A stretch of DNA of 64,000 bases, counting the filler, from Stramenopiles sp. TOSAG23-3 (lineage: Eukaryota), in assembly GCA_900128585.1 (NCBI GenBank). It is 8 parts of 8 records of this genome, joined end to end, with 100 filler letters (N's around TTAATTAATTAA, not from the genome) between each part and the next. Parts side by side here need not be neighbours in the genome. Positions count along the whole stretch, not along the records: positions 14,163 to 28,220 come from LT642594.1; 7 more parts are not named here. One strand, given 5' to 3'. Made by a program: the position numbers and the translations under genes. The first letter of the stretch is position 1. The number at the start of each line of letters is the position of its first letter. Of this stretch, positions 1 to 64,000 are shown piece after piece. The notes below the pieces were generated by a model, which saw nothing but the letters and a program-made list of their open reading frames with translations, was not told the origin of the DNA and made no database searches.

Positions 1-11559: not shown

Positions 11560-12504
11560 ATGGGAAACGGCAATTCTTCAAAAAACAAACGAAACTCCCA
11601 GGGGTCAATCTGTTCGCGGCCGACTCGGACTCGAAGAAAGCGCTTCACATGGGACACGTCTTTGGGAGTTTCCCGGGGAGAACACACGTGGGTATGGAAA
11701 AATATTGAGACTGGTGAAGCTCTTAGCTATTTAGGACCAAACGAAACGAACGCTTTCGGTTCGTCGCTACTGCACCTGACGTGCCAGCTGGGGGGAAGCC
11801 CCGGGGTATTAAAAACCTTGATTCAGAGAGGCGCTGACGTCAACTTGAGAGATATGAACAACCGTACCCCTCTTCACATCGCTTGCATGTTTAACTCAGA
11901 AACGAGCGTAAAAATCTTACTCGCGGAGGGGAATGCTAACGCCAACGCCCAAGACAAGAACGGAAACACGCCATTTCATCTCACGTTTTCTGGAAAATCT
12001 GTGAACATGCAGAGTCGACTTGCTGGGGTTCTGCATTCCCCTGTTTTGAACAACTGCTTTCATCTTTTGGTGTACGGGGCAAAGTTTGGCATAAAAAACC
12101 ATGACGGATTCACTGCCATGGATATATGTAAGAATACTGGCCAGGGGGAAAGCATTGGGCGAATTATGAATGGGTTCCGCGACATTCAGGCCATGAAAGC
12201 GTTTGAAAACCAGCTGGAACGATCGCGGGTGGCAAATGGCGATTTGTCGATGATTTTTGTCCACTTGATTTTTCCCTTTCTTCTCGACGAGGCAACCGCC
12301 CGCCTCTTCCTTGGTGGTGCACCCGAAAAAAAAGAGAAAGGAAGCATTCAATTGGCTCTTGAAAAGTTGGAAATGCAGGAGTTTGCAAAAAAGAATTTAT
12401 ACCAAGCATTTGTGGGCATAAAATCAAAGGGTATTACCGAACCCTTTTATCCGGCAGGGACGAGTGGAGGTAGTAGTCTTTCGGGACGATGGCAATGTCG
12501 TTGA
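11560..12504 (+). CDS. Ankyrin-repeat protein with probable N-myristoylation signal
   Basis: Starts MGNGNSS. Ankyrin repeats GADVNLRDMNNRTPLHIAC and NAQDKNGNTPFHL. Confidence 0.88.
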   Translation: MGNGNSSKNKRNSQGSICSRPTRTRRKRFTWDTSLGVSRGEHTWVWKNIETGEALSYLGPNETNAFGSSLLHLTCQLGGSPGVLKTLIQRGADVNLRDMNNRTPLHIACMFNSETSVKILLAEGNANANAQDKNGNTPFHLTFSGKSVNMQSRLAGVLHSPVLNNCFHLLVYGAKFGIKNHDGFTAMDICKNTGQGESIGRIMNGFRDIQAMKAFENQLERSRVANGDLSMIFVHLIFPFLLDEATARLFLGGAPEKKEKGSIQLALEKLEMQEFAKKNLYQAFVGIKSKGITEPFYPAGTSGGSSLSGRWQCR

Positions 12505-12677
12505 TCGTCAGGCCTCGCCGCATGATGTAGAGTATTGCACAAATAAAGGGCCTGCTGGTGGTGTCGCCCTTGAAGGCTGTAGTGCAAGAATGGCCTGATA
12601 CTCTCCGTAGAGGTCGGCAAGCGTGTCGTCGCCGGCGAGGTAAGTGTAATAAATACTAATAATAATTTAAATTATTA

Positions 12678-12870
12678 TAATCCAAGTAGTAGTAGTGATT
12701 CATGTCGCATTTTAAAATTATTTTGGAAACCAACCCAATGATATGCCTATGTAATAAATATCCCCATCAACACATTAGAATACAAAACGAATAAAAGGGT
12801 TGGTTTCCAAAAAATACCAAAATGGTAATTTTAAAAAAAATGCGACAACATGATGAATCACTTTTGGAAT
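12678..12870. repeat. Imperfect inverted repeat (MITE/foldback-like)
   Basis: Left arm AGTGATTCATGTCGCATTTTAAAATTATTTTGGAAACCAACCC (12694-12736) is complementary, with indels, to GGGTTGGTTTCCAAAA...TAATTTTAAAA..TGCGACA..ATGAATCACT (12797-12862). Confidence 0.7.
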
Positions 12871-13162
12871 AATATTTATTATTATAATATTATATTACAG
12901 GTGGTTGTTCTCGTTAATATTAATAGTCTATATATGTAAAACCAACATTTCACCGATTGTGAAAAGTACAATATTTACAATATTTACTACTAGTCCTATT
13001 ATTCATTTTTTAAAATTTTTTTTTAAAATATAATATAATAAATAATATTATATTTACTAGTCCTATATTATTCATTTTTTAATTTTATAAAAGCTCTCTC
13101 TAATTCTATACATTTTATTTTTAGCTTTTATTCTTTCCACGCACTCTCTTCCAAAACGCGCA

Positions 13163-14062
13163 TTAGCTGAGAATTTTCTTGACGGGCGATATCCTGGAAT
13201 TGGATAAATTCGGGTTGTGCATTGGGTTTTCTTTAAAGTTAACCGCGGTACTCATCTCTATGCTGACCAAAACTTCAGGATGACTCTCAAAAGCAGAAGA
13301 TCGCTGGGCCCCACGTGACACCGCACTTCCTGCAGTTTTTAGCCGTTTCATTTTCGCTTTCCTTCTTGCATTCTTTATGCCTTTGTCAGAATCCTCGCGA
13401 AAGTAAAAAAATGCCACTACTAGGGCAACAGCCCCAATAAACACACCAATGATAAGTCCAGCATTCTGCATCACTTTATCAGCCATGTTCTGGTACTTTT
13501 GATCCCTTAGGGAGCCTCCTGGACGAGCTAAGTTTTTTGGGTCTACCTCGGACACAGATATGGATGTAGAAATGGAAACGGAGGATAACCTTCGTCCCCT
13601 GCTAAACCGAAATGGACGAGTCACATTTCTGGCCAGTCTTTCTATAGATGTCAAATTTAGCTGTTCGTCCAGGCTGCTGACAAGAATTACTTGGCACTCC
13701 TCTGTCCCGACATTTACTGCAGCCTCCAACTGAACAGATACCAACGAATGTTGGTACAGGGATGCAAGCTCTTTGGAGATGTGGCGAACTAACGACGCGG
13801 TCGTGTCTTCGTCGCACGGGGAAGGATATACTGCCAACGACGTTGTGGAATGGAATTTTTTCATCTCCGTCACTGTCCCTTTCCATTTTGCATCGGCAAG
13901 AAACTTGACTGACTTTTGGAGGAACTGGGACTTGGGCTCTTGCCCCGCAGACTTGCTCGCGCTCGTAGTTGTGATCGCGCTCGCATCTGACTCTTCACTC
14001 TGGTCTGCCTCACTGCCGCCCGCATTGGGCTCTTGCCCCGCAGACTTGCTCGCGCTCGTAGT
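13163..14062 (-). CDS. C-terminal part of a single-pass membrane protein (5' truncated by contig end)
   Basis: Frame open to the gap. Repeated TTSASKSAGQEP spacer, TM segment AGLIIGVFIGAVALVVAFFYF, basic stop-transfer, and an NP-M tail. Confidence 0.75.
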   Translation of the reverse strand, partial: TTSASKSAGQEPNAGGSEADQSEESDASAITTTSASKSAGQEPKSQFLQKSVKFLADAKWKGTVTEMKKFHSTTSLAVYPSPCDEDTTASLVRHISKELASLYQHSLVSVQLEAAVNVGTEECQVILVSSLDEQLNLTSIERLARNVTRPFRFSRGRRLSSVSISTSISVSEVDPKNLARPGGSLRDQKYQNMADKVMQNAGLIIGVFIGAVALVVAFFYFREDSDKGIKNARRKAKMKRLKTAGSAVSRGAQRSSAFESHPEVLVSIEMSTAVNFKENPMHNPNLSNSRISPVKKILS

Positions 14063-14162
14063 NNNNNNNNNNNNNNNNNNNNNNNNNNNNNNNNNNNNNN
14101 NNNNNNTTAATTAATTAANNNNNNNNNNNNNNNNNNNNNNNNNNNNNNNNNNNNNNNNNNNN
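14063..14162. other. Artificial contig linker (N44-TTAATTAATTAA-N44)
   Basis: 12-mer giving stops in all six frames, flanked by Ns. Identical linkers at 28221, 42325, 56393, 58308, 60223 and 62137. Confidence 0.98.
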
Positions 14163-14430
14163 AGAAGAAGAGAGAAGAAGAGAGAAGAAGAGAGAAGAAG
14201 AGAGAAGAAGAGAGAAGAAGAGAGAAGAAGAGAGAAGAAGAAGAAGAAGAGAGAAGAAGAGAGAAGAAGAAGAAGAAGAGAGAAGAAGAGAGAAGAAGAA
14301 GAAGAGAGAAGAGAAGAAGATGGGAGAAGATAGAAGAAGATAGAAGAAGAGAGAAGAAGATAGAAGAAGAAGAGAGAAGAGAAGAAGAAGAAGAAAGTAG
14401 AAGAAGAAGAAGAAGAGAGAAGAGAAGAAG
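14163..14430. repeat. (AGAGAAGAAG)n/(GAA)n satellite at contig end
   Basis: Seen directly in the sequence. Confidence 0.92.
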
Positions 14431-14949
14431 ATGATGGGAGAAGCTTCTTTTTTTCTTTTTTTCTTTTCTTCTTTTCTATATAATCATCATACTACGTTGT
14501 TGTTTGTCTATTATATAATTATTTATTTTATTAAAAAAATAAATACTTCTTCTTCTATTCTTCTTCTACTCGTAGAGTCTAACAAATTTTAATAAATAAA
14601 TATCCTTCTTCATCGTGTTGTGGTGAGAGAGTTTTTGGTTGTAGTACTAATATACTAATAATAATAATAATCATCGCATCGTTGGTCGTTGGTCCCATTT
14701 TTTTTTCGCAAAAAAACAATTATAGGTATAACTAGTCGTCTCTGTTACATTCATTCATTCTTATCAAATTATTTCTATGTGTTTGATTTCGTCGTAAAGA
14801 CAAAAAGGAGAGCAGCAACAGACGGTCGTTGCATCGGTTTTATTCCCACCAGTCCACTTTTTAAACCTACACCCGCCACCGTCCACGCATTTTCAACCTT
14901 TGCTTCTCCGTCCACCCTCCCTCCCGTTAGAATAAGAACAACAACCTAA

Positions 14950-15705
14950 ATGTCCCTCAACGAACTGTACGAGGGAGTCCAGCTGGAAAAGGAGGGCACG
15001 TCCAGCGGGTACTTTCAGGACCTAACGTGTGATATCGGGTATGACTGCAAGTCAGGGAGGCACCACAGCATCAGGCAAAAGCTTCCCAGCACAGAGTTGT
15101 CGCCGCTGTTCACGGACGTCTGGACGGGTAGTTGCGTTTGGGAGTGTTCCCTGCTGATGAGCAGGCTGATAGAGGGGGAGCTGAAAAGCCAGTTCGCAGG
15201 AAAACATGTCCTGGAGCTGGGCGCAGGCTGCGGCCTGTCCACGATAGTAGCCTGCAGCGAGACAGAGGTGGAAAGCCTAACCTCGACGGACCGCGGCGGC
15301 ATGGTGAATTTGATTCGCTCCAACTCCGAGGCGTGCTTGACCGAGAAGGAACGGGCGGGGCTGACCTGCCTTGACTTGAGCTGGGGGGAAGGGCTGGAGA
15401 GTTTTTCAGAGACCGTCGGCCGCAAAACGTTCGGCGTCGTTGTTGCGAGCGATGTGATAAACCCAATCTACGGCAACGAGAGCTGGCCTGCCCTTGCAAA
15501 GACGATTGCTTTCTTCAGCAACCAAGAAACGCTGATCCTCCTTGCGTACGAGCAGCGGGAATCGGAGGGACCGATCGAGGACGACCCGCTCCTGAACGAG
15601 TTTTGGGGAAATTGCAAGGAGAACGGGGTGGAAAAAAGCGAAACGTTGTACGCGAACGACGAGGACTGCCGATACATTTTTAAGCTTGTACGCCGAAATG
15701 CATGA
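14950..15705 (+). CDS. Protein lysine methyltransferase, METTL21/Methyltransf_16 family
   Basis: WTGSCVWECS, VLELGAGCGL, LDLSWG and VVVASDVI motifs. Confidence 0.92.
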   Translation: MSLNELYEGVQLEKEGTSSGYFQDLTCDIGYDCKSGRHHSIRQKLPSTELSPLFTDVWTGSCVWECSLLMSRLIEGELKSQFAGKHVLELGAGCGLSTIVACSETEVESLTSTDRGGMVNLIRSNSEACLTEKERAGLTCLDLSWGEGLESFSETVGRKTFGVVVASDVINPIYGNESWPALAKTIAFFSNQETLILLAYEQRESEGPIEDDPLLNEFWGNCKENGVEKSETLYANDEDCRYIFKLVRRNA

Positions 15706-15940
15706 GATTGCATGCGCACATTTTCCTACCAAGGTGCATAGTGCAACATTAAACACTATAATTGTCGCGTGTCTTTTACGAATTCAGTACGTCAGGGGTA
15801 AGCTCGTAAGAATTCTTAAAACTTTTAAAAACAAGAAAATTGGCTGTTATTTAAGAAATTAAATTTAGCTTCCTCATGCCCTTAAAACTTTAAACGTCTG
15901 TAACACAATTAAAAATTATATTGTTTGTAGAGATAAAAAC

Positions 15941-18703
15941 TCACTGCTGCAGAAAGAGCATGGGGGAGTGGGCCTGGAGCGCTGGGACGGCCCGATCGTT
16001 TACCAGCTCTGCTGTGCTCTTCTCCTGGATCGTGCTCGCAACGATCAGTATGGACCGTTCGATCTCCTCGATAGGGTTTGCGTTCCCTTGAATCACCGTG
16101 TCGACGACCGTCCGCTTGAAACAGTGCGTACATGCCACAATGACGTGAAGCTCTGCGTGCTCGATGGAGATGCACCCAGACTTAGACAGAGCGTCCAGCA
16201 GGTCAAAGGCCCGGCTTTTTTCCGTTTTCCGGCGTTCGGCACTCAGCCTCTCGGTTGTTGCTTTACGGTCCAGGATTGAGGGCTGCGAAGACAAAGTCCA
16301 CACGTCGCCAACCTTTATCTTCGTGGGGCGCAGGGGAGCGTTCGGGTCGAGCTTTTCGTACGTACTGTCCAGCACTTTGGGAATCTTGGTCATGTCGTCG
16401 AAAATTCCCACAGTTTCGGAGTTGCCATCGTCCACGCCATCGCTGGCATTCGTCTGTTCCGTCTCCACCAAGTGCTCCTTTTGCCTCTCGAGAGAGGCCC
16501 CCTCCACCCTTCGATTCGCCCTTCGAGGCGCCGACGACTTTTTTGCTTTTAATCTACGAGCTCCGCCACCTCCTCCTGCTGGAGCAGGAGGCGGAGCGGC
16601 ACCCATCCTCATCATCGCCGCCATTTGCGGCATCATCGGTGCGCTTTCCATCACCTCATTGTCGCTCTCGCTGTCGTCCCAGCAATCACCTTCCAAGCTC
16701 CTGTGCACGCTTCCATACGCGCTCTCTTTGACTTCTTCTTGCTTCATGCCGTCCAACATGTCGTTCATTCGTTGGACATGGCTTCGAACCTGCTCCAGGG
16801 CAACGTTCCCAGACAGGGAAGGAGCTGCTGCTGCGGAGTCTTCTGCCGCCGGACCCGCAGGAAGGTCCTCGTCGTACGACATCAGGTCGCTCGGAATCTG
16901 GTACTTGACAAAGAGGTCCATCAAATTTTCTGTCAGCTTAATCTCCTTCGTCAGCGAACCGCTGGGGAGGTTCAGCAACCTTTCGAGCTGCGGCTTGATT
17001 TGTATGATGCAAACCGAAAAGAGCGTTCCGGCAAGCTGCATGTTGCGGAACGACTTCGCAAAGCGCTGCTGCTCTGGAGACAGGGACGATATTGCGTCTT
17101 TGAACTCCTTTGCCGTTGGGATCGTCTCCAAGAGCAGTTCCAAGGTCAGCTTGTCCTTGTTCTTCACGATGATGGCGTCCGTGGGACTAAACTCGTCCTT
17201 GGAGGCAAGGGTGCCAATGAGCAAAATGTACGACGAGAACTGGCGCGCCCGGGCAACGAGCTGGATCTTCTCGGCGCTCGACCTAAACGTGTGCCGCACC
17301 ATGGAGTGGAGAAACCGCCGGCCGCCGAAGGTGACCTTCGTCGCGGCGTCCAGGGAGAACTGCATCGGGATCGCTTCTGGGGCCTCTCGGACGGTCGTCG
17401 GGACTGGAGCGTTCTTCGACTCGTCGGAACTGTTGACTGATTCGATCGTCAGGGTACCCTCGGGGTAGCGCCCAGGGCGCCGAATGGAGTAACAGAACGG
17501 TTTCGGGGCGTACTCGGGGACGAAGAGCTGAGAGTTGTGGTACCGCATGTACTCTTGAAACTCGGCGTAGCGCACTGTTTTTCCAACGGCGCTTTCCAGC
17601 TGCACGTAGAGCATGCTCTCGATGTAGTTGAGGGCGCCCTGGAACGCGGCGCACAAATTCTCCGCGTGCGTCGACATCAACCCCAGCGTAATTTCTGCAA
17701 CGGAGACCAGCTTTCCGTCCTCGGGAGACGGCACCTTGTGCTCCCCCTGAAGCGCCGCCAAGGCCTTGACGATTCCGCCCGCCTGGCGCTCAAGGAACTT
17801 GTGCGAGTCGTTCGAGTCCAGCATCGGCCCCGGACGGTTCGTCCCCGATTCCATAATCGGCAAAATGGGCACAAACAGGCCTTCCTGCTTAAGGATAAGG
17901 GAGGACCACCCCGACGCTGGCTCCTCCCGGGCCTTCAGGGCGCGTTCCTCCACGCGAATGACGTCTTGAACGAGCGACTTTGCTCCCCGGCACCAAAGGG
18001 ACAGGCCCGCGAAAAAGGTTTCGGCCTTCTTCACATCCTCGTTCCGGCTCGGCGTGAGGCAGGTGTCTGAGCTTCGGTCAATCTTGAACTCCAGGCTACC
18101 CGAGTCGTTCAGAAGGGAGAGGAACCAGTCCAAGGACAGGTCGATGTAAGGCAGCGTCTTTGTTTTTGGGCCCGGCGGCTGGCTCGACCCCGTCACTTGC
18201 ACGACGATGGACCCGGTCCGGGCGAGCAGGACCGTCTTCTCTTCCGGAAAGCTCGTTCGCGGGAACATGCAGACCTCCCAGTTGCTCGTGTACTTCCAGG
18301 AGTATACGTCGACTTTGGTGCTCACGGAGGTTGTGGTCTTGGAAGACCCGAACAACGAGTTTGTCTGCTTAACTACCTGACTGCCGCTCTTGACTGTTTT
18401 CTCTTCTTTCCCCAGGCTCTCGCACTCGGCGCTGCCGTGAAGCCGAACCGTCACGCTCTTCCCCTCCTTCTTGTACTGCTTTGCCAACTCCAGTTGCGGC
18501 TGGGTAAACCCTAGTTTTTCCAAAATGTTCAAGGCTCCCATGGCGCCCAAGGAGGTCGTCCACGCGGCGAGGTTGTACTTATCGTCGTACGTGTGTTCCA
18601 CGTTCTCTGCTAGAACCGGGTTTCGTTCCGTGCTAAGAATCCGCTTGACCTCCTCCATGGACGCTTCCAAGCGCTGACGGAAACTGTAGTTCATGCGCTC
18701 CAT
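15941..18703 (-). CDS. Conserved-looking uncharacterised 920-aa protein
   Basis: Long ATG ORF with strong GC3 bias. Globular segments such as ARARQFSSYILLIG and SLSPEQQRFAKSFRNMQL. No recognised domain. Confidence 0.85.
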   Translation of the reverse strand: MERMNYSFRQRLEASMEEVKRILSTERNPVLAENVEHTYDDKYNLAAWTTSLGAMGALNILEKLGFTQPQLELAKQYKKEGKSVTVRLHGSAECESLGKEEKTVKSGSQVVKQTNSLFGSSKTTTSVSTKVDVYSWKYTSNWEVCMFPRTSFPEEKTVLLARTGSIVVQVTGSSQPPGPKTKTLPYIDLSLDWFLSLLNDSGSLEFKIDRSSDTCLTPSRNEDVKKAETFFAGLSLWCRGAKSLVQDVIRVEERALKAREEPASGWSSLILKQEGLFVPILPIMESGTNRPGPMLDSNDSHKFLERQAGGIVKALAALQGEHKVPSPEDGKLVSVAEITLGLMSTHAENLCAAFQGALNYIESMLYVQLESAVGKTVRYAEFQEYMRYHNSQLFVPEYAPKPFCYSIRRPGRYPEGTLTIESVNSSDESKNAPVPTTVREAPEAIPMQFSLDAATKVTFGGRRFLHSMVRHTFRSSAEKIQLVARARQFSSYILLIGTLASKDEFSPTDAIIVKNKDKLTLELLLETIPTAKEFKDAISSLSPEQQRFAKSFRNMQLAGTLFSVCIIQIKPQLERLLNLPSGSLTKEIKLTENLMDLFVKYQIPSDLMSYDEDLPAGPAAEDSAAAAPSLSGNVALEQVRSHVQRMNDMLDGMKQEEVKESAYGSVHRSLEGDCWDDSESDNEVMESAPMMPQMAAMMRMGAAPPPAPAGGGGGARRLKAKKSSAPRRANRRVEGASLERQKEHLVETEQTNASDGVDDGNSETVGIFDDMTKIPKVLDSTYEKLDPNAPLRPTKIKVGDVWTLSSQPSILDRKATTERLSAERRKTEKSRAFDLLDALSKSGCISIEHAELHVIVACTHCFKRTVVDTVIQGNANPIEEIERSILIVASTIQEKSTAELVNDRAVPALQAHSPMLFLQQ

Positions 18704-19591
18704 CTTGCTTTGGCAGTTGTTGCTTGGGGGGGGGGGGATGTTTTGTGTGTTGCGCTGTATTCGTGTGTCAATATTATGTTATTTACTTTTCTAATATCAA
18801 AAACTAAATGATAGTTTACAATACATTGTGTATTTTTTGTGGGCATTGTGTTTCAACCAAGGAGGTATTATTATTGATCATAAAAAGACCACTATGAGAC
18901 TTAATTTTACCCTCCTCCTTCTTTTTTGTTGTGGAAGAAGAAGAAAGAAATAACAAAAAAACAACACGCACAACTTTTTTTTACTTCAATTCTATTAATA
19001 GGTAAATAGCAAAGGAAGTACAAAGATATTTATTATTATATCAAGAAGAAAAAGAAGAAGAAGAAGAAGAAGAAGAAGAAGAAGAAGAAGAAGAAAAAGA
19101 AGAAGAAGAAGAAGAAGAAAAAGAAGAAGAAGAAGAAAGAAGAAGAAAGAAGAAGAAGAAAAAGAGAAGAATGTCATTTGCGTATTTTTATTATTCGTAG
19201 TATAATAATAGTACGTAGAGTTAAAATTGCTTTCTAATTGAAGCACAGCCCTCCACCCTCTTCCTTCTGTTACTATTATATTATTATATCTTGGTATTAA
19301 TTTTTATTATTATTATTAGAGAATAATATTATCTCTTCATATTTTATATCTTCTTCTTCTTCCTCCAAAAAAATCATCTTATTATTATTCAACCTTCATA
19401 TCTCACAACAATTATAAAAGAATTAATGTGAACATATAAACGGTATATGTATATATGTATGAACAAGATGACAATGAAAATTACATAGAAATAAAAGAAG
19501 GTAAGGACCGTCACTTCTATTTTTCCCACTTTCGTATTGTTTCAATTCGCATCGGCTCGCCGGTTCGGTCTTGCTCTGTTGTTGGTCGACC

Positions 19592-20959
19592 ATGTTCGAA
19601 TTCAATGTGCCTCTCTTGGCCAGTTTCTCCCCTCTGACAGTGCTGGCGATTGGCGTCACGGTGTGCGTCGTGCTGCCAGTCCTTCGGATCGCGGAGGAGC
19701 TATCGCGCCACCCGAAACACTTGGAGCCCAAGCCTGGGCCATTCTGGAAGGTGGTGGTGGGGTACGCGCTGATCCAGTGCAGCCAACTCGTACGGCCAAG
19801 AAAGTCCCAGCTGAAGGACCGAAAGTGGCTGGACTCGCGGCACTTTGAAAACACCGAAGACGAGTGCTCGAACGACTCGTTCTACTGGTGGGCGAACAGC
19901 AAGCCCGGGGCAAAACACCGGGTGTGCGTGACGTCCAGGCTTGGTTTCCACGGCGTGGGAGGGAAAAAGACGACCCCGTGGCTAGTTTTTGACATCGACG
20001 GGAGAACGTTCGGCCTGGCCGAAGAGTTTGTCCGGGACTCGACGCCCGACGCCACCAACCCCGAGACCGTCGTGGCGCTGGACGAGTCCGGCAACTACTT
20101 GAAATACACGTGCGAGTCACCGATGAAACGGTGGCGCCTCCAGTACGACGGCCCGGTCACCGAGCTGTCCGCAAAGGGCGGGGAGAAGGCGCAGCGCCCG
20201 TTTCGGGCGACCATGGACTTGAACGTGGAAGTCATCGAGCCGGCATTTTACTACCAGCAGGACTGGGACCCCCTCACCATCGCGAAAGCCATGTCCACCA
20301 AACCGTGGTCCCTTCAGTTCTTCAGGGGCCTCCGATCGGAGCACCAAGAGCATTACGAGATGGGAACAACCGTGACGGGCACGTTCGAGGTGAAGGGCGA
20401 GGGGCGGAGGGGGGAGACGATCGCCGCGGAACTTTCGGATGCCCCCGGCATGCGGGACCACAGTTTCGGAAAGCGGGACTGGACGATCATGGTGCGGTAC
20501 ATTTGGCTGGGGACGATTTCCTTCGACAGCCCCTTAGAAATAAACGGTTCGCTGTACACTCACATGACGGGGACGGCAGTCCACTACGGGACCTCGTTCA
20601 AGCACATGGTTGCGGGCGGCCTGATGGGAAAGGATGCGAAGCGAACCATCCCTTTCACTGGGATGACACATATGAAGGACGTGGCCGGAAAGTGGTACGA
20701 CAACGGCGGGAAGGTGGGCATCGGGCACTTGATCGAGGACGATCTGCAGATGACCATTTCGATCCAAGGCTCCCCGGACTGCATCGTTCTTGACGCCCAG
20801 CGGGACTCGTGGAAGCACGGGTTTCTCATGCAAGGCGACAAGTTTGAGGTCCACGAGGGCACGGCCCTGTACACCGTGACCCACGGAAAGCAATCCGTCC
20901 GTGGCCATGGTCTGCTTGAATTTGGTGGCGTCGTCCGGGACAATGCAAAGGGCACGTGA
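19592..20959 (+). CDS. Membrane-anchored protein with probable tocopherol-cyclase/AttH-like double beta-barrel
   Basis: N-terminal TM segment. Motifs NDSFYW, PMKRWRLQYDG, HQEHYEMG and GMRDHSFGKRDW. Family assignment is from memory. Confidence 0.65.
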   Translation: MFEFNVPLLASFSPLTVLAIGVTVCVVLPVLRIAEELSRHPKHLEPKPGPFWKVVVGYALIQCSQLVRPRKSQLKDRKWLDSRHFENTEDECSNDSFYWWANSKPGAKHRVCVTSRLGFHGVGGKKTTPWLVFDIDGRTFGLAEEFVRDSTPDATNPETVVALDESGNYLKYTCESPMKRWRLQYDGPVTELSAKGGEKAQRPFRATMDLNVEVIEPAFYYQQDWDPLTIAKAMSTKPWSLQFFRGLRSEHQEHYEMGTTVTGTFEVKGEGRRGETIAAELSDAPGMRDHSFGKRDWTIMVRYIWLGTISFDSPLEINGSLYTHMTGTAVHYGTSFKHMVAGGLMGKDAKRTIPFTGMTHMKDVAGKWYDNGGKVGIGHLIEDDLQMTISIQGSPDCIVLDAQRDSWKHGFLMQGDKFEVHEGTALYTVTHGKQSVRGHGLLEFGGVVRDNAKGT

Positions 20960-21263
20960 GAGACCCAACAACATTGTCGGGAGGAGACAGAGGGTTGGTT
21001 GATATTTGTATGATACTTCTAAATTCGGAAGCGGGTCAAGTCCAAGAATTAACATCCCCTTTAAAAAACAAATTATAATAGTATGAAATAATATCGAGGT
21101 TTGAGGTTTAGGTGTCTTAGAGTTAACCGCCCGTTTTAAGTTAATTTAAAAATGAAAAAGAATTTCTTAAAATATAAATGTGTTTTATTTAGTATTCTGT
21201 GTCAATTACTATAAATTTTTCCTCTCTCTCTTAATCTTAATCGCACACCCTCCTGGACCATGC

Positions 21264-22202
21264 TCAGCCGCCTGCAACGGACATGTTGTACGTGTTGTAT
21301 GACCCCAGAGCGGTGCTCAAAAATTCTGAGGATACTAATTTCAACCATCCCGGGCCGTTGAAGCAGCGACAGCCTTTCAAGCAACAAAATCCGCAGTAGA
21401 TTATGCGGTCGGGATTTCTCTGGTCAAACTTCAAACACTCCTTTACGCACGCGGCCTTCCCATCGTCATTGCACTTTTCAATCACGGAAGTTTTGGGGCG
21501 GCATTTGTTGGTGACTCGGTTGCACTGGAGGCCATGGTCACACGTGGGCATGCAGGGTCCATAGTTCTTTCCAATGCACATTCCCCGCTTGCACGCTTGC
21601 TTCTCCGCGCATTCCTTCTCGTCTACGCACGGCGTTGCGCACCGCTTCGGTGCGACCGTGCCCGTCGCCGTGACGGTGCCATTATTCCCTTTCTCGGCCA
21701 CCACAAAGCACTGGAGGTTGTCCCCGCAGTCCGCCGCATCGCTGCAAACGGAGCCAACATCCCCCGAAACGGATGTGCAAAGGCCTTCGGCGCCACACTT
21801 CAATTCCGCCACGCAGTGCTCCGCAGATTCGCAGATCTCTCCCACTTTTGCCTTGCGCACGCACACATATTTCTCGCTGCTGCAGTACAGGTCTGCCGCG
21901 CACGAACTGTCGTCCTCGCACTTCCTGCCAACATCCCCTCGCTTCATGAGATGGGGCAATTCCCGCTTCTTCGGGTTCTTCCTGCCGGGCCCGGGCGATC
22001 TTGGCTTTCGAATGCAGGTACGAACCAGATGGTCACAAAACGTCGATTTTGCACAGTCCCGATCCGACCGGCATTCACTTCCCGGCTTGCCCATCGCCAC
22101 GCGGGCGGCCATGCCCGTGGAAGAAGAAAGGAAAAATGTACAGAGGGCTGCCAGGCGCACGACCAAGTAAAGGACGGAAACGGCGAATGTGGGGGGAGGC
22201 AT
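21264..22202 (-). CDS. Secreted cysteine-rich protein (Dickkopf-like CxxDxxC repeats)
   Basis: Hydrophobic N-terminus and repeated GxxCxxxxxCxxxLxC units. Confidence 0.75.
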   Translation of the reverse strand: MPPPTFAVSVLYLVVRLAALCTFFLSSSTGMAARVAMGKPGSECRSDRDCAKSTFCDHLVRTCIRKPRSPGPGRKNPKKRELPHLMKRGDVGRKCEDDSSCAADLYCSSEKYVCVRKAKVGEICESAEHCVAELKCGAEGLCTSVSGDVGSVCSDAADCGDNLQCFVVAEKGNNGTVTATGTVAPKRCATPCVDEKECAEKQACKRGMCIGKNYGPCMPTCDHGLQCNRVTNKCRPKTSVIEKCNDDGKAACVKECLKFDQRNPDRIIYCGFCCLKGCRCFNGPGWLKLVSSEFLSTALGSYNTYNMSVAGG

Positions 22203-22838
22203 TTGGCCGTTGTCCGGCTTACAAGAGGTAGACCGGTATAACTCTTTTTAAGCTTATTGAAATGGTCTGTTCACATACAAATAAAAGTACATCTGCAGTT
22301 GTTTGAATTTCATTTGAAATCAATTGAGTAAACTTTCGTCCGCAAACGTTTATAACAATTCATATCATAATTGTATTCTATGTATATATATTATAATTAT
22401 CACACATAAAATATGAATTTTATTATTAGCTTTTATATAAGATGTGTTTCCTTCTCCCTCTCTATAGGATTGTCTCCTCCTCCGTCCTTCGTCCTTCCTC
22501 CTCTCTTTCTTTCTTTCTTTCTTCTTTCTCTTTAATCCTCTGCTTCTTCTTCTTCTTCTCTCCTCTTTGTTTTATTTTTTATTATGAGAATTATCGTTAC
22601 TTCTATACATTTGGAACAGGTGTACAGTACTGGATTCTGTTGTTGTTTTTAGTCGTCTATATTTTGAATCTAATTAGTATGTATTATTGACACAACACCC
22701 AACCCGGTCAATACCATACCAGTCTACAAAGCGGAGGGAGTCATTGGCGAGTGTTCCATTTGCCAGGAAACCATTAAGAACGGAGACTCCCGAATTGTAG
22801 GGTTGATTTATTCTCCGGATAGAACATCAGGTTAAACT

Positions 22839-23665
22839 TTAAACAATGGTACAGCAACCACGTCGCACACCATAAATCTTTGTGCTTTTTGGTAGTGAAC
22901 GAAGGGGGCTCGTGTCCAAACACATTTTATTATTACGAAGGTCGAGATACGTGAGATTCACGAGCTCTGCCAGCGGTGCAACGTCCACGATTTGATTTCT
23001 ATGGAGTCCGAGCCGCGTGAGATTAACGAGCGTTGCCAGTGGTGCAACGTCCACGATTTGATTACTATAGAGGTCGAGCCGCGTGAGATTAACGAGCGTT
23101 GCCAGTGGTGCCACGTCCTGGATTTACCGAGACCGAGATTCGTGAGCGGAAGCTCTGCCAGTGGTGTCACGTCCCAGATTCGATTATTATAATACAGGTT
23201 GAGCCCCGTGAGATTAACGAGCGTTGCCAGTGGTGCCACGTCCACGATTTGATTGCTTTCGAGGTCGAGCGTGGTGAGATTTACGAGCCCTGCCAATGGT
23301 GCCACTTTCACGATTTGATTTTTTCGGAGGTTGAGCGTCGTGAGATGGACGAGCGTTGCCAGTGGTGCCACGTCCACGATTTGATTATTCCAGAGGTGGA
23401 GCTCCGTGAGATTAACGAGCGTTGCCAGTTGCGTCACGTCCACGATTTGATTGTTATTGAGGCGAAGGTCCGTGAGATGGACGAGCGTTGCCAGTGGTGC
23501 GACGTCCACGATTTGATTTTTACTGAGGTCGAGCTTCTTCACCTTCAGCAACTCCTCACGGAGCTCCGCCATGGTGATGTCCAGATCGAACAAACCAGGT
23601 TTAAGTTGTTTGCATGNNNNNNNNNNNATCTTCGGAAACAGTTGTGTCTTAATCGGATACTTCAT
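22839..23665 (-). pseudogene. Internalin/SDS22-type leucine-rich-repeat gene, frameshifted, with C-terminal CaaX
   Basis: 22-aa/66-bp repeats LTxLxLxxNQIVDVAPLAxLVN. Frameshift near 23120 and an 11-N gap at 23617-23627. Ends RRGCCTIV. The frameshift could be an assembly error. Confidence 0.7.
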
Positions 23666-24152
23666 TCAATGGAAGCATCTTTTTCCTCCGCATCCTCCGT
23701 CTTCCCAGGCGCGTCTTATTTGGTAGTCTATTGTAATATTATATAGGGCCCGTTAAGTTAGACTCAATTTCGTTCATTTTCTGAATAACGGACGCTTCCC
23801 CACTATTGTGACTACATATAGGACAGTGAACCTCCGAATGTGCTTCTTCCACGTCGCACGATACTTCCGTTTGCTCTGGCTCTTCTTCGTCCATCTTAGT
23901 CATAACATCATTGGTAATCATGTCCGCGTCTGGCAATTCAAACGGCATTTTATAAAAGTAAACGTGGTGTATATAGTCGCCAGAAACTAAAATCTAATCT
24001 TCTTCCAACGTAAAAAAACCTTCTAACACGCGGTCGTTATCTATCATTCTTTCTTTTCTTTCTTAGGCAAATTCATCCCTCCGTTCCTAGCCTATTTCAA
24101 GGAACGGGAGTTTGTTCGCTTCTCTTGGTACCGCGACGGGGGACGGGCGAAC

Positions 24153-24905
24153 ATGTCCAAGTATGGAGAAGTGGGCTTTTGGGACAAACGGTATTCGACC
24201 AAGGATCCGATAACTTTGAAAATACAGAAAACGTACGACTGGTACGTAGACGCTGAGGACGCAAAGAACCTGGTGCAGAGCTACCTGGCCGGAAACCTTG
24301 GGGCAAAAATTCTTATCGTTGGCTGCGGGAATTCAAACGTGACTCGACTGCTGTACAATGCGGGGTACAAGAACATTGTATGCATAGACTTTAGCCAAGT
24401 GCTTGTGGACCTTTTGCTGGAACGGGACAGAGATCTTGAAGGCGTGCAAGTGCTAACCATGGATTCTAGAAATTTAACCATGTTTCCGGACGACACGTTC
24501 CACTGCATCCTAGACAAAGCTTGCCTAGACTCGGTTATGTCTGGCAACACGTCCGTAGACGCAGCGCACGACATGTTGGAAGAAGTGTCGCGCGTGTTAC
24601 GCGTGGATGGGCTTTACCTGTCGTTTACGTACGCAAACCAAGAGGCCAGGTTTCCCCACTTGAAGAAGCCCCAGTTTCGTTGGGTTGTCGGCCAAACAAG
24701 CATGTCTACAGGGATCGATAACGACGTGTCCTACAACGTTTTTGTTTGCACGAAAAAGAGTCATGAAGACTGGGCCAAGATGATGGAGGAGGAAGAGATG
24801 TTGAAAAAGAAAAAGGAGGACGAGGAGAACAAAGACAGCGAGCAGGAAGGGCAGTTTACATTGGAGAAAACACGGAGGAAAACGGAAGTAAAGAAGAGGG
24901 GGTGA
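24153..24905 (+). CDS. Class I SAM methyltransferase, EEF1AKMT4/METTL13-N-like
   Basis: YGEVGFWDKRY, YDWY, ILIVGCGNS and ILDKACLDS motifs. Confidence 0.9.
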   Translation: MSKYGEVGFWDKRYSTKDPITLKIQKTYDWYVDAEDAKNLVQSYLAGNLGAKILIVGCGNSNVTRLLYNAGYKNIVCIDFSQVLVDLLLERDRDLEGVQVLTMDSRNLTMFPDDTFHCILDKACLDSVMSGNTSVDAAHDMLEEVSRVLRVDGLYLSFTYANQEARFPHLKKPQFRWVVGQTSMSTGIDNDVSYNVFVCTKKSHEDWAKMMEEEEMLKKKKEDEENKDSEQEGQFTLEKTRRKTEVKKRG

Positions 24906-25093
24906 TGTCCCCGCTCGTGCGCAATTACCGAGAGGAGGGCATTGCGAGGGTGCACGCACCCATGCGCTAATGCAGGATAAATATGTAATGGATATATGTA
25001 ATTTTGAGTGTTTTTTTTATAAATGATTTTAAAACATTTTTATTTGAAAGGATATTTAATATTACATTATAGTATCAACGGACTCTACCCCTC

Positions 25094-25729
25094 TTACTTT
25101 ACATCGCGCATTGCAACGCGCAAGGCGGCCGCGTCGTCAATCGTTGCAAGTTTCAGGGCAGTATCCGTCACTTTGTACAATTTCTTTATCGCCTCAAGCT
25201 TCTCTGGGCTTTTCTCCCACACGGCCGCCGCCGCATCCGGGGCAACGGCCGACCCCTGCACTGCAGAAAGCACTTTTTCCTCGCCCTGTGCAGACGCCGC
25301 CCCTTGCCTGTGTTCAAAAATAACAGCTGCGACCCTGGTCGTCCTGGCATTCGAACCAAACGTTTTTAGGGCAAAATTGATGCTCTTCGAGGCCGACAGA
25401 TTGTATAAGCATTCGGTCGCAAGCGACTCGGTCTTGCGAGTTCCTTCCACGTGGGACACGACGGCTTTGTTTGCGGCGGCCAAGAGAGTCAAGGGCCCGG
25501 CCAGGACGTCCACGTCTACGAAGGCTACTAAACCGCCATCGATGCATGCGGTTCCTGCCAACGACTTACCACCACCACCACTACTCTCAGTCGTGTTCAA
25601 TGGCTTTAACATGTCTCTTAAAGCTTCCCCGTTGGAAACATTTGAAAACAAGTACGCCCGTAACGCGTAGTCCGGGGCTAGCTCGAACATGTGCTCTATG
25701 GCCGGAACGAACGCTACTACAGACGCCAT
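25094..25729 (-). CDS. CGI121: KEOPS/EKC complex subunit Cgi121/TPRKB
   Basis: LFSNVSN, LLAAANKAV, KTESLATECLYNLSASKSINFALKTFG, IKKLYKV and RVAMRD match the Cgi121 pattern. Confidence 0.88.
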   Translation of the reverse strand: MASVVAFVPAIEHMFELAPDYALRAYLFSNVSNGEALRDMLKPLNTTESSGGGGKSLAGTACIDGGLVAFVDVDVLAGPLTLLAAANKAVVSHVEGTRKTESLATECLYNLSASKSINFALKTFGSNARTTRVAAVIFEHRQGAASAQGEEKVLSAVQGSAVAPDAAAAVWEKSPEKLEAIKKLYKVTDTALKLATIDDAAALRVAMRDVK

Positions 25730-25951
25730 CCTTTCAAACTGTGCAATACCAACTACCTTCCGCCGTTCTCAAACTCGAACGAATGATGAAAAACAGAACG
25801 TCAAATATAATGACGAAACGAATGGAGATGGGAAGAGTCGGAAAGTGATAATGAACGAAAAAGAGAGAAAAGAGAGAGAAAGTAGAAAAACTATTTAAAT
25901 AATATTATTATTATACATTCCCCACTTCTTCTCTTTTTCTTTTTTTATTAT

Positions 25952-25983
<32 letters not shown>

Positions 25984-26463
25984 TAAAAATCTTAGACTCT
26001 ATAATAATTATTGAATTGTATTTATTGTTGTGTTGTGGTGTTGTTTTTTTTTTTTTTTCTTCTTGTTGTTGTTGTTTATGTTGTTTATGTTTGTGTGATA
26101 TTACGTTGCTGTTGTCGACGCTCCTCTGGTTGGACTGGGGGGGGGATCAAAAAATAATAATAATGATGATGTGGTGATAGGTATCGTATGTGAAGAGAAT
26201 GAAGAAGAAAAAAATGTATTTTATTATTATTATTATAGTCGGTGGTCTATATTGTATTAAAATCAAAGGAAAGGAAGAATTTGATTCGAAAAAGTTAAAT
26301 TGAAGGTTAAAAAATTTAACATATATTCTTGTAGAATGGTTAGAACGTTCAATTTTAAGTATGTACGCGTGCTTATACACAATTTGCGAAAATCATTGTA
26401 CGTGCATGGGATAGTAAACTAACTACACACTGGAAAGGGTTTTGCACGTTTCCGGGTATCGCA

Positions 26464-27069
26464 ATGGCTCGTGTAACAGCAGTTGTTCGTAGTGTAGAGG
26501 AAATGGCAAAACTGGGGGGCAGAGTTGCCAGGTACGCGATGAGTCATGCAGACTTTCAAAAAACGGTAAATGGGCAGCCTGGTTTTGTGGTATTTTTGAA
26601 CGGTATTCCAGGCGCCGGAAAAACTGTCTTTGCAAGGGGGTTCGTACGAGAATGTATGAACGACCTTCATGTCGACGTCCCGTCCCCCACGTTTTGCCTG
26701 AGCCACGAGTATTGGTGCAGAGAGGCAGCGGTGCCGGTGCATCACGTAGACCTTTACCGCCTAGAATCGCCCTCATCGGAAGTGCTGGAAACAATTGGCA
26801 TACCGACTTTGTTTAACGATGCGATGTCTCTCATTGAATGGCCCGACAGGCTGAAACATTCTGGCATCCTAATTCCCAAGAACCGCCTGGAGGTAGATAT
26901 TGCTGTCAGGGACGTCGGCGGTAGCTCCATGGCGGCGGCCGATGACTTGTTCGACCATAAAACTTTTGAAGCCCTTGAAGCGCGGGAGCGGTGCGTGACA
27001 GTGAGTGCAGATCGAGACTTGCCGGCCCCTTTGATGAATTTGGTGTCGGAGTTCGGTGCAAAATCGTAA
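26464..27069 (+). CDS. tsaE: tRNA threonylcarbamoyladenosine biosynthesis ATPase TsaE (YjeE)
   Basis: P-loop LNGIPGAGKTVFARG plus VPSPTF, HVDLYRL and LIEWPDRL signatures. Confidence 0.93.
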   Translation: MARVTAVVRSVEEMAKLGGRVARYAMSHADFQKTVNGQPGFVVFLNGIPGAGKTVFARGFVRECMNDLHVDVPSPTFCLSHEYWCREAAVPVHHVDLYRLESPSSEVLETIGIPTLFNDAMSLIEWPDRLKHSGILIPKNRLEVDIAVRDVGGSSMAAADDLFDHKTFEALEARERCVTVSADRDLPAPLMNLVSEFGAKS

Positions 27070-27342
27070 CAATGCGGGACTCTATGTTTGTACATAAGTA
27101 AATATTAATAAGAGCTTAAAACATACTATATATTTTTGTTTTTTTAATAAGAGCTAAGTTAACTATGATAGATATGTTTTTCCTTTTTATTTAACTTTTG
27201 TTAAAAAATACTTTGTTTAAGAGAGTTTAGAAACGTTTTACGATAATTTTATCTCTCTCCAGAGATTAATTATATACTTTTATATTTTTTTCCAGAGAGA
27301 ACATTCTCTGCTCCGTTTTATTTTGCGTTAGATCACGCCCGG

Positions 27343-28220
27343 TCACCTTGTCTTCAGAAATCGCCGGGCTATCTCCACGGGGGTCATCATTTTCTCGACT
27401 TCACCTTTATTCGTGTTCGTGTATATGTTGGCCATCATCGCGGCGGCCGCAAGTTTTGAATCTCGGATCTTTCTTGGAGAAGGTGACATCCCCTGTGCGC
27501 CCTTTCCAAGGCGAGACTTGCGCCTGGGGGGGCGCTTAACCTTTCGGCCGTAGACTGACGAACAATGCTGAAGATGCTCTTTGCCCCGCTGCCGGTCGAA
27601 CTTGTTCGTTCTAGCCATGTACGATTTTCCATCGCGCCAAGGGTCCAATGATGTACCAACAGTTGCGCGAACTACGGACTGTTTTCCAACCTTCTTCTTT
27701 CCCAATGGAACTTCGTCTTTAGACATTATGTTTGCGTCTATGAGTTGTTGTATTGCATTTTTGTTCACAGCGGGGTATGCTGCGGTGCTTTGAGACTGTT
27801 CCGGGGCAATCTCCGTGCTAGCGAACATGCTCCCACTGGACATAAAGGAAGCATGTGTGCTCCCATGCCAGAGACTGGCTGTGTTGCCGGGAGAGGATTG
27901 GTACAGGCTCATGGATGCCTTGTTGTTGGGCATGGGCGCAGTTGTAGGGCGCAAGCGCGTGCTATTGGGCTGGGAAGATGGATATGGCAACATGCTGTTC
28001 CCCAGGATAGTGCTCTTAATGTCATCGGTCTTTGTCTCTTTGCACGTCGCATCGTTGATCTGTCCAGGAAGAAACTTTCCCAGGCGAGGCCTTGCCTGAT
28101 TGGAAAAGGTATACAGATAGTTTCGTTGAAACGGGTTTGTCGAAGTGCGCCGAGCTCTTATGTTTTCTAATTCTTTCATGCGGGCAGCCCTTTTCTTGGC
28201 ACGCTTCGCTAGTTCAATTT
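27343..28220 (-). CDS. Hypothetical protein, C-terminal part (5' truncated)
   Basis: Frame open to the contig edge with coding-like composition. No domain recognised. Confidence 0.65.
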
Positions 28221-28320
28221 NNNNNNNNNNNNNNNNNNNNNNNNNNNNNNNNNNNNNNNNNNNNTTAATTAATTAANNNNNNNNNNNNNNNNNNNNNNNN
28301 NNNNNNNNNNNNNNNNNNNN

Positions 28321-31300
28321 CCAATACACAGCACCAAGGGTACCAAAATCGACATCAGTAATTTATTCCAAAAAGGGACCTATTCATCACTTGTGTTGGT
28401 TTGTAATTTACCAGAATTTTCTTCAGAGTTCAAATGCAGGTCTGCCGAATCGGAATCGTACGTGCTTTTCTTGAAGCCGAAGTCAAAAGAAAAGACGGGC
28501 ATTTTTTTTGCAGACATTGTTGCCGTTAATGAGAGTGGAGAAACTTTGCCGTACACTTTTAGCTTCTACTCGGAGCCCGACGCCGCGAAAGTGGAGAAGT
28601 TCCATTACTGCAACGTCCCCACAATGATGGCGAAAGTTGTTTTTCCGCGTTTGAACTTTCAAATTTTTGAAGAAACCTCAAGGGATGTCATCGTTGGTAT
28701 AGTATTGGGGTCGAAAGAACACCATGCCGAAGTAGAAGTAATAGTGGACACTGATGGTGTAAGCGTAGATGCATCACTAGAGGTTCTGCAATTGTACATA
28801 CCCAAATCTGAACCTCCGGCAAACTGCGAGCAGCATTTTTTGGAGGTGTCTGCTACAAATGTCGATGTCAACCTCAAAGCAGGGCAACCATCCCAGCACA
28901 CTCTGCACTCTAGTACACGGCTTGTTTGCCTTCCAGTTGACGTGCGAGACGTCAATGGCTCTGCCGCGTGCGGTCTAAGCGTTGGAATTTTTGTACCTAG
29001 CCATCTGGGCAGCCACCTTGACCTTGTTGGAAATTTAATGTCTCCTGATACAAAGAGAGCGAAAAAGCGAAAATCGTTAATCAACGAACGCGACGCAAGC
29101 GAGGACGAGGAGGAAGGTGTTGATAGAAAGGCGGAAGAACTAAAGAATGCGGAAAATGAGAAAAAACTCAATAGAGAGAAGGCGCAATCGCTGCTAGAAG
29201 GTTCTCGGGTGAAGCTGGATGCATCTGTAGAAATAAATTTTATTGCGTCGTACGACCCTACAACTCTCTCCACGAAGAACGCAGTAGATCTTCAACTTGC
29301 CGATGGATTGGCGCTTGAATACGAAAATATAGCCCCACCAATATTTACAATGCCGATATGCACGGTGGTGGCTGTGCAGCGCAAACGAATGCATTTTACA
29401 GAAGAAAAAAATCAAATTAAGCTCGTTGTTGCCGAGAATACCACTCAAGTAGGCGTTGCCAGTGAGAATCTAGAGCAGGACTCGTTGTCTTCGTTCCATT
29501 TGGCGCTTGGTGAAAACGATGCTGGCGTGCTGTTAGCATTGAAAGACGAGCTTCTTCAGAAGTTAGAACCCGTCCAGTCAATTGTCGAAACACAAAAGGG
29601 CAAAGGGCACAAAGACATTAGTAACGATGCCCCAGATCCTAACTGCTCTGGTAACAATGTTAATCAGCAATGTCTTCAGTTCAGTAACGGGTTTCAGATA
29701 TGCCTTAAAATGGTAAATTTGCGGTCAAAAAAAGGGGCTGGAAATGTCTCAGTAGCCCATGTCACAACCATGACAAGCATCAAATGCGACGGGCTCCGGA
29801 TGTTTAGAACTGATTCAGTAAGTAACGCTCTGGAAAGGCGAAATGTAAAAATGAACAGCAAACTGGAGTTTTCAAATATAGAAATTGAAATACCTGTAAA
29901 CGATGGAAATGTGTCCTTATATTTTGATGGCGCGGTTGATCATTTGTCCGAAACGATTTCAATTCGCTCTCAAAGTGCGCGTCAACTCACTGCCACAGAC
30001 ATGCTCTCGGTATCTTTGGCGTCTGCAGGAGTGCAACTGGAAGTGTTTGATAAGGACCGACAAGATATTGTTGAGAATTTCAGTGCCATGTTCGATATTG
30101 AGCGTGCAGATAGACAAAATAGGGATGGTGACAAGTTTAGCCGCTTGTTTACGCAAGAGTTACAATTTAGCTCCGACCTCATTGCAGCGTGTATTTGCCT
30201 GGATGACATCAATGTGTACCTGGATTGTGTAAAACGAGCAACGTTGGCAATGGAGCTAATATCGAAGGCAAATGAAAACTTAAGTCAAGCTGTTGGTGAA
30301 GTCAGCGACCCCGCGGAGCCACAATTACCAAGAGTTGAAAACGGTGCACACGGAAACAACGGCATGGAACAAAAGTCTATGTTCAAAAGCACGTACGTAA
30401 AAAAGATGCACATTCGCGGAATGGCACTGAATGTACAGAGTTGTGCGAAAACGATTTTATCGGCACGATGCGATTCTATTTTTGGCACAGGGGATTTGTA
30501 CATGAAAGGTAGACCAAAAGAAATATTTATCGATCTGCACGCGTCAGGCATACACGCAGATGTGCTTACGTCCCAAGGCAATAGAAACACGTTCTCCCCA
30601 ATCATGGAAGAGTGGGCATTTTCAATATTTGTCCAAAGATTTAGAGAAGACTACATCAAAGATGGTTCCGACTATTCAAAAGGAATGCGTGTGACTATAT
30701 CGAGCCCCGGGCCTATAAATATTAATCTGGGGCCGAGTATAGTCCGCACATTGCTCCAGGCCCGCAGTCACGTCACTAGTCTGATGGGCGAAAAAGGCGG
30801 GACGGCAAACGAAATGTTTGAAGAACAAGAAAGCGATCAGAAGATGAGTGAATCATTCTCGTTGCAGGCAAACGGTGTAGTCCGCCACTTATCCGCAAAC
30901 GACCTGGCCTTGCAGTTGGCGGCTTCTGAAGATGCGTTTGTAAAAGGTTTGAAAAACATGGGCGAAACTCACAAGCCTCCAATTTACGGGGAAGAAAGCA
31001 CCGGGGCGGAAGAACTGTCTCAGCGAGAAGCGGCCGTGCTGTCGCTAAAAGGGGGGACATTTGATAGAGTTGCGAACGGGCTGGGGTCAATTGTTAACGC
31101 GCTCCAAGAAGATGTTTCTAATGTGAGTCAAGTCAGAGGTAACTTAAGAAGCTGGATGGCAGAACAGGGAGGGCGATTTTTACCCGATCTTACTGTCTCT
31201 TCGAATAATGTCGTTGTCTTTGTCCAAAATTTTTTGGATGAGTCGGTAGATATTACTGTTGATTTAATAAGTGAAGGAGGGGACAAAAGCAAGAATCAGA

Positions 31301-34300
31301 AATACTCGCAAGTTATTTCTCCCGCTGGGTTTACTCCCGGGGATGGTTCACAAAGTTCTTGCGCGGTGGAGATAGGGCGCAATAAACACACAGAAAGCGT
31401 CGTTATTGCCGCCCATGCTAAACTCCAAAAGTGGTCTGATGGCCAGCAGATAGATTTAGCAACATACGACGAAAAAATACAAGGTGCTGATCAGAAGGGG
31501 GCATTTCGTGCAACCGTAGAACGTCTGAATGTCGACGAAAACCATGTTGAAGTGGAACATATCATAATTACTCTCTACAGTGTGTGCTGGATTGTTAACA
31601 ACACCCCCGCTACAATACAGATAAGAGAAGCTGACGAATCAGAATCGTCTGCTCTTTTGGAAATCCAGCCTTATTTGCCTGAAGACATGCTGCCAGACGA
31701 AGATGTACCTCAGTACATTAAGAGGATGGACCACTCTGCATTCACGCCGCTTACGAAACAGAAAAAGACACCAGAAACGGATAGTGGAACATCAGTGGAA
31801 AATAATTCAGGGGCGCCGGTCAAAAACAAAAGAGCAATGAAAGTGCAGATTCGAACGAAGCTGTCGAAGTCATATACTTGGTCAATGTGGTCTGAGCCCT
31901 TCTCTATCGAAACAGTTGGAACGGACGGTCAAATTGAGTTAAAAACAAATGATGATGCAAAGGACATGAAGGAACAATGGGGAATTTCTGTGAGTGCCAC
32001 AAATCGTTCCAAACTAGTGTCGATAGCGCCACGATATGTGCTTATCAATAATTCTACCCACGCATTCATGATAAGGCAGACGCGATGCAGTCAAACCGGA
32101 GAGTCTGAGATTTTTGATTGGGAAAAAAACGCATTTGAACCCAAAGGCGAGGCTCGCAGTATGCATTTTGTAAAATGGACAGGGCATTTACAGAAATCAT
32201 TGCAAGTGTGTGTTGCTAAGAAGACTTATTGGAGCGACGACCTTCACGTCGACGCGGTCAGACCCCTGGGTGCCCAGTACCGTTTATTGCCACTACCCGG
32301 TGTTGGAGACAGCCTGTGCACGTTTGGCATGCAAGTGAAACACGTAGGTTCGACTACAATCATCGTTTTTGTAGATGCGCCTGGCTCGTTTTTGTGTGTT
32401 GACCAAAATGTTGAGGGACTTACTTTAAAAATGAGACAGAAAAATATTGTTGTGGACATACTTAGCACGAAGGATCCAAATGCAGCTGCCCCGAAACCCT
32501 CGCGTTCGTACTGTGGGTGGGGAAATGCCCCACAACAAGAAGAAGAAAAGCCAAAATTGCAGGATAAAGATGAATCGAAAGATACACAGCTGCCTGTCGG
32601 GTTGTGCCCAGACGACCAAAGAGGGTGGATTATAATGCATTTTGATTACGAAGGAAAGCGTCCTCTTTACCTCGATTATGACAATGGAAGCAACAACCAC
32701 TTTGATATTGCAGATGAGAATGGAAATTTGCTCGGGACTATCAATGTTGTGAAGACCGGTATGTTTAGCATAAACGATTCATTAAATGTCCGCCTTAGCG
32801 CGGAGGGTGCGTATCGTGTCTTAGAATTCGTGAAACCCGACGATGATTCTGCGGCTGCAGCTAAATTTGGGCAAAGCGCTCAGTTATTTGGTATCAATGT
32901 AGACTTGTCCAGTGTCGGTATATCCATTCTGGAAACGTCACAAGAAAACGACATTGAAGAAATCTTGTACGTCAGTTTTTTTGGTGTTGGCTTAAAATAC
33001 GCAAAGTCTGTCTCTGGCACTGTGACTACTGTGCTGTCGTGTACGTCGGTACAAATTGACAATCAGACCCCAGGGGGAAACCGTGTAGTCTTGGCCCCTG
33101 CAATGCAGCAAGAACCGGACACAATTTGGGAGCTCGATATGGTGGGCGGCTATGCCCCGTTTTTGAAAGTAGCGTTGCACCATTTCTTGGTCCATGTTGA
33201 CATCTGGAAATATAGGAGAGCAGCGAACGATATTTTTGCTGCCCAGAATGCAATTGCTAAGCATGAAAGTAAGTCGGAAACAGAAGAAAAGGTAAATGAA
33301 ATTTTCTTTGCGCGATTGCTACACGATTTCTCCCTTTTTATCATATACGAAGATCCATATGCGTCATTAAGTGTTGCAATGAAGAAACAGTGGTTGGAAT
33401 TTCGAGAAAATGTTTTGAAGCTCCCATTGGCAACGGAGAAACAAGAGTATGACGTGAGCATGAGGCCATACTTGTCTTTCCTGACGCGAGAGATTAACAT
33501 GTACAACCAGACCAAGCAGAACTTTTTCTTGGCAGTCGAGAGAAATACTGATTCATACTCTTTCAACCATTTAGAGCTTGACTTGCCCCTCTTGGACATT
33601 GAAATCCACGAAGAGTTTATTTTTTCGCTGGCTGTGCTACTTCAAGGCATTGCCGAAGATATTAAACAATTCGGGATATCAGATGACAAGTTGGAAATGG
33701 GAATGGTAGAAAACGGTTTTGATTCCCCACCTATCGTAAAGTTTGACGACCAGTTGCTTACCTTGCATTCATGTATTGCGAAGGCTACAGACGAGAACAA
33801 GCGCATTGTGTATTTCTTTGGAAATATAGATTTCCACAAAGTGGAGACTCGATTGACGTATATTGGCGCTGTTCCAGGATCCAAGAAACGATTGTCGAAT
33901 CTTTCATCGGCGACAAGTTTTCGGGTATTCAGCTCTATGATGTCGATTGAGGATTTGATTTTAATCTTTGCGTCGCTTTCGCAAAAAGATGCATCTTATA
34001 CAAATGAGGACTTCCAAAACACTGTGGGGAAATTTTATAAGGACCAGGCATTGCGAAGGCTGTACAAAGTCGTGTTGAATATTTCGGTGTTGGATACGCC
34101 CGTTCGAGCCGTTGCAGGTATTGGTAGTGGTGTATCCCAACTGTTAAATACCCCTGGGCGCGCCCTGGGGGCATTAAAAAGGGGGGAATTTATAGCTGCT
34201 GGCAAAGCCATCTGCTTTGGTGTAGGTGGGGTGGGCCGCTCAGTTGCGGGGGGCGCTGCAAAAATGGGAAGTGGCCTCATCGGTGGGTTTGGTTTTGTTT

Positions 34301-35019
34301 TAAAAAAGATTACTGGGGTGACCGCAGTGACCCGAACGTTGTTTTCTCCTGCGACGCAGTTACTGGATTTCTCAAGTCGTAAGTTGGGCACGGCGTACGA
34401 TACTCTAGTTGAGAATGCAAGCAAGCATAAGCGAAAAAATACCCGAGCACGCCTTCCTCGCTATGGAGGGTACGGATTTGTGAAGTACTGTTATCTTGAC
34501 GCATGCGCAAACAGCATGTTGCAAGCGGCAAAATATGCCAAGGCAAAAAATAATATAAAAAAAGGAAGCACAGTGCCAGCACTGGGCATTGTTCAGGATG
34601 CTCCTTATTACATTTGCGGGGCGTTCTTGCTTGAGCAGCGGCTGCTGAAGCAGATACAAGGAGGAGACTTTGTCACCATGGAACCAATGGTAGAAACGAA
34701 TGCGCAGTCGATACTCGTACTGACATGTTGGCATATATCATGCATTGCATTTGTTCACGACCAGGCCAACAGTTCTGATTTGATGTGGGCTATACCGTTA
34801 CGCCGAATCATAGATGTGTCTTTGTCACCGATATGCGGGCCGCGTACAAATGCCAGCGACTCGATGGAGCTTGCCGTAGTGTACATGACCAACGATGGTG
34901 ACCTTGGTGAGACTCGGCAGCGACGTTTTGTGGGGCTCAATCGGAGAGGTCTGGTGTACATGCATGCACACCTAAAGAAATTTTCAAATGCGTATAGTAG
35001 ACGACTAAATGAATATTAG
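28321..35019 (+). CDS. VPS13: VPS13-family lipid transfer protein, C-terminal part (5' truncated)
   Basis: WSEPFSIETVGT and IAPRYVLINNS (VAB/SHR-BD repeats), EEILYVSF..VQIDNQ (APT1), Gly-rich ATG2_C-like helices, PH-like tail. Frame open from the contig start. Confidence 0.88.
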   Translation, partial: PIHSTKGTKIDISNLFQKGTYSSLVLVCNLPEFSSEFKCRSAESESYVLFLKPKSKEKTGIFFADIVAVNESGETLPYTFSFYSEPDAAKVEKFHYCNVPTMMAKVVFPRLNFQIFEETSRDVIVGIVLGSKEHHAEVEVIVDTDGVSVDASLEVLQLYIPKSEPPANCEQHFLEVSATNVDVNLKAGQPSQHTLHSSTRLVCLPVDVRDVNGSAACGLSVGIFVPSHLGSHLDLVGNLMSPDTKRAKKRKSLINERDASEDEEEGVDRKAEELKNAENEKKLNREKAQSLLEGSRVKLDASVEINFIASYDPTTLSTKNAVDLQLADGLALEYENIAPPIFTMPICTVVAVQRKRMHFTEEKNQIKLVVAENTTQVGVASENLEQDSLSSFHLALGENDAGVLLALKDELLQKLEPVQSIVETQKGKGHKDISNDAPDPNCSGNNVNQQCLQFSNGFQICLKMVNLRSKKGAGNVSVAHVTTMTSIKCDGLRMFRTDSVSNALERRNVKMNSKLEFSNIEIEIPVNDGNVSLYFDGAVDHLSETISIRSQSARQLTATDMLSVSLASAGVQLEVFDKDRQDIVENFSAMFDIERADRQNRDGDKFSRLFTQELQFSSDLIAACICLDDINVYLDCVKRATLAMELISKANENLSQAVGEVSDPAEPQLPRVENGAHGNNGMEQKSMFKSTYVKKMHIRGMALNVQSCAKTILSARCDSIFGTGDLYMKGRPKEIFIDLHASGIHADVLTSQGNRNTFSPIMEEWAFSIFVQRFREDYIKDGSDYSKGMRVTISSPGPININLGPSIVRTLLQARSHVTSLMGEKGGTANEMFEEQESDQKMSESFSLQANGVVRHLSANDLALQLAASEDAFVKGLKNMGETHKPPIYGEESTGAEELSQREAAVLSLKGGTFDRVANGLGSIVNALQEDVSNVSQVRGNLRSWMAEQGGRFLPDLTVSSNNVVVFVQNFLDESVDITVDLISEGGDKSKNQKYSQVISPAGFTPGDGSQSSCAVEIGRNKHTESVVIAAHAKLQKWSDGQQIDLATYDEKIQGADQKGAFRATVERLNVDENHVEVEHIIITLYSVCWIVNNTPATIQIREADESESSALLEIQPYLPEDMLPDEDVPQYIKRMDHSAFTPLTKQKKTPETDSGTSVENNSGAPVKNKRAMKVQIRTKLSKSYTWSMWSEPFSIETVGTDGQIELKTNDDAKDMKEQWGISVSATNRSKLVSIAPRYVLINNSTHAFMIRQTRCSQTGESEIFDWEKNAFEPKGEARSMHFVKWTGHLQKSLQVCVAKKTYWSDDLHVDAVRPLGAQYRLLPLPGVGDSLCTFGMQVKHVGSTTIIVFVDAPGSFLCVDQNVEGLTLKMRQKNIVVDILSTKDPNAAAPKPSRSYCGWGNAPQQEEEKPKLQDKDESKDTQLPVGLCPDDQRGWIIMHFDYEGKRPLYLDYDNGSNNHFDIADENGNLLGTINVVKTGMFSINDSLNVRLSAEGAYRVLEFVKPDDDSAAAAKFGQSAQLFGINVDLSSVGISILETSQENDIEEILYVSFFGVGLKYAKSVSGTVTTVLSCTSVQIDNQTPGGNRVVLAPAMQQEPDTIWELDMVGGYAPFLKVALHHFLVHVDIWKYRRAANDIFAAQNAIAKHESKSETEEKVNEIFFARLLHDFSLFIIYEDPYASLSVAMKKQWLEFRENVLKLPLATEKQEYDVSMRPYLSFLTREINMYNQTKQNFFLAVERNTDSYSFNHLELDLPLLDIEIHEEFIFSLAVLLQGIAEDIKQFGISDDKLEMGMVENGFDSPPIVKFDDQLLTLHSCIAKATDENKRIVYFFGNIDFHKVETRLTYIGAVPGSKKRLSNLSSATSFRVFSSMMSIEDLILIFASLSQKDASYTNEDFQNTVGKFYKDQALRRLYKVVLNISVLDTPVRAVAGIGSGVSQLLNTPGRALGALKRGEFIAAGKAICFGVGGVGRSVAGGAAKMGSGLIGGFGFVLKKITGVTAVTRTLFSPATQLLDFSSRKLGTAYDTLVENASKHKRKNTRARLPRYGGYGFVKYCYLDACANSMLQAAKYAKAKNNIKKGSTVPALGIVQDAPYYICGAFLLEQRLLKQIQGGDFVTMEPMVETNAQSILVLTCWHISCIAFVHDQANSSDLMWAIPLRRIIDVSLSPICGPRTNASDSMELAVVYMTNDGDLGETRQRRFVGLNRRGLVYMHAHLKKFSNAYSRRLNEY

Positions 35020-35360
35020 AGAGAGAATTAAATGTTTAACGCAATATTAAGAACTATCATTTTCATATGTACTCCATGCATGATCCGAATCGGTGAGTGA
35101 AAACGCGTCAACACATTTACATAACAGCGCCAAATTTTTGTTTTTAATTTTATTGGACTTAAAAATAACAGCCAATTTTCTTGTTTTTACTTAGTATCTC
35201 ATACACACAACAAAAACAAAATAATGACACAGCATTTAAAAAAAAAAAAAATTACAGCATTTTAAAAATATTATGAGACTATATAATTTGGTTTTTATGG
35301 ATACACACAACTTTTTTTAAATAAAAAATACAAAAGTAATTTTGGTTTTTAAAATTTCCT

Positions 35361-37592
35361 TCAGCATTGGACTTGAAACTGTTGACCAGGGCTCATTCCT
35401 TGTGGCACTGTAATTAGAGCCAGACCCCTTCCTGGGATGTTCAATTGGATCTGTTGCCCCCCGACGACCCCGTGCGGAATGGTCACCATAAATTGCGTGA
35501 ACTGAGGCGTAATCTCATTTGCCTGCTCTTTCGGCACAACCTTTGCACTGCTGGTTGTTTTCTCTTTCACCATTTCTATCGCCTTTTCTTGTACCTGATC
35601 TACTATTTTGTCTTTCGCCATCCCCACGAGCACTTCTTGTGCCGCCTGTTCTCCTTTATGTTCCATGTTTATCACCTTGGCTGACTTCCCATATCTTCCT
35701 AATGCATTGCACGATTTTGAACATTTTGCAATTGTTTTCAACGTTCGGAAGAGGCCCATTAGATATGCACACATGGCAGGGAACCCCACTGTGGCAGGAA
35801 CATTAATGCGAAATTTAGACCAATCGAAGTCCACAGCAAAGATGACCATGGAGAAGTCAAAATTGTAGCTCATGGCACTAAACGAGGCCATCACAGATAC
35901 GACAAACAAAATCGATATGAAGACTATGTAACCAGCCACGAACAGCCAACCAAATTTGTTCATCTTTCCCCACGATTTTTTAGAATTTGCGTGTCTTATT
36001 ACAACAAAAAATGACGGCATCCAAACAATCCAGGCACAGCCAATTCCAAATATAACGTCAAGCACAAACGAAAAGTTTGTCATCGAAGGGTACCACATGC
36101 CAGCGCCTTGGTAGTCGAAGTTTACGAACGCCTCTTTGTCGCCTTCAACGCCCTTTCCCGTGAACGTTCCAAGAGGGGCACCGGGTTGGATCATACTCGT
36201 TACAGCCGAGTTAAATACCAGCGATACGGTTGCATAATAGGCAAACTCTGCGCCTAACTCAGACACGTGCGTGTTGTTTTTCAAGAGTCGATGAAGCTTA
36301 TCGTTTTTTAGGAGTTGCGCACAGCAAGGCATGCACATTAGTTCCTTCAGATCCCAGTATTTCATATTATGGCCCTTCGGAATAAAATTCGCGATAAAAT
36401 CCTGTAATGTAACAATCGTAGAAATTATCACCACGAACACAAGAAATCCTACAATGGTTATATCAGCTAGCACGGTAGTATTGCTCCCAAACCCATTAAG
36501 TTCTTCACAAGTACTAGTGGCATTTTGCTTAATATCATCTGGGCAAACAATTTGCTTCCTAAAACACCCATCGTCGGACAATGATTTTCGAGCCCCTTCT
36601 CCAGTTTCTTTTTCTGCTGGCCACATCAGAAGTCGATACTTATCAAGGGTTGCCGTTCCACCACAGCGCACTCTACCATGCGGAACGGTGGGGATTCCAT
36701 CCTGCTCCAGGAGATCATTGGCAAGTTGCCTATCATCTGGCATCACCTCCGCGTTATCATTTGTTATCGTGTTGCCATGTTTTTGTTCAGCCTTACACCT
36801 TACGCCGCCAGTGCCAAAAAACCTTGGTATGCGTTTGTAGGTCGAGTTGTAAAACACCGTCCTGTTGTTATTGGTCACAATGCTCGAATCCTTGTTCGAG
36901 TCCGACGAAGTGATATTTCGTTTGCAGCAAGTCGTTACAGCCGACTTCAAGTCACAACGATCGTTTCGAAACGTCGCGACCATCTCGCTACCGCTGCAGC
37001 CGCCTTCCCCCGGACGTGCACAGCAGTCCCTGGAGTCTGCCTGCCCCCCCTCAGTGCAGATCTGATAATTGCAGTCTTCATACAAATTCTTTTGGTCGCT
37101 TTTCCCTGTAATTCGCTTGCGCTTCAGTTCCGAGTTTGTAATTTTCCAACTATGATAGAACGTGAAACAGTTTTCGCCATCGTATGAGCAGTCAGGTTCA
37201 AACACCAGTTCTGGGTACATTTTCGCATCTTCTCTTTGTTCTTGTGATTCTCCCAACAATCCTTTGCACAGACCGGCACCCGAGCCTTCACAAAACTGAG
37301 GCGTGGTAAAATTCATGGTAAACACCACGCCGGGGCACAACGTGCCATTGCACGTGCAAGTTCCCTCCAGCCACATGGGATATGGATTTGCGTCGGTCAA
37401 AGTCATTCTTTGGATGACAATGTACTGGTATAAAATTGCCAGAGTTGTAACCACGGCGGAAAGAAAAGCAAAAGACCCACTGAAGTATTCAAATCGAAAG
37501 CACATTCGACCAAACCAACTGTTCCCTTCTTCGGCCATTTTTTCATTGTAATGTTGTTTTAGGTCTTTCAACTTGCAGCACTTTTTACACAT
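35361..37592 (-). CDS. Multi-pass membrane protein with Cys-rich ectodomain and C-terminal VxxPxGxxPG module
   Basis: 743-aa ATG ORF with about 6 hydrophobic segments. Ends FMVTIPHGVVGGQQIQLNIPGRGLALITVPQGMSPGQQFQVQC. Confidence 0.8.
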   Translation of the reverse strand: MCKKCCKLKDLKQHYNEKMAEEGNSWFGRMCFRFEYFSGSFAFLSAVVTTLAILYQYIVIQRMTLTDANPYPMWLEGTCTCNGTLCPGVVFTMNFTTPQFCEGSGAGLCKGLLGESQEQREDAKMYPELVFEPDCSYDGENCFTFYHSWKITNSELKRKRITGKSDQKNLYEDCNYQICTEGGQADSRDCCARPGEGGCSGSEMVATFRNDRCDLKSAVTTCCKRNITSSDSNKDSSIVTNNNRTVFYNSTYKRIPRFFGTGGVRCKAEQKHGNTITNDNAEVMPDDRQLANDLLEQDGIPTVPHGRVRCGGTATLDKYRLLMWPAEKETGEGARKSLSDDGCFRKQIVCPDDIKQNATSTCEELNGFGSNTTVLADITIVGFLVFVVIISTIVTLQDFIANFIPKGHNMKYWDLKELMCMPCCAQLLKNDKLHRLLKNNTHVSELGAEFAYYATVSLVFNSAVTSMIQPGAPLGTFTGKGVEGDKEAFVNFDYQGAGMWYPSMTNFSFVLDVIFGIGCAWIVWMPSFFVVIRHANSKKSWGKMNKFGWLFVAGYIVFISILFVVSVMASFSAMSYNFDFSMVIFAVDFDWSKFRINVPATVGFPAMCAYLMGLFRTLKTIAKCSKSCNALGRYGKSAKVINMEHKGEQAAQEVLVGMAKDKIVDQVQEKAIEMVKEKTTSSAKVVPKEQANEITPQFTQFMVTIPHGVVGGQQIQLNIPGRGLALITVPQGMSPGQQFQVQC

Positions 37593-38429
37593 CTTGTCTG
37601 CAAAGAAAGGAACGTTTAATGGTAGTAGGACGGAAAGGGGAGAAACTAAATGTCCCGAATGAACCGGGTAATTTCTTGATTCTCAAACAATGTACGAAAG
37701 AAATAACGAACGATTTTAACATCCGCCAAATATCACTTTTAATAAGTATACCAAGGTACCGGTAAAAAAATACTTTTACCCCACCCACCAAAAAATCGTT
37801 ATATAATTATTAATAATTATTTCTACCGTATTTATTATCTATAATAAAATACTGCACAGCATTCATATAATAAATAATAAAATATAAAACGATGAAGAAA
37901 GAAGTGAACAATCAATGACGAAGCCCAAATCAAAGAAGAAGAAGAAAAAGAGGAAGAAGAAGAAAGTAAAAAAAAATGGCATATTTATTTTTTTTGGCTT
38001 TTTTTTGCCAAAAAAAAAAACAGGAAGAAATTACAAAAAAAGTACTTTCGGGAATGGGTTATATATAGGGTACGGTTTTCCTCCGTCGTCGTCAACTTCT
38101 TTCTTGCAGTTTAAATTATTAACAATTAACACAGCAACAACAACACTCAAAATAATTATAATACTCCTCCTACTAAAACTATCTAATAATATTATAAGAT
38201 CATCGTCGCGATATTTTATTATACTTCTTAGTCTTCTATAATAATATAAAATTAAAAAAAAATAATAATATACTTGGTAAAAGAATAGAAGAAACACCGC
38301 CGAAAAAGTAACAAATTAAGTAATTTCAATACTTATCCTTTAAGTACAGCCAACGACGAAAATTTTCTAAGCTGTCGAAGAAAGAATTTAGAGGATTTCC
38401 TGAATTGATTCCAACATTTCTGGGCAAAC

Positions 38430-39987
38430 ATGGTAACTTTTTTGCTGTGGGTGTGCGCGGCAGCCTCTGTACTACTGTTATCTTGCAGTTCCTTGGCTTT
38501 CAAAATCCCTGTAACAATTGATGGGCAAGTCAATCACTTGAGCTTCGACCCAACTTTGGGTAGTTTAGACAGTAAGCAAGTTGTGGTTGCATTTTTCGAA
38601 GAAAATAGCAAAGGTTATCGCGAAGAGAAACATCGTGAATTTTTTGATTTATTGGTGGAAGTAGTAGATGGCGTAAACAAGGAGTATCGTGACGCGAATT
38701 TGGATCCCAGCAGACTCATAGCGCTCGGGAAACGGTTGAAACGTCTGAAAGCGTTCGAGGACGCAGCCGAGATGTTTGAAAAAGCAGCGGCGATTCTTTA
38801 CGACGCAGAATCGGAGCTTTTAGCAAATATTGACCATTCGCGAGCAGAAACGGAGAAAATAAGATCATTGTATGCAGCCGATATGGGATTTGCAAAGAAG
38901 GAAATAGATAATTGGCACCCGCTCCAAGGGGTTGCTCGAGAGACGTACGGTAACTTATCGTCGCGTGCTTTTATTGAAAAATACGAGAGGAGTGGCTTCC
39001 CTGTTGTTTTTGAACAGCCGTTGCGGAGTGGGCTAGAGGCTAGTATGGGCGAGACGATGGGGCATTCATATTTTTGGTCGAAAGGAAACATACCCTGGGA
39101 TTGGGACTTTTTTGTTGAGAGTTGTGGCAATACGACTGCGATGATTCGCGCAGGTCCGTATGACCTAGAAGGCGCTGTGCCCTCGGAAACGTTTTGGTTT
39201 GGATGGAAAATAATCAAGGTGCGCCTGCACACATACATTGGTTTTATTCGAAACAAAGGGCCAAACACGTTTTACAGAGATCATAACATCCCCGAAGATT
39301 GGAGCACCTACCTGTTTGATTGGTCTCTGCGCGAATGCAAGGGAAAGAATGCCCCCTTGCATGATTTTTTGGTTCCAAAATATTTTGCAAACGATTACTT
39401 GCTGAAGTACTGCAAAACGTGCTTTTATTCTGGAAGTTGGCCTAGCTTGTTCATCAACCCTCCCAAGGTAAACTCGCCCCTTCATATAGACTCGTTTGGC
39501 AGCGCATTCTTTTCCATTCAACTGAAGGGCACGAAAACATGGCGTTTGTTTTCAAGAGATGATGCCCCAAAGATGTACCCACGAGATGAAGACATCACGA
39601 AGTTTTATGTGACGGACAGTAGAAATACCTCTCGCATAAAGGAACAGTTTCCTCTTTTTTTGTCCGCCCCCTTCGTTGACGTAGTTCTTCGCCCGAACGA
39701 GATGATATATGTTGCTGCGGGAACCCCCCACCAAGTACTTGGGGAGGTACAATTATATAAACAAACAAAACTTGGATTACGTTTTATCGCATGTAAAACC
39801 GAAAATGGTAAGGGAAAACACAGTTGAGCTGACAAAATCGTGGCACAAACAAGTGTTTGATGTGTTCGAAAAGTTTCCAGCTTCTGAAATCACGGCGCAG
39901 GATGTTGTTGAGACAGAGGTCAGCTACTACGACTTAATGGAGAAAGATCACCAAAATTTTCCCACGAAAAATGATTTACCACCCTGA
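38430..39987 (+). CDS. Signal-peptide JmjC (cupin-8) dioxygenase; C-terminus continues in another frame
   Basis: YLFDW, VPKYFANDYL, WPSLFI, iron ligands LHID...HQV, KGTKTWRLF. The expected YNYINKQNL lies out of frame after about 39747. Confidence 0.85.
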
Positions 39988-40181
39988 GAAAAAGTAAATT
40001 TGTGCGTTTTAAAATACATTGGTATGATAGTGCGATATATATAAAATAAAAAAAAGTAATCTTAAAATCTACGATTTTTTGCATTTCTTATCGGGGCGAT
40101 CTCGTTTAATTCGCTAAAAGTAACCCTCTTCCACTACCCTCAGTCTCATCAGACCCACTTTCCATTGTTACAATTTTCGCT

Positions 40182-41666
40182 TCACAACGGTACAGTTTTC
40201 AAGGGAAAGACATACCGGACATGGAGTGCATGCGTGTCATTCGCCCCAAAGCTTACGTTAGCAGGTTCAAAATACCCATCATTTTTTGGGATTGGTTCTT
40301 GTATCGTCCCCGAGTAAAATGCCGTTGTTCCAGGATACAGAGCAAGAACTTTGAAATGATATCGATTCTTCTTACAATCCCGTCGGAGCCTGGCCGCGCG
40401 TTCTTTGAACATCGCGTTGAGGGTGTCTACATGATATTGAAGCTCATCGGGTTTGGGTATTTTGAGAATTGATTGTTCCATCGCAGAAAATTCCAGATTG
40501 TTCTCTTCACCTTGGGGGTCATCGTCCGCATCGACAATAGTCCAGCGTTCCGTCAATTCATTGTAAGCCTTTAACCGTCCGAGTATCCAGTTCCGTTGCA
40601 CACGCTTTTTATCCAGACGGGTCTTGAAAACTACTAAATCTCCTGCGCATATACTTGTGGTATCCTCTTTGCATTCTTTTATGGTCCACGCATCCTTATT
40701 ATCGGCAACAACTGACGGTGACTCTGGGCAACTGGAATCTTCTGAGTAGTAGGGTTGAACGTCGTATTCGTGAACATTAGAGTTTAAAACAACAGGGGTT
40801 TCGTTTTGGCCAGTGACGTATTCCGCGTTCGTTAGCATCCCTATAGCAAGCGCCTTCATCGGTCTTTCAGCCCCGGCGTCTAGCGCATCCCACACATAAC
40901 TGGTTTTGGACGACGCGGAGTCTTTACAACGGCCAGAATTTGGTTGTCTAAAGCGATTTGAAACATGATGACGAGTATTGTTTCTATTGCTTCGAGCTCC
41001 TGCTCTACCTACGTACGTTTTTCGCTTTCCTGTACCTTGTGGAAGTGCATCGAAATCAGAGTCTTCCTCGGTATTCTCGTTTTCATCGTCAATATCATAC
41101 CGGGAACTTCTGCGTTTCAAGGACGGTCTAAATCGACCTTTCTGATCCTGTAAATTAAGCATATGATTTCTCTCGCCATATTGCTCCATTTGATCCATGA
41201 CGATTTCCGTGAATTGATTCAGCCGTATCGCAAAGTTAGCCATAATTCTGTCAGATTTGTCTCTGGTCTTTGCCAATTCGTCAAGCAGCAACCGATCGTC
41301 TTTGTCGTGGATTTTGTGCTGTGCCAATGCAGACACGATATCGTTTTGTTTAGTTATCATCTGTTCGATCAGTTTTGAATGGTGTTTCAGCACGGCAATG
41401 GTCTCTTTGTGCTGCAGCTCCGAGACTACAGTGGTCGACTGGGTTGCAGAGAGCGAACTGTTACTCATTGGGACGTCCGGGCTAAAGTGTCTGTGCGACG
41501 ATTGGGATGATCCGATTCCTCCGTATGTTTGAGATTGCGAATTGTTGTATGGCGAGGCCATTATTGCATGTTTTTGAGAGGACGGGACGCAGTTTTGGCT
41601 TCCATAAAGATGCGTAGTGATCGGGAGTGGCGTACGCGCCCATTGCGAGTGCGGCAAGCTTGTCAT
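40182..41666 (-). CDS. SGF29-like protein with C-terminal tandem Tudor domain
   Basis: GDLVVFK...NWILG...VDADDD and VLALYPGTTAFY...RYV. Coiled coil upstream. Confidence 0.8.
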   Translation of the reverse strand: MTSLPHSQWARTPLPITTHLYGSQNCVPSSQKHAIMASPYNNSQSQTYGGIGSSQSSHRHFSPDVPMSNSSLSATQSTTVVSELQHKETIAVLKHHSKLIEQMITKQNDIVSALAQHKIHDKDDRLLLDELAKTRDKSDRIMANFAIRLNQFTEIVMDQMEQYGERNHMLNLQDQKGRFRPSLKRRSSRYDIDDENENTEEDSDFDALPQGTGKRKTYVGRAGARSNRNNTRHHVSNRFRQPNSGRCKDSASSKTSYVWDALDAGAERPMKALAIGMLTNAEYVTGQNETPVVLNSNVHEYDVQPYYSEDSSCPESPSVVADNKDAWTIKECKEDTTSICAGDLVVFKTRLDKKRVQRNWILGRLKAYNELTERWTIVDADDDPQGEENNLEFSAMEQSILKIPKPDELQYHVDTLNAMFKERAARLRRDCKKNRYHFKVLALYPGTTAFYSGTIQEPIPKNDGYFEPANVSFGANDTHALHVRYVFPLKTVPL

Positions 41667-42473
41667 TCTTTCGACTGGCAGATGCGTGATGTGATGTTAG
41701 CTTCGTTTCGTTCTTCTTGTTGTTCAGTGATATTGGAGATATATATTTCTCTCGGGTTGCTAATAATAATAAGTAAAATGTTAAGTTGAATGTTTGCTCT
41801 CGGGTTTTGTCGTTTACTTATTAATTTCTATAAGTGTAAATATTTCTATACAAATCTGTACCGTGACGTAAATAGAAAGTAACGGAAGCCAAAGAAAGAA
41901 AGAAGAAGAGATGATTGATGATTGCCACTTCTAATACTACTACTACCACCTTGGTATTTTATTCCTCCTTGGTATTTACGGTACCGTAGTATTATTAGAA
42001 GAAGAAGAAGAAGAGAAAGAAAAAAAGGAAGAAATATTTTATTACTGTAATAATAATACAGGCAACAGCATCAAGACAAAGAAAAGTAAAAACAGATCAA
42101 CAAACCCAAGAAGAAGAAGAAGAACAAAAAATGAATTCAATCAATCATCATCAAAAATATCATTTCATTTTCTGATGCTATGATAATGCTGTAAAATGTT
42201 CGATCGATCAGGGGGGGGGGTGAAAATACAATATTAAATACATACAGGTCACAGGTCACAGCAAATGAAATACAATGCAGTAAAAATAAATGTTCCTTTT
42301 TTTCTTCTTGAGATTTTTTCCTCTNNNNNNNNNNNNNNNNNNNNNNNNNNNNNNNNNNNNNNNNNNNNTTAATTAATTAANNNNNNNNNNNNNNNNNNNN
42401 NNNNNNNNNNNNNNNNNNNNNNNNCTTCTTCTTCTTCTTCTTCTTCTTTCTTCTTCTTCTTCTTCTTCTTCTT

Positions 42474-42504
<31 letters not shown>

Positions 42505-42892
42505 AACTCAATTTTGGAAATGATGTGTTCTTCTCTTGTTTGCACTTGTTGTCGTTGTACGAGGAGTAGATGCCAATTGAGGTTTCCACCATCGTTCCGT
42601 GTTGTTGTTTGTTTTTTTTCTTTTTTTCTAGCACCGATAGTGCTGTGTCTATATTGTTTTCGTTTGTCATAATCCATCCCGCCCACCACCTGTCTAGCTA
42701 GCACTAGGAAAAAAAACTAACCCGTTGGCTTTCCACTTTCCACTCCCGGTGTGCGAGTGCATGAAATGCAATGCTCTGTATCGTACTATTCCCAAATCTC
42801 TCTCTTTTTTTTTAATCTTCTTCTTCTTATTTATATTATATTTTTATCACTTCTTAAACTTCTTTTTTTTTCTATACGCGCATAAATAACCT

Positions 42893-45800
42893 CTAACCAG
42901 GAAGCCCGTTCTGCACTGGCGCTAGCTCAACAGTCTTTTGCGTTTTAATTTGCTGCTGCTTCAGCGGGTTGCGTGCCCACCCGTCGATCGAGCCCATGGA
43001 CTTTGCGCGGGCTTCACGTATTGCCGTCTTTTTGCTGTTTGCAATTGCATTCTCGGCGATGTAGGGCAGGAGTGCGTCTAGTCCAAAGATTGTTGCCGGG
43101 CGAAATATTAAAGCAGATAGCACCAATTGTGCCACTAAAGAAAAGAACCATGCGTTGGTGACGGCTTGGCCCATGTACATGCCAAAAAGGATGACCCAAG
43201 CAGTACAAACGACGATGTAGAATCCCATCAGGGCATAGATTAGCCTTTCGTAATACTCAGGTTTGGGAGGCTCCAAATGATCCCTCTGGCTTTTCAGGAG
43301 CGAATCGAACACCCGCTGTTGAAACTTATTGTTCATCTCTGCAAGCCACAAATCTTCCGCTTCCTCTTTTGCCTCAATATCTGGGCACAAGGTTCGTTTG
43401 ATCTCTTTCAGCGCCTCCTTGTTATTTTGCAGCCTCTCTTCGTCGCCCAAACTACTATCTTTGGACGCTGCGACCCTCTGCTGCTCGTCTGCACAGACAC
43501 AGAAATTCTCATTGCGAACGATAAATTGCTGGCACTGCTTGGTAAAGTCATCCTCTTTCACCCCGGTGCGAACGTGTTTTCTTAAATTTCGAAGGACGCC
43601 TTTGATTGTTTGTAGTGCAAACCGGGACCCTGTCTCGGTCGAAGGCAAAGGCGCAATAACCTTGCGCAACGTGTCGGTCCACGCATCCCGGGCCGTCCTT
43701 GAGAAGGCATCCAAGAGAATTACTCTTTTTCCATCTCCGTACAAGTCAATGTTAAGAACATTATCGCCGATATTTGAAATCACCGTCCAAGCATTTAACG
43801 GTATCATCCAATCGGGCTCTTCGCCGCTGAGCTTTGCCGTCAAATTCAGACAAATTCTCGCGACCGACGGAGTCCCGTTAATCTCAACACGCAAAGGTTC
43901 GTTTAGCGGCCATGGCTTCTGCTTTTGTTCGTCGTACTGGCACTGGCCTTCGCTGGACGTTCGTATCTCTAACTTTCCAGACTTGTGTCGTTTGAACGTT
44001 TTCAAATCCAGTGTGCCGACTTTTTCAAATGTCTTCTTTCGCCGGTTCGATTCAGCAATGGACATCAACACGCTTAAAAATACGGCTGCGATTGGTACAG
44101 ACAGTCCCGCGCACAATAAAGCAATGATCAGGCGTTCGGTCAAGGGCAGGTCGCCAGAGGCCTGCGTCTCGGCCCGAACCATGCTTTGGGACGAATTGTA
44201 CGCGTTCCCTCCGCGGGTTAGTGCAATCGAGTCTTGCCGCTGATCCGGATGTCGAAGGTCGTAAATAAATGCCTCCGTTGCCATTTGTCCTAGAACTGTT
44301 GCCATCAGTAGAAGCACACGCATGGTAGGCGTGAAAAACCTCTCCTTGTGGGACACGAAGCACGGGGATATCCATTCGTGCTCTAACTTCATTTTCGTCC
44401 ACCACCGATTTTTCATTGAGGCGGAGTGCTGCGAGAAAGACTCCAGCTGTCCCTCCACCGATGATTTGTAAATGTATGATCGTCGTCTAGCAGAGGTTCG
44501 CAGTACATCCAACGACTCGGCGTCTTCTATGTCGTTGTCTCCTGATGATTTTCGAACCTTGGATCGCAACGATTTCATGCCTTCGTCTGCAGCGAAGGGC
44601 AGCAGCAGCCTTCGGATCAGTTCCGTTTCGTTGCCGTAGACATGTGCTTTCTTGGCAAGCCGAAGGAAGCGCCCCTCCTTTGCGCGCATGTGGCGGGTTT
44701 CCATAAGGCATGAAATGGACCCTAAGCCCAAGAAAATGCCCATTATGACAACAGTCAAAATATTCTCGACCACTTTCGTGCGGAACTGCGCGACGGAGTC
44801 GTACTTTACCTTGCGCTCCGCGTTGGACACTAAACGGACACTGTAGTCTGTCAAATGGTTGCAGAAGCACACGAAGCTGGCGTTTGGGCTGCTGCGGTTT
44901 TGAACGCGATGGGATGAGCACCCGCGAGTGGACCATTGCTCCTCCGTTTCGTTCCAGAAACTGCACGTGTACACCTGGCTGGAAGAAACGTTTTCTTCCC
45001 TTGGAGGTGGGAGAGTGATCACGATCGCCGGGGATATCCCTTCCAGATGCATAACTTGTTCCCCTGCACGGAGCTTCAAACCAACAACATCGGAGAGAAC
45101 ATTATCATCGCTAGCAAATGCGTAGGGGTTCCGTTTCCACCTCGTTAATTGCGTGTCAATAATGTCGTGCGCCGCTAGTCTTTCGTCGCCACTCGGTGGA
45201 AGGGTAAAACTAGCCCCGTTTGATTCAAGCGGGCGCGCCAAAAGCGTGGTCTGGTTTTCGCGCTTCGAGGACATGTCAATCACGGGAGTGGTGATGACTT
45301 TTGGAGGATCGCCTGGTTTTGCCCCAATGAGCTGCATTGTCGATATTGTATCAACGATACTGCTCATCTTCTTCGCCAATTCACTTTTTCTACGGCGCTC
45401 TTTGACCTTTTCCTCCGCAGCCGCTGTCGCGTTTACGCTTGCATTCTTAATCGCCGTGTCGCTTTTCCCGGGAGCTTCCACCGGCTTTATGCTCTCAAAG
45501 ACGTTGGAAACGGCACGCACGGTTGTCTCGGCTGCCGTGTTTGAAAGGGCAACATGTTTTGTCTCTTGGGAAGAGGTTGCGTTGCTACCCCCCGTCGCGT
45601 TCCCGGTCTGCACACGGACAGACCCCAACAAATCCAAAACGAAATCGATTGCAATTGTTTGGGCCTCGGCCGAAACTTGTTCCGGTATTTCAGTAATTGC
45701 AGCCAGACCAGACACCAGCACTTCTACTTCCGCTACCGAGCGTGTCGTATTGGCAGGCTTGGCTGAAGCCGATTTTGTCATAACTTTTAACAGCGTGACA

Positions 45801-48800
45801 CGCATTTCCTGTGCCTCCTTTATCTCTTCTTCCTTCATGGCCTCTGTACTGTTTGATGAGGAAGGGGACAGCTGATTCAGGGATTCAGCAGCAACTCGAG
45901 CTTGCTTTGCAGCTTCATCTTCGGTGGCGTTGGCGACACTTTCTTCTAAATCCAAAATATTGTCCACTACCGCGCTGGAGCTTTCGAAAAGGCAAGCCCA
46001 AGAATTGTTGGTGTCAGTGTTCCGCCCAGTCTGGCACGCCCCGCACAGTCGCTGGTCAGTTATGCTTGCAGGACGAGTAACGTAAAACCCTGGCGTGCAA
46101 TCCGTCTGTGATTTGCACGCAGACGCGCCCTTTGCATCTTGGTACATGCCTTCATGGCACAACTGGCAAGAGTATGTGTTGGTGGCATCGCTGAATTTTC
46201 CTTGCGGGCATGCCTTGCAGACCCGGTCGGAAGTGCCGTCGGTACCATTCGCATGTATGTACTTGCCTGGGATACAAACCGACCAGGAGGCGCACCTAAC
46301 ATCGTTTCCCGGGCTCCCTATTGCCGCGATGTATTCCCCTTTGCCGCAAGTTTTCCAATCTTGGCATTTACTTAGATCCTCTATATTCGGAGATGCTGTA
46401 AACTTTCCAGCAGGACAAAAATCACACACTACATCTGTAGTGCTTGTGGGCGTATTGATGACAGTTCCACCCTCGCACACCGTCCATTCAGTACATTGTT
46501 GTTCATTTGTATTTGGTGAAAATCTTCCTGTGCCGCAATTCCGACAGTCACGGTCTAATTTTTTTGTTCCGTCGGCCTGCATGTACTTTCCCGGTGGACA
46601 TAGACTCCACTCGGTGCATTGCAAAGATCGTTCTGACGCAGAAAACTGTCCAGTAGCGCAACTGGGGCACGTTTTCAGCGCGGTTTCGTGCCCAAATGTT
46701 CCCGGTAAGCAACTCTTGCAAATTGACAACATTATGCTGTCCCCGTACCTCCCTTTCTCGCAGTCTTTGCAGAGCGCTTGCCCAATCAGGTTTTGATACT
46801 TCCCTTTATTGCATACTTTGCACGTTTGCTTCAGAGCGGTTTCGTTCCCAAATGTTCCCGGTAAGCAACTCTTGCAAATTGACAACATTGTGCTGTCCCC
46901 GTACCTCCCTTTCTCGCAGTCTTTGCAGAACGCTTGCCCAATCAGGTTTTGATACTTCCCTTTATTGCATGCTTTGCACGTTTGATTCAGAGCGGGCAGG
47001 AATTTCCCCTTTGGGCAGGCAACGCAATCAATATTCGCCGTGTCGGTAATGGATACATTTGTCGGGCCTATATGCCCCGCAGCACACGAACAGTACACAC
47101 CATTTTTGTTATAGTCTGTGCATGTCCCAACGAACGGGTAAACAGAGCAGGGTGCGGGGCTCGAACTGCACGTCTTCGGCGAGATAAAATCACTGTCACT
47201 TCCCGACTTTGCTTTGTAATCGGCCCCATAAAAGTTGTCGCTGGATCCTGTAAATTTTGTGTTGACGGTCGTAAACGTAGTGTTTCCCTTTCCCTTGCCT
47301 GCATCGTAATCCCATATCTGCATGATATGGTGGCCTCTATCGCTTGCTGCCCAGTTGTTTCTGAATGTTGATTCTCGAATGGTGACCTCTGTTGCATCAG
47401 TAGCAGCGGATCCAAACCATACCAGCTGGATAGCCCCACCACCGTAGGCAAACCAACCGTCTTTTTGTTTTAGCGCACGGTTGTCCTCAAATGTGACACG
47501 GTTGAAGTCCATGATGATTTTGTCCTTTATGGAATAAATGGCTCCGCCATAATCGGCAGAGTTGGATCCAATAAAAGTGTCTTGTACATGCACCTCCATC
47601 ACCCCTCCAGTATCGCCATTTATGTCTATGGCACCGCCCCGAGCGGCATGGTTTCCAACTATTCTCGAATTGCGCATGGTAAAGTTACACATTAAGGCTT
47701 TTCCATAGGAGTTTATTGCAATGCCCCCACCCAAAACATAATAACTATTAGCAGGATGAGAAAGATTATGATGAACTGCGGAGTTTTTCTCAATTAGGGA
47801 ACCATCGAACAGCATACTCTTGCAGAAATTACAAAACACTGCCCCCCCTTGAATATACTGATATGTATGGAAAAACGTTTCCTCAGCGTTCACCTGATTT
47901 GAAGTAAATCGCCCACCAATTACTGTCAACGTCGTTTCAGCACCATTAAGTGTTATCACACCGCCACTGCCAACTGTAGAACTGGACCCGACGGCATAAT
48001 TTTCTGTCGCATTTGTATCCCACATTTTGACAGCCCCCCCGCCCGAGGCGTGTGCCACACCACCAATATCCGCTTTGTTCAAAGTAAACCAGCAAGAGAA
48101 TGTGATCAACGTCCCCCTATGCACTCTGATCCCTCCTGTATGAGTTTGGTTAAGACCTGTCAGTTTGAGCCAACGGAGAGTCAAAGTGTAGTTTGAAACC
48201 ACAAAGTGGCGTTTTTCATAGGCTGCTGTGATGGTTGGCAAATCAGAAGCGTTCCCAGCAAGCGACAAGTCCCCGCTCAAAGAGACTTTGTCATTTAGCA
48301 AGCAGTCAAAGGAACGGTTAAATGTACCATTCGTTTGCGGATCGCAGCAGTGCCACTCTATTGAATTTTTAATTTCATTCCGGCATTCGTAAAGAAAAAC
48401 CATGCCATAATAGTTTCCGTATATACCCACGACATTCCCGTCAGTCCCTGTCATACCAGGGTAGGTGTTCGGAGCGCCCCAGTAAACAACGTCCGTGCCA
48501 TCAGTTTTGATGGCAGTGAACGAATTCCTGCGGGGAATCACTGCCTTCACCTTACTTGAAAGACCTCCAGTGCCAGACCCTCCAGAATAAGGAAGGCCCC
48601 AAGATACGACACTGCCATTTGCCAGTAGTGCAGAAAATGCATTTTCGTTCGCATATAGGTCCACAACATTGCTGGTCAAACCCGGATCTTTGCCCCCATA
48701 ATATGGGCTGCCCCAGACTGTCACGCTTCCATCAGCTTTCAAGGCTGCAAATGCCCTCCTTGATGAGGTTATATATAAAACACCTGACGACAGATTTGGG

Positions 48801-49822
48801 TCAGGAACTTTGAAGAAAGTGTAGTTGGCCCAGTAAGCATAACTCCCGAAGCATTGTACCCCCCCATTTAAATCCAATGCAGCCCAACCACGCTCACCTG
48901 TGCCGACAATGGCTTTGACACTGCCAGTCAAACTCGGTGGGTTGGTCTGCTCAGGATGTTGCTTCAACACAGTTCCATCAGTCGTTAGAAAAACAAACGA
49001 ATACCAATCGGAAAAAACTGTTTCGATTTTAGAACCCGCGCCAATACTAGGGTCGGCACCACCATAAGTGGCATGACCCCAAGTAACAACACTACCATCA
49101 TTTTTTAAGGCAGCGAATGCATGGCTGGTTGCGAATATTGTCTGCACACTAGTCAGATCGGATTGTACACTGGAGGCATCTCCGCCACAACACGCATAAC
49201 CCCATGCCGCAACAGTACCATCTGTTTTCAGCGCTGCAAAAGCGTAATCATCAGCAAATATAGCATCCACACCGCTTGTTAAAGCAGGGTCCGAAATTGG
49301 ATTTCCCCCATGATTTTCCGAGCCCCAACTGACAACACCACCGTTTGTCTTTAAGGCTGCAAATGCATGGTTAGTTGCAAATAGAGTCTTGACGTTGCTA
49401 GATAGTTTGGGATCAGTTCCACCATATGCAGCGTTCCCCGATACTTGAACGCTCCCGTCCAAGGATAGAGCTGCAATAGCGTAATTTGTGCCTACCACAG
49501 TAATAATTTTTCCTTTAAACTTTGGCTTAGCAATACCAGAACTTATCCATGATATTGGCGATAACTCTTGCTTCTTTTCACACGTGCGCCCGATTGCTGG
49601 TGTGCGATGAATATAGGGATCGTGTTGAATTCTCTCAAAATACCCGCTTGGGCAGGATTTTACACATGTTCTGTTGTACAGGTACATATTGTGTCTACAC
49701 TCTCTGCATCCCCCACTGCCGTCCCCCCACTGACAGTGCGAAACAGATTGCCCCGTTTCGAGACCTCCCAGCACCACAAGGAGGATCAGATAGAACGTGG
49801 CAGAACTTGTTCTTAAAATCAT
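42893..49822 (-). CDS. Polycystin-1/adhesion-receptor-like protein: RCC1/BLIP-II repeats, GGAI beta-helix, Cys-rich repeats, GPS, multi-TM
   Basis: Signal peptide. AFAALKxDGSVxxWG repeats, GGAI/FxxN repeats, CxxCxxGxY repeats, GPS CSFWNETEEQWSTRGC...CNHLTDYSV, PKD1-like EHEWIS..FT..RV helices. Confidence 0.85.
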   Translation of the reverse strand: MILRTSSATFYLILLVVLGGLETGQSVSHCQWGDGSGGCRECRHNMYLYNRTCVKSCPSGYFERIQHDPYIHRTPAIGRTCEKKQELSPISWISSGIAKPKFKGKIITVVGTNYAIAALSLDGSVQVSGNAAYGGTDPKLSSNVKTLFATNHAFAALKTNGGVVSWGSENHGGNPISDPALTSGVDAIFADDYAFAALKTDGTVAAWGYACCGGDASSVQSDLTSVQTIFATSHAFAALKNDGSVVTWGHATYGGADPSIGAGSKIETVFSDWYSFVFLTTDGTVLKQHPEQTNPPSLTGSVKAIVGTGERGWAALDLNGGVQCFGSYAYWANYTFFKVPDPNLSSGVLYITSSRRAFAALKADGSVTVWGSPYYGGKDPGLTSNVVDLYANENAFSALLANGSVVSWGLPYSGGSGTGGLSSKVKAVIPRRNSFTAIKTDGTDVVYWGAPNTYPGMTGTDGNVVGIYGNYYGMVFLYECRNEIKNSIEWHCCDPQTNGTFNRSFDCLLNDKVSLSGDLSLAGNASDLPTITAAYEKRHFVVSNYTLTLRWLKLTGLNQTHTGGIRVHRGTLITFSCWFTLNKADIGGVAHASGGGAVKMWDTNATENYAVGSSSTVGSGGVITLNGAETTLTVIGGRFTSNQVNAEETFFHTYQYIQGGAVFCNFCKSMLFDGSLIEKNSAVHHNLSHPANSYYVLGGGIAINSYGKALMCNFTMRNSRIVGNHAARGGAIDINGDTGGVMEVHVQDTFIGSNSADYGGAIYSIKDKIIMDFNRVTFEDNRALKQKDGWFAYGGGAIQLVWFGSAATDATEVTIRESTFRNNWAASDRGHHIMQIWDYDAGKGKGNTTFTTVNTKFTGSSDNFYGADYKAKSGSDSDFISPKTCSSSPAPCSVYPFVGTCTDYNKNGVYCSCAAGHIGPTNVSITDTANIDCVACPKGKFLPALNQTCKACNKGKYQNLIGQAFCKDCEKGRYGDSTMLSICKSCLPGTFGNETALKQTCKVCNKGKYQNLIGQALCKDCEKGRYGDSIMLSICKSCLPGTFGHETALKTCPSCATGQFSASERSLQCTEWSLCPPGKYMQADGTKKLDRDCRNCGTGRFSPNTNEQQCTEWTVCEGGTVINTPTSTTDVVCDFCPAGKFTASPNIEDLSKCQDWKTCGKGEYIAAIGSPGNDVRCASWSVCIPGKYIHANGTDGTSDRVCKACPQGKFSDATNTYSCQLCHEGMYQDAKGASACKSQTDCTPGFYVTRPASITDQRLCGACQTGRNTDTNNSWACLFESSSAVVDNILDLEESVANATEDEAAKQARVAAESLNQLSPSSSNSTEAMKEEEIKEAQEMRVTLLKVMTKSASAKPANTTRSVAEVEVLVSGLAAITEIPEQVSAEAQTIAIDFVLDLLGSVRVQTGNATGGSNATSSQETKHVALSNTAAETTVRAVSNVFESIKPVEAPGKSDTAIKNASVNATAAAEEKVKERRRKSELAKKMSSIVDTISTMQLIGAKPGDPPKVITTPVIDMSSKRENQTTLLARPLESNGASFTLPPSGDERLAAHDIIDTQLTRWKRNPYAFASDDNVLSDVVGLKLRAGEQVMHLEGISPAIVITLPPPREENVSSSQVYTCSFWNETEEQWSTRGCSSHRVQNRSSPNASFVCFCNHLTDYSVRLVSNAERKVKYDSVAQFRTKVVENILTVVIMGIFLGLGSISCLMETRHMRAKEGRFLRLAKKAHVYGNETELIRRLLLPFAADEGMKSLRSKVRKSSGDNDIEDAESLDVLRTSARRRSYIYKSSVEGQLESFSQHSASMKNRWWTKMKLEHEWISPCFVSHKERFFTPTMRVLLLMATVLGQMATEAFIYDLRHPDQRQDSIALTRGGNAYNSSQSMVRAETQASGDLPLTERLIIALLCAGLSVPIAAVFLSVLMSIAESNRRKKTFEKVGTLDLKTFKRHKSGKLEIRTSSEGQCQYDEQKQKPWPLNEPLRVEINGTPSVARICLNLTAKLSGEEPDWMIPLNAWTVISNIGDNVLNIDLYGDGKRVILLDAFSRTARDAWTDTLRKVIAPLPSTETGSRFALQTIKGVLRNLRKHVRTGVKEDDFTKQCQQFIVRNENFCVCADEQQRVAASKDSSLGDEERLQNNKEALKEIKRTLCPDIEAKEEAEDLWLAEMNNKFQQRVFDSLLKSQRDHLEPPKPEYYERLIYALMGFYIVVCTAWVILFGMYMGQAVTNAWFFSLVAQLVLSALIFRPATIFGLDALLPYIAENAIANSKKTAIREARAKSMGSIDGWARNPLKQQQIKTQKTVELAPVQNGLPG
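46680..46990. repeat. Recent 156-bp intragenic tandem duplication (52 aa)
   Basis: CCCAAATGTTCCCGGTAAGC at 46691 and 46847. Two near-identical CNKGKYQNLIGQA...ETALK units. Confidence 0.9.
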
Positions 49823-50324
49823 TGTTTGTTCGATGCAATGCGTTGCTGGGTGTAAAAACCGTCAGAGCTGACAGAAGAACAGTGGATCTCGTTTGGTAAA
49901 ACGTTTGACACGCAGAGACAGTTATTTCTCTAACCGCAGCCACGCTCTCACACACACTTTTACTCTTTTGTTCTCATCAAAATGAAACAGCAGTGAGTTC
50001 CGACTTACCTGACAGTTGTTTTCCGTATATTCTTCTGTCTTCTTATAATAATATTATACCTTGGTACCGTTAACACAGCATCTGCTGCTTCGATCTTTTC
50101 CTGGTCACAAGTAGTCGTCAAAATACCGCAATTACTACGGAAAGAATCAATGCTGTGGTGTTGTTAGTCCGTCTATTATAATCTTCGATTCTGGTGGATT
50201 GACAATCATAAACGACGAAAAACTTAAAAAATCAAATTAAAACATCAAGATACTGTAGGATTACGGTTGGAACTGAAATAGTAATTGATTTAAAATGAGA
50301 GTCTTAAAACATACTTCTTCCCCT

Positions 50325-50500
50325 TTTTCTTTTTCTTCTTTTTCTTCTTCTTCTTCTTCTTCTTCTTCTTCTTTGAAACCTTTTTCTTCTTCTTCTTCTT
50401 CTTCTTCTTCTTCTTCTTCTTCTTCTTCTTCTTCTTCTTCTTCTTCTTCTTCTTCTTCTTCTTCTTCTTCGTTTTTTCCCTTTCTTCTTCTTCTTCTTCG
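50325..50500. repeat. (TTC)n tract
   Basis: Seen directly in the sequence. Confidence 0.92.
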
Positions 50501-50777
50501 TTTTTTTTAATAAAAAAAATAATTAATACAGTAATAATAATAATTCTAATAAAAAAAAATAATAATAACAACTATTATTGGATTAAATCAATACCATAGG
50601 AATATAAGTCGTTTCATATATACAACCTTACCCACGCACAATCATGTTCAAAGGTGCAAAACATAGAGTGGGCCCGGTCGTTTTTCAAACGCCCATCCCT
50701 TAGTAGCGGTATACTAGTAGAAAGCTGTGCTCCTACACAAAGTTGTCCTGTTTTCTTCCCATCGACTTCACGAGGAA

Positions 50778-51311
50778 ATGGCGTACCAGGACGAGGCCTG
50801 GTGTAGCGACGAAGTAAAGAGAAACTTGTTGCCGTTCGTCCCGCCCCCATGCAGAAAACTGTCCTGTCATTCTGTAAAGGTTGTCTTCAACGCCCTGAAA
50901 GATGTTGCAGTTTTTGCGTTTGATCAGGTCTTTGTTCAGAAAATTCGGTACACACTGTTCGCTGCGTTGTACGGTTTGGTCTGGTGTTTATTTATTTATC
51001 TCGAGATAGGCGCCCTGTTTTTCGCGGCCACCGTAATGTACATTATGTACAACAATTTTGAAAAGCGCCGTGACGGCGAGCTGAGCGCATACTCGGTGTT
51101 CAACCCAAACCAGTACCGCCTGCTTGGTGAGTCGGAAATCGTGAACGAAATCCTTCACCGACCCGCTGGGACCGGCCTGGATGGGGCGGCCAGGGAGAAC
51201 AACCTGGAAGGGGAGGCTGCCGTGGACGAAGCCCCGCCGGCGAACGAGGAGCGGCGAGATCGGCGGAGGGGGAAGAAGAAAAAAGGTCGCCGTCGCCGCG
51301 GCGGCGTGTAA
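50778..51311 (+). CDS. SAYSD1: SAYSvFN domain protein (SAYSD1)
   Basis: TM hairpin followed by RRDGELSAYSVFNPN. First ATG at 50778. Confidence 0.92.
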   Translation: MAYQDEAWCSDEVKRNLLPFVPPPCRKLSCHSVKVVFNALKDVAVFAFDQVFVQKIRYTLFAALYGLVWCLFIYLEIGALFFAATVMYIMYNNFEKRRDGELSAYSVFNPNQYRLLGESEIVNEILHRPAGTGLDGAARENNLEGEAAVDEAPPANEERRDRRRGKKKKGRRRRGGV

Positions 51312-51460
51312 ATAGAAGGGAAACGTTGGGGCGCTCGCGGTACTACACGTACATACATGATATATTTAAAAAAAATTATTGCGCATTTCGCAACTGTACA
51401 GTTTCGTAAGCCTTTAAGAATTATTTTCGTTCACAAACTCTGACCTCTCTCTGGCTCGCG

Positions 51461-52165
51461 TCATTTACCCCCTTGGTCCCTTTCCACCAACGCGGCATCG
51501 ACCAAATCGAACAGCACGGGCGTATCGCGCAAGCCTTTCTTCACAACGAACGACTTTAGCAGCCCACGCTGGCCGTAAAATTCGACCAACGGCATGGTTT
51601 CTTCCTTGTAAATTTCCATCCTCGACCGTATGACGTCTTCGGTGTCGTCGTCCCGTTTTGTCAAGTAGGCCTCGCAGGCCTCCGGGGCCGGCATTGCCGG
51701 CATGTCGTACTCGCCCCCGTTCTCGTAGACCGACGCGACGTTGTACGACGTCTTGCAACGAGAGCATACCCTTCGTCCCAGCAGCTTTTTAACGATAAAC
51801 TCTTCCTTCAAGGATATATCTATTACAGCAGAAATGTCCATGATCGAACCAGCCTCAGCGAGAAGTTCGGCCTGCCGAATCGTTCGGGGAAACCCGTCCA
51901 GGATGAACCCGTCCAACCTCTCGCTCTCCAGCTTGGAGAGCAACATGTTCGTCACCAGCTCGTCCGGGGCGAGCAGTCCACCCTTTATGTACCCCTCAAA
52001 CTCCATCCCTAGCGAAGACTTGCGCTCCACGTGCTCTCGGATCATGTCCCCGGTTGAGATGGCCGAGACGCCCAAGAACTTGGACAGTTCCCGGGCGTAT
52101 GTGCCCTTTCCCGAGCCAGGGGCGCCTAGAAATATGACGCGCGCTCGGTGCCGCAGCGCTTGCAT
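51461..52165 (-). CDS. ADK: Adenylate kinase
   Basis: GAPGSGKGT, ISTGDMIR, FILDGFPRT, GRRVCxxC and KRDDDTE motifs. Confidence 0.96.
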   Translation of the reverse strand: MQALRHRARVIFLGAPGSGKGTYARELSKFLGVSAISTGDMIREHVERKSSLGMEFEGYIKGGLLAPDELVTNMLLSKLESERLDGFILDGFPRTIRQAELLAEAGSIMDISAVIDISLKEEFIVKKLLGRRVCSRCKTSYNVASVYENGGEYDMPAMPAPEACEAYLTKRDDDTEDVIRSRMEIYKEETMPLVEFYGQRGLLKSFVVKKGLRDTPVLFDLVDAALVERDQGGK

Positions 52166-52183
52166 GGTCGTCAGGCAGGGCGG

Positions 52184-52396
52184 CTATTTTCTTGGCTTAC
52201 GCAACGCTCGATTGAAACACTTCTTTAAATTCCTAAACTCTTGCTCACAAGCATGCTTTTTAATGTCCGTCGTAATCTCAGCCAAACACGTGCCGTAACT
52301 CGCTACCTCTACCGGGCAAGACGTTGAAACCTCCCTAAACAGCGCAGAAAAACGAATTGCTTGCTTTGTTGCTGTGGTGGACGGACCGTTCGGCAT
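52184..52396 (-). CDS. NDUFAF8: NDUFAF8-like twin CX9C mitochondrial complex I assembly factor
   Basis: 70 aa from ATG 52396: CPVEVASYGTC...KHACEQEFRNLKKCF. Confidence 0.8.
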   Translation of the reverse strand: MPNGPSTTATKQAIRFSALFREVSTSCPVEVASYGTCLAEITTDIKKHACEQEFRNLKKCFNRALRKPRK

Positions 52397-53036
52397 AACA
52401 CAGAGGGGAAAAAAAGAAATGTACGGCGAAAGAACGAACGCGAAGAGCAAGGGAGGGAACAATGGTTTTGTTTCTCTCTGTCACCACTTTCTTTCTCTTT
52501 CTTTCTCTTTCTTTCTCTACCTTCTTGTTGGCTAGACTGTTTTGGTAAAGACGCTAATCATATCGTTTCAACCAAAGTTGATATTTTTTGGAACATAATG
52601 GAAAAAGAGAATCAACAAAAAATAGATCATCATAGAACAATAAAAATGACGACGACTGAGTGACGGCTGACGGTGACGGCTGACGGACCCTCATCTTCTT
52701 CTTTCTTTCTCTTCCTTCTTCTTCTTCTTCTTCTTCTTCGTTCCTTTCTTTAATTAAAAAAAATAAAAATCGCAATTTTTTTCTAAATAAAATGTTTTAG
52801 GACAAACAATAAACAACAGTAAAAATGAATACAAATAAAATAGTTATAATAATATATAAATGAAATAGCTATACTAATACAGTATATCTATTTTATCCTT
52901 AATTAGACTATTGTGAATCGCATCATCACCACTTTCTCTTTTTCTCTACCGAAACTAGTCTATAATATATTTATACTACTACATAATAATAAATACTACT
53001 TATTTATTTTTAATACACGCCTGTTTTTCTTCTTTT

Positions 53037-53924
53037 TTAAAGGAGAGGTTCGCCTTTGATGTACCGTTTCTGCAGCTCAAACGCCAGAAGGGCGACGGAG
53101 AAGAGCGGGGCCGTAACTGTCATGCGGGGAATACTACCTTTGAACAGTGCCCCAAACCCTTCCTGCCCGGTGGTCTTCCGGAAGCAATCGACCATGCCAG
53201 AGTAGCGTTCCCTGGCGCCTTCGGCCTGCAGCCTCGTCTTGATGACGTCGGCGGGGGTGCATGCCCAGGCGGCACTCATCCCTGCAAGGCCGCCGGCGAC
53301 GATGATGCTACCGATGCCAGCGTGACCGTGCTCGTCCGACAGCTGATCCTTGATGACGGCATATCCTGGAAAGAATATCATCGAGTACGGGACGTCGCGC
53401 ATCCAGGTCACAAACACCCCCCGGTACAGGCCCGTGAGCCCGAGCCCTCGAACGACCTGCATGGTGGACAGCCGTTCCGCGGCGGGCTTCAAGTTCTGGA
53501 GCTGCATTCGCAGCTTTACAATTTCCATTGGGTTGGTAGCCGACACTTGGCAGAAGCCGGCCGCGGCCCCGGCGAGGATCTGGTTAGGCAACGTCAGGAC
53601 CCCCGTGCTCTCGTCCGTCAGGAGTTCCCGGAACAGGTCATTCGCGCCCAGCTTGATGGCCTTTTCTGGCGACACGCCGACTAAGTTTGCACCAAGGCCC
53701 TTGTACATTCCAAGGAAGGACTCCTTCGCGATTATCGTTCGGAACGCGTGGGCGACGCCACGGTACGGGAGCCTCCCAGTCTTCGGGTCCGGCACTTGGT
53801 TTTGCAGACGGGTCTTCACCACATCGATCGGAAAAATGCAAGAGGTTCCAATAATACCAGCCACCGCGCCCACGGCCAACTTTTGGTGAAACGGGATCTT
53901 TACGCCCGAGTCGTCGCCTGGCAT
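53037..53924 (-). CDS. Mitochondrial carrier, glutamate/aspartate-glutamate type (SLC25A22/AGC-like)
   Basis: Three PxD/ExxK repeats plus GVSPEKAIKL, TNPMEIVK and RDVPYS. Confidence 0.93.
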   Translation of the reverse strand: MPGDDSGVKIPFHQKLAVGAVAGIIGTSCIFPIDVVKTRLQNQVPDPKTGRLPYRGVAHAFRTIIAKESFLGMYKGLGANLVGVSPEKAIKLGANDLFRELLTDESTGVLTLPNQILAGAAAGFCQVSATNPMEIVKLRMQLQNLKPAAERLSTMQVVRGLGLTGLYRGVFVTWMRDVPYSMIFFPGYAVIKDQLSDEHGHAGIGSIIVAGGLAGMSAAWACTPADVIKTRLQAEGARERYSGMVDCFRKTTGQEGFGALFKGSIPRMTVTAPLFSVALLAFELQKRYIKGEPLL

Positions 53925-55107
53925 GGTGTTGGGTTGGGTGTGTGTGGGACGTTAAGCAACAGCAGTCACTACGGGAGTTCCTTCTATGCAGCACCGCACG
54001 CGGTTGTCGGTGGATTTGGCAAAGGTAAAAAGATGAATGTGTGGTTTACTAAGTTGGTGGATGGGATGAGAAACATTTTTGAGTTTCTAACTTGTACATA
54101 AATGTATATACTGTATTACATACGTATATATATTTTCTTACTATATTTAACTTGAACTTAAATAAAGTTGATATAATAATAATAATAAATACTTGTTGTA
54201 ATAATAATATAGAGAAGAGGTAGACGACGACTAAATAAAATAAAAAATATAAAAAAAAAATAATAAAATATAATCTCGTTAAAAAAAAAAATACAATTAT
54301 TATTATTATAATTAATTATTTACATATAAATACCATGAAGAGAAGTTATTAGAGACTATAGCTTTTATAATAGTTTCTCCTATTTTTTTTTTTAACACCA
54401 CAGCCCACAGCTTACCACCACTACCACCACTGGACCACTGGATCACACTTTTATTTTTATTTTATTTTATTTTAAAATCTCAAATCTCCTCCGGTTGATT
54501 GAATAGATCTTTACCAGCTGCTATGTGAGTATATGCTGTTATTTACCGGTATTGTAGTGGTTGTAGTAGCTAGTAGTACGAGGAGTAGTTGAATTAATAA
54601 GAATAACACCATATAGTACAAATATTGTGATTATGTTATTTTTATAAATCGGACTCCGAAGAGGAGTCGTAGTTATATAGGAGGACTGTACTTAGACAGT
54701 ACTATAATAAAGCTGTAAGTAGAACATTCTTTTTATTTTATTTACCAACAAAAAATGGACAACGGAAGAGAACTAAAAAAAAAAAAAAATTAAAAAAAAA
54801 TAATACTGTAATACAATGAAGAACTGATCGATGATGAATGAATAAAATGAATAATCTATTTTAATTAGGCTTAATTTTAGGGGGGGGAGTAAAATAGGCT
54901 ATAAAATATAACAAAATATATCTAATATAAGTATCTCAGTGAATTATACTAACTTCAATTTCAATGCCGATACAATACAATACAATACAATTCAGTACAA
55001 TGCAAGGCAATGCAATTGATTATACACAAAAGGCTTCTTCTCTCACTTTTCTCAACCCACAAGAGGCAGACAGGCGCTCTTGGTGCACTTCACGATTGCG
55101 TACAACA

Positions 55108-56271
55108 ATGGACGAGAAAGAGAAGTACGACGAAGAAACCCATTTTGAAAACGAGAAATGGCGAGCAGAGGCTGGCTACAAATTTCTTCAAGAAATTCAT
55201 AGCAGACAGCAGGAAGAGATGAAAGAGTACGTTCAGAAGACGATCGCGCGGGAGGAATGGATGAGAAGTCCGGAGAAGAAAAAGTTGGAAGAGCGGGTGA
55301 GGGCGCACGAATCGATGGAGGAGAACGGAAACCCTCCAGTCAACGCCGGCCTGCTCGTGAAACAGATCAGGCGCCTGCTTCGTTTGCACATGAAGAGAGA
55401 GCTGGTGGGCGCCGACCAGAACAACGCGGAGTACCTGAAATCGATATTTTCACTTTTTGACGTCAACCAAGATGGGATCATCTCCAGGAAAGAGTTCTGC
55501 TTCATACTGGAGAAGCAGCTGGACTTGCACGTAGAACAGTACGAGGTGGACGCCCTGATGCACCATTTTGATAGAGACAAAAACGGAAAGATCGATTTCA
55601 ACGAGTTTTGCCAACAAATGCAGCAGGAGGAGTCGCCCTCCTTTGGCCCGCACAACGACGATTTCAATATCGTGCGCACGGAGGAAGATCTTGCGAGGCG
55701 GGCAACCGCCGCCGTGATCATGCAGAAGCACTGGCGCGGCTTTCTCGGCCGCCAAATGGCACTCCAAAAGTTCATAGAGCACCTTCAGGAAGAAGAGAAG
55801 CAAAGGCTGAGGAAACAAGAGGAATTCATGGAAGTACACGCTCATGAACAAGAAGAGGAAGAGAAGAAAAAAGAGGCCAAGCGCGAGCTTTATCGAAAGG
55901 AGTCCGTAAAGAAAATGTCGCACACCCCATTCACAACAAAGTACGGCGCAACGGCGTTTCACATTGCATGCTGCCATGGGAACCTGGAGCAGGCCCGTGC
56001 ATTGAAGGCGGCGACGAAAAACTTCAACATGTTTCAAGTGACAAACGACGGGGAGACAGCGCTGCACCTTGCTGCGGGAAAGAACCACAAGGAGATGTGC
56101 GTGTGGTTGCTACGTTCTGGTCTTTCGCACGAAAGCAAAACGTTCTTTGGCCATACGCCTGTAGACTACGCTTACGGAAACGGTCATGACGCCATTGTGC
56201 AGCTTTTGACAGAAGAAAAGGAGGCGCTGACGAGGAAGTGGAGGTTTTGGGAGCCGGACGAGGACGATTGA
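55108..56271 (+). CDS. EF-hand + IQ + ankyrin-repeat protein
   Basis: DVNQDGIISRKE and DRDKNGKIDFNE EF loops, IQ-like MQKHWRGFLGR, ankyrin GETALHLAA. Start uncertain (in-frame ATGs from 54964). Confidence 0.88.
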   Translation: MDEKEKYDEETHFENEKWRAEAGYKFLQEIHSRQQEEMKEYVQKTIAREEWMRSPEKKKLEERVRAHESMEENGNPPVNAGLLVKQIRRLLRLHMKRELVGADQNNAEYLKSIFSLFDVNQDGIISRKEFCFILEKQLDLHVEQYEVDALMHHFDRDKNGKIDFNEFCQQMQQEESPSFGPHNDDFNIVRTEEDLARRATAAVIMQKHWRGFLGRQMALQKFIEHLQEEEKQRLRKQEEFMEVHAHEQEEEEKKKEAKRELYRKESVKKMSHTPFTTKYGATAFHIACCHGNLEQARALKAATKNFNMFQVTNDGETALHLAAGKNHKEMCVWLLRSGLSHESKTFFGHTPVDYAYGNGHDAIVQLLTEEKEALTRKWRFWEPDEDD

Positions 56272-56492
56272 AAGGTGTGGTGGGTGGCGGTGGTAAGACA
56301 GAATGCATCGGTGAAAAAAAGTGTTTTTTTGATGAAAATCCTACAACAATATGATTGATATCTATGTTGTAAGGGTTTAGAAATGATGGAGGNNNNNNNN
56401 NNNNNNNNNNNNNNNNNNNNNNNNNNNNNNNNNNNNTTAATTAATTAANNNNNNNNNNNNNNNNNNNNNNNNNNNNNNNNNNNNNNNNNNNN

Positions 56493-58307
56493 CTACTCTG
56501 CGAAGAAAGGAAAAACGGACAAGGTAAGTTTCGCTGCGTGCAGCACATTTCCCCCTCGACACAAGCTGACCTCGTACCACGAAATCCGTGCGTGTCTCTT
56601 TATTTTTATCTTTTTTGTGTGTTTCTTCGCCTCGCCCCCCGCCCTCTCTTTTTTGATCGTCCACCTTTCCCGCCCACCGCGCGTTGAATTGCTCCCCCTT
56701 TTCTTGTTCCGCAGAAGAAAAAGAAATAGTAATGCGATCGACGAAGGCGTGTGACTTCTTACCGTCATCTGGCGTATTAACACATTGTTTTCTTCCTTAC
56801 CACTTTTATACAGAACCTTAACAAACAAATGCTTGGCCAGATGCTGCTTGAGGAGAAGGCCACCCAGCGGGTGGTCGGAAAGTTCATCCATGCCACATTT
56901 ACGGAAAAATCGTTCGAGCTGAACATTGCCGCTCCGAACAGCGGGGACGGAAGAGGCGCGCAGGTTACGAGTATCGTCGAGAAGAGCGTCGGGGACAAAG
57001 CAGGCGTTCACGTGGGAGATATCATTGATAAAATTGGGCAGCGGTTTGTTCGAAAGCGGAACATGGAAGACATCGAAAAGATTATTAGAACAGAGAAACG
57101 GCCAGTGAAAGTTCGCTTTCTCCGCCCAGGGAGCGAGTTCGACGTCGAATACTTGGAAGGCGAGGCAATCGGTCTCTCGCTCGGCCAGAACCCGAACTCC
57201 ATAAAGCCCGAACTCGTCGTCCTCTCCGTGGAGGCAGGAAGCGCCTCCGAGAAAGGGATGGTCGAGCCCAACGACCGCATATCGTCGGTCAAGTCGAAAG
57301 ACGTCCGGGGCAAGAAGTACGACGAGGTTACTGCCACCCTGAAAGGGGCGAAGCCCCCCTTCTACGTTCGCTTCTTGCGGCCCATCGACAAAGATACGGC
57401 CCGGGCCGCCCGGGACGCCGCGATTGAGCAGAAGGCGAAGATCAATAGCTCCAAGGACGAGCTCGGTGCACCCCCCGCACTGGCTGCCAAGCCTAGCAAA
57501 GGGGAATACGATGTCAAATTTCGGAAAGACAAGTCCCTCGACATGCGCTTCGTCAAGAACCCACTGGGGGGGGGGTAATTGTGAACGAGGTGAAGAAGAA
57601 AGGGAACGCTGCGAAAAATAAGATTCTTGTGGGCGACTTTGTGGTGGGCGTGGACAACAAGGACGTGCGAAAGCATCCCGCAGACGTCGCAAAGGAGATG
57701 CTGAAGAGCGAGAAGCGGCCTCTGGTAATTCGGTTTTCTCGCCCATCGCGTGTCAGCAAGAAGCCAGCGGAGAACGAGCGCGACATTACCCTGAAGAACC
57801 CCATTATCGATTCGTTTGGGTACGCCCGCCCGCCCCTCGGCGGCGGTGCCGCGATTGGCGAAATCAAGGCCGTCGGGATGGCGGAGAAGCTGAAGGTGCA
57901 GATAGGGGACATTCTTGTTGGCATCGCGGGGGTCAATTTGCGCTCCATGCCGTTCGTAGAGACGGCGGCGCTGATCGCAAGCATTGAACCCCCCGTCGTC
58001 GTCCGGTTCCAACGGCCGATTCGGCTGCCAAAGGAGCCGCTCGAGGGCGAAATGGACGTGGAGTACGACGCGGCGGTGACCGGGCTTCGGCTGGACCACC
58101 CGTTGATGGGCGAGGGCACGGTCGTCTTCGTGGTCGACGAGGGAAGCGCAGGTGCCGAGGCCAATCTCCGCGAAGGAGATCGGCTGGTCGGGATCAACGG
58201 GATCGACGTGCGGGAGGAATCTGTAAAGATGGCGAAAAAGATGGTCAGCAGCGCGAAACCCCCTGTCACCCTGCGGTTTGCTCACATTGTGCTGAAGAAC
58301 CTTCCCC
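56493..58307 (+). CDS. Multi-PDZ protein fragment with two introns and a poly-G frameshift
   Basis: About five PDZ-like units (GDIIDKIG, NDRISSV, GDFVVGVD, GDILVGIAG, GDRLVGING). Predicted exons 56493-56523, 56715-56746 and 56814 onward. G10 run at 57566-57575 breaks the frame. Confidence 0.8.
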
Positions 58308-58407
58308 NNNNNNNNNNNNNNNNNNNNNNNNNNNNNNNNNNNNNNNNNNNNTTAATTAATTAANNNNNNNNNNNNNNNNNNNNNNNNNNNNNNNNNNNNN
58401 NNNNNNN

Positions 58408-58600
58408 AGGTGGCCTTCTCGAAAGGACCACCCTTCGCGGGGGCCTTCGTACGTGTTAGGATGAAAATCGTCCGTCGACAATATCTGCCGGTAATATCCG
58501 ACTCCACGACTACCTTCTCGAAAGGTCCACCCGTCGCAGGGGCCGTCGTACGTGTCGGGTGCATAATCGTCGACCGGCGCTGACGGAGCGTCGTCTACTA
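58408..58600 (-). pseudogene. Fragment with two YxGPxxGWxFxxGxxGxGYY repeats
   Basis: Reads DTYDGPCDGWTFREGSRGVGYYRQ...NTYEGPREGWSFREGH up to the contig edge. No ATG in frame. Confidence 0.5.
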
Positions 58601-59189
58601 CCAATACAATTGGTATCGATAAGTCGTTCGATCCACTGAGTTGCTATGTCATGTCGTATTTCATTGGTGTGTTCGACCATCAATTCATAGTGGGGTATGT
58701 TTTGTTTGTATTCTTCGTATTTGGGTCCTCTCTTGTACTCTTTCATCTTTTTTAATTTTGTTCTGTCAACGTTCATTAGACTATGTCTATATTGGCGATT
58801 ACCCGTAAACGCTCATCTTTTGTAATGGTTATATTATTGCGAACGTTTTCTATTCTTTGTTTAAAGTTATTTATTTTATTTTGCAAGTTTAATGCTTCAT
58901 ATTGTATTCTAGAAACATATTCGTCCATTTTTTCTACCTACTTAATCATTATATAATGAAAATAAATTGAATGAAAAAGGCAAATTTATATTCGTATTCT
59001 TCTGAAACTGAGCGTAGCTCAAAGGATAATGAGGAGAAGGAAGAGGATATCCCTTGTCAACTGGTCCACCAACAAGCTGTTCGTACAACAGGTGCTTCTC
59101 CTTTTCCACCGCCCTGCTCTTTCCATCCTCACACGGAGTCTACTAAGTCTTTGTAGAGCAGCATGGACGGACCAGGAAAAGAGCGTATT

Positions 59190-59362
59190 TCATTGCGACT
59201 CCTTTTCGGCCAGACTTCCTTTTTCCATTTGATCTTTGGTTCGGGTTTCCGAAAGAATAAAATGCCCTGAAACTGAATATTTCCTAAGGGGTTTAGTTCA
59301 GTTCCTTCACCAATTTCGAAGCGTCCAATGATACAGGGTAATCCTTCGTTTAGATCCGTTTC
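59190..59362 (-). pseudogene. Degenerate HUH/CRESS-virus Rep-like fragment
   Basis: Translates LPCIIGRFEIGEGTELNPLGNIQFQGILFFRKP, resembling RCR motif II with His replaced by Gln. Flanked by stops. Confidence 0.4.
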
Positions 59363-59365
59363 ATG

Positions 59366-59412
59366 CGGACGCTGTCATCACGGACGCTGTCATCACGGAC
59401 GCTGTCATCACG
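59366..59412. repeat. 3 x 15-bp perfect tandem repeat CGGACGCTGTCATCA
   Basis: Seen directly in the sequence. Confidence 0.95.
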
Positions 59413-60461
59413 CACCGCGAGGAAGCTTTCGTTGACCGTATTATTGTCGGGTGGAAAGTCAAACAAGACCGTGCCTTTCCCAGGGGGTTTCAGCGCCTTC
59501 CAACTCATCCCAGAGGCACCCGGCAAAACTTTCGTAATGTCGGGAACGACGGAGATGGGAGTGGAGGATTCGGGCGGGCGGTCGGTTCGGCGGTTGATTC
59601 CCAAAGTTTTAGCAATGGCCAAACATCTATCCCGGAAAGGATGTTTCGGGAACTTCCACTGCCTTGGCCTGTTCTGCTGCCAGGCAGTCTCTGTTGTCTC
59701 TCTAGTCTCTCTTTCTGCTTTGTCATCAAACCTCAATCTTTCCTACTCTAAATTTTCATTCTGGTGCTTGTTTTCCAATCTCTTACACTTGGTCTTACAC
59801 CCTCTCAAAGGAATTGTGATGAAAATGTGCATTTCTCACTTTTCTTGCATTTGTTTGAATTCCCTGGCTTTCTAATAAATTTGTGATAAAAATAAAAGCA
59901 CTTTATATATTAAACGAAATGTTTATGTTAAGATCAGGGTTTTAAAAGTACATAATTTGTAGTACATTATAACACTTACCAATGGAAAAAGGGAGAAATT
60001 AAAAAACATACTATTTATATACTATATATATGGATACAAAGGTTTAAATCCATTTTATCCTATAATCCTATATCCTATATAATAAATACATATCGCTTCT
60101 CATTTCTCTTCTCTTCACTTTCTTTCCACTTTCCAGCTTCCTGCTGTGGTGCTTCAAGTCAATAATACGAAGAAGTGTTTAAGAAGAAGAAAGGGATGAA
60201 TTTGTAAGAAAGAAAGAAAGAANNNNNNNNNNNNNNNNNNNNNNNNNNNNNNNNNNNNNNNNNNNNTTAATTAATTAANNNNNNNNNNNNNNNNNNNNNN
60301 NNNNNNNNNNNNNNNNNNNNNNGAGTGAGTGAGTGAGTGAGTGAGCGAGGCATTAATACAGGAGAAACAAACGGTTTTCCTTTAATTTTATTCTCGTCTT
60401 TCTTTCTACTTTGTGAAGCTGACTTGTTTGGTGGTGGTGCGCCTTCCCTTGTTCTCCGACT

Positions 60462-62136
60462 ATGAACGCTGCGGAGTTGGTCCAAGCGCTGACGCACACG
60501 TTGAACCCTGTGAAAGCGCAGCGTGAGGCGGCAGAAGAGTACTTAAAGAAAGGGATCCTGCTGCCTGGCTTCGTTCAAGGGTTGCTCCAAGTTGCAAGTA
60601 CGAACGAGCTGCCGCACATTCGATTGGCGGCCTCTGTGCAGTTAAAGAACAGCATTCGAAAGCACTGGGCCGTTGTCAAAGACGACCAGCAACAAAATAG
60701 CAATAGCGTGCAGAAAGTACAAATCTCTGAGCAGGACAAGAATGTAATCCGTGAAAACATATTTGAAGCAACCGTGGGCTCCCCGGTAAAGGCAGTGCGC
60801 GCGACGCTTGGGGAGGCAATCAACCAAATTGCAAACTCTGATTTTTGCAACCCTCTTCATCCCCAGACCTGGCCCTCTCTGATGGGTCAAATTCTCGGAG
60901 GGTTTCAAGGGAACGATATGCTACGGGTTACGAACACTTTAGAAGTATCCCGAAGGCTCTTAAAAAACTTCGAATTCAGGGACAGAGACCGCCGCCAGCC
61001 GAATGAAACTTTAGTCAACGCCCTGTTCCCGGCAATGGAGCAAATACTGTCACAGGTACTGCAAGGGGCTTTGGGGAGCGAGCCTGCCCAGGTGGACGCT
61101 GCTGGGAACATTGCCCGTCTGGTTTCCAAGTGTGTCTGGTCGGGTGCGATGTTCATCGTTCCCCAGTACTTCAAAGTAAGAGACAATGTGCTTCGCTGGG
61201 TGACCATGTTGAATGAAATTGTACGGCGGGACGTCCAAGCGTTGCTTCCGGAGGACGACGAGGACCGCGCAGACTACTCCTGGATAAAGGCAAAGAAATG
61301 GTGCGTGCGGTACTTCCATCGCCTGTTCAGCCGGTTCGGAAATTTCAAGTTTGTTGCGGAGGAAGACAAAGATTTTTGTGGCATTTTCGTGAACGATCTT
61401 AGCACGACCTTGCTTCAGACCATTCTGGAAGTTGTATCGCTTCGAATGAACGGAAAGTATTGCTCTGATCGCATGATGATGTACGGGATCAATTACCTCG
61501 GATGTGCCGCTGAAATCGGAGTGACTTGGGTGCACTTGAAACCGCACCTAGAAACCGTTTTGTTGAAAATCTGTTTCCCTGTGCTGTACTTTAACGATCA
61601 AGATTACGAGCTGTGGACGGAAGAGCCCCATGAGTACATCCGTAAAACGTACGACCCTATGGAAGAGTACACGGACCCTCGGTCGGCCGTAGTGTCCTTT
61701 CTACTTGACCTAGCAAAACTTCGCTACAAGTCTACAATACCCGGGGTGCTAGCGTTCTGCACCCAGGTTTTGAACAGGTACGATCAAACCCAAGACATGG
61801 CGCAAAAGCCTGTGCGGGAGAAAGAAGGCGTCATGGGAATCCTTGGCAGCCTGCACGATTCGCTGTCTAAAAAAAAGGCCACGAAGGGTCAGATCGAACC
61901 ATTGCTGATACAGCACATCATGCCCGAGTTTCAATCCCCGCACGGCTTCATGCGTGCCCGGGCGTGCTGGGTGATGCAACAATTTGCCGGTGACATAGAA
62001 TGGCAGAACAAGATGATGCAGCTACAAGCCGCTCAAAACGTTGTCAACTGTTTGAAAGATCCTGATTTCCCGGTACAAATTACCGCGGCGACGGCATTGC
62101 AATACCTTATTCGCGATGCTGAAGATGTTACGGAGG
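60462..62136 (+). CDS. IPO7: Importin-7/8 (SAD2/Nmd5) N-terminal part (3' truncated)
   Basis: IBN_N region RLAASVQLKN, then WIKAKKW, RLFSRFG, ELWTEEPHEYIRK and GFMRARACW. Confidence 0.93.
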
Positions 62137-62514
62137 NNNNNNNNNNNNNNNNNNNNNNNNNNNNNNNNNNNNNNNNNNNNTTAATTAATTAANNNNNNNN
62201 NNNNNNNNNNNNNNNNNNNNNNNNNNNNNNNNNNNNTCTCTCTCCCTCGTTAAAAAAAATATGTCCTTGGGTCAATTTGGCCGAACAAAAAGCCTTTCGT
62301 GGTAGTCGTGGCGTCACGCTACCAAGAAAGCAAAAACTTTTATATATGTACATCATACGCGTTTCCGTATGAAAAAAATTCGCGGCCATTTCGATCCTGC
62401 AGCAGAAAAAATGCTTCTATGATAATATGCTGCAGCGCAAGGAGGAAGTGTGTGTGTAAGGGTTAGGAAAGGGTGTTGGGAACAACGCGGCGCCTCGAAC
62501 GGACCAACGGGACT

Positions 62515-63378
62515 TTAGACGATTTTCTCGTCGACCACTTTGGCGCCTCGGATGATTTCTTGAAAGTCCCGAAAATCAAAGTCCAACTCCAGGTCAACGT
62601 CAAAAGATCGTTGAATGGCCTCGGAATCGTTCTCAAAGATTGCGTCGAAAGAATTTGCAGAGTCCAGCATTGGTGCGCCCTCTTCGCCCAGGTTGTAGAT
62701 GAACGAGTAGGACATTTGGGACGGAATTAGGGGCAGGAGCGGGGCCATGGCTTTCTTTCTTGTTCTCCCCCCGCAAGTCTTGTGCTCTTCCGCAGTGGCG
62801 TTCGAGGGCTTTGGCTTTCCATCGGCGGCTACAATGGGCACAGAGGACAGCTCCTCGTTCGACAGCAGCAGGTCGCACACCACGTCGGCCATGTTTTGCA
62901 TTTCGTCACTTCTGGACTGGGCCGCTTGGCTGGCTGCTTTCGACGGTTCGCGCTCCAGCAACCGTTTGCGGCGGTGGCCCGCCAGGTCCCGCTTGAACCG
63001 TTTGACCGTGTTGTGGAATTTCTTATACTTTAGCCGCTTCTTTCTCTTCTTTTTACATTTGCTGTATTCCGTTACGAACAGCCCCGTCAAAAAATCGCGC
63101 AAATTGCACAACGACCGAATTGTTCTTTCGTCCCCGTCTTTGTCCACCTTGCCGGTGGACGCGGCAGCGCACGCTTCGAACGTAGCAAACAGTGCGTTCG
63201 CACTGTTGGCCGTTCCAGCAGCTTTGTTTTGAACGTGCGGCAGGGTCGGGAACATCTTTCGGAGCGTGCAAGCTGCAATGTTTCTGGAGGACCCCTGCAA
63301 TGGGACCTTGGACGATGTCTGCGGGCTCCGCAGGGCGCGCTTTCCAAGGGTGCCCCCCGTCCGGACTTTGGGGACCAT
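62515..63378 (-). CDS. Hypothetical protein with basic NLS-like segment
   Basis: GC-rich ORF of about 287 aa containing KKKRKKRLKYKK. Start uncertain. Confidence 0.6.
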   Translation of the reverse strand: MVPKVRTGGTLGKRALRSPQTSSKVPLQGSSRNIAACTLRKMFPTLPHVQNKAAGTANSANALFATFEACAAASTGKVDKDGDERTIRSLCNLRDFLTGLFVTEYSKCKKKRKKRLKYKKFHNTVKRFKRDLAGHRRKRLLEREPSKAASQAAQSRSDEMQNMADVVCDLLLSNEELSSVPIVAADGKPKPSNATAEEHKTCGGRTRKKAMAPLLPLIPSQMSYSFIYNLGEEGAPMLDSANSFDAIFENDSEAIQRSFDVDLELDFDFRDFQEIIRGAKVVDEKIV

Positions 63379-63779
63379 GAAAATAACGCGTTCAAAGTTA
63401 GTTCGAATCAACTAACAACGCCGGAACAAAAATGTCTCCACTTGAAAAATTGGCTGGTTTTGCCATGCAAGTGATTACGATCGATCAGGGATGAAACTGT
63501 ACGTTTTAACCCAATGCCATTCGGTTAAACTCAGAATACTTGAAATTCATTGTAAAAGAAAACATCCGTGCCTTTCTTTCTTTCCTTTTATCTATCTTTC
63601 AATATTTCATTTTTTGTATTATCTTCGTCGTATTTTGTTTTTTTTTTATTATTATTATATTATTAAATAAATATCATCTACTAATAACACAACACAACCA
63701 ACAAATGAAAATAATAATAAAAAAATGATGGAAGAAATAATAATAAAAATAAGCTTATTTAAGCTTAATTATAATAATA

Positions 63780-63935
63780 ATAGAGAGAAAGAAAGAAAAG
63801 AAAGAAAAGGAAGAAGAAAGAAAAGGAAGAAAGAAAAGAAAGAAAAGGAAGAAAGAAAAGGAAGAAAGAAAGAAAGAAAAGGAAGAAAAGGAAGAAAGAA
63901 AAGGAAGTGAGAAAAGGAAGAAGCAGAGAGAGAAA
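63780..63935. repeat. Polypurine GAA/GAAA tract
   Basis: Seen directly in the sequence. Confidence 0.9.
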
Positions 63936-64000
63936 GATAATAATTATTAAGAAAGTTCTTTCTTCTTCTATCTTTAAAAAATTATATTTAAATACCACCT

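What the first reader, a model, noticed from the sequence alone, without database searches (positions are those of the whole stretch)
25094..27069. KEOPS subunit Cgi121 head-to-head with bacterial-type TsaE: a possible hybrid t6A locus
Seen: within one contig, Cgi121 (minus) and TsaE (plus) are divergent across a 734-bp AT-rich spacer. TsaE has no in-frame upstream ATG (stop at 26356), so no obvious organellar presequence. Its P-loop reads GIPGAGKT instead of GDLGAGKT. Established: t6A is made by Sua5+KEOPS in the eukaryotic cytosol, by Qri7/OSGEPL1 in mitochondria, and by TsaC/B/D/E in bacteria, where TsaE resets TsaD. TsaE has no established role in KEOPS. Inference: a shared bidirectional promoter could co-regulate them, and TsaE might act on Kae1/KEOPS or Qri7 here. 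Chance adjacency is possible because nearly all genes in this window are divergently paired.
Basis: partly seen in the sequence, partly recalled or inferred. Interest (0 to 1): 0.72.

Follow-up and report, generated by a model that had tools for sequence, protein, structure and literature searches.

The report
Cgi121 beside an organelle-type TsaE
A marine protist carries a KEOPS subunit gene head-to-head with a bacterial-type TsaE gene, but the TsaE belongs to a large eukaryotic family that mostly looks organelle-targeted, so a hybrid tRNA-modification machine is possible but unsupported.

Summary
ORF 25094-25729(-) is a full-length Cgi121, and ORF 26464-27069(+) is a TsaE with all ATPase motifs and a confident TsaE fold. 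They diverge across a 734-bp spacer of 30.5% GC, and an in-frame stop lies at 26356.

The "hybrid locus" reading is not supported. Head-to-head pairing is the default in this contig (11 divergent, 12 convergent and 5 tandem neighbour pairs).

The TsaE is neither a contaminant nor a one-off. It sits in a single eukaryote-type clade: 14 proteins plus 138 of 142 further representatives, with 0 of 186 bacterial-like rows inside. The nearest bacteria are mostly Alphaproteobacteria. Most members (114 of 138) carry basic, acid-poor N-terminal extensions typical of organelle import.

Most likely this is a nuclear gene for an organellar t6A ATPase that happens to lie next to a cytosolic KEOPS gene.

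Two points stay open. The window's subclade (three species) starts exactly at the first strand of the fold, with no presequence. Linkage in relatives could not be tested, because the one sister contig is too short. The genome is not held, so TsaB, TsaD/Qri7 and Kae1 could not be inventoried.

The reviews I read state that TsaE has no eukaryotic homologue, so the family deserves notice.

The parts
25094..25729 (-). Cgi121 (KEOPS subunit) coding sequence, 211 aa, single exon as read. It carries a lineage-specific insertion at about residues 43-63.
   Evidence: Pfam PF08617 E 5.3e-24 with full profile coverage. PDB TPRKB E 7.8e-15. Alignment A4. RNA-library contigs cover 25090-25250 and 25185-25642.
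25730..26463 (.). Divergent intergenic spacer, 734 bp, AT-rich with low-complexity runs. Presumed to hold the promoters and 5' UTRs of both genes.
   Evidence: GC 0.305. Sequence read. No Rfam match at E <= 0.1 in 23900-28200. Divergent spacers in the window have a median of 964 bp and GC about 0.30.
26356..26358 (+). In-frame TAA upstream of the TsaE start, with no in-frame ATG between it and 26464.
   Evidence: Translation of 26230-26523.
26464..27069 (+). TsaE (YjeE-type P-loop ATPase) coding sequence, 201 aa. It has no N-terminal extension, a eukaryote-subclade insertion at about residues 149-175 and a short C-terminal helix.
   Evidence: PF02367 E 5.6e-24 and TIGR00150 71.5 bits over its cut-off. 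AlphaFold2 pLDDT 88.4, pTM 0.87. The nine best Foldseek hits are all TsaE/YjeE. RNA-library contigs cover 26584-26777 and 26862-27061.
26602..26625 (+). Walker A codons for G47-I-P-G-A-G-K-T54. The Pro at the third position marks a seven-member eukaryotic subclade.
   Evidence: None of 186 bacterial-like sequences has Pro there. I48 is replaced by M in population variants.

Best explanation
These are two ordinary t6A genes that serve different compartments and happen to be divergent neighbours. Cgi121 is the cytosolic and nuclear KEOPS subunit that binds Bud32 and the tRNA 3' end. The TsaE is a resident nuclear gene of a large, monophyletic, eukaryote-type TsaE family with alphaproteobacterial affinity. 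It is probably a leftover of the endosymbiont's TsaBDE system.

By inference from bacterial TsaE, it binds ATP at the interface with an organellar TsaD/Qri7-type transferase (with TsaB if the organism has one). It then competes with tRNA and, by hydrolysing ATP, resets the transferase for the next turnover.

The 734-bp AT-rich spacer is the standard divergent intergenic region of this genome. It may drive both genes, but nothing shows that the pairing is kept by selection.

Shown: family membership, intact motifs, fold, clade membership and genome architecture. Inferred: organellar location, partner and ATPase-switch role.
For: Eukaryotic context: EB1, VPS13, SGF29, Cse1/importin and mitochondrial-carrier genes lie on the same contig. 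TsaE GC3 is 0.545, within the window's range of 0.455-0.80. So it is a resident gene, not contamination.

Intact motifs: Walker A, S74-P-T-F, H94-x-D-x-Y-R and E125-W126 are all present. Their roles are taken from passages of PMC6009658.

Fold: pLDDT 88.4, and the nine best PDB matches are TsaE/YjeE.

Clade:
- The 14 eukaryote-type sequences form one side of a branch, with SH-aLRT 97 in a 200-row tree.
- In a 55-row mixture-model tree the support is UFBoot 94 / SH-aLRT 87, and 96% of 200 bootstrap trees agree.
- In a 342-row FastTree the clade holds 14 + 138 of 142 new representatives and 0 of 186 bacterial-like rows, with support 98.

Named members are oomycetes and a dictyochophyte. Atlas clusters are Eukaryota 100% and 95%.

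Nearest bacteria: 67 of the 80 best genome loci are Alphaproteobacteria.

Organelle-type extensions:
- 11 of the 14 have 50-91 residues before the P-loop, against 32-50 in 44 of 48 bacterial-like rows.
- 114 of 138 representatives have more than 46 residues there (median 77). These extensions are net positive in 108 of 114 and free of acidic residues in 73 of 114.

Layout: neighbour pairs are 10 divergent, 11 convergent and 7 tandem as scripted. Once the antisense shadow ORF is replaced by Cgi121 the counts are 11, 12 and 5.
Against: The window's TsaE and its two closest relatives (P0002, P0128; 45-49% identity) have no N-terminal extension. M1 is invariant across the three, and residues 2-8 form the first strand of the fold at pLDDT 92. 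So the usual sign of organelle import is missing in exactly this lineage.

TsaB and TsaD/Qri7 could not be looked for, because no genome is held. Bacterial TsaE binds only the asymmetric TsaB-TsaD pair and not homodimers (passages of PMC6009658). A Qri7-only organelle would therefore leave TsaE without its known docking site.

My own rough estimate assumes about 10,000 genes and at most 8 other t6A genes; neither figure comes from a call. On those figures the chance that a given gene's divergent partner belongs to the same small pathway is about 1 in 1000, so pure chance is not comfortable. Selection of this window by a reader looking for such pairs offsets that.

The bacterial sample in the trees was drawn with a motif, GKT[VCA]FA[RK], that favours Alphaproteobacteria.
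Confidence: 0.55

Rival explanations
1. The pairing is kept by selection as a small t6A co-regulation unit. One bidirectional promoter region tunes a cytosolic KEOPS subunit and the organellar TsaE together, without the two proteins touching.
For: The two genes share one pathway and one 734-bp spacer. My rough estimate of same-pathway chance adjacency is about 1 in 1000; its assumptions do not come from any call. Both genes appear in RNA libraries, and both in run X15.
Against: Nearly every gene here has a divergent partner. No relative could be checked: the only sister contig, L001, has just 118 bp upstream of the longest reading of its TsaE. Contigs cannot measure co-expression.
Confidence: 0.2
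2. A true hybrid. In this subclade TsaE has lost its presequence, stays in the cytosol and acts on Kae1/KEOPS, for example as a second ATPase switch beside Bud32. The link to Cgi121 reflects that new role.
For: Three species show no N-terminal extension and share a conserved start, and residues 2-8 are part of the fold. The subclade has derived features: Pro in the P-loop, seen in 0 of 186 bacterial-like rows, an insertion at 149-175 and a C-terminal DUF1289 fusion in the sister species. The gene is adjacent to Cgi121.
Against: There is no direct evidence. Four other members of the same seven-member subclade (P0006, P0033, P0074, P0177) do carry long basic extensions. On TsaD, TsaE sits at the end opposite to where Bud32 sits on Kae1, and it needs TsaB contacts (passages of PMC6009658). 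Non-cleaved internal import signals are common (general knowledge, not tested here).
Confidence: 0.08
3. TsaE here has drifted to a function outside t6A or is on its way to loss, and the adjacency is meaningless.
For: The presequence is lost. P-loop position 48 is polymorphic, I or M. The sister species has gained an unrelated domain.
Against: All nucleotide-binding and switch motifs are invariant across the 14-member alignment. The frame is intact in several population variants. The model is confident. RNA-library contigs cover the gene.
Confidence: 0.05
4. Artefact: a bacterial fragment or an assembly chimera placed a bacterial tsaE next to a eukaryotic gene.
For: The window is a scaffold with runs of N.
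Against: There is no N between 25094 and 27069. TsaE composition matches its neighbours. The protein groups with eukaryotic TsaE, not with bacteria. Fourteen DNA or unclassified runs hold half or more of the sampled words of 24000-28300. The same protein sequence is on record from several sources, including a eukaryote protein set.
Confidence: 0.02

Closest known systems
Bacterial TsaE/YjeE (ATPase subunit of TsaB-TsaD-TsaE; solved as HI0065 1HTW, B. subtilis YdiB 5NP9, T. maritima TsaBDE 6S84/6N9A)
   Same: Same fold (Foldseek E 2.5e-12 to 1.2e-8, TM to target 0.74-0.81). Same Walker A, SPTF, HxDxYR and EW motifs. Scores over the TIGR00150 cut-off.
   Different: Encoded in a eukaryotic nuclear contig. 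Pro in the P-loop (G-x-P-GAGKT). An insertion of about 25 residues before the last strand (149-175). Only 21-27% identity to solved TsaE. Partner proteins are unknown.
Eukaryote-type TsaE proteins of oomycetes, dictyochophytes, diatoms and green algae (database entries named automatically; no paper on them was found)
   Same: Same clade. Shared GKT[VC]FARG, and shared VPSPTF/HxDLYRL/EWPDRL blocks.
   Different: Most of them carry basic N-terminal extensions of 12 to over 100 residues. The window's protein and its two closest relatives do not.
Mitochondrial minimal t6A system (Sua5/YRDC + Qri7/OSGEPL1 homodimer) of yeast and human
   Same: It would be the expected organellar context of a TsaD-family transferase derived from the endosymbiont.
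   Different: That system works without TsaB or TsaE (passages of PMC9654439 and PMC11648230). A TsaE implies a fuller bacterial-type system or a new docking mode.
KEOPS Cgi121/TPRKB
   Same: Full-length Pfam match and 33-35% identity to animal TPRKB.
   Different: A Gly/Ser-rich insertion of about 21 residues at 43-63, unique to this species in alignment A4. No known link to TsaE.

Membership tests
TsaE (PF02367 / TIGR00150) | Profile score over the curated cut-offs | tested here: met
   PF02367 85 bits against 26.6. TIGR00150 71.5 bits against 60.1. The gammaproteobacterial equivalog PRK10646 is not reached, at 60.8 against 246.
TsaE (PF02367 / TIGR00150) | Walker A GxxGxGK[ST] plus the SPT[FY], HxDxYR and EW switch and gamma-phosphate motifs | tested here: met
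   G47-T54, S74-F77, H94-R99 and E125-W126. The roles of these residues are read from passages of PMC6009658.
TsaE (PF02367 / TIGR00150) | TsaE/YjeE fold | tested here: met
   AlphaFold2 pLDDT 88.4, pTM 0.87. The nine matches at E <= 0.001 are all TsaE/YjeE.
TsaE (PF02367 / TIGR00150) | Works with TsaB and TsaD encoded in the same genome; ATPase stimulated by TsaBD | not testable with these tools
   No whole genome is held. No fused TsaE-TsaB form appears among the 120 longer hits listed.
Cgi121 (PF08617) | Full-length profile match and likeness to solved Cgi121/TPRKB | tested here: met
   85.5 bits against 25, profile 1-159 of 159. TPRKB E 7.8e-15 and Arabidopsis At4g34412 E 2.3e-10. The archaeal NF011465 model scores 39.3 against 40, just under.
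Cgi121 (PF08617) | Part of KEOPS with Bud32, Kae1 and Pcc1 in the same genome | not tested
   None of these lies in the window (Pfam scan of 23 large ORFs), and the genome is not held.
Organelle-imported protein with cleavable presequence | N-terminal extension before the mature domain, basic and poor in acidic residues | tested here: not met
   The ORF begins at strand 1 of the fold, with an upstream in-frame stop and a conserved M1 in three species. It is met in 11 of 14 clade members and 114 of 138 representatives. No targeting predictor was available.
Conserved, co-regulated divergent gene pair | Linkage kept in relatives and correlated expression | tested here: inconclusive
   Of 371 pattern matches in metagenome contigs, 3 encode a relative. 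Only L001 is from the sister species, and it ends 118 bp upstream of the longest TsaE reading. RNA data are contigs only.

The most novel reading that the evidence does not exclude
In this protist lineage the endosymbiont-derived TsaE has lost its import signal and been re-deployed in the cytosol as an extra ATPase switch for Kae1/KEOPS. It is transcribed from the same divergent promoter region as Cgi121. That would be a natural hybrid of the bacterial and the archaeal/eukaryotic t6A machines.
Probability: 0.08. Interest if true: 0.85.

Novelty: new member of a known kind. Interest (0 to 1): 0.4.

Why it matters
The t6A papers I read say that TsaE and TsaB have no homologues in Eukarya (PMC4615747, passages). 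They also say that mitochondria make t6A with Sua5/YRDC and Qri7/OSGEPL1 alone (PMC9654439 and PMC11648230, passages).

The searches here show a large, single-origin, eukaryote-type TsaE family with organelle-type leaders in many protists and algae. If these proteins are active, the Qri7-only system of yeast and human is a reduced state, not the eukaryotic rule. Many organelles may then still run a bacterial-type switch.

That bears on how the three t6A machines evolved. It also bears on the argument that TsaE is a safe antibacterial target because eukaryotes lack it.

The window's own lineage is the odd case in the family: it has no leader, a Pro in the P-loop and Cgi121 as neighbour. That makes it the place to test whether a TsaE can work outside an organelle.

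Tried and rejected
Whole-genome inventory of TsaB, TsaD/Qri7, Kae1, Bud32, Pcc1 and Sua5: not possible, because no genome is held.

Linkage in relatives:
Its 636 bp downstream hold no ORF over 69 aa.
- I tried comparing contig lengths from the cluster tables to infer co-occurrence, and dropped it. The approach fails even for the window's own species, probably because assemblies break in the low-complexity spacer.

RNA 5' ends and splicing: only assembled contigs were available. None covers 25643-26583 and no joint was reported, so the 5' end of TsaE and any upstream exon remain open.

Complex prediction of Cgi121 with TsaE: no verdict (score 0.00 against a mark of 0.34; the alignments were not used). 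This is not evidence either way.

Fused forms: the 120 longer hits listed are all TsaE fused to a phosphotransferase (PF01636) or nucleotidyl-transferase domain. The named ones are mostly Paracoccus and other Alphaproteobacteria. None is a eukaryote-type or TsaB fusion.

DUF1289 elsewhere in the window: no significant tblastn hit; the best E-value is 0.037.

Hidden RNA genes in 23900-28200: none in Rfam at E <= 0.1.

Earlier notes of this scan: nothing found by place, sequence or words.

Taxon of the organism: not resolved. The TsaE Atlas hits point to diatom and green-algal clusters, and the EB1 hits to plant clusters. These are weak leads only.

Literature: searches listed no paper that describes a eukaryotic TsaE. 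I read listings and passages only. PMC7203096 mentions TsaB beyond the 300,000 characters held. Supplements were not opened.
Full report
**What is there**

The window is a compact, intron-poor eukaryotic contig. Its large ORFs carry EB1, VPS13, SGF29, Cse1/importin-beta, mitochondrial-carrier, ankyrin/EF-hand and LRR domains. Coding GC is about 0.51, and spacers are 0.25-0.46.

No whole genome is held for it. The same DNA occurs in marine and seawater metagenomes of several studies and in metatranscriptomes.

**The two genes**

ORF 25094-25729(-) is a full-length Cgi121:
- PF08617 gives 85.5 bits and covers profile 1-159 of 159.
- Human TPRKB is the best solved relative, E 7.8e-15.
- It has a Gly/Ser-rich insertion of its own.

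ORF 26464-27069(+) is a TsaE:
- PF02367 gives 85 bits, and TIGR00150 gives 71.5 bits, over its cut-off of 60.1.
- HI0065/YjeE is the best solved relative, E 1.1e-12.
- The AlphaFold2 model has pLDDT 88.4 and pTM 0.87. Its only Foldseek matches at E <= 0.001 are nine TsaE/YjeE chains.
- Walker A (G47-T54), S74-PTF, H94-x-D-x-YR and E125-W126 are all present. Passages of PMC6009658 describe these residues as binding Mg-ATP and the gamma-phosphate at the TsaE-TsaD interface.

The spacer between the genes is 734 bp with GC 0.305. No run of N lies between the two genes.

**Is the layout special?**

No. A script that took the longest non-overlapping ORFs counted 10 divergent, 11 convergent and 7 tandem neighbour pairs. 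It picked the 215-aa antisense shadow ORF instead of Cgi121. With that corrected the count is 11, 12 and 5.

Divergent spacers are long (median 964 bp, GC about 0.30) and convergent ones short (median 322 bp). Every gene here therefore tends to have one head-to-head partner, and the shared spacer alone says nothing.

What remains is that the partner belongs to the same pathway. I assumed about 10,000 genes and at most eight other t6A genes; neither figure comes from a call. On that basis, such a partner would arise by chance about once in a thousand for a pre-chosen gene. Because the window was picked out for this very pairing, that figure overstates the surprise.

**What kind of TsaE is it?**

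It is not a stray bacterial gene. Its GC3 of 0.545 lies inside the window's range of 0.455-0.80.

The closest relatives are two unnamed environmental lineages at 44-46% identity (P0002, and P0003/P0128). After them come proteins named by their sources as oomycete (Achlya, Saprolegnia, Aphanomyces) and dictyochophyte (Octactis) TsaE. The ESM Atlas lists two TsaE clusters that are 100% and 95% eukaryotic, with diatoms and green algae as the commonest labels.

Three trees agree that the eukaryote-type sequences form one clade:
- In a 200-row tree, 14 such sequences form one clade with SH-aLRT 97.
- In a 55-row tree under a site-mixture model they are one side of a branch, with UFBoot 94 / SH-aLRT 87 and 96% of 200 bootstrap trees. 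The bootstrap had not fully settled.
- A profile of the 14 was searched against 1.84 billion representatives and found 234 proteins at E <= 1e-30. In a 342-row FastTree, 138 of the 142 new top representatives fall inside the clade of the 14. None of 186 bacterial-like rows does, and support is 98.

The nearest bacteria are mostly alphaproteobacterial: 67 of the best 80 genome loci by NCBI class. The longer fused forms are also alphaproteobacterial.

One caveat applies.

**Targeting**

Bacterial-like rows have 32-50 residues before the P-loop glycine in 44 of 48 cases. Eleven of the 14 eukaryote-type proteins have 50-91.

Among the top 150 representatives, 138 start with M and have the motif. 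Of these, 114 have more than 46 residues before the P-loop, with a median of 77. The first 30 or fewer residues of these extensions are net positive in 108 of 114 and free of Asp/Glu in 73 of 114. By contrast, 17% of the rest of the protein is acidic.

Some extensions look like mitochondrial presequences. By eye, others look like the signal-plus-transit leaders of complex plastids. No predictor was available, so this is a reading of composition only.

The family as a whole therefore looks organellar. That fits descent from an endosymbiont's TsaBDE.

**The odd lineage**

The window's protein and its two closest relatives form a clade with support 99/90, and they lack any extension. Several points bear on this:
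- The three share an invariant M1 at the same column, at 46-49% identity.
- The Pfam profile starts at residue 10.
- Residues 2-8 are modelled as the first strand at pLDDT 92.

An upstream exon common to all three would make the conserved ATG a coincidence, so I think the start is real.

In the sister contig L001 a longer reading from an upstream ATG exists. It runs through a GT-rich low-complexity tract, and part of the gene calls start at the second ATG.

The wider seven-member subclade (99/91) has further marks:
- It shares Pro at the third P-loop position, seen in 0 of 186 bacterial-like sequences.
- It shares an insertion before the last strand. In the model this is low confidence at 151-160, followed by a helix at 165-173.

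Its other four members do carry long leaders. Position 48 (I in the window) is M in other variants of the same species.

The sister species' TsaE carries a C-terminal DUF1289 domain, E 8.1e-14. The window has none.

**Expression**

Contigs of three metatranscriptome runs lie on Cgi121 (25090-25250 in X15; 25185-25642 in X18) and on TsaE (26585-26737 in X15; 26584-26777 and 26862-27061 in X17). Most are at 99% identity or better.

These are assembled contigs from RNA libraries. The tool warns that DNA can be present and that contigs show neither ends nor levels. No joint was reported.

**How it most likely works**

Cgi121 is the KEOPS subunit. TsaE is, by inference from bacterial work, an ATP-driven switch. 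This rests on passages of PMC9654439 and PMC6009658. The switch docks on the transferase, excludes tRNA, and on hydrolysis releases and resets it for further turnovers.

In this organism the likely client is an organellar TsaD/Qri7-type enzyme. Bacterial TsaE needs the asymmetric TsaB-TsaD pair and does not bind homodimers. So either a TsaB exists here too or the docking mode has changed. That is the key unknown.

The adjacency to Cgi121 is best taken as chance or, less likely, as co-regulation of two t6A genes. A cytosolic TsaE acting on KEOPS is not excluded, because of the missing leader, but nothing positive supports it.

**Comparison with what is in print**

- A 2015 review states that TsaE and TsaB have no homologues in Eukarya or Archaea (PMC4615747, passages).
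- A 2009 paper found none in yeast or worm (PMC2760799, passages).
- A 2022 review says TsaB has no close orthologues in eukaryotes and that Qri7 works on its own (PMC9654439, passages).
- A 2024 paper says mitochondrial t6A needs only Sua5/YRDC and Qri7/OSGEPL1 (PMC11648230, passages).

Seven searches listed no paper on eukaryotic TsaE. I saw listings and passages only and opened no supplements. Database names for oomycete and Octactis proteins show that automatic annotation already recognises them.

**Verdict**

The hybrid interpretation is unsupported, though not excluded. The gene is a new member of a known family. Its eukaryotic branch is large and little discussed, and this lineage has an unexplained loss of the leader. 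Interest is moderate.

Noticed in passing
window 1-64000: Gene orientation alternates almost perfectly. Divergent pairs have long AT-rich spacers (median 964 bp, GC about 0.30), and convergent pairs have short ones (median 322 bp). This points to genome-wide use of shared divergent promoter regions.
   Followed up: partly
window 24040 (upstream of the methyltransferase gene 24153-24905): RNA contigs of two runs from different studies (X15, X18) stop matching the window at the same base. Both continue with the same 30 letters, which occur nowhere in the window with up to 3 mismatches. There is no AG acceptor at the break. This could be a strain variant, sequence hidden in the nearby N run, or an unusual 5' leader.
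   Followed up: partly
L001:119-1018 (sister-species TsaE; proteins P0003/P0128): The closest relative's TsaE carries a C-terminal DUF1289 domain (four-Cys motif), E 8.1e-14. This domain is absent from the window's TsaE and from the window as a whole.
   Followed up: partly
window 42893-49822 (-): A 2309-aa ORF combines RCC1-like repeats, TNFR/ephrin-receptor-like Cys-rich modules and a GPS (GPCR proteolysis site) motif, an adhesion-receptor-like architecture in a protist.
   Followed up: no
window 23617-23627, 28221-28264, 28277-28320: Runs of N mark scaffold gaps. One interrupts the LRR gene, and two lie just upstream of the VPS13-like ORF (28624-35019), whose N-terminal part is probably missing or split.
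   Followed up: no
window 25023-25670 (+): A 215-aa ATG-initiated ORF lies antisense to Cgi121 and is longer than Cgi121 itself. It is a shadow ORF of a GC-rich gene and misled the automatic gene count.
   Followed up: yes
proteins P0178-P0297: Many Alphaproteobacteria (named ones mostly Paracoccus) encode TsaE fused to an APH-type phosphotransferase domain (PF01636, some annotated N-acetylmuramate 1-kinase). A few are fused to nucleotidyl-transferase domains instead.
   Followed up: no
window 26361-26414: If the TsaE 5' UTR reaches this far, it holds a short out-of-frame upstream ORF (ATG at 26361, stop at 26412-26414). I read this by eye.
   Followed up: no
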